Under the pieces are notes generated by a model, which worked only from the letters and a program-made list of their open reading frames with translations, did no database searches and was not told the DNA's origin. The position numbers and the translations under genes are program-made. 64,000 nucleotides of DNA from Mobula hypostoma (lineage: Eukaryota), in assembly GCF_963921235.1 (NCBI RefSeq), contig NC_086108.1, positions 91,576,001 through 91,640,000 of the forward strand, given 5' to 3'. Below are positions 1 through 64,000 of this stretch, piece after piece. The first letter of the stretch is position 1, and each line of letters opens with the position of its first letter.

Positions 1-140
1 ATGGAGTGAGGGGAAGGTGTGAGGGAGGGGGCGGAGTTGGAGGGAGGGAGGAGAGGGGGAGGAGAGGGAGGGGGAGAGGGGAAGGAGGAGAGGGGAAGGA
101 GGAGAGGGGGGGGGAGGAGAGGGGGGGGAGGAGAGGGGGG

Positions 141-224
<84 letters not shown>

Positions 225-2240
225 GAGGGGGGGAGAGGGGGGGAGAGGGGGGGGGGGGGGGGAGGGGGGAGGAGAGGGGGGGGAGAGGGGGGAGGAGAGG
301 GGGGAGGAGAGGGGGGAGGAGAGGGGGGAGGAGAGGGGGAGGAGGGGGGAGGGGGGGAGGAGGGGGGGAGGAGGAGGAGGGGGGGAGGGGGAGGAGAGGG
401 GGGAGGGGGAGGAGAGGGGAGGGGGAGGAAGGGGAGGGGGAGGAAGGGGAGGGGGAGGAAGGGGAGGGGGAGGAAGGGGAGGGGGGGGGAGGGGGAGGAA
501 GGGGGAGGGGGAGGAAGGGGGAGGGGGAGGGAGGGGGAAGGGGGAGGGGGAGGGAGGGGGAGGGGGAGGGAGGGGGGAGGGGGAGGGGGGAGGGGGAGGG
601 GGGAGGGGGAGGGGGGAGGGGGAGGGGGAGGGGGGGGGGGAGGGGGGGAGGGGGAGGGAGGGGGGAGGGAGGGAGGGGGAGGGGGAGGGAGGGGGAGGGA
701 GGGAGGGGGGAGGGAGGGGGAGGGAGGGAGGAGGGAGAGAGGGAGGAGGGAGAGAGGGGGGAGGGAGAGGGAGAGAGGGAGGAGGGGGGAGGGAGGGGGA
801 GAGAGTGGGAGAGAGGGAGGGGGAGAGAGTGGGAGAGAGGGAGGGGGAGGGAGTGGGAGAGAGGGAGGGGGAGGGAGTGGGAGAGAGGGAGGGGGAGGGA
901 GTGGGAGAGGGGGAGGGAGTGTGAGGGAGAGAGGGAGGAGGAGAGGGAAGGGAGGGGGAGAGAGGGAGGGAGGGGGAGGGGGAGGGGGAGGGGGAGGGAG
1001 GGAGGGAGGGGGAGGGGGGGGGGGGGGGAGGGGGGGGAGGGGGGAGAGGGGGGGAGAGGGGGGAGAGGGAGGGGGGAGGGGGGGAGAGGGGGGAGAGGGG
1101 GAGAGGGGGGGGGAGGGGGAGAGGGGGGAGGAGGGGGAGGGGGAGAGAGGGGGGAGGAGGGGGAGGGAGGGGAGGGAGGGAGGGGGGAGGGAGGGGAGGG
1201 AGGGAGGGGGGAGGGAGGGGAGGGAGGGAAGGGAGGGAGGGGAGGGAGAGGGGGGGAGGGAGAGGGGGGAGGGAGCAGGGCAAGGATGGAAGGGAGGGAG
1301 GGAGGGTGCGAGCGGGGCAGGGATGGGAGGGAGGTGGGAGGGGTGGAGGAGGGAGGGATGGATGGAGGAGGGATGGAGAGGGAGGGGGGAGAGGGGGGGG
1401 AGGTGGGGAGGGAGGGATGGGGAGGGGGGAGGGAGGGATGGGGATAGAGGGGGGAGGGAGGGGGGAGGGGTGAGGGAGCGGGAGGGGGGATGGGGGAGGG
1501 GGGAGGGGAGGGGGGAGGGGAGGAGGAGGGGAAGGAGGGGGAGGGGAGGGAGGGGAAGGAGGGGGAGGGGAGGGAGGGGGAGGGGGGAGGGAAGGAGGGA
1601 GGGAGGGGGAGGGGGGAGGGGGAGGGGGGGGGGGGGGAGGGGGAGGGGGAGGGGGGAGGGGGGGGGAGGAGGGGGGGGAGGGGGAGGGGGGAGGGAGGGA
1701 GGGGAGGGAGGGGGGAGGGAGGGGGGAGGGAGGGGGGAGGGAGGGGGAGGGAGGGGGGGGGGAGGGAGGGGAGGGAGGGGGGAGGGGGGGGGAGGGGGGA
1801 GGGGGAGGGAGGGGGAGGGGGGAGGGAGGGGGGGGGAGGGGGGGGGGAGGGAGGGGGAGGGAGGGAGGGAGGGGGAGGGGGAGGGAGGGGGGAGGGGGGG
1901 GGGGGGAGGGGGGAGGGGGGAGGGGGGGAGGGGGGAGGGAGGGGGGAGGGAGGGGAGGGGGGGGAGGGGAGAGGGGAGGGGGGAGGGGGAGGGGGAGGGG
2001 AGGGGGAGGGGGGGAGGGGGAGGGGGAGGGAGGGGGAGGGGGAGGGAGGGGGAGGGGGGAGGGAGGGGGAGGGGGAGGGGGAAGGGGAGGGGGAGAGGGA
2101 GGGGGAGGGAGGAGGGGAGAGGGAGGGGGAGGGAGGAGGGGAGAGGGAGGGGGAGGGAGGAGGGGGGAGGGAGGGAGGGGGAGGGGGGAGGGAGGGAGGG
2201 GGAGGGGGGAGGGGGGAGGGAGGGGGAGGGGGGAGGGGGG
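1..2240. repeat. Almost pure G/A low-complexity tract, including a ~80-nt poly-G run at ~144-223
   Basis: Nearly only G and A in (GGGA/GGGGA)n patterns. The ORFs across it encode only G/E/R and arise from the lack of stop codons. Confidence 0.95.
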
Positions 2241-3700
2241 AGGGATGGAGGGGGAGGGATGGAGGGGGGAGGGATGGAGGGGGGAGGGATGGAGGGGGGA
2301 GGGATGGAGGGTGCGAGCGGGGGCAGGGATGGGAGGGAGGGAGCGAGCGGGGGCACGGATGGAAGGAGGGAGGGAGCGGGGCAGGGATGGGAGGGAGGGA
2401 GGGAGCGGGGCAGGGATGGGAGGGAGGGAGCGGGGCAGGGATGGGAGGGAGGGAGGGAGCGGGGCAGGGATGGGAGGGAGGGAGGGAGCGGGGCAGGGAT
2501 GGGAGGGAGGGAGGGAGCGGGGCAGGGATGGGAGGGAGGGAGGGAGCGGGGCAGGGATGGGAGGGAGGGAGGGGGCAGGGATGGGAGGGAGGGAGGGGGC
2601 AGGGATGGGAGGGAGGGAGGGAGCAGGGATGGAAGGAGGGAGGGAGCGGGGCAGGGATGGGAGGGAGGGGGCAGGGATGGGAGGGAGGGGGCAGGGATGG
2701 GAGGGAGGGGGCAGGGATGGGAGGGAGGGAGGGAGCAGGGATGGAAGGAGGGAGGGAGCGGGGCAGGGATGGGTGGGAGGGAGGGAGCGGGGGCAGGGAT
2801 GGGTGGGAGGGAGGGAGCGGGGGCAGGGGAGGGAGGGAGCGGGGGCAGGGATGGGAGGGAGGGAGCGGGGGCAGGGATGGGAGGGAGGGAGGGAGGGAGG
2901 GAGCGGGGGCAGGGAGGGAGGGAGCGGGGGCAGGGATGGGAGGGAGGGAGGGAGCGGGGGCAGGGAGGGAGGGAGGGAGCGGGGGCAGGGAGGGAGGGAG
3001 GGAGGGAGGGAGCGGGGGCAGGGAGGGAGGGAGGGGAGCGGAGGGAGGGAGGGAGGGAGCGGGGGCAGGGATGGGAGGGAGGGAGGGAGGGAGGGAGGGA
3101 GGGAGGGAGCGGGGCAGGGATGGGAGGGAGGGAGCGGGGGCAGGGGAGGGAGGGAGGGAGCGGGGGCAGGGATGGGAGGGAGGGAGGGAGGGAGGGAGGG
3201 AGGGAGCGGGGGCAGGGATGGGAGGGAGGGAGCGGGGGCAGGGATGGGAGGGAGGGAGGGAGCGGGGGCAAGGATTGGAGGGAGGGAGCGGGGGCAAGGA
3301 TGGGAGGGAGGGAGCGGGGGCAAGGATGGGAGGGAGGGAGCGGGGGCAAGGATGGGAGGGAGGGAGCGGGGGCAAGGATGGGAGGGAGGGAGGGAGCGGG
3401 GGCAAGGATGGGAGGGAGGGAGGGAGCGGGGGCAAGGATGGGAGGGAGGGAGGGAGCGGGGGCAAGGATGGGAGGGAGGGAGGGAGCGGGGGCAAGGATG
3501 GGAGGGAGGGAGGGAGGGAGCGGGGGCAGGGATGGAAGGAGGGAAGGAGGGAAGGAGCGGGGCAGGGATGGAAGGAGGGAAGGAGCCGGGCAGGGATGGA
3601 AGGAGGGAAGGAGCCGGGCAGGGATGGAAGGAGGGAAGGAGCCGGGCAGGGATGGAAGGAGGGAAGGAGCGGGGCAGGGATGGAAGGAAGACAGGAGCAG
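2241..3700. repeat. G-rich minisatellite, unit ~21-30 bp (e.g. AGGGAGCGGGGGCAAGGATGGGAGGGAGGG)
   Basis: Many degenerate copies of GGGAGCGGGGCAGGGATGGGAGGGA. A 30-bp unit is exactly repeated five times at 3361-3510. Confidence 0.9.
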
Positions 3701-3769
3701 AGTAAGGAGAGAGGGAGGAATGGAATGAGGGATCAGTCAGAAAGGATGTGCAAGGCCTCCCCTAATGTT

Positions 3770-4330
3770 GTGGCATGAACCCAGACCGAACAACGACGCG
3801 CAGCACCCAAAAGCCACCTGCCTGGCCAACTACCAAGGATTAATTAGAACCATCCGAGGAAGCCGAATTTTGCTCCTCGTCGAAACAGCCCGGACGAACC
3901 CCAGTGGGCTGTATTATAACAGCTTCTATCTACCGCTAGTCTTTAGGACGCCACGACGTGTATTGGAAAACGCTTCGCATCCTGCCTCAATATTTACTTC
4001 AGTCGGAACGCATGACTCTAGATCAACCCGCGACTTCGCCTGCCTATTTTCATGCAATCATTTCCCTGCCTTTTTTTTTAAGTAGGCTTACCCGTCCATT
4101 GCCGAATTAACAAAGATTTGACAGCGAGCTGCCACCGTTAGGGAACACACAAAATGGCGCCGCGTGTCGTTGGCCGTCCCTCCCCTCCCCCTTCGACACG
4201 CTCGCTTCGACTCGGGATCCTCCGGAAATGACCGAGCGCAACCGATCCGCCGCAGCTTGTCAAAGCCGAAAAATCTCGTGGACCCGAAGCTCCGTTGTTG
4301 GAAGTGAGTTGTTATATCCCCAGGTCTACT
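3770..4330. promoter_or_regulatory. CpG-island promoter, probably bidirectional
   Basis: Dense CpGs in otherwise CpG-poor, non-repeat DNA. YY1-type AAAATGGCG at 4151-4159, CCCTCCCCTCCCCC (Sp/KLF-like) at ~4178-4191, ETS-type CCGGAAAT at 4222-4229. Outward-facing splice donors on both strands (4091 minus, 4304 plus). Confidence 0.8.
4092..4099 (-). CDS. PTBP2: Coding part of exon 1 (M-D-G) of a polypyrimidine tract-binding protein gene, most like PTBP2; the rest of the gene would lie left of the window
   Basis: Minus strand reads ...GCGCCATTTTGTG...CTTTGTTAATTCGGCA ATG GAC GG|GTAAGC. From memory, PTBP1/2/3 exon 1 ends with this 8-nt ATGGACGG-type segment, and TTCGGCAATGGACGG resembles the PTBP2 start context. 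Only 8 coding nt are visible, so the identity is tentative. Confidence 0.55.
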
Positions 4331-4489
4331 ACAAAGAAATAATTTAAAAACAAGATGTTCTCAGTCAGGCCTGCAACCTTGATTCCTCGCCTTCACTTTT
4401 ATTTAAAGGAAATAATCTGGTCATTTAAGAAAATCTGAAATTAAAAAAAGGACATTTCTGCCTGAATCAGTTTGCCCTTTTCCCGGACA

Positions 4490-4930
4490 AAGCCAGGATT
4501 GAGTTTGTCGGACCTTCCACATCCACATTCGATAGATCATCCTTCCTAATCCCTGCCAACTCCAACAAGATTTCATTGCCTGTCATATTACCTTCTCCTT
4601 TTAGCAATTTGAAAGTACACCTCCCATTGTGACTCTTTCCTTCATCACCAAATGGTACTGTTACGAGAAGATGCCATACATAGCGCCTGCATTTTTACCC
4701 CCTTCCCACTATCACGGGACACAAGCAATAATTCCAGCTGAAGTAATAATTCACATGTACTTCATCTGGTGTACTACATTCTATGTTCATAATTTGTTCT
4801 TCTTCATACAAGAGGAATCAAAATGTAAATGGTTTGATTGCTGAGCACCGGCATTCTGTCTGCTGGAGTAATCTTGAGTGTCCTGTTGCCTGTCACTTTA
4901 ACTCAGCATCCTATCACCATGCTCACCTTT
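4490..4930 (+). mobile_element. Old Penelope-like element remnant (GIY-YIG region)
   Basis: Peptide LIAEHRHSVCWSNLECPVACHFNS parallels FAEHLRSVRQRKQDLPVATHFNS in the younger copies in this window. Confidence 0.6.
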
Positions 4931-4967
4931 CCGGTGAAGATGTGGTGGTCAATTTAGCTTTTTTTCC

Positions 4968-6205
4968 GCTGTACCTTTCCTCATTCCCTGTCACGGCCAC
5001 TGTTGAGCTTGAACGCACGCGTCATCCGTGTCAGCGCGGGAAGAAGATCAACTCCTCGAGTTTGCAAATGACGGCGGGCTGAAAAGTATGTTAGACATAA
5101 CATCTCTGCCGGCATTCTGGATCAAAGTCAAGGCTAAATATCCTGAGGTAGCCACGAAAGCACTGAAAACGTTGCTTCTATTTCCAACATATCTCTGCGA
5201 AGCGGGGTTTTCTGCAATGAATGTAACGAAAATTAAATTGTGGAATAGACTGGACATAAGGAACCCCCTTCGAGAATCGCTGTCTCCTATCACCCCTCGA
5301 TAGGACCGTCTTGTTGCAGAGAAACAAGCACAGGGCTCCCACTGATTCACCGATATTGGTGTGTTGCAATGATTTTATATGTTCATACAGGGAAAATATG
5401 TGCCTTGTGTTTAATATCCAAACGTTACTTAAAATGTTATGATGATATAAGTGACTTACAATTGACTTATCACTATATTCATGCGAGGAAAATATGCGCT
5501 GTGTGTTTAATATTAAATTCGTTAGATAAACCCTTTTAGAAACGAAATTGAGTGTATTAGCCACTTATGAGTGACTTATAGTTGACTTATCACCTATATT
5601 CGGGTCGTGATTAACAACCCCCACCAGGCTTGCCAACTGTCCCGTATTAGCCGGGACATCCCGTACATTGGGCTAAATTGATTTGTCCCATACGGGACCG
5701 CCCTTGTCCCGTATTTCCCCCGCTAAGGTAGAGCGTTCCCATGAAACCTTTCGTGCCGAAATGGCGTAAAGCGAAGAAGCAATTACCATTAATTTATACG
5801 GGAAAATTTTTTGAGCGTTACCAGACCCAGAAAATAACCTACCAAATCATACCAAATAGCACATTAAACCTAAAATAACACTAACATATAGTAAAAGCAC
5901 GAATGATATGATAAATACACAGCCTATATAAAGTAGAAATAATGTAGGTACAGTGTAGCTTCACGAAGAGAATGGCCGAAAACGATTTGTAGAGAGAAAA
6001 AAAATCGGCACGTACACGCATGCGCACACAGGTGCCCGCGCAAAGCTTCGTGGTCATAGTAGTTTTTCTTGGGGTAAACACAACGTATTTGACTGCTACT
6101 CTTGTCCGTTGACAACCATACCGCCCCCTCCCCGGGTCAGCCGGTCCGCAAGAAGATTGTCAATAATAAACCGGTCCGCGGTGCAAAGTGGGTTGGGGAC
6201 CCCTG
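4968..6205 (+). mobile_element. hAT-Charlie (Charlie3/MER1-like) non-autonomous DNA transposon, left TIR lost, with transposase C-terminal fragment
   Basis: ORF 5028-5303 (FWIKVKAKYPEVATKALKTLLLFPTYLCEAGFSAM...NRLDI) is a hAT dimerization-domain motif. Right TIR GGTTGGGGACCCCTG ends at 6205, followed by CACTAGAA. Homologous to 24225-25392. Confidence 0.85.
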
Positions 6206-6249
6206 CACTAGAACTTTATAGCCTCAGATCTATTCACTGCACCATCAGA

Positions 6250-6725
6250 GGTGCCCAGATTTCTCAGATCAGGGCTGTGAGAATGGCTGAGAGGATCTGG
6301 GACATTTATCAGGAGCACTGTCTACACAGGTCCCTTAATATTATTAAGGATTCCACCCACCCATCCAGCATCCTCTTTGACTTTCTACCATCAGGCAGCA
6401 GATGCCAATGCATAAAGACAAGAGTGGTCTGGATGGAAAACAGCTTCTTCCCTCAGGCCATTAGGCTTCTGAACTCCCTGCTGCATTGCATTCAAAGTGT
6501 CACCGGTTAATCTGTTTCTATATCTGGCAATATTCAATTCATGCACTTTTCTTTGTTTATTTATGTGTAATTTGTCTGTAGATTTTATCCTTATGTTCAT
6601 ACATTATTTTATATTGTACATGTGTTATGTGTATTACTGTGCTGTACACCCAGGTTTGGAGAAACATATCATTTGAGGGTATGCATGTATATAGTTACGT
6701 GACAATAGACTTGACTTGACTTGAC
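6250..6725 (+). mobile_element. 3' fragment of a Rex/L2-type LINE
   Basis: Peptide DSTHPSSILFDFLPSG...NSFFPQAIRLLNS (LINE ORF2 C-terminus), then an AT-rich UTR and a (GACTT)n tail at ~6708-6725. Confidence 0.7.
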
Positions 6726-7452
6726 GTGATGCACTATACCATCGGCTGCAAAGTACCCTGAAAATAATCTCACAAATGTGTATTTTTCTTTATATTTTAT
6801 GTTATCCATTTATCTCATACGTGAAGAGAGGTGAGGTTCATCTGAAGCCAACACTTGTTTCACAGCTTTCAGACCTTTACCTTGGTTGCTTCTGTCAGTA
6901 GTTAGTCAGCGGAGTGCAGTACTTACCACTTTCATGCAGCATCAGCATCTCAGAAGAGCAGAATTACTTTAATTTTCCAGTCCTGCTTACCAATGGCACA
7001 GCTTTGGCAATTTGAAGGTGATTTCCTGATTCCACCTTTCCAGTGTGTTTGAGCTGGTTCTCTGTAAATTCTGATTCTCTGCAAAATCAGCATTGCTATT
7101 ACCTCAAATAAAGAATATTCAATATTGAGCAGTACTGTTCTCTGCAGCTCTGATTGCAAGACCCAAAGTCCATGCTGCTGTCAGGGCTGAGATAGAATGA
7201 GGGTGGAACAAATAAAGCTGCTGCCTCACAACTTCAAAAACCCAGATTCAATCCTAATCTCAGATGTAATCTATGCGCAGTTTATATGTGATGTTCATAT
7301 CTGTGTGGGTTTCCTCTAGGTGCTCAGATTTCCTTCCACATCCCAAAGAGGGCCATGTGTATAAGGAAGCATGTGTGCAGGGATAATGGAAAATAAGGAG
7401 AAGGAGAATGTAAAAAAATGGGATTGCACCCTTGGGAACTAGTGTGTGTATA

Positions 7453-7782
7453 CAGTCGGCCTTCCTTATCCGCGGGTTCGGCATGCGCGGATTCAACCAA
7501 CTGCGGATCGGGAAAACCTGGAAGTTCTCTTTCCAGCACTCATTTGAGCATTTTTTCTTGTCATTATTCCCTAAACAATACAGTATAACAACTATTTACA
7601 TAGCATTTATATTGCATTAGGGACTATAAGTAATCTAGAGATGATTTAAAGTGTACGGGAGGATGTGCATAGGTTATATGCAAATACTACGCCATTTTAT
7701 ATTAGGGACTTGAGCATCCGCATTTTTTGGTATCCACGGGGTGTCCCGGAACCAATTCCCTGCGGATAAGGAGGGCCAACTG
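7453..7782. mobile_element. Tc1/mariner-Tigger MITE resembling mammalian MER2
   Basis: 330 bp. TIRs CAGTCGGCCTTCCTTATCCGCGGG / CCTGCGGATAAGGAGGGCCAACTG, flanked by TA on both sides. Confidence 0.85.
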
Positions 7783-8539
7783 TATATACGTATGTATAAT
7801 GGACCAAACTGCCTCCTTCTAAGTTGTTATAACTCAAGGGCCTTGGAACTGGAAGGGTGAAAGATCCAGATATCATGGTCTTTTGCAGGATCCAAGAAAG
7901 TACTTGTGACTGAAGAGGGATATGAGCAGTTAAGATCCAAATTAAAAAGCAGACCTGAACTCTCTCATTTATTACCAATATCAGAGTCAAGTGGTCAAAT
8001 GGATGTGTAGCTCAATTTTTTTTAGTGAAATTGGACTGAACTTATGGCACATTAGCATCTGTGTTGGGGAAAGAGGGAGCTACTTCACTGTGATGTCCTG
8101 CTCTTCTGTTGAGCTGGGACCAGTGTTCTAATGAACAGAATAACCACGGCTTTCACGGCGACCATTGGTCAGGAGGTGTAGAATGAAATCCCACACTATC
8201 AGGCTCAAAAACAGCTATTTGCCTTCAACCGTTCTGTTCTTGAACCAACTGGCGATACATTAATTAATATAGTTTAGCAACAATATGACCACTGGCACTA
8301 AAATAGACCTTTTTACATTCTAATGCATCTTTGTGTAAAGTTTCTCTATAATTTATTTTTAATTTATGATTGTACGCTTATATGTGTCTGCGATGTTGCT
8401 GCAAGAAAGCTTTTCATTGCACTTGAGCATATGACAACAAACTCAACTTCGAGGGGCTGGAAGGGCTTATTCTGCACTGTATCACTAAATAAAATATAAA
8501 ATAAAATAAAGATTGCACCAAAATAAAGTATGGGACGGA

Positions 8540-9228
8540 GAAGACAAGATGATAGTGGGACATGGTGGAGGGTTACTAATACCTGGGGATACGAATTGAC
8601 AATAAACTGGACTGGTCTAAGTACACTGAGGCTGTCTACAAGAAGGGTCAGAGCCGTCTCTATTTCCTGAGGAGACTGAGGTCCATTAACATCTGCCGGA
8701 CGATGCCGAGGATGTTCTATGAGTCTGTGGTGGCCAGTGTTATCATGTTCGCTGTTGTGTGCTGGGGCAGCAGGCTGAGGGTAGCAGACATCAACAGAAT
8801 CAACAAACTCATTCGTAAGGCCAGTGATGTTGTGGGGATGGAACTGGACTCTCTCACGGTGGTGTCTGAAAAGAGGATGCTGTCTAAGTTGCATGCCATC
8901 TTGGTCAATGTCTCCCATCCACTACATAATGTACTGGTTGGGCACAGGAGTACATTCAGCCAGAAACTCATTCCACTGAGATGCAACACAGAGCGTCATA
9001 GGAAATCATTCCTGCCTGTGGCCATCTAACTTTACAACTCCTCCCTTGGAGGGTCAGACACCCTGAGCCAATAGGCTGGTCCTGGACTTATTTCATAATT
9101 TACTGGCATGATTTACGTACTACTATTTAACTATTTCTGGTTCTATTACTATTTATTATTTATGGTGCAACTGTAACGAAAACCAATTTCCCCCAGGATT
9201 AATAAAGTATGTCTATGACTATGACTAT
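8540..9228 (+). mobile_element. Rex1/Babar-type LINE 3' fragment
   Basis: ORF 8703-9029 MFYESVVASVIMFAVVCWGS...HPLH...RCNTERHRKSFLPVAI, then AATAAA and a (CTATGA)n tail. Confidence 0.85.
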
Positions 9229-9329
9229 ACAAATGGTACAAAGACAAAATTCGGGCTTCTTCATCTAAGCACACACAACAAGCACAACAAAATGGATGAA
9301 TTTATGGCACATTAAAATTAAATAAAGAT

Positions 9330-11850
9330 AATTTAAAAGAATGAGGTTAATGTTGGCTGAATTAGGCAGAATAAATAGATTAGCAGGTAAGACAACAGAT
9401 AAAGAATGACAGAGAGTTCTGAGATAATCCATGACTCTTGAAAATATATCCCAATGAATAGGATGGACTTATGGGGAGGATGAAGAAACTCTGATTAGTC
9501 ATGGATTATAAATCGGGTATTAAGTTGAAAAAGAAAATATATAATGTGATAAATGTTAGTAGCATACCCAAAGATTAGAATAAATTCAGAATTCAGCAAA
9601 GCAGTCCACATAACCACAGACCTTCTTTAGCGTGATAAAAAGGAATAGATGGGTCAAAGTGAACACTGGCACATGAAAGAAGTTGGCTGAGGAAATGCTT
9701 AGTGGAGAACAAGAAAATGGCACAGGAATTAGAAAGATATTTTGCATCATTTTTATGATAGATTATACTACAAACATCCCACTAATACCTATAAAAGTGA
9801 ACAGGACAAGAGATAAATAACATAATAAGAAAATTAATATTGGTCAAGGTAATAGGACAAAAAGCTGATAATTCTCTTCAACCTAATTGTTGGCATGCTA
9901 AAGGAAATGGCAGAATAGTAAATAAGTTCTTCAGATCTGGAGAGTATAGAAAACTACCTATGTGACACTCTTATTCAGAAATGTGTGGGAGGCAAAATGC
10001 AGGTGAATATTCAGTAGATTAGTTAGCCTAAGGCCTATTATTGGTAAAATGTTACAACTAATCATGAAGGAAGTAATAGCAGAAAACTTGGAGAGTCATA
10101 AACTGATCAAACAAAATCAACATGACTTCATGAAGGGGAAATCATGTCTGACAATATAATTAAAGTTCTTTGAGGAAGTATTAGCTAGAGTGATTTGAAA
10201 CGAAACAAATGTATGATATTTGGATAGTCAGAAGATGATCAATAGGATGCCGTACAAGAAGTTAGCTTCCAATATAGTAGCTCATGTAATTAGAGGTGAT
10301 ATATTAACATGAATAGAGAATTGACTGGTGAACAGGAAGCAGTGAGTAGGGAGTCATTTTCAGAATCAGAATTAGGTTTATTATGGCTGACATGTGTATG
10401 TCATGAAATTTGTTGTTTTGTGGCAGTAGTACACATTGAACATTATTATGTTACAATAAAAAAGTAAAATAAATAAATAGTGCAGATGAGGAATAGTGAG
10501 GTAGAGTTCATGAGTTCATACATCATTCAGAAATCTGATAGCAGAGGGAAAGAAGCTGTTCTTAAAATGTTGAGGAGCATTATCAGGTTCCTGAAAAGGG
10601 CATGTCCAGAATGATGAGTGTCTTTAATGAAGAATTCCACCTTCTTGAGCACCACCTTTTGAAGATGTCCTCAAAGATGGAGAGGGTTTTGTGCACAACA
10701 GGGCTGACTGCATAATCCTCTGAAGCCTCTTTCAACCCTGTGTATTGGAGCTTTCATAACAGGAAGCGATACAACCAGTCAGAATGCTCTTCACTGTATA
10801 GCTGTAGAACTTTGCTGGAGTCTTTAGTGATGTACTGAATCTCCTCAACCTCCCAATAAATTATTGCCGCTAGCATGCATTCCTCGTGACTGTATCAATA
10901 TGTTGGGCCCAGGATAGATCCTCTGAGATGTTGACCCTCAGGAACTTGCAGCTGCTCATCCCTCAATGAGGACTGGTGTGCGTGCTCCTCACCTCCCATT
11001 CTTGAAATCCATAATCATTTACCTGGTCTTGCTGATATTGAATGCAACGTTGCAACTAGTGTTAACTGGTGTAACTAGTGATGGACGGTAGCTCCCAGGG
11101 TGACAAATGCCCAACTTTTAGACTCTATGACTATACAAGTGAACATTTGGGAAATCAATGGGCTGGATATCCTGTCTGCTGTGGGGTTCTGGGCATATTC
11201 TACTGTGCAGAAAAGTGACACTTCCACTTATCCTCCCCCCCCCCCACCCCCAATGCTGAGCAAAGTAGGGTTGGGAATGCTAAATTGACTCATTCACTCA
11301 CTCACTGACTGAGGAGGCCAGATGGTGGCTGCTCTTTATATGCTCTTTCGGTTTCTTATTATTGTGATCCTCTTTCACACACCAATTTTCTCCATTTCTG
11401 ATTTACAAACAAATTATGTCATGAGTAGTATTCATTCATGATCTGCAAATGCCTATACTGCAGGGATCAATGCTAAGTCCATAGCTATTTACAATGTATG
11501 TGCTTTAGAGTAAAGAATAAAATGTATTGCGGCCAAATTTGCAGATGGTACAAAGATGGGTGAGAAGGCAAGCTGTGAGGAAGATACAGACAGATTACAC
11601 GGAGAGATTGATAGGTTAAGTGAGTGGGAAAATGTTCGTAAATGATATATGATATGGAAAGTTGTGAAGTTATTCACTTTTAAAGGAAGAATGATCAGCA
11701 TATTACTTAAATGGAGAAAGATGTCAGGAAGCTTTAGTACATGTGGATTTGAAGGTCTCTGCACATGAAGGAACTATAGAAAATTAGCATACACCGCAAG
11801 TATTCAGGCAGACAAATGTAGTGGAGGATTTTATTTCCTGGAAGTCGGTA
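9330..11850 (+). mobile_element. Decayed CR1-type LINE ORF2 fragments, interrupted by a minus-strand LINE 3' fragment (~10360-11040)
   Basis: Degenerate QHGFMKGKSCLT-like (~10118-10152) and KFADDTK-like (~11535) segments. An inverted (CAGAAT)n tail plus TTTATT marks the inserted piece. Confidence 0.6.
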
Positions 11851-11897
11851 TAGAAAAGTAGGCATGTCATACTGTAACCCTTCATGCTACAATCTTT

Positions 11898-12052
11898 AAC
11901 ACAGGAGATTCTGCAGATGCTGGAAATTCTAAGCAACATAAACAAAATGCCGGAAGAACTCAGCAGTCAGGCAGCATCTATGCAGGGAAATAAACAGTGG
12001 ACATTTCAGTCCCCTCCATACATGTTGGGTTCTTCCAGGATTTTGTGTGTGT
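11898..12052. mobile_element. Short Penelope-tail-derived fold-back element (degenerate)
   Basis: TCTGCAGATGCTGGAAAT...AAAATGCCGGAAGAACTCAGCA, then inverted GGGTTCTTCCAGGATTTTGTGTG. Confidence 0.6.
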
Positions 12053-13206
12053 GCTCCATTCTATGTTTGACCAGTTCTCCAGAAATGTCTCCAATAATAA
12101 TCAGTTATTGTCTCCCCACAGATGCTACTGGTATCTATCTGCTGAATATATCTGGCATTCACTTTGATTTAAATGATAACCATTACTGATACCGGCATAT
12201 TTTGAATTCAATATTTGTTTTTTTGTAAAATTGAACCATTAGTTGCTGGTAGTATGATATACATACATGTCTGCAGATACAAGATATCTCACATTACGAC
12301 AAAGCTGAGATCCATGCCTGTTCCTTAGAGAGCAAACCTTCAGCTCCATTTCCCCTCTATGTATTTCCCTGTACAGGTGACCTTTGGATGTTGCACCATG
12401 GTGGTAGCATCACTGGGAAATGATTTGTTGTGTAACTTTCTGTAGCATGAAGCTGTGTTATTTGTATATGCATCAAGGAACAAATTTCACTCCTTATGTT
12501 AAATTTTTGGGCTGTGATTTGTAAATTCTGTAAGGATTTTCAGTTACCAAAACAGCTGTAACATGGGGATTGCCCATATTTCAGTAATTCATGCACTAAC
12601 AAAATTAAAATTGTTAATGTATTTACTTACTTAAGAGCAGAAATCCTTGGTTGTCACGTCATTGTTTCAACATTGTCTTTGATTTTAAGGAAACATAAGG
12701 ATACAAATTTAAATCAGAACAGTAATTGTGTAGTGTGCATGACCAATACGAGCATCAGATTTTGATAATATTAATGGCCAGGCTTTATCAGCAAAATCTG
12801 CTATATGCCTTAGAATCTGCTATATGCCTTTTATCAGAATTAATTGCCAGATTGGAAGTATTATCAAGAAGAGTAGAATATGTTGTAATCTCACCTTAGG
12901 TGGAGGATACTTTCTCAGGATCCAGAGTGTTGATAAATTCAGCATTGAAAGCAATCATTATACCATGCATATATATTTGAAGATTAGTTTTTGTGGACGT
13001 TTGCAAAGAAAAACGAATTTCAGGATGTATATTGTATACATTTCTCTGACACTAAATGTACCCAGTGATACCTATTGAAACCTATTTGTCACAACCACAT
13101 GGAAACATTGAAGCACAAAGTGAAATGCATCATTAGTGTCACAAATGAGTATTGCCATGCTTCTAGTAACAACATAGTTTGCCCACAGCCTACTAACCCT
13201 AATCCG

Positions 13207-14589
13207 AACAACAGGAATTCTGCAGATGCTGGAAATTCAAGCAACATACATCAAAGTTGCTGGTGAACGCAGCAGGCCAATCAGCATCTATAGGAAGAGG
13301 CGCAGTCGACGTTTCAGGCCGAGACCCTTCATCAGGACTAACTGAAGGAAGAGTGAGTAAGGGATTTGAAAGCTGGAGGGGGAGGGGGAGATGCAAAATG
13401 ATAGGAGAAGACAGGAGGGGGAGGGATAGAGCCGAGAGCTGGACAGGTGATAGACAAAAGGGGATATGAGAGGATCATGGGACAGGAGGTCCGGGAAGAA
13501 AGACAAGGGGGGGGGGTGACCCAGAGGATGGGCAAGAGGTATATTCAGAGGGACAGAGGGAGAAAAAGGAGAGTGAGAGAAAGAATGTGTGCATAAAAAT
13601 GTGTAACAGATGGGGTACGAGGGGGAGGTGGGGCCTTAGCGGAAGTTAGAGAAGTCAATGTTCATGCCATCAGGTTGGAGGCTACCCAGACGGAATATAA
13701 GGTGTTGTTCCTCCAACCTGAGTGTGGCTTCATCTTTACAGTAGAGGAGGCCGTGGATAGACATGTCAGAATGGGAATGGGATGTGGAATTAAAATGTGT
13801 GGCCACTGGGAGATCCTGCTTTCTCTGGCGGACAGAGCGTAGATGTTCAGCAAAGCGGTCTCCCAGTCTGCGTCGGGTCTCACCAATATATAAAAGGCCA
13901 CATCGGGAGCACCGGACGCAGTATATCACCCCAGTCGACTCACAGGTGAAGTGATGCCTCACCTGGAAGGACTGTTTGGGACCCTGAATGGTGGTAAGGG
14001 AGGAAGTGTAAGGGCATGTGTAGCACTTGTTCCGCTTACACGGATAAGTGCCAGGAGGGAGATCAGTGGGGAGGGATGGGGGGGACGAATGGACAAGGGA
14101 GTTGTGTAGGGAGCGATCCCTGCGGAATGCAGAGAGAGGCGGGGAGGGAAAGATGTGCTTAGTGGTGGGATCCCGTTGGAGGTGGCAGAAGTTACGGAGA
14201 ATAATATGTTGGACCCAGAGGCTGGTGGGGTGGTAGGTGAGGACCAGGGGAACCCTATTCCTAGTGGGGTGGTGAGAGGATGGAGTGAGAGCAGATGTAC
14301 GTGAAATGGGGGAGATGCGTTTAAGAGCAGAGTTGATAGTGGAGGACGGGAAGCCCCTTTCTTTAAAAAATGAAGACATCTCCCTCATCCTAGAATGAAA
14401 AGCCTCATCCTGAGAGCAGATGCGGCGGAGACGGAGGAATTGCGAGAAGGGGATGGCGTTTTTGCAAGAGACAGGGTGAGAAGAGGAATAGTCCAGATAG
14501 CTGTGAGAGTCAGTAGGTTTATAGTAGACATCAGTGGATAAGCTGTCTCCAGAGACAGAGACAGAAAGATCTAGAAAGGGGAGGGAGGT
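13207..14589 (-). mobile_element. 5'-truncated Penelope-like retroelement (RT C-terminus + GIY-YIG endonuclease + terminal repeat), inserted into a SINE
   Basis: ORF 13636-14388: CKRNKCYTC...VIYCVRCSRCGLLYIGETRRRLGDRFAEH. Near-perfect 14-bp TSD CTAA(C/T)CCTAATCCG at 13193-13206 and 14599-14612. Confidence 0.92.
13304..13339 (-). ncRNA. Minimal type I hammerhead ribozyme motif in the Penelope terminal repeat
   Basis: Minus strand AGUC-CUGAUGA-AGGGUCUCGGCCU-GAAA-CG-UC-GACU: complete core, stem I AGUC/GACU, stem II, palindromic ACGU stem III, GUC cleavage triplet. Confidence 0.75.
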
Positions 14590-14612
14590 ACCTAATCCCT
14601 AATCCTAATCCG

Positions 14613-14780
14613 TATGTCTTTGGAATGTGGGAGCAGACTGGAGCACCCAGAGGAAAGGCACACAGTCACAGGGAGAACATCCAAACTCCTTACAGACAGA
14701 GGTGGAATTGAACGCTGATTGCTGATTACTGATTACTGCTGCTGTACGGTGTTGTGCTACCAGCCACACTATCGTGCCGT
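14613..14780 (-). mobile_element. tRNA-derived SINE (minus strand), split by the Penelope insertion
   Basis: Reverse complement of the SINE body seen at 36786-37090 and 46475-46620 (CTCTGGGTGCTCCAGT...CCCACATTCCAAAGAC). Confidence 0.65.
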
Positions 14781-15469
14781 ATAGAGACTCAATACTGACA
14801 GCGCAGTTGTGCTGAGAACCTGATGTATAAGCAATACCTTAATCGTAATTCTGGATTGCTGTGCCAAGAAATTAGATGCTGAGAATTTAGTGCAACCCCA
14901 AGCTACCCCTACTGTTGAGTTGGAAATCCGATGCAAACCACTGATATGCCTGCTGCTGTGCGCTTGCCAAACCAGAATACTTGGAGTCAGGACTCTGATC
15001 CAAATATCATCCCTTTTTGCTGCTAGGCACTACTGTGCCATAATAGACATTGCATGAACCCTCATCTTCCCACACTGCTGCCGTTCTGAGAACCTGGGTG
15101 CAAAGGACCTAGCATTACTCCGGTAATAAACAGCCTATTGAAAGGCAATTTAAGAGGTCTAGCTACTTAACATGGAAATGTGGGTCATTGCTGGGAACAA
15201 TGGCTCTCTGTATTGACAGATTGCTCAAATTATTTGATGTCCTGGAAGCTCCACATGTAAAACGTAATGGAAGCTGTTGTCTACCCCTACTGCCACCCCC
15301 CTCCACACTTTTGATGACTGCACAGATCTATCCTTCCCAAAGTCTACTAAATGCCAAAAGGAGATAGTAGCTTCTAACATAACCAAGCAGAGGTGCTGAA
15401 GGAGATCATTTACAGTAAACAGTTAACCCATCAGCATGTCTTGGTTCTGCATCCCAAGAGTGGGAATTA

Positions 15470-17637
15470 GGAGTGCTTAGGATATGGCATTTTAGAGCAG
15501 CTTGTGGTTGAGCCAACTGGGGGAAAGGGAACTCTGGACTGGGCATTGTGTAATAAACCAGATTTTATTAGGGAGCTTAAGGTAAAGGAACCCTTGGGAG
15601 TCGGTGGTCATAACATGATAGAAATCACCCTGAAGTTTGAGACGGAGAAGATAGAGTCAGATGTATCTGTATTATGGAGAGGTAGGGGGAAATTACAGAG
15701 TCATGAGAAAGGAGCTTGCCAAAGTTGATTGGAAGAGGACAGTATCAGGGATGATCGCAGAACCAGGAATGGCTGGAATTTCGAAGGCAATTTGGAAGGC
15801 GCAAGATAGATAAATCCCAAAGATGAAGAAGTTGTTGTAAGGGGGTGTAGGGAGCAGACCCAAATGCAAGACACAGGCACTAAAGTACTAGGAACGGGAC
15901 AGGGTTTATCAAGAAAGCAAGGGTAATCAGGAAGAAACAACGCTGGACATGGACACAGGCCCTGGACAAGACACCGGGCCTGGGCTAGGACTAAGACTAG
16001 GAAAGCGGGACCAGGACAAGGAATTTGGAACTAGGAGCCTGGGCTAGGACTCCAAGCCAGAGACTGGACAGGGACCCGGAACCTGGGTCTTGACTCAGGC
16101 TTGGACCCCGGATCTAGGCGAGGACAAGACGTGGCTACAGGACTGGACATGGCTAGGCTACAGGACTGGACGTGGAACTCCTGCACAGGACGAGGCACAT
16201 GGACAGGACAAGAACACAAAGCCTTGACTTGGACAGGACGAGGTTCTTGGAGGTGGCTTGGACTAGACGAGGTTCTTGGACGTGGCTTGGACTAGATGAG
16301 AGACTCCTCGACTGGTTGAGGGATCTCCAGCACTGGACGAGGAACTCCAGCACAGGACATGGCTCTTGGACTAGGTGTGGCTCAATTCTTGGACTCAGCT
16401 TGATTAGGCTCTTGGGTACGGAGCTAGGACCCTCCTTGGAGTGCAGGGCCGGGACCCTCCTAGGACGTAGGGCCGTGATGACTGCCGAGGAAACTGTCAG
16501 GGATTAAGATGGGAAGGGGAAGGGAACAGTCCAGCAGGGAATCCTTCGTTTGCAGAGGTATTTATGTGCCAGCCCAAAATGAGAGTCAGAAGTCTCAATT
16601 AAGGCACCCAATGGAACAAGGGAAAACAGGAAAACCTGGAATAAGGATCGATGAACCGGACCATGAACCGGAATGTGGATTTCACGGACCGGACCATGAC
16701 AGAAGTATTCTCAAGGGAGGATGAATCAATCATGGCTGACAAGGGAAGTCAAAGGCAGCATAAAAGAAAAGAAAGGGCATTTAATATAGCAAAAATTAGT
16801 AAAAAGTTAGAGGATTGGGAAGCTTTTAAAAACCAATAGAAAGCAACTAAAAAACCATAAGGAGAGAAAAGATGAAATATGAAAGCAGGCTAGCAAATAA
16901 TATTTTCTAAATGGGGAGAAAATTAAATCTGAGGTGCAAAGTGACTTGGGAGTCCTCATGCAGGATTCCCTAAAGGTTAATTTGCAGGTTGAGTCAGTAG
17001 CGAGGAAGGCAAAAGCAATTTTAACATTCACTTTGTGAAGACTAGAATATAAAAACAAGGATGTAATGCTGAAGCTTTATAAGGCATTGGTCAGACTACA
17101 CATGGAGAATTGAGAGCAGTTTTGGGCCCCTTATCTAAGAAGAGGTGTGCTGGCATTAGAGAGGGTCCAGAGGAGGTTCACAAGAATGATTCCAAGACTG
17201 AAAGGATTAACATGTGAGGAATATTTGATGGCTCTTTGCCTGTACTTGCTGGAGTTTAGAAGAATGAGGGAGGATTTCATTGAAACCTATTAAATATTGA
17301 AAAGTCTGGATAGGATGAATGTGGGAAGATATTTTCTATAATGGATGAGTCTAGTACCAGAGGGCACAGCATCAGAATAGAGGGATATCCATTTAGGAGC
17401 AATTTCTTTGGCCAAACAGTGGTGAATCTATGGCATTTGCTGCCACAGATAGCTGAGGCGGCCAAGTCAATAAGTATATTTAAAGCGGAGGTTGATAGGT
17501 TCTTGATTAGCCATGGCATCAAAGGTTACGGGAGAAGGCAGGACAATGGGACCTGAGATGGATAATAAATCAGCCATGATAAAATGGCAGAGCAGACGAC
17601 GGCTGAGTGGCCCAATTCTTCTCCTTCTTGTTATGTC
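15470..17637 (+). mobile_element. Decayed, internally deleted CR1 LINE interrupted by a solo LTR
   Basis: Endonuclease remnant (TLDWALCN...VKEPLG...HNMIEI), C-terminal TRGHS...VVNLW motifs and a CR1-like 3' UTR. Confidence 0.8.
15833..16701 (-). mobile_element. Solo LTR (869 bp) with internal GACTGGAC/GGCTAGGAC-type repeats
   Basis: TG...CA termini (TGTTGTAA...CATGACA) with a perfect 5-bp TSD GAAGT (15828-15832, 16702-16706). Removing it restores the CR1 sequence. Confidence 0.8.
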
Positions 17638-17919
17638 TTTGGAGACTAAAAAAGGTATCCAGTTTTCTTTCTTTTGTTTGGAAAAAAGCTGGAATACCCA
17701 ATGGACATTCAATAAAGACCCACGTGGGAAAACATGCAAGTTCCACAGGTAGCAGAGATTATGATCCATCCTGGATTCCTGCAGCCAGGAGGCTGCTGCA
17801 TCAACAACTATACTACCACACCAATGTAATTCATCTGTAATACAACTTTTATGCATTATAGCTGTTTTCTCCTCAAAGGTCTACTTTGACTGCAACTGCA
17901 TGCTTACTACACTTTAGAC

Positions 17920-17998
17920 CAGGGGTTCCCAACCTTTTTTATACCATGGACCAATGCTATTAAGCAGGAGTACATGGACCCCAGGTTGGGAACTTCTG
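17920..17998. mobile_element. 79-bp hAT MITE
   Basis: TIRs CAGGGGTTCCCAACC / GGTTGGGAACTTCTG. Degenerate 8-bp TSD CTTTAGAC / CCTTAAAC. Confidence 0.7.
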
Positions 17999-18599
17999 CC
18001 TTAAACTCTTTTGATGACTCTACAAACCATCATTTTTAACATATCTTTCCAATGCAGAATAATTTATTGGTCACTGATTTCCATGAAGTGTATAGGAGCC
18101 AGGAAGATTAATAATATAAAAGCAGCAGAATATGCTTTCATTACATTTAAGATATTACATTGTGTTGCACTTTGTTTCAATTATACTCATAGAAAATTCT
18201 TCTGATGATGCAATGAAGTTTCACTAGATCTGGAAATGGTAGTGCATGGTAATTGAATTAGTGTTCTGAGATGTATAGCTAAAGGTATATATTGAGCACA
18301 GATTGCTCACCAAAGGACAGAATTTTAAAATTATTGCATAACTCTGAAGCTTAAGTGAAGCTCTCATCTAAAAATGCTGATATGCATCTTTTGCTAGCTT
18401 CTGAGTCTTTGTCAACATCCTGCTGTGTCCTTTTCCAGCATCAATTCTAAGGTTAGTCTCTTCACACAGCAAAGCTGTACGGAATATATCAGAAAATAAT
18501 TATCTTGGAGATTCCAAGCTGAATGTTTTTGTGCTAACTAAATATTTGACACACTGCTTCAAGAAGCTAATACTATTTGTTTAGTAACTATGCATATTT

Positions 18600-19555
18600 A
18601 GCTTTACTGGCGACACCACTGTCGCTGGCGGATTCAAAGGTGGTAACAAATCAGCATGTGGGAGGGAGACTGAAAATCAGGCTGAGTGGTGCCACAACAA
18701 CAACCTCTCACTCAGTGTCAGCAAGACCAAGAAGCTGATTATTGGCTACAGGAGGAGGAAACCAGAGGTTCAATCCATGAGCCAGTCCTCCTCAGGGGAC
18801 CAGAGTTGGAGAGGGTCAGCAAGTTTAATTTTTCAGTATTATCGGGTCGGAAAAACTGTCCTGCGTCCAGCACGTAAGTGCAATTATGAAGAAAGCATGG
18901 CAGCACCTTCTGTTTTTTGAAAGGTTGAAGAGATTCAGCAAGTCATCTAAAACTTTGACAAAATGCCATAGATGTATGGTGCCTTTGAACAGAAAATCCT
19001 ACAAAAAATAGTGGATATGGCTCAGTGCATCATGGGTAAATACCTCCCCACCATTGAGCATATCTACTAGGAGGGCTGTCTCAGGAAAGCAGCATCGATC
19101 ATCAAGACCTCCCCTACCAAGGCTATGCTCTCGCCTTGCTGCTACCATCAGGAAGAATGTACAGGAGCCTCAGGTCCCACACCACTGGGTTCAGGAACAG
19201 TTATTACCCCTCAACCGTCAGGCTTTTCAACCAGAGGGGATAACTTCACTCGTCCCACTACTGAACTGCTTCCACAACCTATGGACTCACTTCCAAGGAC
19301 TCTTCATCTCACGTTCTCGATATTTATCACTTATTTATTTATTATTATTATTCTTTTCTTTGTTTTCTTTTTGTATTTGCACACTTTGTTGTCTTTTGCA
19401 CATTGGTTGTTTGTACTGTTGGGTGCAGTCCTTCATTGATTCTATTGTGTTTTTTGTATTTACTGTGAATGCCCTCAAGAAACCGAATCTTAGGGCTGTA
19501 TGTGGCGACATATATGTACTTTGATAATACATTTATTTTGAACTTTGAACTTTGA
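18600..19555 (+). mobile_element. Rex/L2-type LINE 3' fragment
   Basis: W.HNNNLSLSVSKTKKLI-like RT C-terminal segment and a (TTGAAC)n tail. Related pieces at ~39700-40120 and ~58880-59370. Confidence 0.75.
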
Positions 19556-19964
19556 TGGCTTCATTCCAATTTGCTTTGAAAGTGATTTAGCTTTGTCAAG
19601 ACATAGGCTGAAGAACGCTGCCTTGGTGGGTGAAAGGAGAAGGTAACAAATATTTTTATATGCCAGACTGATGGAAAAACAGACATGTTTTTCATATTCT
19701 GCCATATTTCACATTTAAATTAATGACCAAAATTCCATGGGATGCTCCATAAATTGACAGTCTAAATGTACCTATTCTCTTTAGCAAGGTAAGCTTAAAG
19801 CAATCCATTATCTCTGAGGAGCTATATGAAGGCCCCAGAGCTTAGTATTACTGTCTAATTGCTTGGATGGATAGATGTATGGAACATGTTGAGTGTATGA
19901 ATATTTCAAAAATTGTGTAGTGGATAGAATTTTCTGATCCCAACTGTTTTTAAAAGCATAAGAA

Positions 19965-22330
19965 ATAGAAAAAGGAGTAGGCCATCTTGACACTCATCTA
20001 TGCTCTGCCATTCAATAAGGTCATGGTGATCTTTTCTCCCAGTGCCACTTCCCCGTATGCTCCTATGATTACGGGAATCTCTTGATTCCCATCATATATA
20101 AAAAAGTTATCAATCTCTGTCTTGACTATACTGACTGACTGAGCCTCCACAACTACCTTAGGAAGCAAATTTCATGTATTTGCTTCCTTAGGTAAAGAGA
20201 CTAAGCCTGCACAATATTGCTGATACAGTTTCACTTGCACTCTAAATAATTGGAGCCTATCATCTCTATTCTGGTCCTTAATTTTGATTACAGTAAAGGC
20301 CAATATATTGTTTGTTGAGTTTGCTCAATTACTCAATTGCTCATAAAGTCAAATGGCACAGAAACAGCCCTTCAACACATACTGGTAATATGTCACCACA
20401 AAATACTCTGCAGATGCTGGGGCCAAAGCAACACTCACTACACGCTGGAGGAACTCAGCAGGTCGGGCAGCATCCGTGGAAACGATCAGTCAAAATTTCG
20501 TGCCAGAATCCTTCCTCAGGACTGAAGAGGGAAGGGGTTGAATTCCTCTAGCATGTTGTGACCGGTAATATGTCCATGGCAGCTAACAAGTGCCTTTCTA
20601 TGTTAATCCCATTTTCCAGTATTTGGCCAATAGCCTTCTATGCCATGGGGTTTTAGCGTTTGGCAAAATATTTTTTAATTTTCTGAAAATACTCCCTCCA
20701 CTACTCCTTAAAGGAGTAACCACATTTGGTTGAAAAAAAATTTTCTTCAAATGCTCTCTTCATCTCTTTCTCATTACCTTATCTCTTGGTCATAGAAAAC
20801 TTTGCTAAGGGAAAAAGTTCCTCACAGTCTTCTCTATCTGTGCCCTTCATAATTTTATTTACCTCAGTCAAGCTTCTCCTCTCATTCTTTTTCAATCCAA
20901 ATGAAAAAAGAAACAGGTTATCCAGTCTCTCCTCGTGACTGAAATTCTCCACTTCAGGCAAAAATCGCCTCCCTTCCTTGTGAAAAGTAACTTTTTCCAA
21001 TGTTTTGGTGACTAAAACGGCACACAGTACTCCAGCTGTGGTTGAGCTAATGTTTTAAAATATTGTACCATGACCTCCCTTGCTCTTTTAGTCTATATTC
21101 CAACTAATGAAGGCAATACTCTGGATTTCTCCTTTACCACCTTATCTACAATCTGTGCTGTTGCCTTTAGGAATCCTTTGACATGTGCACCAAGATCTTT
21201 ATTGTGCCTGAGTACTTATTATGGATCTATTATTCCCTGGGTATGTCCTAACCTTATTATCCCCCCACAATGTAACATCTCCCTATTTTCATGATTAGCT
21301 TCCTTCTGCCCATCGCACCAATTGATCAATTCCTCTGTAGCCAAATGCTACCTTCAACACTAGCCCCAAGCAATAAAGATTTCCACACCAGTCTTCAAGA
21401 TTTAACACTGGTCAAAAGTTTTCAAATCAAAAAGACACCCCTCAACCATTACCCTTCCTTTCCTCTTACCACATCAATTTCAAATGCAGTTTTCTATGTT
21501 ATCCTGGATTCCGTGGGCTCTTAACTTTCAAATTCCCATGTGGAACATAGTCCAAGTCCTAACAAGCGTGGCCTGTAATACAGAGGGATGGTTGCATTTC
21601 GAGAAAGTGGTCCATAATGATAAGCTAAGTCCTCTGCACCTTTGCCAAGAAGCACAAGCTGTAAAATAATGAATTATGTGTTGATTTATTTACTACTTTT
21701 GCATACAAAATCTGTGAGAGTGTATTTAAACTATATCTCAAAATTTTGTGTCGTGATTTATGAATTCCATAAAGATGAATTTCCATTTCCCAAATGGTTG
21801 TAACACATAGGTATTGAAGTCCGTGTTGGTGACATTGGCAGTGTCACCCCCACTATATTTCATATTGGTCAGGCAGGATCTTCCTTTAATAAAGGTATGC
21901 TGACCCATGGCTCTCTGCTAACCAAGTGCTGATTAATTTTTCTCTCAGAAATTATACAAATGATTTCCCTATCACTGGTGTGAGGTTCACCAGCCTGTAA
22001 TTAACTAGATTTTCACTGCTGTTTCTTGAATAAAGGCACCTGATTGACTGTCCTTCAATAATTTGGCACCTCCTATGGTCTGAGAATATTTGAAAATTTC
22101 TGTCAGAGTGGGTTTTATCCATCCTACTCCTAACTCATAACCTTTCTACTTTTCAACTGAAAATTTGCTCTAACATTTCACTTGTCCCCTTTTGTGTTCT
22201 TCAACTACAATGTCCTCCTTCATTGTGAATACAGATGAGAAATATCACCTTTGTCTTCCAGCCCCATTCACTTCCATTCCGATTTTCAACCCCAATCACC
22301 ATCCCTTGGTTAGCCTTTTAGAGCAAAGAC
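19965..22330 (-). mobile_element. Several old minus-strand CR1 fragments
   Basis: Inverted CR1 3' ends (CATAAGAAATAG...GGAGTAGGCCAT; GAAACAGCCCTTC) and reversed ORF2 motifs (CACAGTACTCCAGCTGTGG; CTGGTGTGAGGTTCACCAGCCTGTAATT). Confidence 0.65.
20395..20560 (-). mobile_element. Short non-autonomous Penelope-tail element with 14-bp TSD
   Basis: TSD AC(T/C)GGTAATATGTC at 20381-20394 and 20561-20574. Body is the Penelope terminal repeat with a degenerate hammerhead plus a short inverted remnant. Confidence 0.7.
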
Positions 22331-24013
22331 AACATGACAATAATGTCATGTAACAGCAAGGATTTCTGCTCCAAGTAAACAGTTTAATTACAAAATACAA
22401 ATTTTTGTTGCACATGAATAATAAAAGGAGCAATACGTATACACTATATGAGAATACAGACTGAAGAAGGAAAAACAATATGACAAATTAGTGGCATGTC
22501 TGGCAGAGCTAAACCAGGTACTGGTGTATCAGCAACTGACTAGGACCAAAGGAATATTGATTGGAACTCAGGTCTGAGAAGGGAAATGGGTTCGAATGAA
22601 GAACTGCAATCACATAAATGATAGAACCTGGAATTTTTAACATAAAAATTAAACCGCTTTTAGGTCTTAGGACTCCTCTATAATTGGTTAACTTCATCTG
22701 GTGCATAGGCCATCTCAGTCCTTCTCATCCATCTGGTAAAACAAGAGTGAATTTTTGTTTGGATCATTGGAGTCCCGATTTCCATTTATCAAAAATGACT
22801 TCAATATTCTTAAGTGGGTATTCTTACAGCTGCTGAAATGTTAAAGATTAAAGATCATGGAAAGAAAGGAGTACATCAATAATTTATCACATTTTGTTTC
22901 TGCCAAGTTAGCAGAATTTAAATCTTCTTTAGCTACATCCATAATTTTGAAGTACATATTTTGCATCAAGTTCAACAACATCCCATGGCAACACGGATTT
23001 AAGAGGCTGTCAATTGACCTACTGCTTTTCCTGAGGACTATTGAATATGCAGAACTGTTTTATTCACTGGTGTCTATTTGGCCTGCATGCATCTTGACCA
23101 TTACCAACCATTAATTACCTTCAATACCATAAAGCTTTGATGTAACCAATTCGAAGTAAATTCTCTGAAGTATTTTACAAGAAAGATGAAAAGCGTGTCT
23201 CTGCAGAATGTGAATGCAACACTGACAATTTTATGGGCTCTTCAATACAATTAACAATGTTCACAGGTCATAAGCTTTGATCTCCATTTTCAGCAAACCA
23301 TGGTGTAAACTTACACGCTTTAGCATTGATTGCTGAAGGCTAATTTTGTGGCATGATCAATAACTATCATCTTTGATCTGATAATCCTAATGCCCACAAC
23401 ATGGTTCCCTCATTCATTTCCTGCAGCAAGTAATTATCCTGAGAGACCAGAGAAATTCATTAATTCTTAGACTCAGCATTTTGCACTGAAGATCATAGTA
23501 AAAGTGACAATTCAATTAGAGAATGTGATAAAGGAAAAGACAAAACCCCCTTAAGTGGTCTGGACCTTGAGTGTAAAAAGTTGAGATGTCACATTCCAGT
23601 TGTATACAACATTGTTTAGACCACATTTAGAGAATTATGCACTTCTGCTTGTGACGTTACAGAAGAATATGAAGATTTTGGAGAAGATGCAAACGTAGAT
23701 TACCAGGATATTGCCTGGATTGGGGAGCATTAACTGTAAGGAGAAGTTAGTCAAACATGGATTATTTTCTCTGGCGTGTCAGAGGATGAGGGGCAACCTG
23801 ATAAAAATATATTAAATGTTGAGAGGCATAGGTAGCGAAGGTGGTTGGAGTATGTTTCCTCGGATAGAAATATCAGACAATAGAGGGCATTGTTTCAAGG
23901 TGAGAGGTGGGGGAGTTGAAGGAGATGAGTGAGGCAAGTTTCTTTTATACAGAGAGTGACAGGTGCCTGAAACATACTACCAGGGAAAGTAATGATATCA
24001 ACATTTAAGAGGG

Positions 24014-25597
24014 TATCGGATCTTGATGCTTCTGCAATCCAGAGGTCCTTCAGAAGTCAAGAACGAGGCATAGAACTTATTGCTAAGCAATTTTATTAAG
24101 TGTACAAGAACAAAGAAAGAGGATCTGAGAGAACAAAGAAAAGACAAAAGAAAAAAAATGCTCATGGTTCTCTCATACTCAGACCAGAGATAACAAAATT
24201 CCACTGATAACAATTAACCTATGACAGTGGTCCCCAACCACCGGGCCGCAAAGCTGTGAGGAAATGATATGATTTGGCGATAGGAGTCAGCTGCACCTTT
24301 CCATATTCCCTGTCACGTCCACTGTTGAGCTTGAATGTACACGAGGTCATGACCCGCGTGTCATCCATGTCAGCACGGGAAGGAGATCAACTCCTCGAGC
24401 TTGCAAATGACGGCGGGCTGAAGAGTATGTTAGACATAACATCTCTGCCGGCATTCTGGATCAAAGTCAAGGCTAAATATCCTGAGATAGCCACGAAAGC
24501 ACTGAAAACGTTGCTTCCATTTCCAACATATCTCTGCAATGAATGCAACAAAAACTAAATTGCGGAATAGACTGGACATGAGGAACCCCCTTCGAGTATC
24601 GCTGTCTCCCATCACCCCTCAATGGGACATTCTTGTTGCAGGGAAACAAGCCCAGGGCTCCCACTGATTCAGCGATATTGGTGTGTTGCAATGATTTTAT
24701 ATGTTCATACGGGGAAAATATGTGCTGTGTGTTTAATATCTAAATGTTACTTTAAATGTTATGATGCTATTGACTTATATAACTATATAACAATTACAAC
24801 TCTCCCCTTCTAGTCCGTGCCAATTGCTACTCTCACCCATTCCCACCGACCTGCACTCAGCCCATAACCCTCCATTCCTTTCCTGCCCATATACCCATCC
24901 AATTTTTCTTTAAATGATAATATCGAACCTGCCTCTACCACTGCTACTGGAAGATCGTTCAACACTTCCTTCAAGCTCCCCTGATAATTGACATCACTAT
25001 ATTCATGCGAGGAAAATATGCGCTATGTGTTTAATATTAAATTCGTTAGATAAACCCCTTTAGAAACGAAATTGAGTGTATTAGCCACTTATCACCTATA
25101 TTCCAGTCGTGATTAACACCACCCCCCCCCGCCATCTCCCGCGAGCAGAATTGCTAAAAACGATTTGTAGAAAAAAGTAGGCACGTATACACATGAGCAA
25201 GTCACGCATGCGCACTGGTGCCCGCGCAAGGATTCATGGTCATTGTAGTCTTTCTCAAGGTAAACGCAACGTATTTGACGGCTACTCTTGTCCATTGGCA
25301 ACCCTACCCCGCACCCCGCACCCCACCTCCCGGAGTCGGCCGGTCCGCAATATTAAACCGGTCCGCTGTGCCAAAAAGGTTGGGGACCCCTGACCTATGA
25401 AATAGCTACATTCAAGTGGTGCCACACCTGCTACTGAAAACTAAGAAGTTTCTTGAAAAATATAGAAACAACTGCACTGTAACTACTGGAAAATCCACTA
25501 AACAATTACATGTATATAGATTATTATATAAAAATAGAAGCAAACGTAGAAAAATTAAACCGCAAGAAATATAACAATTCTACATCCAAATGCAACA
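24014..25597 (-). mobile_element. Solo LTR (~410 bp net) carrying a nested hAT transposon
   Basis: 4-bp TSD AGGG (24010-24013, 25598-25601). Termini TATCGGA...GCAACA (consensus TGTTG...CAACA by comparison with 58368-58830). Reverse AATAAA near the left end. Confidence 0.65.
24225..25392 (+). mobile_element. hAT-Charlie (Charlie3/MER1-like) non-autonomous transposon with both ends intact
   Basis: TIRs CAGTGGTCCCCAACC / GGTTGGGGACCCCTG. Perfect 8-bp TSD ACCTATGA (24217-24224, 25393-25400). Transposase C-terminal fragment FWIKVKAKYPEIATKALKTLLPFPTYLC. Confidence 0.93.
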
Positions 25598-25849
25598 AGG
25601 GCACTTGGACAAGCATATAAACAGGCAGAGGACTGAGGGACATACTATAGACCGTGTGCAGGCAGATGAGATTAATTTAAATTGGCATCATGGTCATCGC
25701 AGATAGTGTTCACTGAAGAGCTTATTTCCTGTGCTGCATTAGTCTATGTTCTTTAACTAAGCAAGGGTCATTACCATCTTGTTTTCAAATGTTCTTATTG
25801 TGAAGTAACATCAGCTTAACCACAACCGACAATGTCCTAAAGTACAATG

Positions 25850-28320
25850 TCTCTTTTTTCTTTTCTTTCTTATAGCAACATAATGAAAGTCAAATGAGTG
25901 TATGCATAGTAACCAAGCAAAATGCAAAGGAAACATTACCACCCCATCTCCTTTCCCCTTCCCAGCCCTCCCCTCCCCTCACCCCTCCCGTATGTGCTGT
26001 TTAGGTCCTACCGCCACCCCCCACCCCAACACACTTAGTTCAGCTGTTGGTCTCTTCTAAATACAACAGTAATGGTTGCCAGATTTTTTCAAATTCGTTG
26101 AGTCTGTCCTTGATAACATATCTTATCCTCTCTAGATGCAGAGTATCCATTAACGCAGCCAGCCATTATCTGAGAGATGGAGTTTCCTCCTTTTTCCAGA
26201 ACATCAGTATGAGTTTCTTTCCATTAAGTATGTCATAGGTCAGGAGTTGTTGCTGGGTAGCCTGGAATTTAATTGACCTTGCAGAAGTTCCAAAATTATT
26301 AAAGTGGGGTCTGGTATTATCTGAACCTTTATTACCTTTGATAGGACCTCAAATATTTGCTTCCAATGCTCTTGTATCCTGGGACATAAAGCATAACTAT
26401 GTAACAAATTTGCCTCTGACGACTTGCATTTCTCACATGTTGGGGACACCTCTGCGAATATTTCATGAATCCTTACTTTTGAGTAGTGTGGTCTATGTAG
26501 GATTTTAAATGGTATTAAACATTGCCTGGCATTGATGGAACAGGAGTTAACATTCTCCAAAGCCTCATTCCATATAACCTACTCTAACTCTGTACCCAAC
26601 TCCTTTTCCCACTCTTTTATAATATTATCCATTCTTGTATGACACTTGTTTTGTATGGCATCTGTTTTGTATGGCACCATACAGATTGGCGATGATGTAT
26701 TCTGTCCCTAAACATGATCTTAAATGATTATCTCATTTATCAAGTTCTGCCGTCTCAGAACCAGAAAGATGTAATCTTATATAGTGTCTTAGCTGGAGAT
26801 ACCTGAAAAAGTGACTCTTTTGCAATCGGAATTTGTCCTGGAGCTGCCAAAATGATGCAAAAATCCCTTGTATGTAAGTCTCCAATGCTGCGTATCCCTA
26901 ATTCTCACCATATATCAAAGGCTCTATCTATACATGAGGGGATAAAAGAGGGGTTCGCTGATATAGGTACAAGAAAAGATAGATAATGTTCTGAGTTCCA
27001 AATGCGTCCCCATTTGTGTCCACATCTGTACGGTGCTATAGATAATGGGATTGCCTCTATAACAAGGTTTTATTTAACTGAATAGGGGACATAATGATTG
27101 CCCCTATGGAATATGGTAGGCAATCCTCATGCACCGTCTCCAACTATCCGGGAAGTACAATTGTATCATCTATCCAGTATGCTATATGGCTAATGTTAGC
27201 AGCCCAGTAATAAAAAAACAAAGTTGGGTAGTGCCAGCCCCCCACTAGTCTTATTCTTGCAGAGATGTTCCTTCTTAATTCGATGGGCTTTATAATTCCA
27301 TATAAAAGATAGAACTATAGAATCTAATCCTTTAAAAATGGTTTTGGTAAGATAGAGGGGCAGCTTTTGAAATAGATAGAGCAGTTGGGGAAGAAAGATC
27401 ATCTTGACTGCATTTACTCTACCTACTAAAGCAATTGGGAGTGTCTTCCAAAATTCTATTTTCTTTTTAATCTTTTCAATTAGAGGGATAAAATAGAGAA
27501 CTATACTTTTTGGTTATTACAATTCCAAGGTAAGTAAACTTCTCAAGGGTTATTTTGAATGGAAATTGTTTACGCCCCTCCTATTCTTCTACTCGGACTG
27601 GGAATAATTCACTTTTCCCCCAATTAATCTTATACCCCAAGAAAGTGGCAAATAAATTGACTATTTCCAGCAAAACCGGAATAGTAATATATGGTTTCGT
27701 TACAAACAACAAAACATTGTCCGCATAAAGGGAAATTTTGTTGATAGTATATTCTGTATTGTACTGTAGCCCAAATTTTGGGGTGAGAACGTATAGTCTC
27801 CGCCAGTGGATCCAGGGCCAACGCAAACAATAAGGGACTGAATGCACAGCCCTGCCTTGTGCCCCTGTGCAAACTGAATGGTTCCAAGAGGCTAGTTAGT
27901 ATTTTAGCACTAGGGTTACTGTATAGTAGCTTAATCCAAGTTATAAATTTGTCTCCCATTCTAAATTTTTTCAAAACCTCGTAGAAGTATTGCCGTTCCA
28001 CTTGGTCAAATGCTTTCTCAGCATCTAAATTTAATATTATAAGGTCTTCCTTAGGATGTCTTGAGGAATGCATTATATTAAGAAGACGCCTGACGTTATG
28101 GAAAGAATTCCTTTTAGGGATAAACCCTGTTTGATTTGAGTGTACCAATTTATTTATCTGCTGACTGAGTCTCCTTCCCAGCACTTTAGCCAAAATTTTC
28201 TGATCTGAATTTAGCAGTGAAATCGGCCTATAAGATCCTACCTCCTCTGGGTCGTTGTCCTTCTTCGGAAAAGGGTCATTACTATTTTGTACACAAAAAG
28301 AAAAATCTCTTCATTTCTGA
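25850..28320 (-). mobile_element. L1-clade LINE ORF2 (RT) pseudogene, frameshifted and 5'-truncated
   Basis: NQTGFIPKR, LDAEKAFDQVE, GTRQGCAFSPLLFALALDPL, LYADNVLLF, YKINWGKSEL, GGLALPNF and a C-terminal CEKC...H...C zinc knuckle. Confidence 0.92.
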
Positions 28321-28958
28321 AAGACAGCATTGTTTAAAGTTTGAAAACTTTGCTTCTAAAATTCTTAATATTTATTGTAAGAAAAAATGTCTCATGAAAC
28401 ATCATTCAAAGCTGCAAGGTAAATTTCCACCTGCGTGCTGATCACACCTAAATTAGTAAATGGTTTATTATTGGTGCACATACCAAGGTACAGTAAAAAA
28501 CTTATCTTGCATGCCTTTTATACAGATTGATTCATTACAGCAGTGCATTGAGATGGTACAAGATGGAAGAAGAGCATGGATTACAGAGAAGGTGCAGTCA
28601 GTTAGACAATGTAAGTACAAGGCATTAATAAGGTAGATTGTGTGTTAAGGAACCCATCTTATTCTACTGGAGAACAGTTACAGCAACAGGATAAATTGTT
28701 TCTGGCATGGACTAGATGGGCCAAAGGGCTTGCTTTTGTGCCATACTTTTCTACGACTCTGTGACTCTAAATATAGCATCAACATGAATTATGGAAAGAG
28801 ATTAATTTAAGAGAAGTCAAATAGAGGGAAGTGTTTTAGTATAATAAATGTCTTGACTCAGGTTAATATTCCTGCTGAATACAAAATTTGATTAAAGATT
28901 TTTTGATTTGTAAGTGGCTCACTAACAATATTTTATATATTTGTAAAATAGTTTATTT

Positions 28959-29744
28959 TAGAAACATAGAAACATAGAAAATAGGTGCAGGAGTAGGCCA
29001 TTCGGCCCTTCGAGCCTGCACCGCCATTTATTATGATCATGGCTGATCATCCAACTCAGAACCCAGCCTTCCCTCCATACCCCCTGACCCCTGTAGCCAC
29101 AAGGGCCATATCTAACTTCCTTTTAAACATAGCTAATGAACTGGCCTCAACAGTTTGCTGTGGCAGAGAATTCCACAGATTCACCACTCTCTGTGTGAAG
29201 AAGTTTTTCCTAATCTCGGTCCTAAAAGTCTTCCCCTCTATCCTCAAACTGTGACCCCTCGTTCTGGACCTCCCCAACATCGGGAACAATCTTCCCGCAT
29301 CTAGCCTGTCCAATCCCTTTAGGATCTTATACGTTTCAATCAGATCCCCCCTCAATCTTCTAAATTCCAACGAGTACAAGCCCAGTTCATCCAGTCTTTC
29401 TTCATATGAAAGTCCTGCCATCCCAGGAATCAATCTGGTGAACCTTCTTTGTACTCCCTCTATGGCAAAGATGTCTTTCCTCAGATTAGGGGACCAAAAC
29501 TGCACACAATACTCCAGGTGTGGTCTCACCAAGGCCTTGTACAACTGCAGTAGTACCTCCCTGCTCCTGTACTCGAATCCTCTCGCTATAAATGCCAGCA
29601 TACCGTTCGCCTTTTTCACCGCCTGCTGTACCTGCATGCCCACTTTCAATGACTGGTGTATAATGACACCCAGGTCTCGTTGCACCTCCCCTTTTCCTAA
29701 TCGGCCACCATTCAGATAATAATCTGTTTTCCTATTTTTGCCAT
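28959..29744 (-). mobile_element. Young 5'-truncated CR1 LINE
   Basis: Uninterrupted ORF (QRDLGV...LVRPHLEYCVQFWSP...TRGHSL...FTQRVVNLWNSLP) with a (TATGTTTC)n tail. Confidence 0.95.
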
Positions 29745-29789
29745 TTTGCATGTACTGTCCCAACAAAATCCTCAGATCTTTCTCAGTAA

Positions 29790-31560
29790 TCATTCCATTT
29801 AAGTGGAGCATCCTATAATCTAAATCCTATCTGACCTTAGCAATTGTCTTACATTTGTCTCCCTTTGCATGGACCTCAGTGAGCTCCATGTCCACCATGG
29901 TGCTGAGCTCTTCCTCTGCCACCTCTGTGTCCATGCCCACTTCTTTAGCAAGGATTTCCCACCCAGCAGTGATGACCCCTTCTTCCACCTCCAACCCTCC
30001 TCCTCTTCTCGGACACCTCTCTCTGGTTCACTTCCTGCTCTGGACCTTTTCATTTGTAATTGCCGACGAGACATTGACTTGCTGGACTTCAGCACTCCTC
30101 TCTCCTCTTCAAACTTTAACCCCTCTGAACCCACTGTCCTCGTCTCTATCCGCACCAATCCCGATCTCACCATCAAACCCACAGGCAAAGTGGGAGCTGT
30201 TGTAGTCTGGCAGAATGATCTCTACCTTGCGGAGGCAAGGTGCTAACCCTCAGACACCTCCTCTTACCTACCTCTTGAAAAAGACCCCTTTCAGGCCTAT
30301 TGCCTCCTGCACTATCCCCAACCTCATCAACTCTGGAGATCTCCCATCCACTGTCACCAATCTCGAATTTCCCTTATCCTGGTTCACTCATTTCTAACCA
30401 TTATTGAAGATCCATAAACCTAACTGTCCAGGTTGGTCCATTGTTTCTGCCTGCTCTAGCCCCACTGAACTTGTGGCTGCATACCTCAACTTCATTTTAT
30501 CCCCCTTATTTCAGTCCCTTCCCACCTACATCCACAACACTTCATATGCTCTCGATCTCCTCAACAACTTTCAATTCCCTGACCATGATTACCTCATTTC
30601 CCCCATGGATGTCCAGTTCCTATACACTTCTATCCCCCATCTAGAAGGCCTTAAAGTTTTCCACTTCTTTATTGACAACAGACCCGACCAGTTCCCCTCC
30701 ACTACCATCTTCCTCCATCTAGCAGAACTGGTCCTTACTCTCAACAATTTCTCTTTTGATTCTTCTCACCTTTTCCAAACTTAAGGTGTAGCCATGGGCA
30801 ACCACATGGGCCCCAGCTATGCCTACCTTTTCTTTGAACAGTCCACATTGCAAGCCTTGCATCGTAATGCTTCTCAACTCTTTCTGCACTACATAGCCTC
30901 CTCTACATTGATGAGAACCGACATAAACTGGGGGACCACTCTGTCAGGAACCTTTGCTCTATCCACAAAAACCAGAATTTCCCAGTGGCTAACTATTCAA
31001 TTCCAATCTCCGTTCCCATTCCAACCTGTTGGTCCATTGCCTCCCCTTCAATAAAGATAAGGCCACTCTCAGGTTGGAGGAGCAACACCTTCTATTCTGT
31101 TTGGGTAGCTTCCTACCTGATGGTGAACATTGATTTCTCCAACTTCTGGTAATTTTTCCCTCCTCTTTCCCTCTTCATTTCCAAAATCTGCCCCCCCATT
31201 ACCTCTTCTCCCAACCTGCCTATCACCCCCCACCACCAGTGCCACTCCTCCTTCCCTTTCTCCTATGGTCCACTCTCCTCTCCTATCAGATTCCTTCTTC
31301 TCTCGCCCTGTACCCTTTCCACCATTCACCTCCCAGCTTCTTACTTCATACTCCCTCCCCCACCCACCTGACTTCATCTATCATCTTCTAGCTTGTACTC
31401 ACCACCCCCACCCCCCAGCTTCTCATTCTGGCATTCTTCCTTTCTAGGCCTGAAACATCGACTGTTTATTCTTTTCCATAGATACTGCCTGACCTGCTGA
31501 GGTCCTTCAGCATTTTGTGTGTATTGCTCTGGATTTCCAGCATCTACAAAATCTCTCGTC
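29790..31560 (+). mobile_element. Decayed Penelope-like element (RT and terminal repeat)
   Basis: IKPTGKVGAVVVW, KIHKPNCPGWSIVSACSSPTE, MDVQFLYTSIPH, NNFSF, GVAMGNHMGPSYA motifs with stops and deletions. Tail GCATCTACAAAATCTCTCG. Confidence 0.85.
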
Positions 31561-32189
31561 TTTATTCTACCTTTTCCTACAAATGGTGGTTGGCATAAAC
31601 AAAAAATAGTTTGATCTTACCCAATGACAGTGCATAGGCGTGAGTAGAGTTCATTTCATGTATATTTGTAGATCTTGATGCATTTGGACTATTTGAAATG
31701 GTTCCCAAGATCATCATTGTCTACCTAAAGTAATATTACCTGGTTTATTGACAACATTCTTTGTTGGCAGATATACTTGGATGGAGTCTATTCCTCAGTT
31801 CATTTATAGAATACGGATCCCACCATCATTTTATTGCAGAAACCAAAACTAGACCATCATCCTTTTAGACACATATTCCTATTCATCCTGTGGTAGTGTT
31901 GTTGGAAGGCTCACGTAAAGCATAAATACTGATACAGACTTGCTTTTAAGATGTATATAGTGACTATTTGCTTGTATGATACAAAGTTCATTCAGTATTG
32001 TTTCGACTTCATTTATTCCATTACATTTGATAGATAACGGATGGTTCTGTCATTGAAGTTGTGCAGAAAAGATCTGAAACTATCAGAGAAATGTCACATG
32101 CAGTATATGAATCAACTTAAAGGAATTGCTTTGCATATTAAGTGCATATTTTTAAGCGCAGTGCCAAATTGGAAAGATTAGGTACAGGA

Positions 32190-32600
32190 CAAATTGAGGG
32201 GGTGGAGTACAGGCCCCGCAGTGTATCGAGGTGACTGAACCTGATGTTTGGACGAAGACTTAGGCAGATTGAAAAGTTCAGGCTGTCAGGGCCCGAGGCA
32301 AGGGACAGGTCGGTTCAGTTTGCTGCTCCATGATGTTTACTCGGTTCTGCGCTGAACTGTGCTGAACTATGGGCCTCTCTCTGCTGACTTCAGTTCAGAA
32401 ATTGCTATTTGCTTGCAGTTATCAGTTTGCATGATTTGGCTTTTTTCCTCTCTGCACATTGGGTGTTTGATGGTCTTTCTCTTTATCTGAGCTTTTTGGA
32501 TTTCTTTGTTTTGTGGCTGCCAGTTAGGAGATGTATCTCAAGGTTGTATAATGTATACATACTTTGATAGTAAATGTACTTAGAAGTTTGAATTTTGAGA
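32190..32600 (+). mobile_element. Non-coding SINE-like repeat sharing the LINE 3' tail; similar copies at ~48060-48400 and ~52230-52900
   Basis: Shared TGCACATTGGGTGTTTGA (also ~52853) and TACTTTGATA.TAAATGTA tail motifs, matching the end of the LINE at 18600-19555. Confidence 0.5.
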
Positions 32601-33769
32601 TAAAGCCAGTATGGGTTTTCTTTAAACCATAAGTATAGCAAGAATAAACAGCCAAGTGTCTGAAGCAGCAGTGTAATAGGTATAATGAAAGGTGAAACTA
32701 ATACGGTACGTCACAAACACAAGAGTTTCTGCAGATGCTGGAAATACAGAGCAACACACCATAGGTGTTGAAGGATCTCAGCAGGTCAGGCAGTATCTGT
32801 GAAGAGGAATAAACAGTCAATATTTCGGGCTGTGATCCTTCATCTGCAGACTGCATCTCGAGTGTTTCACAAAGTCTTTGTTTTAAAGATCACTTTAAAA
32901 GATTGAAAAACAGAATATTCCCACAGAAAAGAATAGTCAGATTTGAAACATTATTAACTAAAGAAATTTTCTTGTGGTTTTAAACTATATTCACTATGCA
33001 GAAAGTGAATTTCTAAGCAGTGTTCATAGTGATTCTGATTTTCTGACACAAAAGAGTAACTAATGGAACTTTCCAGTTCAATGTTCTCTCCCATGTTGCA
33101 TTTGTCAAGTCAGCCATTCAAATTTTCTATGTTCTTGACATTTTCCAAATTTAAGATTTTGGTAACTGGGAGATAGAACAAGTAAATTCAAATGTCCAGA
33201 ATTCGAAAATTGAATAGAAAACATTACAGCACAGAATAGCCCTTTCTGTCCACAACATTGTGTGACCTTTTTACCTAATCCAACATTAATCTCACCCTTC
33301 CCTCGCACATAAGCCTCCATTTTACTTTCATTCATGTGTCTATCTGATAGTCTCTTAAATGTTTCTAATGTATCTGCCTGTACCACCATCCCTGGCAGTG
33401 CATTTCACACATTTGTCAGTCTATATACAAAGAACTACCTCCGACATCCCCTATATTTTCCTCCAAGCAACTTAAAAATATGCCCTTATATATTAGCCAT
33501 TGTAGCCCTAGGGAAAATTTGCTGGCTGACCATTCTATCTATGCCTCTTATCATCTCACGCACCTCTATCAAGTCACCTCTCATCCTCCTTCACTCCGAA
33601 GAAAGCACTAACTCGCTCAACTTATCCTCATAGGACACCCTCTCTAATTCAGGCAGCATCCTGATAAATCTCTTCAGCACACTCTTCTAAAGCTTCTATG
33701 TTTCCTCATAATGAGGCAACCAGAAGTAAACACAATACTCTCAGTGTGGTCCAAGCAGAGATTTATAGA

Positions 33770-33964
33770 AACAAGAGAAAATCTGCAGATGCTGGAGATC
33801 CAAGCAACACACACAATATGCTGGAGGAGCTCAGCAGGCCAGGCAGCATCTATGGAAAAGAGTCTTGCTGAAGGGTCTTGGCCTGAAATGTCAACTGTAT
33901 TCTTTTCCATAGATGTTGCCTGGCCTGTTGAGTTCCTCCAGCATTTTGTGTGTGTGTGTGTGTT
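33770..33964. mobile_element. Short palindromic Penelope-tail element with 15-bp TSD
   Basis: TSD GCAGAGATTTA(T/C)AGA at 33755-33769 and 33965-33979. Inverted arms flank a degenerate hammerhead (AGTC-TTGCTGA-AGGGTCTTGGCCT-GAAA-TGTC-AACT). Confidence 0.8.
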
Positions 33965-34276
33965 GCAGAGATTTACAGAGCTACATTACATCAACTAATG
34001 AAGACCAACAATGCCACAACTAATGACGACCAACACACCATGCGCCTTTTTAAGTACCTTATCAAACTAAGTGTCAACGTTGAGGGATCTATGGACATAA
34101 ACCCTCGAGACTCCATACTAAGAATTCTGTCACTAACGTTGTACTCTGCCTTCAAGTTTGACCTTCCTAAGTGCATTACTACACACTTTTCCAGATTGAA
34201 TTCCAACTGCCACTTCATAGCCCAGCTCTGAATCCTATCAATGTCCCATTGCAACCCACGTCAACTTTCTACAATA

Positions 34277-35021
34277 TAGAAACATAGAAACATAGAAACA
34301 TAGAAAATAGGTGCAGGAGTAGGCCATTCGGCCCTTCGAGCCTGCACCGCCATTTATTATGATCATGGCTGATCATCCAACTCAGAACCCAGCCTTCCCT
34401 CCATACCCCCTGACCCCTGTAGCCACAAGGGCCATATCTAACTTCCTTTTAAACATAGCTAATGAACTGGCCTCAACAGTTTGCTGTGGCAGAGAATTCC
34501 ACAGATTCACCACTCTCTGTGTGAAGAAGTTTTTCCTAACCTCGGTCCTAAAAGGCTTCCCCTCTATCCTCAAACTGTGACCCCTCGTTCTAGACCTCCC
34601 CAACATCGGGAACAATCTTCCTGCATCTAGCCTGTCCAATCCCTTTAGGATCTTATACGTTTCAATCAGATCCCCCCTCAATCTTCTAAATTCCAACGAG
34701 TACAAGCCCAGTTCATCCAGTCTTTCTTCATATGAAAGACCTGCCATCCCAGGAATCAATCTGGTGAACCTTCTTTGTACTCCCTCTATGGCAAAGATGT
34801 CTTTCCTCAGATTAGGGGACCAAAACTGCACACAATACTCCAGGTGTGGTCTCACCAAGGCCTTGTACAACTGCAGTAGTACCTCCCTGCTCCTGTACTC
34901 GAATCCTCTCGCTATAAATGCCAGCATACCGTTCGCCTTTTTCACCGCCTGCTGTACCTGCATGCCCACTTTCAATGACTGGTGTATAATGACACCCAGG
35001 TCTCGTTGCACCTCCCCTTTT
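34277..35021 (-). mobile_element. Young 5'-truncated CR1 LINE, near-identical to 28959-29744
   Basis: ORF 34382-35035 almost identical to 29056-29811, with the same (TATGTTTC)n tail. Confidence 0.95.
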
Positions 35022-36785
35022 TCGCAACACCACAAACCTTTGTGTCATCTGCACTGAAAGAAAACTTTGCTCAATAAGTATACCAAGAACCTTTATTTTT
35101 ATTTTTGCTGGCATTAACCTTTGTCTTAGGTTGTGCACCAGTTCATTTTGTAATTGTAATTTCCGGAGCAAACCAAGATTTCCAGAAGTTTATCTGGAAA
35201 CTCATTTCGTATTTTTGGCTTTTCCATAAAACACACAAAATGAACCACTCAGCCCATCAAGTTCCAGAGTAGTAATCTGAGTTTCATTCACAGGCAACTC
35301 CCAGTTGCCAATCAGTATATTTTTGAAATATGAGCAGAAACTAAAGTATTCTTATGGTCACAGGGAGGACCAACGAATTTAATGTCGACAGTATGTACAG
35401 TCATGAAGGAATGAGGTTACTAGAGCAATAGTTATAGCTAATGCACCACTGCCACAGGTCACAGAATCTTTTTGATTTACAGTGACCAACAAGAAATACA
35501 GAATAAAGGGTGAACACAATGCAGAAAGTTCTGAACTACAAACAATAAGTTTTATAAAATAGCAGACAATGTGGATCAGAATTTATTTGGTAGGGATGCA
35601 GGTTTTAGTATCATCAGGAAAATCTGGATGTAAATGCAGCACTCTTGTCAGTAATTTTTACCCCAGATATTGTATTACCATGTCATTTCTGGACTTGTGA
35701 CCATTCACTTTAGACAAATATGATGGGAATGCACCTATTTCAATTCTCACACGTAAGACAATTTTCTAAACATACAACTTGTTGGATTTTGAGATGCACT
35801 GGAAGATAGTGGGAGAGCACAACCTGGGCATACACAGTCTCTTTGTTGCAGTAAACCCTCCCTCGATGTGATGTTGGAGATCAGAAGGACAGCCTCTCTG
35901 CCAGCCGAGGGAAATAAGTGAAGTAAAGAAGGTACAGTTTGAGTTTGCCATTGTGGTCAGCATGGTGTCATTTTTGTGGATTCAGTGCTGATAGTGAATT
36001 ACTGAGACAAGCAAAGCAGAAGAGGTGAGTGCAGTAGCATGTTCACCGACAGTACATTATGATACATCATCCTTTTCACCTTCCTCAGCTATCTCAAGGT
36101 TACTTCAGCATATCCATCTTCAGCTTACCTCACAGGTATTCCAACACCTCCATGAACTTTTACACCTCACCATATACCACAACCAATGGCCTTTGTAAGA
36201 AAATCCATGTAAAATAGAATCTTTTGGTCATAAAATGGAGACAACCAAAGAGAATAATGGGAAGAGTGGCTCTGGCTGAAAATATGGAGACTTTGGACAG
36301 AAGGCTGTAAGAAAAAATCTGCTCATGGCAACAGGCAGATAAGGAATATATTCACAGCCAAAGGGCAGCTGTATAATACATTATTTTACAAAATGAATGA
36401 GGAAAATTATTGACAAAAATATATGAAAATATGATCATTTATTTCAATAGTCTGAAGGAATAAACCTATTTTCAATTATTTAGCTTACTTCAGCAAAGTG
36501 TTCAATTATCAGCAGAAAAGTACATTTTTCTGTACTTGCGAATGAAAGCAATCTGAGATTTTCGAGAGAGCTCCATGGAGATTGAAGTCTGGCTTAATGC
36601 TTGAAAAGAACATTATTAAAAGCAAGTGAATGTTTGCTTGGTCAGTCAGAATATATTTGCAGAACGTAATTTTGATAAACATTGCTGCATGCACACTCTC
36701 TGTCCAATACCAGAAGTAAAACATTTTAATATCTGATTTCTGCAGTGAGCTACTGGTTTAATATAGGGTTTAATAAACAGTAATA

Positions 36786-37090
36786 GGATGGCACAGTAGC
36801 ATAGCAGTTAGTGCAATTCACCAGCGATCACCAAATAGGGTTCGATTCCCACCACTGTCTGTAAGGCATTTGTATATTCTCCCAATTATAGCATGGGTTT
36901 CCTCCGGGTGCTCTGGTTTCCTTGCACATTAGCGTTAGTGAATTGTGGGCATGCTACACTGGTGCCAGAAGTGAGACTTGTGGACTGCCCCCAGCATAAT
37001 CCTTGGAATGCATTGGTTGCTGACGCAAAATGGAGCATTTAACTGGACGCTTCGATGTTTTGATGCATATGTGACAAAAAAAGCTAATCT
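36786..37090 (+). mobile_element. tRNA-derived SINE
   Basis: A-box-like GGCACAGTAGCATAGCAGTTAG and B-box GGTTCGATTCCC, then GGGTTTCCTCCGGGTGCTCTGGTTTCC. Relatives at ~7190-7440, ~17690-17830 (minus) and ~46475-46620. Confidence 0.75.
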
Positions 37091-37225
37091 TTAAAAAATC
37101 ATTAATACTGTAGTGTATTAACTGTGTGGCTAAAAGAAAATGCCTGTTCTAGTAGCATAGTGAGATGAAGTGTGTGGCATGAAATTCTTATACTCTCAGC
37201 AAAACGTGCTAACTTATGAGTTGAC

Positions 37226-37882
37226 ACACACAAAATGCTGGAGGAACTCAGCAGGCCTGGCAGCATCTATGGAAAAGAGTACAGTCGACATTTTGGGCCG
37301 AAACCCTTCAGCAGGACTAGAGAAAAAATGCTGAGGAGTAGATTTGAAAGGTGAGGGGAGGGGAGAGAGAAATGTCAGGCTATTAGTGAAACTTGGAGGA
37401 GGAGGGATTGAGCAAAGAGCTAGGAAGTTGATTGGTAAAAGAGACAGAAGGCCATGGAAGAAAGAAAAAGGTGGGGGGAATGGGGAGGAGCACCAGAGGG
37501 AGACGATGGACGGGCAAGGAGATAACATGAGAGAGGGACAAACGGATGGGAATGGTGAAGTGGAGTGGGGGTGGGGAGGCGTGACTGGAAGTTTAAGAAA
37601 TTGGTGTTCATGCCACATGTTGGAGGCTACCCAAACAGAATAAAAGGTGTTGTTCCTCCAATCTAAGTGTAGCCTTATCCCCACAGTGGGGGAGGACATG
37701 GATGGACATATCGGAATGGGAATGGAAAGTGGAATTAAAATGGGTGGCCACTAGGAGATCCTGCTTGTTCTGGCGGATGGAGTGTAGATGCTTGGCGAAG
37801 TGGTCTCCCAATCTACAAGAGGACACACCAGGAGCACCGAACACAGTATACGACCCCAACAGACTCATAGGTGAAATGTCGC
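37226..37882 (-). mobile_element. 5'-truncated Penelope-like element with 13-bp TSD
   Basis: GIY-YIG remnant (LGDHFAKHLHS...ATHFNS...LEEQHL). TSD CTT(A/T)TGAGTTGAC at 37213-37225 and 37883-37895. Degenerate hammerhead at ~37283-37318. Confidence 0.85.
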
Positions 37883-37895
37883 CTTTTGAGTTGAC

Positions 37896-38195
37896 TGTGT
37901 CCGCATTTGATGTTAATGAATAGTTCTGGGTGTTTGTGGGTGAGGAATGCTTTGTCCAAGGTCCAGCGGCAAGACGACTTGGGACCCTTCACTGCTGAGA
38001 CTTCCTCTGCCTTCACTGTCAATGTGATATGTCATCTCCTGCCAGCTTTACCATTGAGGTCTTAGTTGGATTGTTCTTTGGCTGGAACCACCCCCTTGAC
38101 CTTACCACCATGGGTGACTAAGTGTCAGATGGCTAAACCCCAGTTGGCTAAGGAACTCACAAGCTTCTCCATCACGAGGTGACAATCCTTGGAGA
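37896..38195 (-). mobile_element. RTE-5'UTR-derived short element, diverged copy of 63529-63940
   Basis: Reverse complement GGATTGTCACC...GGAGAAGCTTGTG...GTCACCCATGGTGGTAAGGTC...AAAGAACAATCCAAC. Confidence 0.7.
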
Positions 38196-39310
38196 GGCGC
38201 AGGCCGGTAATGTTTGGCAACATCTAACGAAAGGCCTTGAGTCACTCAAGACACAGACATGCTGACAGATGTCCATTCTGCTTATAAACAGTCTGTCCTT
38301 AAATGGGTTTCTCAAAGACACAATTCTTCAATTAGTCTGAGCAACAGAGCGTGGAAACAGGCCCTTGACCTAGCGTATCCTTGCCGGCCAAGATGCACAC
38401 CCAAACGTGTGCCATTTCTTTGGCTCACATCTCATTTTAACTTTTCCCATCCAGGTACCCCATTGAAATGCTATTTAAATGTTGCATCTGTCTCAATCAC
38501 CTCAACTGGCAACCCATTACATAAATGCACTACCCTCTGCACGAAGAAGTTGCTCTTCAGGTCCCTTTTAAATCTTTCCTCTAGTTTTCCCACCCTCTAG
38601 TTTTCCATTCCCTTTCTCTGGGGGAAAAAAACTGCGCGCATTCAACCTATCTATAATATTCATGATTTTATACACCTTTACAACATCAGCTCTCAATTTT
38701 CCGCTCCCGCTGCCCAACTTCTTCCTCTGTGGTTCATTTATCCATGTGCCTATCTAAGAGTCTCTTAAAAATCCCTGATGTATCTGCCTTCACCACCACC
38801 CCGACAGTGCATTCCAGTATTCTCTGAGTAAACCACCTTCTTCTGACATCACCCTTATGCTTTTCTCCTAACACTGTAAAATAATGCTCCCTCGTATTAG
38901 CCATTTCCGCTCTGGGAATAGGTGTATAAGTCATTATATACATAGAAACATAGAAAACATACAGCACAATACAGGTCCTTCAGCCCACAAAGCTGTGCTG
39001 AACAAGTCCCTACCTTAGAACTACCTAGGCTTTACCCATAGCCCTCTATTTTTCTAAGCTCCATGTAGCCATCTAGGAGTCTTTTAAAAAACCCCATCGT
39101 TTCTGCCTCCACCTTCATATACTACCTTGAAATTCATTTTCTTGCAGGCCACTCAAATTATGTCTCGTATCATCTTGTGCACCTCTGTCAAATTCACCTC
39201 TCTTCCTCTTTTGCCCAAAGAGAAAAACCCTAGCTCACTCAACTTATTCTCATAAGACGTATTCTGTAACCTTGGCATCAAGTCCATCTGTTCCACTGCA
39301 CTCTCTAGAG

Positions 39311-39499
39311 CAGTGGTCCCCAAACACTGGGCCGCGAGGAAACGATATGAAATGATACGAGTCAGCTGCACCTTTCCTCATTCCCTGTCACGCATTGTTG
39401 AACTTGAACAACCCCCCTCCCCACCTCCAATCGGCCGGTCGGCAAGAATATCGTCAATATTAAACCGGTCCGCGGTGCGCAAAGGGTTGGGGACCCCTG
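39311..39499 (+). mobile_element. 189-bp MITE of the same hAT-Charlie family
   Basis: TIRs CAGTGGTCCCCAA / TTGGGGACCCCTG. Perfect TSD CTCTAGAG (39303-39310, 39500-39507), fitting the Charlie NTCTAGAN preference. Confidence 0.93.
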
Positions 39500-40583
39500 C
39501 TCTAGAGTTTTCCCAGTCACTGTGAAAGTACTTCTCTGGTTTTCTTATTGTGAAAGTCCTATCCTGGTTTGACTGTTGATCCCTTTTTTCCCACAGGGTG
39601 GAGATCTATGAAGACCAGGCTAATGCTAGTCCCACATGTTCATACCCCTCCAGCTGATTTTTCTACTGATGCTGCACCTGATATTCCAGCTATTGGTTAT
39701 GAAGGCAGAATCCATCATCAAAGGCCCCACCATCTGAGCCATGCTCTCTTCTGGCTACTACCATGGGGTAGGTGATATAGGAACCTTAGTTCCTACACCA
39801 GCAGGTCCAGGAACAGTTATTATTCTACAACCATCAGGCTCCTGGATCAGTGCAACTTCACTTACCACAACTCTAAACTGATTCCACAACCTACAGATTT
39901 GCTTTCAAAGATTCTATGACACATTTTCTCAGTATTATTTTTTTTTGGCACTATTTGTCTTCCGTTGCACCTTGGTTGTTTGTCCATCTTTGTTATGTAC
40001 AGTTTTTTTCATAAATTATATTGTATGACTTTATTTTCCTGTAAATACCTGCAAGAAAATGAATTTCAAGGTAGTATATAGTGACATATACACATTTGGT
40101 ATTAAACTTACATTGACTTTGACGCTGATGCTGGAACCATGTCTCTGCTCTTGCCAGTCAATGCCATCTTTATTTAAGACCTGGACTAGTACAGAATAAG
40201 TAAATAAATGGAGATTAGATGTACAATCCTTCAGTGTTCTCAATGAAACTTGCAGAGTTGTCAAGGTAACCTCTCAATATAAATACCTCCAGTGCAATCT
40301 TGCACAGAACCAGATGTGTGATATCAGTTTTTAGTCTCATATTTCATCCTCATGTCTACTGTGTTCTCACCTTGTTTCCACAGAAGAGTTCCAAAGAAGG
40401 GAAGATATATGTGAATGGGATCGTAATTTGCAAAATAAATGTCAACACTACCATAATCAAAAGATTAGCCTATTGAAATTGACAACCCACCTCTCTCTAA
40501 GATGTTGTTCACTTGCCCCCCGATATACAAAGTTAATTACAGACGAAGCTTGGTTGTTAATCAGGTTCTAAAATTGCTTAAAT

Positions 40584-41487
40584 GATGTTTCAGGCCGAGA
40601 CCCTTCATTAGGACTAACTGAAGGAAGAGTGAGTAAGAGATTTGAAAGTTGGAGGGGGAGGGGGAGATCCAAAATGATAGGAGAAGACAGGAGGGGGAGG
40701 GATGGAGCCAAGAGCTGGACAGGTGATAGGCAAAAGGGATACGAGAGGATCATGGGACAGGGGGTCCGGGAAGAAAGACAAGCGGGGGGGACCCAGAGGA
40801 TGGGCAAGGACTTTATTCAGAGGGACAGAGGGAGAAAAAGGAGAGTGAGAGAAAGAATGTGTGTATAAAAATAAGTAACAGATGGGGTACGAGGGGGCGG
40901 TGGGGCATTAGCGGAAGTTAGAGAAGTTGATGTTCATGCCATCAGGTTGGAGGCTACCCAGACGGAATATAAGGTGTTGTTCCTCCAACCGGAGTGTGGC
41001 TTCATCTTGACAGTAGAGGAGGCCATGGGTAGACATATCAGAATGGGAATGGGACATGAAATTAAAATGTGTGGCCACTGGGAGATCCTGCTTTTTCTGG
41101 CGGACAGAGCGTAGGTGTTCAGCGAAACAGTCTCCCAGTCTGCGTAGGGTTTCGCCAATAGAAAGAAGGCCGCATCGGGAGCACCGAACACAGTATATCA
41201 CCCTAGCCGATTCACAGGTGAAGTGTTGCGTCACCTGGAAGGACTGTCTGGGGCCCTGAATAGTGGTGAGGGAGGAAGTGTAAGGGCATGTGCAGCACTT
41301 GTTCTGCTTACAAGGATAAGTGCCGGGAGGGAGATCGGTGGGAAGGGACGGAGGGGAATGAATGGACAAGGGAGTCGCGTAAGGAGCGATCCCTGTGGAA
41401 AGCAGAAAGGTGGGGGGGGGGGAAGATGTGCTTGTTGGTAGGATTCCCGTTGGAGGTGGCGGAAGTTACGGAGAATTATACGTTAGA
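40584..41487 (-). mobile_element. Penelope-like element, inverted left arm (GIY-YIG + terminal repeat)
   Basis: ORF 40908-41369 GIY-YIG domain. Inverted homology to ~42200-43095. Confidence 0.9.
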
Positions 41488-43200
41488 TTCCAGACCTAAC
41501 CAGCTCCCCTCTATCACCACTCTCCTCTGTCTAGCGGAATTGGTCCTTACTTTTAACAATTTCTCCTTTGGCTCCTCCCACTTCCTCCAAACTAAAGGTG
41601 TAGCCATGGGCACCCGTATGGGTCCCAGCTATGCCTGCCTTTTTGTTGACTTCATGGAACAATCCATGTTCCAAGCCTATACTGGTATCTGTCCCTCACT
41701 TTTCCTTCGCTACAACGACAACTGCATTGGCGCTGCTTCCTGCACGTATGCTGAGCTTGTTGACTTCATTAACTTTGCCTCCAACTTTCACCCTGCCCTC
41801 AAGTTTACCTGGTCCATTTCCGACACCTCCCTCTCCTTTCTTGATCTTTCTGTCTCTATCCCTGGAGACAGCTTATCTACTGATGTCTACTATAAGCCTA
41901 TGGACTCTCACAGCTTCCTGGACTATTCCTCTCCTCACCCTGTCTCTTGCAAAAATGCCATCCCCTTCTCGCAATCCCTCCGTCTCCGCCGCATCTGCTC
42001 TCAGGATGAGGCTTTTCATTCCAGGACGAAGGAGATGTCCTGCTTTTTTAGAGAAAGGGGCTTCCCTTCCTCCACTATCAACTCTGCCCTCAAATGCATC
42101 TCTCCCATTTTACACACATCTGCTCTCACCCCATCCTCCCGCCACCCCACTAGGAATAGGGTTCCCCTTGTCCTCACCTACCACCCCACCAGCCTCTGGG
42201 TCCAACATATGATTCTCCATAACTTCCGCCACCTCCAATGGGATCCCACCACTAAGCACATCTTTCCCGCCCCCACTTTCTGCTTTCCGCAGGGATTGCT
42301 CCCTACGTGACTCCCTTGTCCATTCGTTCCCCCCCAATCCCTTCCCTCCTGGCACTTATCCGTGTAAGCGGAACAAGTGTTACACATGCCCTTACACTTC
42401 CTCCCTCACCACCATTCAGGGCTCCAGACATTCCTTCAAGATGAGGCGACACTTCACCTGTGAGTCAGCTGGGATGATATACTGTGTCCGGTGCTCCCGA
42501 TGTGGCCTTCTATACATTGGCGAAACCCGACGCAGGCTGGGAGACTGTTTCGCTGAACACCTACACTCTGTCTGTCAGAGAAAGCAGGATCTCCCAGTGG
42601 CCACACATTTTATTTCCACGTCCCGTTCCCATTCTGATATGTCTATCCACAGCCTCCTCTACTGTCAAGATGAAGCCACACTCAGGTTGGAGGAACAACA
42701 CCTTATATTCCACCTGGATAGCCTCCAACCTGATGGCATGAACATTGACTTCTCTAACTTTCATTAATGCCCCACCTCCCCTTCGTACCCCATCTCTTAT
42801 TTATTTTTTTTTCTCTCTCTTTTTTTCTCCCTCTGTCCCTCTCACTATAACTCCTTGCCCATCCTCTGGGCTCCCCACTGCTTTCTTTCTCCCTAGGCCT
42901 CCCATCCCATGATCCTCTCCTTTCTCCAGCCTCGTATCCCCCTTTGCCAATCAACTTTCCAGTTCTTAGCTCCATCCCCCTCCCCTCCCCCTCCTGTCTT
43001 CTCCTATCATTTCAGATCTCCCCCTCCCCCCTCTCAAATCTCTTACCATCTCTTCATTCAGTTAGTCCTGACAAAGGGTCTCGGCCCGAAACGTTGTCTG
43101 TACCTCTTCCTATAGATGCTGCCTGGCCTGCTGCGTTCACCAGCATTTTTTGTGTGTGTGTTGCTTGAATTTCCAGCATCTGCAGATTTCCTTGTGTTTG
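41488..43200 (+). mobile_element. Penelope-like element, right arm (RT + GIY-YIG + terminal repeat with tail)
   Basis: NNFSFGSSHFLQTKGVAMGTRMGPSYACLF, FLRYNDN (degenerate YxDD), FLDL, TDVYYKP; ORF 42441-42767 MIYCVRCSRCGLLYIGET. Confidence 0.92.
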
Positions 43201-43984
43201 AGCTTATGGTGTTTGCCTTCCTAAAACTGCACGCCTTGCACAGGGTAAGAACAAATATATATTATGATGCACAGGATATTGCACTTGTGAACAAAAGGAT
43301 GAATAAACTAGAAATTCATTTTATGCACTCCATTGTTAAGCAAAAAATTAATGTCACACATCTTAAAGACCTTAATCTGATCTGGTTTAATATTAAGGCT
43401 ATCAATAATTTTAGCTCAAATATATTAACGCTACTTCAAGTTATTTATTATTGGATTCCTGTGAACAAATTGCTTCTGTTCTCCTGGAATTATTAAGTAT
43501 GTCCTTGCTTTGTGTATTCTTGCACTGACTGGCGTACTCTCAGGCTGAATTTTAATGTGCAGAAAAAAGTTTGTGAAGGGGCAGGAAATCTTAGGACAAT
43601 GCAGGAGCGGAAATTCAGTGTGAGGGAGGGTCAAGGGTGAGGGGTGAGCAAGGAAGAAAGAAAAGGAGATAGTGGGCAAGAACATCTGCACCCAAACCCA
43701 CTTATGTATGTGTGTGTGTGTCTCTATGTACTGGATTTCCATATGTTTCTTTGTGTCTGTGTTATTGTTCATGCAGCAAAGCCCTATGTCCAGTCATTGC
43801 CACTGTCATGTAATAAGCAACCTACATTAAAAGAGATTTGACACAGGCATTGTGTAACTCCTCAATGGTTCGGGACCGCTAACAGCAGGATACCTGTGGA
43901 TAGATTCAATAGCAACAGATCTGATCACAATTCCCTCTCATCCAAGAACTCAGGTGATTTGACATCGATGTTACTTCCTTCGGG

Positions 43985-46218
43985 TAACTATAGGCTAGTT
44001 AGTTTAACAGCTAACTATAGGCTAGTTAATTTAACATCTATAGTTGGGAAAATGCTTGAAGCTATCATTAAGGAAGAAATAGTGAGGCATCTGGAAAGAA
44101 ATAGATCCACCAAGCAGACACAACATGGATTCAGCAAAAGCAGGTCCTGTTTGATAAACTTACTGGAGTTCCTTGAGGCTATAATGAGTGCAGTGGATAG
44201 ACGGGAATAGATGGATGTTATTTACTTGGATTTCCAGAAAGCATTTGATAAGGTGCTGCATAAAAGACTTATCCATAAGATGAGGATGCATGGAGTTGGG
44301 GGTGATGTATTAGCATGGATAGAGGATTGGTTAACTAATAGAAAGCAGAGAGTTGGAAGACATGGGTGTCACTCTGGTTGGCAATCAGTGGTGAGTGGTG
44401 TGCCATAGGGGTTGGTGCTGTGCCCACAACTATTCACGTTATACATTAACGATCTGGAAGAGGGGATCAAGTGTACTGTATCTCAGTTTGCTGATGACAC
44501 TAAATTGAGTGGAAAAGCAAAATGTTCAGAAGATATAGAGAGTCTGCAGAGAGATATAGATAGGTTAAGTGAGTGGGCAAGGGTCAGACAAATGGAGTAC
44601 AATGTTGATAAAAGCGAGGTCATCCACTTTGGAAGGAAAAATGGAAGCTCAGATTATTATTTAAATGGTAAAAATTGCAGCATGTTGCTATGCAGAGGGA
44701 CTTGGGAGTGCTTGTGAATGAAGTACAAAAGGTTGGTTTGCAGGTGCAGCAGGCTATCAAGAAGGCAAATGGGATGTTGGCCTTCATTGCTAGAGGGATT
44801 GAATTTAAGAGCATGGAGGTTATGCTGCAACTGTACAGGGTATTGGTGAGGCTGCACCTGGAGGACTGCATGCAGTTCTGGTCTCCTTACTTGAGGAAGG
44901 ATATACTGGCTTTGGAGGCAGTACAGAGGCGGTTCACCAGGTTGATGCCCGAGATGAAGGGGTTAGACTATGAGGGGAGATTGAGTCGCCTGGGACTGTA
45001 CTCACTGGAATTCAGAAGAATGAGAGGAGATCTTATAGAGACATATAAAATTATGACAGGGATAGATAAGATAGATGCAGGAAAGTTGTTTCCACTGGTA
45101 GGTGAGACTAGAACTAGGGGACATAGCCTCAAGATTCAGGGGAGTAGATTTAAGATGGAGATGGGGAGGCATTATTTTTCCAAAGAGTGGTGAATCTGTG
45201 GAATTCTCTGCCCAATAAAGCAGTGGAGCCTACCTCAGTAAATATATTTAAAACAAGGTTGAATAGGTTTCTGCTGTTACAGGTCAACGTTTTATTTTTA
45301 CCCCGTAAGCATCATTTTAGGCGCCTGGACGAGGCGGGTGGATGACGTCATTAACAAAATGTGGAGAGGTTGCTGGAACATTCGGCAGTTAAGGGACAGC
45401 GGACTGTGAGCTACCAGCGGGAGAGCGAGCTGGGTGGAGTTGGTTGAAGAGTTCGCTACAGCAGTGGGCGAGTCTAATCCTTCTCCAAGTCCAGAAGATT
45501 GTGATAATTAGCAGCACACAGTGCATATTGGATACTTGACTGTCACTTTGTAGGATCCTTACTTGGATTTCTGGAGTATCCTATGGCGACCACATTTTGT
45601 TAATTTGTACATGGATTCGAGTGTGTTACGTGGTGACCACTTGTGTTAAGGAATATTCCATGGCTGTCACCTTGTAATATCCCTATGGGGATTTTGGAAC
45701 GTAGGTGTCACTTTGTTACCCCTGCATGGACTCTAGTATTTCAGTGACGACTACTCGACTTCTGGAATCTTCTGTGACTGTCACTTTGCGTCATATTAAG
45801 GTGGATTTATGAACCCTACCTCAAAGACACCTGTACCTGTTCCTGTGGATTTCTGGAACCTTCTGGATTGTTATCCTAGGACTCAGTTTGAGTAAGACTT
45901 GGGAAGAACTGTTCCTAGACCTCCACAGTTTGTGAGCTAAAATGCATAGCACTGTTAATTTTTGTTTAGGGGAGTAATTTGTCTAATTGTCTGTATTTTG
46001 GGTAGATACTGAAAATATAGTTGTTTAACATTAAAAACTGAGTCTGTGGTCTATTGCTGCTGGCACGTAACACTGCATAGTAGGGGAATTAAGGGTTATG
46101 GAGAAAAGCAGGTAGGTGGAGATGAGTCCATGGCCAGATCAGCCATGATCTTATTGAATGGTGGAGTAGGCTCGACGGGCCAGATGGCCTACTCCTGCTC
46201 CTATTTCTTATGTTCTTA
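43985..46218 (+). mobile_element. CR1 LINE RT pseudogene interrupted by a solo LTR
   Basis: NYRLVNLTS, QHGFSKSRSCL, YLDFQKAFDKV, SGVP*G, FADDTKL, TRGHSLK motifs. The 3' UTR resumes after 46076 and ends in TTCTTATGTTCTTA. Confidence 0.92.
45275..46072 (+). mobile_element. Solo LTR (798 bp), Gypsy-like
   Basis: Inverted termini TGTTAC...GTAACA with a perfect 4-bp TSD CTGC (45271-45274, 46073-46076). CRE TGACGTCA near 45343, ATTAAA near 46030, internal degenerate tandem CTGTCACTTTG...GGATTT repeats. Confidence 0.88.
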
Positions 46219-46627
46219 GACATGACAGACTGGACATAGTCAGCTCAAAGAATCAGGTAACGGGGCACTTTTTCTGAAAAGGTAAGCTGGACGTGGAATG
46301 TAATCTTCATGGAGTTTTCCTATCAAGAGTGAGATGATTTGGCATCTTATAACTTTTCCTTTTATGATAAGTAATGTTATGTGACTCTCAACTATATTCT
46401 AACATGGAGTCAATATATTACTGTAGTCTGCTCATTGACTCCAACATTGGAATGTGCCAAGGAGTCCTCCTTGGGGCAACATATGTGAGCAGTGGTTAGC
46501 ACCCAGTGATTACTGATCGGGACTTAAATCCCGCCGCTGCTTGTAAGAGGTTTGTGTGCTCTTCCCACGATCATTTAGGTTTCCTCCGGGTGCTCCAGTT
46601 TCCTCCCACATTCCAAAGAAGCATGAT

Positions 46628-47247
46628 TATTGCTGGAGAGTTGAGTGCAATCAGTGTTGAGGCTGGAAGGGTGGCAACATTTGTGTGGAAGTTGCGGTAA
46701 AGACAACGATAGCCTGGAGCAGTTGTATCAAGCGAGACCTTGAAGTGAGACCACTGCTTAGTACAGACAAGATAGGCTGGAGTGACTGTGCCAATGGGTA
46801 CTCAAGCCACATGAGTGAGGTCTTTGTAATGAGAATTTTCCAGAAAGGTCTTCCTAAAACATCACGTCCCTTTACACAATAGGGGGATGCCAGAGAGAGA
46901 CGAGATAACAAAAGGATATGAAACATACCCAACGAACTATCTTTACTAACTTCAAAATATCATCGGCTATCTGCTGAAAGTTTTGATTGGCTTAACACCT
47001 TTGTTGTGAGTGGCGATTGATCTTGCGAGTGAGGAATCCAAACATACAATTTACAATGATCACTACCCATAACTGGTAAGCCAATTCTAAATAAAAATAG
47101 CAGTTTTCTTTTTTGACTTCAGGACAGTGTGGGTGACAGAGGCCCATGCTGTTCACCTTGTACCCAAGTAAATAAAAAGCTTGCTTAGGTCATAAGAGTG
47201 CATGTATTCTGGGCCCAGTTATTTTAGTTTCTTTATTATCAGCAACA
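46628..47247 (+). mobile_element. Possible solo LTR inside a tRNA-SINE
   Basis: TATTGCTG...CAGCAACA near-inverted termini and AATAAA ~75 nt before the end. SINE sequence on both sides, but no clear TSD. Confidence 0.35.
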
Positions 47248-47796
47248 AAAGTTACTTCAACACTTGCAGGCTGCCCAGTACAATCCTCACTGATTTGATT
47301 TGATGCAAATGACACATTTCACTGAATGTTTTGATGTACATATGACATGTAGAGCTGATCTTATCTTCCATCCTGATCTAAAATAAACCCCAGCCCACTT
47401 TCCAGAGAGAACCAGCAATTCCTTTCCTGTCCCCCAGAGTTCATTTGTTCATAGCTCCCCTACAGGTGGAAACATCGTAGTATCTACCCCGTCAAGGCCT
47501 CTTAGGATCTTTTATGTTTAAATAATATCACTCCTCCATTCTTCTAAACTTCAAAGAATGCAAACCCAAACTGTCCAGCCATACTTAATAGGTCAACAAT
47601 AACAAACCAGGATCTTGCTTGGTGAGGATGAGACCAGAGGATGGGCAAGTGTTCGGTGCCATCTGCCTGTGTTTGACCAGTCTTGCTCTCCCTCTCACTT
47701 GCTGCTGACAGAGTAAAGTGCAGGAATCTTGTAATCCACGTTACAAGTCAGCTGAGGACTCTTTTTGCGGGACCTTGAGCTTCATGTTGCATGTGT

Positions 47797-48013
47797 CACA
47801 CGTCAAAGTTGCTGGTGAACGCAGCAGGCCAGGCAGCATCTCTAGGAAGAGGCACAGTCGACGTTTCAGGCTGAGACCCTTCGTTAGTCCTGACGAAGGG
47901 TCTCAGCCCGAAATGTCGACTGTACCTCTTCCTAGAGATGCTGCCTGGCCTGCTACGTTCACCAGCACTTTGATGTGTGTTGCTTGGATTTCCAGCATCT
48001 GTAGAATTCCTCA
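47797..48013 (+). mobile_element. 217-bp palindromic Penelope-tail element with hammerhead motif and perfect 13-bp TSD
   Basis: TSD ATGTTGCATGTGT at 47784-47796 and 48014-48026. ~88-bp inverted arms plus a one-sided tail. Confidence 0.88.
47886..47921 (+). ncRNA. Minimal hammerhead ribozyme motif
   Basis: AGUC-CUGACGA-AGGGUCUCAGCCC-GAAA-UG-UC-GACU: intact core, stem I AGUC/GACU. Confidence 0.65.
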
Positions 48014-50054
48014 ATGTTGCATGTGTTCCTTGATTCTGGTTACTCTTTTATTTTGCTGTTCTTGAGCAGTTTGATTGGGGCGATCGATGCAGACTGAGGC
48101 GGTTTGGTGAAGAATGACCCTGTGACCTACAGCGGACTAGTGGCATGGCACTGAACTAAACTAAGCAGAATACCCCTGGTTTGATTTTTATATTCTATAT
48201 TTGGTTCGCTTGCTTTTTGCCATTTGCACAATTTGTACTTTTTTCCTGCGTTGGGTGTTTGATACTTTTTTGAATGAGTTCCATCGTGTTTCCTTGTTTC
48301 ATGGCTGCCTATGGGAAGACAAATCTCAGAATTGTCTTCTGTATACATACTTCGATAATAAATGCATTTTGAACTTAAATGAATCTTTAAATTAAATATT
48401 GAACACATCAAACAGGCTGTTAAAAATGCACAAAAAGCTTACACAGTCAGTTTTGCATGTGGTGTATTCTCTCTGCAAGTCAATGTGGAAGATGTTTTTT
48501 GACTTTTGTGCAGTGTATCATATTCTTCTGTGTTTGGAGGTTTTCTAAGTATCCCCAGATTACTGTTTCTGACTTTACTTTCTAAAGTTGCCAAGTTTTT
48601 GATGCAAATCTTTCTTTGATAGATATTTAGCTGCAGTATTGAGCTTTGTTGATGTTTGATTTCAAATTTGAAGATCTTCTTTTCACATATAGCCGCAAAA
48701 ATCTGTTCCATGGAAGTAGGCACAGACTTAAAATCTTCTGCTTCAGAAGGCATTACATTGACTTGGTGAACCCAGCCATTTCAAGTAGATTTAAGCTTTT
48801 CAGTCACATGATGAACAACAAAATAAAATTGAATTATATTATTAGCCTCAGGCTCCATGCAGTCTTTTCCTTTGTAGTCAAGTGAATTATTTTTGGAGTG
48901 GTGAGTTTTAGGAATTCTTTTCATCTTCTACCATGAACTGGTTTGAAGACCTGATTTTTCAGAAGAAATTAGTAATTGAAGTAACCATAAAACAGAAGCA
49001 ACTGAACACTAACAATAACTTGAACACACTAAGGACATTTAGAAATAGTGTTCAATGGGTGTGATGTATGTTAAGGCTTGACATGGTGGAGATGGGGAGA
49101 GTGAATTAACAATGTGCTGGGCAGTAATCAGAACAAAAGTTGAGAGAATAGATTTTGTGTATGCTTAGAAGTAGTATGAACATTTCCCCCCTCTCACAGC
49201 AAATAAAAATTGTTACCAATATTGACCAACCCAAAGCCCAGGCAAAACATCAAAGCGTTAGGATGGAAAGAGAACCCATGCCCAAGGACCCAAGGAATCA
49301 ACTCATGGAGGGCCAACATCTTTCAGGCAAACACGATCGTTTTCTTTTTGGAACCGTGAATTTTTAACAATATATTTTTATGCTACACTTTTATTAACAA
49401 CTTCCTGTTGTTACCAAACTGCATTAGGCAATAAGGAAAGAAAAAATATTTCCAAAAATTTCATTGGTTCATTTTGTGTGAATTGCTCATTTCAGATGTC
49501 TCAGTTTGAAAAAAAATGGATTTGATTCATTAGTCTTCTGCTTTTGCTCCTTGCTATTAGTCTTTCTCACTCATCTAGTAAATGGAAGTAATTTCTGATT
49601 ACACTTAGTCAATAAGACTCTTCAATCAATCAGTAATTAACAACAGACAGCAGTTTTACCACTGATTTTTTCTTTAGAGTAGAATATGAGGTGTAATGTC
49701 TAAGATGAATATCACATTTTGTGTTTTGATTACTCGGTTAAATAACCAAGGTCAAAATGGTCTTAATTCTATTTTGTATTCATTTTGAAATAAGTCAGCA
49801 GAAAGCACAAATCTCAGGGTCTTAAAAAAAGTTGACTGACTTTGTTAATTAATAATTTTATTTTATGATCAGTTATGAAACATAGTAAATGGGAGGAAAA
49901 TTGTGAGGCAGAGAGGAAAATATTAAAGGCTATCTGTGTTACAAAATAGTTGTTTGAAACAAGCAAGCAAAAAAAATCCGTCTAATTTTAAGAACAAAGT
50001 GGTTAGCAATGTTTAGTTCTACATTTATTTATCCTGTTCAGTTAGAAATGGAGC

Positions 50055-52128
50055 TCAGACAAGGTTTATATTGTGATACAAAAAGTATCATGTCTTTATC
50101 AGACAAGGTTTATATTGTGATACAAAAAGTATCATGTCTTTATCAGACAAGGTTTATATTGTGATACAAAAAGTATCATGTCTTTATCAGTCTGGTTTAT
50201 ATTGTGATACAAAAAGTATCATGTCTTTATCAGTCTGGTTTATATTGTGATACAAAAAGTATCATGTCTTTATCAGACAAGGTTTATATTGTGATACAAG
50301 AAGTATCCTGTCTTTATCAGACAAGGTTTATATTGTGATACAAGAAGTATCATGTCTTTATCAGACAAGGTTTATATTGTGATACAAGAAGTATCATGTC
50401 TTTATCAGACAAGGTTTATATTGTGATACAAGAAGTATCATGTCTTTATCAGACAAGGTTTATATTGTGATACAAGAAGTATCATGTCTTTATCAGACAA
50501 GGTTTATATTGTGATACGAAAAGTATCATGTCTTTATCAGACAAGGTTTATATTGTGATACGAAAAGTATCCTGTCTTTATCAGACAAGGTTTATATTGT
50601 GATACGAAAAGTATCATGTCTTTATCAGACAAGGTTTATATTGTGATACGAAAAGTATCATGTCTTTATCAGACAAGGTTTATATTGTGATACGAAAAGT
50701 ATCATGTCTTTATCAGTCTGGTTTATATTGTGATACAAAAAGTATCATGTCTTTATCAGACAAGGTTTATATTGTGATACAAAAAGTATCATGTCTTTAT
50801 CAGACAAGGTTTATATTGTGATACAAAAAGTATCATGTCTTTATCAGTCTGGTTTATATTGTGATACAAGAAGTATCATGTCTTTATCAGACAAGGTTTA
50901 TATTGTGATACAAAAAGTATCATGTCTTTATCAGACAAGGTTTATATTGTGATACAAAAAGTATCTTGTCTTTATCAGACAAGGTTTATATTGTGATACA
51001 AAAAGTATCATGTCTTTATCAGACAAGGTTTATATTGTGATACAAAAAGTATCATGTCTTTATCAGACAAGGTTTATATTGTGATACAAAAAGTATCATG
51101 TCTTTATCAGTCTGGTTTATATTGTGATACAAAAAGTATCATGTCTTTATCAGACAAGGTTTATATTGTGATACAAAAAGTATCATGTCTTTATCAGACA
51201 AGGTTTATATTGTGATACAAAAAGTATCATGTCTTTATCAGTCTGGTTTATATTGTGATACAAGAAGTATCATGTCTTTATCAGACAAGGTTTATATTGT
51301 GATACAAAAAGTATCATGTCTTTATCAGACAAGGTTTATATTGTGATACAAAAAGTATCTTGTCTTTATCAGACAAGGTTTATATTGTGATACAAAAAGT
51401 ATCATGTCTTTATCAGACAAGGTTTATATTGTGATACAAAAAGTATCATGTCTTTATCAGACAAGGTTTATATTGTGATACAAAAAGTATCATGTCTTTA
51501 TCAGTCTGGTTTATATTGTGATACAAGAAGTATCATGTCTTTATCAGACAAGGTTTATATTGTGATACAAGAAGTATCATGTCTTTATCAGACAAGGTTT
51601 ATATTGTGATACAAAAAGTATCATGTCTTTATCAGACAAGGTTTATATTGTGATACAAAAAGTATCATGTCTTTATCAGACAAGGTTTATATTGTGATAC
51701 AAAAAATATCATGTCTTTATCAGACAAGGTTTATATTGTGATACAAAAAGTATCACTTCTTTATCAGACAAGGTTTATATTGTGATACAAAAAGTATCAC
51801 GTCTTTATCAGACAAGGTTTATATTGTGATACAAAAAATATCATGTCTTTATCAGACAAGGTTTATATTGTGATACAAAAAATATCACGTCTTTATCAGA
51901 CAAGGTTTATATTGTGATACAAAAAGTATCATGTCTTTATCAGACAAGGTTTATATTGTGATACAAAAAGTATCACGTCTTTATCAGACAAGGTTTATAT
52001 TGTGATACAAAAAGTATCACGTCTTTATCAGACAAGGTTTATATTGTGATACAAAAAATATCATGTCTTTATCAGACAAGGTTTATATTGTGATACGAAA
52101 AGTATCATGTCTTTATCAGTCTGGTTTA
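50055..52128. repeat. Tandem satellite, ~47 copies of a 44-bp unit (TCAGACAAGGTTTATATTGTGATACAAAAAGTATCATGTCTTTA)
   Basis: Direct head-to-tail repeats with few variants (43-bp TCAGTCTGG variant; AAGAA/GAAAA loop variants) and no spacers. Confidence 0.98.
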
Positions 52129-54769
52129 AGATAGCACTGGTGAAGCACAGCAATGACTTGCTGGCAACAAACAAAACAATAAATTACTGTATTAATCACA
52201 TTTTTTCTTGGAAACGATCGCTGCAACCAATAGCCTGTGACTTCCCTTTCGGAGTTGAGCTTTTGAACTGCCTGTACGACCTGGTACTTTTGTGGTATGA
52301 ATTGAAGTCTCGAAGATGCAGGATGATTGCAGTGTGGTGGGTAAAGGGCTGAATTGAAGCCGTGGGACCCTGGCCCAAAAGCGGTGAATGAGCCAATGTT
52401 CAGCCATTGCTGGAGCTGATTTGGAGATGATTCGATGTGACAGAACTAAGACGAGGCAAGTGGAGGTAAGGCAAAGTTGAATCGGTGTTGCCTGGGCCCA
52501 AGAAGGAAGAGTGACTGCTCTTTGGCCAAAGGTTGGGTACGGGCCAAATTGAGGAGGCAGGGCCTGGGCCTGGGAGTGTATTGAAGCAGCAAAGATCTGG
52601 TCCAAGAGGAACAACCCAAGGTTTGACTGATTTAAGCGCTGGGCCAGATGGAGAAGGTCAAAGTGTTGGGGTCAAAGGAGAGGGATGGGCCTGTGTTCAG
52701 CTCGCTGCTCCTCAAGGGTGACTCATTTCTCTGCCAAACTGAGGCTATGTCTCCTAGATCAGCTGCAGTGATGGCTGGCTTCATGACTATGGACTCACTT
52801 CCAGTCTGAATGTTATTTGCTTACTTTTATTGTTTGCATGATTTAATTTTTCTGCACATTGGGTGTTTGACAGTCTTCTTTTTCAATGGGTTCTATTGGG
52901 TTGCAGCATCCGCAGATTTTCTCCTGTTTCTATTGACTCTCTGTTTTGCTCTACCACGATGTGCAAGTCAGAATGCAAATCTAACTTATACTTTTCATAT
53001 CTGACAAAGCTTAAGTACTTCTTGGGCATCCATAGGAATTAAGTGAGTATACAATCCGATCCAACCCAACCCACTGCTCATTATCTTAATTCTACTTCCT
53101 CAGCGGTCCCAAAAGATTAATAATCTAATTCCATTCTAAGCGTGGGACCCCAGAGCTTTTCACGGATGGGGCTGGAGATGCCAAACAAGGCAAGTGATGT
53201 GCATTTCTTCCACTAGTGTTGCAGGGTGCATGGATGAGGTAATACAATCCTGAAGGCCATTTCTTCACTTTGAGACAATAATGGTGACAATCCTAGACTG
53301 AATAATTGTGGTGAAATGGGATCAAGGACAGGATCACAATAGTGGACACATTCTGAATGTTCTTTATAGCACGTGTTCACTGCTTCTCTGTACTTTATAA
53401 ATTCAACTGTTTCTTTGGCTCGCAGTGGAGTGGAGCCTTGGGTATTTGAACTGGAGAGGGGCTGAAAACACGTCACTGATATCAGTGAATTGCCTCACCT
53501 TCGGCAGCCATTATTAGTTCTTTAGGAGAAGGGATTTCTCCTGCATCTTTACCTTCAAATGTAGATTCAGATTTATTTATTACAGGTACTTTGAAACATA
53601 CAGTGATATTTACATGAACAATCAACACAGCCAAGGATGTGCTGGGGCAGCCCTTAAGTCTCACCACACAGTCCGGTGCTGATATGGCACGCCTACAATG
53701 CTCGGCAGAACATTGAGCTTGACTATAGTGCTGTTACTTTTCACTGGTTGAATGGTGGAATTTCCACAGCAGGAAATGCTTATGGTTAATTAGATCCTCG
53801 ACCTCTTGTTTTTTTTTCTCATCAGACCAGTGCTGATCTACCTTGGTATAGAAGCCAAAAACATCTTCACAGGTATCAATTATGGCAGGCTGCAGGCCAT
53901 CCCATGCACCATGTATACCCCACAATTCTAGTTGCTGGGAGATGATAGATTATTTATGTGATGCTTTTGAAAAAGACCTGTCTTTGTGTGCTCTTTGAAA
54001 CCTTTGACATGGATCTTCCTGTGATAATGTTTTTACTGGTGCTGGTTTTTGGGGACATGTTGTGGAGATAAAAAGTGGATGAGGCAGCAGTCAACTGAGG
54101 AGTCATTGTTACCTGTCATGAAACAAGCAGTGTTCATACCTTTGTAGCTGCTGGCTTGGATGGTTGGGCCTTTGTTGGGGTTAAAATCTATAGAGAACAT
54201 TGACTTCAGCAACTATCCTTCAGATCTGAATATGGATTGTAGATTAAATTTAAAATGCAGCTCAGAACAGTAAAATGCAACACAGATAGACTAGGAAGCA
54301 GACACTTCACCGATTGTCTAGATATGCATGAATCTAATCGATATCCTATTGCATGAATACAACAATAATTAACACTTATTTTGGGTGTGTTGATGGGAAG
54401 ACCCAGGAATTTGAACTGTTACATATAAATCAAATGAAGCATTATGAGGGTATTGTAACTATAGAAATTGTCCTTTTACTTTTGTTCTTTAAACCTGGAT
54501 CTGGGCTGTACCCTCCAAATATCCGGACCTGCATCTTGGTTTTTTTGCACTACCTTACTTTCCATTTTTCTATTTTCTATTTATGATTTATAATTTAAAT
54601 TTTTAATATTTACTATCGATTTGTAATTCAGGGAGCGGGAAGCGCAGAATCAAATATTGCTATGGTGATTGTACATTCTAGTATCAATTGTTTGGCAACA
54701 ATAAAGTATTGTTGCCATTTTTATATATGGGCTGTAATGTTGGACTGGTGAGTCTCTCTCTGTCTCTGT

Positions 54770-55200
54770 CTCTCTGTCAGCTATTTGTGAGGGAGCGTAC
54801 CAAGTAAAACATATCTACCAGCTACGTTTCTCTGGTGACTTTGTTCACATTACAACATTTGGTGCCTCGACCGGGTTTATCCTCTTATGAACCATTTTGT
54901 GGCCAGTGATCTCAGCAGTCTAAGTGAGTGAATATTTTTAAAATGAGCGCTCACATTTGGACCTGTTCGGGTTGGTGGCTACGGGATTGCGAGGTATCAC
55001 GAACGCGGCAGAGGGCTGAACTGGTAGATATAAAAGTAGTGTGGTGTGTGTGTTTATGTGAGAGACTAAGCTGTGTGTGTTAATTTGGTGAGGCAGGGCT
55101 ACTATTTGCATAAGGTGGTTATTGAAGGTTCGGGACGTCAGTGGAAGCTTGTATACTCGTTCTGGGAACTATATTTTGGTGGTCATGTTTGTGAGTCAAT
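54770..55200 (+). mobile_element. LTR 3' end + primer-binding site + leader remnant (ERV/Gypsy-like)
   Basis: AGTAAA...TTACAACA (ends 54857)-TT-TGGTGCCTCGACCGGG (54860-54875), a tRNA-complementary PBS-like sequence. Donor-like AAGTGAGT at ~54922. Confidence 0.5.
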
Positions 55201-55974
55201 GATGGTATAACCCAATAGGTGTCATTACTTGTCATCATAAGCACATATACTTGTCCCTCTCACCAACATGTACATTATGACAATATTGTCCTCCAAGCAT
55301 TTTGCCAGAAGGACCCCGCTGGAGTAGGTCTTCCTTAATTTTTCTTTGCCAATCATGCCTTGCCAGAAGGTTGCATTACTTCCATACTCATGTTAAAATT
55401 GTTTAGGAAGAAAAGCTTGTCTCCTTCTGTGATGCCAACCAATATCTTCCCTACCACCCACCACAAGAAGATTGGAGTAGAAGTCCTCCTTGCCCTCATC
55501 TGTATATTGATAAGCTGTTTCTTATGACTGTAATATGTAGGTTCTATATTTGATAAGCAGAAGGAATTCATCTTTCTAGGGGGTGCTGCTAGGATACCAG
55601 ACTAGTTCATTCTCCATGAAGATGACATTTCTTTTCTGTTGCCTTTCCAGAAGATGGTGCACCCACTATTTTGTTGTTTAAGCTGATGATCTCCTACCTT
55701 TTATTTCTCACTCAGAGCAGCAATGTTGACATCGAAACATCTGAATATGTTAAGATGCCAAACCATAGATAAACAATATGCCTGGAAAGCAAAAATCAGC
55801 AGATTCTGGAAATCTGAAATAAATTAATTGATACACTCGAAAGGTCAATCAGCATCTGTAGAAAGAAATTGGAGTTACCTATTTTAGGCAAAGTCCAAAT
55901 TAACTTCTGGCTGTTTATTATTGTCTGGTCAGCAATGAATAATTTGGATTGGAAAATTATCAATAGTTATCAAT

Positions 55975-56603
55975 AGTTAACTTGCAGGTTGAGTTGGTGG
56001 TGAGGAAACCAAATGTAATTCATGCTGAGGCTTTGTAAAGCACTGCTGAAGCTTCACCTTGAATTTTGTGAACAGTTTTGGGCTCCTCATCTAAGAAAAG
56101 ATGTGCTGGCATTGGAAATATCCAGAGGTGGTTCACAAACATGATTCTGGGAGTGAAAGGGTTATCATACGAGGAACTTATAATGGATCTGAGTCTGTAC
56201 TTGCTGGAATTTAGAAGGATGAGGGGGGATCTTTGAGTGTTGAAAGGCCTAGACAGAGTAGAGGTGGAAAGGATGTCTCCCATGGTGGGAGGGTCCAGGA
56301 CAAGAGGGCACAGCCTCAGGATAGAGGGGTGTCCATTTAAAACAGAGATGTGAGGACATTTCTTTAGCCAGGGGGTGGTGAATTTGTGGAATTTATTACC
56401 ACAGGCAGTTATGGAGGCCAGATCGTTGGGTGTATTTAAGGCAGAGCTTGATAGGTTCTTGACTGGACACAGCATCAAAGGTTACAGGGAGAAGGCCAGG
56501 GAATGGGGTTGAGGAGGGGAAAAAAGGATCAGCCATGGTTGAATGGTGGAGCAGACTCAATGGGCCAAATGGCCTAATTCTGCTCCTATATCTTATGGTC
56601 TTA
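55975..56603 (+). mobile_element. CR1 3' fragment
   Basis: Degenerate FWAPHLRKDV...RTRGHSL...VVNLWNLLPQ and a CR1 3' UTR ending TCTTATGGTCTTAT. Confidence 0.85.
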
Positions 56604-57666
56604 TCGTCTCCGGTATATGGAGGGCACCCTTAAAAAGTGGAATAAACGTAATGCAGGAATGGTTTGACAGCTGGTTTGTCCTTGTTACAGCTGATCACTT
56701 ACCTCATAAAGTTCAAAACATTTCTTGTTTTTTCCTCAGAACAGAAAACAATTTAAATTGGCAGTGCATTTGTTTACAGCATGCATTTAATGTGAAAAGG
56801 AGCATGTTTAAAGGAGACGTGTATGGGAAGTTTTTTAAAAATACACAGGGAGTGGCAGGTGCCTGGAATGGCTGAAGGGATATAGTTTAAGTTAGCATCA
56901 CGCTTGGCGCGGACATAGTGGGCCAAAGAGCCTATTAATATGCTGTACCTTCTACGTTCAACACTCTATGTAAGTAGTTCAATGGGAAAACTTGACGCAT
57001 TTTTATTTTATAAATTATATTTGGGGTACGATTTTTTAAAATTTTAGTTCTGTTCAGGATGTTATTTTTCTTGTTGTCATTGTTTGATAAGATCATGTAT
57101 TTTTGATGACTAAAATCAAACTCCAGGCAAATACATCAACTTTCAATTTCTATCATAAAAGGCAATTATATCGGAAATGAAAACAATAATACCCATACAT
57201 CTGCAGTCATTCATCGCTGCCTGTATTTTCACTATTAATGTTCCCAAGTTATTCAGTCATATCATTGATCAGAATATTTTATTACATATCCACAAAGAAA
57301 TGTGATTGGTCAATATCTGCATTTGGAAAGCTGCATTCTTTAAAGCAATATATGGCTTGACATTATAAAATACGTTGCCAATGTAGTGTTTAATATGTGG
57401 AAAAAAATAGAAAATGCCTTTTCCAACTAGATCCTTGGGAGGTGTTTTCTTTTAATACAAATTAAAGCTTTACAAAAAAACATCAGGCATTCCTTATGCA
57501 TAAATATATCTGGGGAAGATTTTAGCTCATATTTCTTGTCCTGAATATTTTATTTTTTAGCTGTTGAGGTGAAGTGTGGATGCTGTTTACATTTGTGTGA
57601 ATTCTCTTAAGCAACTTAATGTTTTCAGATATAGAATGCAGAGTGTTAAAGATGTACTTCTTTGAC

Positions 57667-57876
57667 AATACACACAAAATGCTGGAGGAACTCAGGAGGT
57701 CAGACAGAATCTGTGGGAAAGAGTTAACAGTCGAAGTTTCGGGTCTAGACCCTTCTCAGTTCTGAAGGATCTCGGCCTGAAACATCGACTATTTACTTTT
57801 TTCCATAGGTGCAACCTGACTTACTGAATTCCTCTAGCATTTGGATTTCCAGCATCTGCAGATTTTCTCATTTTTG
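57667..57876. mobile_element. Degenerate palindromic Penelope-tail element
   Basis: CACACAAAATGCTGGAGGAACTCAG...GTCGAAGTTTCGGG / GGCCTGAAACATCGACT...GAATTCCTCTAGCAT plus tail GCATCTGCAGATTTTCTC. Confidence 0.65.
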
Positions 57877-58367
57877 GATGACTTTGATTTACAAGGAACA
57901 TGTCTTGTTTATGGAGCAGACTACAACTGTGAACATAAGACAGGTGTTGGTTAAAGCTGCAACAATGCTCCACAGATCTCACACTCTATGGGTTTATGCA
58001 CGCCATCACTTCCAACAGGCAAACAGTTTGTATTTCTAATATTGACAGGCTGTAATTTCCCTACATATTTGAAAAGCTTTGCTTTTGTTCCTCGCTTACT
58101 GCACTGAATTCCTGTATTTCCAGCTATCTTGTAACTTGCTTATTGATTTCAGAATTTTTTTTCTCTCAGTGAGACTAGCTCATTGAATCTTAACTAAGAC
58201 GTAAAAATACCTGGAATACTGAACTATTTTGTAAATTGTGTATCATCTATTGATGACTGTTACCTGATGTGCTCAATGAACTATTTTATTGAAAATAAAT
58301 TATGTCCTTCATCTATGTCACGTTAGAGTGGAAGGATGAAAACAGATGGTTCCTAAGCCTATCGTTC

Positions 58368-58830
58368 TGTTGGACCCTGATGCTTCTGTGATCCAAAGAT
58401 TCCTTTGGAAGTTAAGAATGAGGCATTAAATGTTGCGTACAATCGTTTTATTAAGTGTTTGAAGGGCAAAGAGCAGAAGGGAAAAATAAGTATGATAAGA
58501 AACAAAGGGAAAAGAGAGGAGACAAGGGGAAAAGAGCAGAGAAAGAAAGAGCCACAGGAAAAATAGAGCAAACATAGGTGGTTTGGCCTTCATATACCAG
58601 ACCACTGGTTCCATTGAAATTCCAACAGCCAACAGTTAACCAATTAAATAATCAGATTCATGTAGTGTGACAACCGCAACCGGAAACAAAAAATTTCCAG
58701 AAAAATAGAGTCAACTGAAAAACTCACTGAACATTCACATGTATACAGGTGATTATATACTAACACAAACAAGCACAGGAATGTTAAACTGCAAGAAAAA
58801 TAACAAATATATATATTCCACAATCCAACT
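58368..58830 (-). mobile_element. Solo LTR (463 bp), same family as 24014-25597
   Basis: TGTTGGA...TCCAAC(T) termini, 4-bp TSD GTTC (58364-58367, 58831-58834). The first ~90 bp are homologous to 24014-24105. Confidence 0.7.
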
Positions 58831-59969
58831 GTTCCACAGTTTCCCCTGCCAAGACCACGATTTCGTGATTGTTTTTTGAGATGAAAATTGTACAAAAGGT
58901 AATGGATTCAGCTCAGAACATCATGGGTAAAGGCCTCCCCACCATTGAGTACATCTACATGAAACATTGCCATAGAAAAGCAGTGTCCATCATCAAATAT
59001 CCTCACCACCCAAGTCAAGCTCTTTTCTCACTGTTGCCATCAGGAATAAGACACACGTGCACCTCAGGGCTCGCACCACCAGGTTCAAGAACAGTTACTA
59101 CCCCTCAACCATCAGGCTCTTGAACAAAAGTGGATAAATACACTCATTTTCTTTTTAATGTTCCCACAACTGATGGTCTCACTTTAAAGACTCTTTATCT
59201 TGTACTTGCACGCTCTGATTATTTATTGCTATTTATTTATATTTGCATAGTTTGTTGTTCACTGATCCTGTTTACAGTTACTGTTCCATGCATTTGCTAA
59301 GTAAGCTCACAAGAAAAAGAAAGTAGTGACGTATATGTACTCTGTTAATAAATTTTACTTTGAACTTTGTTTTTGATTTGAAATCTAATAATTTTCAGGC
59401 TATGTTTCATTGTTAAATTTCTCCTGTGCCACTGAACAACTACAATCTGAATACTTAGAAACTCTGATAAAATGTTTAATTATGCAAATCTGCAATGGTT
59501 TCTGGCAGCTTGCTATTCTTGGTGCAAAACAACTTCTTGTCTAGTCATCTTTAGGCAGTATTCCTGCAATCATGCAGCTGTTCTATTTACTGAAATACTG
59601 CCAACACTAACTTACAATTAGAGGGCCATTGATTAAGACAATTCAGATTATGCACACTTCTGAAATACTGTTTTCTACACTTACACTGTAAAATACCTAA
59701 TGGGGATTGACTAGGAACGAATTTATCATCATGAATATTACAGCAATGGCTACAGGTTTGTAAATTATACATTCTTCATCATTGTGTGACAGCTATTAAT
59801 TCTTTCCATGTAATATATGCTTCTGAGCAAACAGATCTTATTCTGTATATTTACCATTATTGACATCTTTAGAAAAGCTTGAAGGATTGCTCAGTAAATT
59901 GCTTGCAACATATCCATGGCTTATAAATAATTCTGTATGTTTAAAGGTTCAAATAATCACCTTCAGTGT

Positions 59970-60272
59970 TGGCGCGTGGCCAAGTGGTTAAGGCATTCGT
60001 CTAGTGATTTGAAGGTTGCTAGTCGGAGCCTTAGCTGAGGCAGCGCGTGTGTCCTTGAGCAAAACACTTAACCACACTTAGCTCTGCGACGACACTGGTG
60101 CCAAGCTGTATGGGTCCTACTGCCCTAACCTTGGACAACATCGGCGGCATGGAGAAGGGGGACTTGCAGCATGGGCAACTGCTGGTCTTCCATACAACCT
60201 TGCCCAGGCCTGCGCCCTGGAAACCTTCCAAGGTGCAAATCTATGGTCTCATGAGACTAACGGATGCCTATA
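59970..60272 (+). mobile_element. tRNA-derived SINE of a second family
   Basis: tRNA-like head GGCGCGTGGCCAAGTGGTTAAGGC, then GTGTCCTTGAGCAAAACACTTAACC core. No tRNA 3' acceptor stem. Confidence 0.7.
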
Positions 60273-60724
60273 AATTACCTTTCATATTTTAGTTTGTGAT
60301 AAGGATATTCCTTTAGTAAATTGGGAGACTGCTTAGTTGAACATGTCTGCTCCACCCGCCAAAAGTAGAACTTCCCAGTGGCCAAATATTTTAATTCTGA
60401 TTCTCATTCCTGTTCTGACATATTGGTCCATGGCCTCATGTGCCAAGATGAGACCACCAGGTTGGAGGAGCAACACCCTATATTCTGTCTGTGAAGTCTC
60501 CAACCTGATGGCATGAATATCAATTTCTCATTCTGTTAAAAAAATACCTTCCTGACTCTTTACTTTTGGCTCCTCACCTGGCTATCACTTTCCCCTGGGA
60601 TCTCCTGCTTCCCTTTCCCCTATGGTCCACTCTCCCCTCCTATCAGATTTCTTTATCTCCAGCCCTTGACCTTTCCCACTCACCTGGCCTCACCTGTCAC
60701 CTTCCAGCTAACATCCTTCCTCTC

Positions 60725-61181
60725 TGTAACTGCGCCGGTCCAATGAAATAATGGCCACACAACATACAGATGTCCTTGAAGATTTATTTTTATTTTTCTC
60801 TCTTTCTCTTTCTTCAGTAGACACCGTGAAAACTACAAGAAAATAGAAGTCATAAAAGGTTTGAAACATACATCTCTCAGTCTTTTAAAGTCTCTCAAGC
60901 TAGTGTCCACCAATAAACAGGCCCAAACACGTTAGCACATCAGAAGTGTGCTGAAATCAAATAAATCACTAAAAATGTATCACACTATTCATATAAAGGC
61001 ACCTCAACAACATTATATAAAACAAATTTTTAAAAAAAAGCAATTACCGTGTGCGCCTCTTGGACCACATGCTGAATGAGGTTATTTTAGGGCCATGTGT
61101 CTTTCTCTACTTCCATGTTGGTTCTGACCCATAATACCACAGTCATGCCTTTATTGAACTCTGGTCATGTGACCCATTACA
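60725..61181 (-). mobile_element. Probable solo LTR interrupting an old Penelope 3' fragment (~60345-60724 and ~61290-61450)
   Basis: TGTAA...TTACA termini, flanks CTCTC / CTCTA, reverse AATAAA near 60783. Penelope GIY-YIG and terminal-repeat remnants on either side. Confidence 0.5.
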
Positions 61182-63528
61182 CTCTACATTAAATAAAACC
61201 TTACATAAAATATTTTAAGGTGATAAATTAATCATGAATTTATGACAAAAACATATAAGCTAAACATCTCAATGAACCATGTCCCTGAAACAGTTACTCT
61301 CTCGCTCCACCTTTTTATTCTGGTGTCTTTCCCATTTCTTCTTCAAGGAAGGTCTCAGCCCAAAATGACATTTCCCTTGATGGAGCCTGACCTGTTGAGT
61401 TCTTCCGGCATTTTGTGTGTGTTTCTTTGGATTTCCAACATCTTCAGACCTTATCATGTTTATAATTTTTTGTGTGTTTAAATCATGAAGTTTTCACCTC
61501 TCATATACTAACTTGTGATAAAGATATTCCTTTAGTGTTTCCTAGCTCACGCTTCTAATTATTACCGAACTACTATCGCTAGGAATAGTCAGTAGTATTA
61601 CAGGAAAACAGTTAATTGGCTAAGTGTCAGAAAAGTAAAAATAAAAGCATGTTTATACATTAGAACAGAAAATAAGCTTGTGTCACATGAATAACATGTT
61701 CAATTTAACACTTTCTCCAGTTAGAATAAAATCTTGACTAACACTGTAGAAATGAATGCAACGCAGCAATTTAATCATTCACTTTTAAATATCATGCTTA
61801 CTGCATAACTTGCAACATTTTATTTATTTATTCATTTATTTATTGAGATACAGCTTGGAACAGACCCTTCCAGCCCTTCAAGCTGCGCCGTCCAGTAATC
61901 ACCCTAGCCTAATCATAGGACAACTTACAATGACAAATTGACATGCCATAATGTTGTACAAAAGTGTACTTCTCTGTCAGAAGGGAAACTGCAACTCCAT
62001 TCCTTTATGTTGCCGTCATATGCACTAAGAGAGCTATCATTCACATGACACAAATCTTAAAGTACTACTATCCCAATAATAAAAGTGACACTTGTGTTTC
62101 TTTCTAATTCCCTCACATCCTTAATCAATTTTCTTCACCGTCTGTAGTATGTGTTATGCTTAATGCCTTGTGTGCAATGGGATTTTGCTGCTGGAGGGTC
62201 TCCCTATCAGCACTGGTTTAATAATTTTTGGTAATGAAAGAGCTTGAAACTAAGTTATTCTCCGTATTCAACTCAATAGTCTTTTTGAAACTGATTCCAA
62301 AGGTAAATAAATTGGTTATTTATTTCACTGCTATTTGGCAATAAATTGCAAAGTAACTGCCACATTTATCTGCAGGTCATATGTAAATACATTTCAGTAC
62401 AATTTGGTGCATGTTTGTACTCTAGAATATCCAGGCATATGTGATAGCTTTGTTTAAAGTATTTATTTTACCATCATCAGCTGTGATGAAGCTTCATATC
62501 ATTCCCATATAATGATGTTTTTCATTGATGGGAATATTGATTTGTTTAAATACTCAAATATTTCTAAATTAAAACAATATGAAAAGTTTATGCCTCAGTT
62601 CAAACACTGCAAGAACATTTCAGTGAATGGATATCCCACACAGACAACATTTAAGAAGCTTAACACCATCCAAGACGAAGCACTACTTGATCAGTATGAT
62701 ATCCTGGTCCTAAATATTCACTTGTCCATTAGGTCTTACTGATTACCATTTTCTTTGTTTTTTCCCCTTTACTTTTTATGAACTTATAAACCATTTTCCA
62801 CTTCCATTGATTTTACTTGCCCATATTTTTACATGCATTTCTTTGCTTTCCTAATTTCTCCTTTAGTTTCAGACCTGCAAATCCTAAATTTTACAAGTAT
62901 TCTACTGTGTTGATCTCAGGTTATCAGACATAAGCTTCCTTATTCTACACTCTAGTCATCCAAAGGAATCTAGGTTCCTTGAAGGGCCAGGAACACCGAA
63001 GAAATGTCACTTTCCCCAAACAGCAAGACTGATCAACACCTCCACCCACAAACCCACCCCTCCAAACCCCTACCACCACTACTTTATCATTTCCTGTCAG
63101 AGTCAACTTACATACAGACACTCCTGTGCCTAGCATCACTTTATGAACATAAAATCAACCTATGTATATGAACTATGTATTTGAATTTCTATCACCAAGT
63201 TTCTGCCTTCTATTCAAGTGTTAGTTTTCTCCCTTCTGAATCGATCCTCAGCTCCCCACCAGACTGCGAAGCTATTTTTACTAGCAGCACACACAACCTT
63301 TCCTGAGGGCACGGAGAATGCGTCTGTATAAGGCCAGGACCTATTTATCTTGTAAAGATCCAACCTTATCTAGAACTGGTCTCAATGTCCTGGGAAACTA
63401 AACCTCCCCTCCAACCCAACATTCAGGAATATTATTATATCTCTATATTCACAGGCTGCTGGCATTATATTGAATCTGGAATCACTACCTTGGAGACCAC
63501 ACTTTCATTTCATTCCTAACTCCTTAAA

Positions 63529-63940
63529 CTTCTCCGTGGATTGTCACCTTGTAGTGGTGGAGAAGCTTGTGTGGTCTTGAGATCCTGAGAGCGATGCCGT
63601 CTGGAGCTAAGCTCCTGGTAGGGTCACCCTTGGTGGTAAGGTCGAGGGTGAGGCCCCCAACAAAGAACAATCCAACCAAGCCCTCAACGGTGGAACAGGC
63701 GGATGAAGTTACTTTGAACTCAATGGCTGTGAAGGCGGATGAAGGCTGCAACAAATCCGTCGGCTCCAATCGTCGTGGTTTCCATGCCATTGGAATCAGT
63801 TGGTTGATTTGTGAAGTATTGTGTGCTTCTTGGAGTGCAGCATCAAGAACACGTTAAACAAATACACGCACAGGCATTTTTGCTCTATACAGAACGAAGA
63901 TCATCAACCTCGACCTCGAAGGATAGCCACGACGATGACG
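63529..63940 (+). mobile_element. 412-bp non-autonomous RTE-derived retroposon (RTE-like 5' UTR + (GAC/GAT)n tail)
   Basis: Perfect 11-bp TSD AACTCCTTAAA (63518-63528, 63941-63951). 5' end resembles RTE/BovB/Expander 5' UTRs. Tail CACGACGATGACG. Confidence 0.8.
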
Positions 63941-64000
63941 AACTCCTTAAAATCTGCCTGCAAGATTCCAACTCCCTTCCTGATATTTTATTAGAATGGA

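Follow-up and report, generated by a model that had tools for sequence, protein, structure and literature searches.

A 217-bp palindromic Penelope-like insertion in Mobula hypostoma, probably a stub-sized by-product of a Neptune-type element

Introduction

Penelope-like elements (PLEs) leave insertions of a characteristic shape. In those described in PMC3846280, the inverted pLTR is shorter than the direct one, a 31-bp tail stands on one side, the junctions are palindromic and the TSDs measure 8–10 bp, while PMC8557442 gives an inverted 5'-truncated copy with a one-sided tail of 30–40 bp as typical of PLEs. Fold-back self-priming has been proposed for these elements (PMC3846280). In the experiments reported in PMC11167929, the Poseidon protein of the anole cuts and extends both target strands in vitro, reverse transcription is initiated internally, at a pair of sites on either side of the tail, and cleavage by the hammerhead is dispensable. 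The minimal hammerheads surveyed in PMC4209133 include pairs 100–700 bp apart on opposite strands; most are single truncated remnants, and their activity is low even as dimers. Non-LTR retrozymes, as characterized in PMC7229834 and 10.64898/2026.07.22.740005, are head-to-tail tandems that give circular RNA. Among the titles returned by our literature search, which covered few subscription papers, none was about miniature PLEs of palindromic form making up a family in sharks or rays.

Here, we describe a short insertion at 47797–48013 of a 64,000-nt stretch of Mobula hypostoma DNA (GCF_963921235.1, NC_086108.1, positions 91,576,001 to 91,640,000 of the forward strand), which is the whole stretch analysed and is termed the window. 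Our reading is that the insertion is probably a stub-sized, head-to-head PLE insertion, made by the protein of a Neptune-type PLE as a by-product of the full-length element. As an individual event it is most likely a one-off that was dead on arrival.

Anatomy of the insertion

The insertion spans 217 bp and its parts are as follows.

47784–47796, plus strand: left TSD, 13 bp, 13/13 identical to 48014–48026
47797–47887, minus strand: inverted arm, a pLTR segment without tail; hammerhead core broken, stem I absent
47878–47899, unstranded: junction, centred at 47888–47889 on an imperfect hairpin
47884–47979, plus strand: forward arm, a pLTR segment that begins a few nt 5' of hammerhead stem I
47886–47921, plus strand: minimal type I hammerhead, one of the two matches to the minimal-hammerhead descriptor on both strands of the window
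47980–48013, plus strand: one-sided tail, 34 nt, without a mirror copy; the standard PLE extension of 30–40 bp
48014–48026, plus strand: right TSD, 13/13 identical to 47784–47796

This anatomy had been predicted from the letters in most respects. The two inverted Penelope terminal repeats joined at the hammerhead are borne out by arms that match in 84 of 91 columns (six mismatches, one gap) around a central minimal hammerhead; the perfect 13-bp TSD and the one-sided tail are as claimed, and among 2000 pairs of random positions none had an exact repeat longer than 9 nt. Long coding copies in the window likewise back the Penelope origin, and the descriptor match backs the hammerhead motif.

The forward arm is 88–89% identical to the 3' ends of two long copies (13213–13348 and 43061–43192), and the inverted arm stops at the short terminus, which is rich in GT and lies at about −39 to −41 counted from the end of the element. 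The imperfect hairpin at the junction is already present at the same place in the long parent copies. Folded as a whole, the element forms a hairpin of −175.6 kcal/mol (z −22), as good as which none of 200 shuffles folded. The properties by which fragments of EN+ PLEs are recognized are all present, namely pLTR homology, a tail of 30–40 bp at one end, and an inverted 5'-truncated copy with a TSD. All of the sequence is pLTR, and neither an ORF nor a second direct pLTR lies between the arms. Flank-by-flank BLAST against the window gave no paralogue spanning the insertion point, that is, no empty site. In organism B, one contig joins the tail to the same right flank, its tail side being just 26 letters long, under the 31-letter rule, and a hint only.

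The hammerhead and its fold

A descriptor built from the features given in PMC4209133 was scanned over both strands of the window and found two motifs, at 47886 (plus) and 13339 (minus). The 47886 motif has the core, a 4-bp stem I, a bulged A, G10.1–C11.1, stem II and GAAA, and helix III is absent; its cleavage site lies 3' of 47917. The minus strand fails the same test, in agreement with the predicted broken core (CUAACGA, no stem I). The plus-strand core had been called intact, which goes too far: positions 15.2/16.2 have decayed to UG, against the palindromic CG that is needed for dimer pairing and is seen in the 13339 motif and in most of the public-run contig depth, so that the 47886 core is one change short of intact. 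At position 47914, C is the majority letter, with 78% of depth in run X1. The original prediction had also proposed a search with hammerhead models; over the whole window Rfam returned no hammerhead family, just two unrelated matches at E≤5. An identity with mir-3926 in Rfam was rejected at 39 bits against a cut-off of 82, the match merely reflecting the hairpin.

The energy penalty for imposing the hammerhead fold is 47.3 kcal/mol for the entire 217-bp element, compared with 2.3 kcal/mol for the forward arm alone and 9.1 kcal/mol for the 3' 220 nt of copy 13207. In a plus-strand transcript, the complementary arm comes before the hammerhead arm. Since the predicted hairpin buries the hammerhead, the complementary arm is transcribed first and the minus-strand core is broken, a mobile unit of ribozyme plus hairpin would, judging from folding, be self-defeating. 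The hammerhead is probably a passenger within the pLTR, inactive in this element according to the fold models. Both arms pass through the cleavage site, which implies that they were copied from uncleaved RNA.

These properties bear on two classes of mobile DNA that the element resembles. A non-LTR retrozyme spread through self-cleaved circular RNA would account for the hammerhead motif and for a size within range, and retrozymes are described as derived from pLTRs (10.64898/2026.07.22.740005); a MITE moved by a DNA transposase would similarly show inverted repeats and a TSD. By definition, however, a retrozyme is a head-to-tail tandem in which two or more consecutive units carry a hammerhead, whereas here one near-intact motif faces a broken one on the opposite strand, and TRF shows no such tandem in the window, only three unrelated arrays. 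A MITE is at odds with the asymmetric ends (34-nt tail) and with a sequence that is all pLTR. An origin by either route is very improbable.

Just 5' of stem I, a pyrimidine tract followed by AG resembles a splice acceptor in four UTR-bearing copies (13340–13365, 43040–43066, 37320–37345 and 20520–20540), and several short copies begin within a few nt of it. Inspection by eye showed no clear donor. In Drosophila virilis, an intron end is described as coinciding with hammerhead helix I (PMC4209133).

The parent element

Five longer, coding Penelope-like copies, which the original prediction had overlooked, lie in the window, at 13207–14589, 30679–31563, 37224–37884, 40584–43198 and 60309–61462, and all five share terminal sequence with the short copies. 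Details of three of them are as follows.

13193–14612, minus strand: 5'-truncated coding PLE copy, 1.4 kb, with full minimal hammerhead, tail and 14-bp TSD (one mismatch); subfamily of the 47797 element
37213–37895, minus strand: coding PLE copy, 0.66 kb, stopping at the short terminus without tail; 13-bp TSD (one mismatch)
40584–43198: head-to-head pair of coding PLE fragments, 2.6 kb, 40584–41494 on the minus strand and 41487–43198 on the plus strand with tail

Element ends fall at two recurrent termini. In copy 13207 the terminus includes the tail (TSD 13/14); in copy 37224 it lies 38 nt earlier and the tail is missing (TSD 12/13). Of 300 random pairs, three reached the score of the weaker of these two TSDs. 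At its 5' end, copy 13207 is separated from its TSD by nine extra target-like letters (14590–14598). The head-to-head pair belongs to the same subfamily as the 47797 element and has a weak TSD; it is the long version of the same architecture, of which the 47797 element keeps almost nothing between the ends.

The copy at 13193–14612 encodes the C-terminal part of an RT and a GIY-YIG domain in an open frame of 320 aa (13636–14598). Against Pfam, GIY-YIG was found at E 1.9e-4, just under the cut-off. The frame has 112 longer relatives, most with RVT_1 on record; among three rescanned for domains, all carry RVT_1 and two carry GIY-YIG. The highest identities over long stretches, 62–64%, are to bamboo-shark proteins, which points to a host among the cartilaginous fishes. 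The RT–EN linker contains a C-x4-CxxC motif whose cysteines (C187, C192, C195) are invariant in 7/7 aligned rows, and CX2-5CxxC in this linker is given as the Neptune motif in PMC8557442. By this linker motif in its sequence, the parent qualifies as a Neptune-type PLE; as Nematis also has a linker motif, this alone is insufficient to fix the clade.

Short copies, junctions and ancestry

Further short insertions of the family are scattered over the window.

11898–12053, minus strand: old short insertion, forward arm from −116 plus a short inverted scrap (34 columns); TSD not found
20381–20574, minus strand: short insertion, a pLTR-and-tail copy with some UTR and a 23-nt inverted scrap; 14-bp TSD (one mismatch)
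32716–32844, minus strand: old single-arm pLTR-and-tail stub beginning at hammerhead stem I; TSD not found
33755–33979, minus strand: second short palindromic insertion, of another subfamily; 15-bp TSD (one mismatch), junction −93/−133
57666–57874, plus strand: old palindromic insertion joined at the hammerhead core, of another subfamily; TSD not found

These copies had been proposed as independent relatives of one kind, a proposal that holds in part. The TSDs claimed at 33770–33964 (15 bp) and 20395–20560 (14 bp) exist but are imperfect, at 14/15 and 13/14. The 33770–33964 element is a palindrome, but the hammerhead is absent from its tail-bearing arm, so its junction lies elsewhere; 20395–20560 is a single minus-strand copy with about 20 nt of UTR and the inverted scrap, not a palindrome joined at the hammerhead. 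As for the copies listed as degenerate, that at 57667 is palindromic, whereas at 11898 the forward arm is accompanied by an inverted scrap, the copy at 32715 consists of one arm, and at 55790 a lone arm matches weakly (67% over 84 columns, E 0.005); for these four, no TSD rose above the random background. Over all 11 insertions, the TSD search was without result in six (57666, 11898, 32716, 40584, 52896 and 55790), with scores of 2–7, in the random range. A tail-only piece at 52896–52928 (34 columns, 85% match), within another repeat and with a doubtful 10-bp TSD, is possibly the shortest insertion of the series. In the window the 47797 element stands at the short end of a length continuum of about 0.13 to 2.6 kb.

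Each of the five short two-armed copies has a junction of its own. Counted from the element end, and approximate because arm ends were taken from BLAST and pairwise alignment, these lie at −142/−133 (47797), −93/−133 (33770), about −150/−60 (20395), −125/−129 (57666) and −116/−67 (11898). All five inverted arms end at about −36 to −44. The junctions are nonetheless not random: the hammerhead core is the joining point in the 47797 and 57666 elements alike, and one arm of 33770 and one of 32716 end there as well.

The arms of the 47797 element are 84–90% identical to long copies 13207 and 43198, as against 66–71% to the palindromes 33770 and 57666, and the 33770 element is 89–95% identical to long copy 37224. 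As the 47797 and 33770 elements are each nearest to a different long copy, palindromes arose separately in at least two subfamilies. In a 14-row tree, drawn from this one 64-kb window, the sole supported node (100/99) unites both 47797 arms with long copies 13207 and 43198; the other 10 of 11 nodes are unsupported.

The original prediction held that such units may be a retrozyme- or SINE-like parasite of the Penelope protein, with ribozyme plus hairpin as the minimal mobile unit. The differing junctions, the nesting with long coding copies and the buried hammerhead speak against this, and mixed junctions with nesting among autonomous copies, the pattern named beforehand as counting against it, is what the short copies of the window show. 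Its alternative, extreme 5'-truncation and inversion products, fits better, the long coding copies having the same ends and TSD size.

Two other histories for a by-product or its descendants can be weighed against these copies. The first is that the insertion was once a longer head-to-head PLE copy, from which a microhomology-mediated deletion later removed the middle while sparing the two ends with their TSD. The subfamily does include a 2.6-kb head-to-head copy at a distance of 4.6 kb, PMC3846280 describes deletions of this type in Penelope copies, and a short microhomology is present at the asymmetric junction of the 33770 element; yet deletion leaves unexplained both the single-arm stub that begins at the same place (32716) and the exact centring on the parent hairpin, and we regard it as improbable. 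The second is a self-propagating, SINE-like subfamily, in which a palindromic master is read-through transcribed and re-inserted by the PLE protein starting on both arms. Some letters common to both 47797 arms do differ from long copy 13207, but one such shared letter, at 47935, is found commonly across the genome (in X1, 78% of depth). None of the four other short two-armed copies in the window has the same length, junction and subfamily as the 47797 element, and that 57666 shares the junction in another subfamily points to a hot spot. We think this history unlikely, and contig depth bears on it further.

Junction depth in public runs

Contigs of four of 24 listed public runs were aligned to 47860–48500; the run search listed no RNA holder, and one of the four aligned runs may be RNA. 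Family abundance is high: 43,028 contigs of one run align to a 641-nt stretch that includes the 47797 element and a flanking repeat. Immediately left of the junction, the bin has 1.13, 0.57, 0.24 and 0.30% of the depth of the next bin (4/4 runs), and 168, 97, 76 and 6 contigs overrun the ends of the aligned stretch, nearly all presumably on the junction side; 406, 479, 272 and 39 contigs have two possible placements. Even so, the three larger runs reach about 3200, 1200 and 500 times single-copy depth to the left of the junction, although depth gives no copy number. Together, the overrunning contigs and this depth suggest that the junction may recur many times. It may do so as a hot spot or as a small subfamily, both of which are compatible with the depth data.

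The joints themselves are varied. Loose ends at 47883–47887 mostly continue into pyrimidine-rich UTR with low agreement (among 24 of 1652 rows). Among 15 of 210 joints, two are strand switches inside the pLTR, at different places, and among 12 of 72 joint rows all differ, the deepest having about nine times single-copy depth. In run X7, joints lead from three positions in the tail region (47995, 48001 and 48007) to where the hammerhead begins (47883–47887), one at about eight times single-copy depth; if head-to-tail, they would represent retrozyme-like short tandems in a related organism.

For the SINE-like history, then, the overrunning contigs and the depth left of the junction leave room for a junction that recurs in three organisms; non-autonomous PLE derivatives are known, as with MRC1 (PMC8557442), and cis-acting pLTRs are stated to suffice in trans (PMC3846280). 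Against this, the junction accounts for at most about 1% of neighbouring depth, and the anole RNA in PMC11167929 needed sequence to +172 of the ORF, past the RT start at +111–118, which the stub may lack if the requirement extends across clades. That a palindromic miniature PLE subfamily of cartilaginous fishes is being re-mobilized, with an RT start for each arm and a hairpin that keeps the hammerhead off, is accordingly a doubtful proposition. Were it true, it would mean spread without tandem structure or ribozyme activity, a MITE-like form among retroelements.

Repeat setting of the window

The window also holds repeats of other kinds. An AT-rich satellite with a 44-bp unit occupies 50055–52119 (47.1 copies, 96% matches, TRF). 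Two 737-bp LINE-like fragments (28959–29695 and 34285–35021), putatively of CR1 type, are 99.3% identical and have minus-strand open frames, with older relatives at about 16935, 44691 and 56022. Positions 1–4000 form a purine-only, G-rich low-complexity tract with a GC content of 71–79% and a GC skew of up to 0.99, which may be partly an assembly artefact.

A possible route to the insertion

Production of the 47797 element as a by-product could proceed in four steps. First, the RT/GIY-YIG protein would cut both target strands about 13 nt apart and thereby generate the TSD; the TSD is observed, and cutting of two strands is extrapolated from anole Poseidon. Second, cDNA synthesis would start at two internal sites on the RNA, at the tail end and about 38 nt inside, giving one arm with the tail and one without. 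Both termini are seen as TSD-flanked ends of long copies, and their assignment as RT starts follows the anole work (PMC11167929). Third, synthesis would halt after about 90–135 nt, near the 5' edge of the hammerhead, where the end points are observed. Candidate causes are a hairpin, a splice acceptor or transcript start, and stalling at the pyrimidine tract. The hairpin, an 'anti-ribozyme' fold upstream of the core, is borderline against shuffles: for five copies, 4.6–19% of 2000 shuffles fold equally well, and in a control on one copy three of ten other UTR windows also fold that well.

Fourth, the ends would be joined head-to-head on the small hairpin that pre-exists in the parent; the position of the junction is observed, and its route may be either annealing of two cDNAs or fold-back self-priming of one. 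We lean slightly towards the two cDNAs, because two primers directly explain the fixed end of the inverted arm, and take self-priming as a serious contender. The weak point of the scheme, which proceeds by analogy, would be that the in vitro data come from a Poseidon element and the parent here appears to be Neptune-type.

The cleavage site of the hammerhead coincides exactly with two element ends, namely the inverted arm at 40584 and an X7 contig joint from 47917 to 47883 (head-to-tail). These ends hint that cleaved RNA is sometimes used (n = 2), with later deletion as an alternative for 40584. The last letters there, 40584–40591, resemble a weak TSD, and the target may thus have paired with the end of the cleaved RNA.

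On the most likely reading, the 47797 element is ordinary PLE debris, which repeat libraries could wrongly list as a MITE, a microRNA hairpin or a new SINE. It is of value because it records a mechanism, that by which PLEs build inverted ends and a tail. Tabulated across a whole genome, arm ends and junctions could discriminate between two-primer and fold-back synthesis, account for the halt at the 5' edge of the hammerhead and show whether cleaved RNA is ever used in vivo.

Comparison with known systems

The closest likeness is to the insertions of EN+ PLEs (Arkhipova et al. 2013, PMC3846280; Craig et al. 2021, PMC8557442), which, as those papers describe them, are likewise head-to-head, with a tailless inverted arm, a tail of 30–40 bp, a palindromic junction and a TSD. 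The differences are that here the whole insertion is 217 bp, with no ORF or second direct pLTR between the arms, and that TSDs in the window are 13–15 bp, compared with 8–10 bp in the rotifer examples of PMC3846280. With Poseidon_Ac of Anolis carolinensis, as reported by Frangieh et al. (2024, PMC11167929), the locus shares a pLTR hammerhead, two ends separated by the tail and cDNA that runs through an uncleaved hammerhead; it differs in a parent with the Neptune-type C-x4-CxxC linker and in being known from sequence alone.

The motif itself resembles the minimal hammerheads of metazoan PLEs in the description of Cervera and de la Pena (2014, PMC4209133), with a short stem I, a nucleotide bulged between 9 and 10.1, G10.1–C11.1 and no helix III, whereas the 47797 copy has UG at 15.2/16.2 and its two motifs are not spaced apart but overlap one another at the junction. 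Like the non-LTR retrozymes presented by Cervera and de la Pena (2020, PMC7229834) and Li et al. (2026, 10.64898/2026.07.22.740005), the element is small, non-coding, hammerhead-bearing and related to pLTRs; unlike them, it consists of one head-to-head unit, in the hairpin of which the ribozyme is buried. An inverted arm, a one-sided tail and a palindromic junction are thus already published PLE anatomy, of which the 47797 element is most likely the shortest form.
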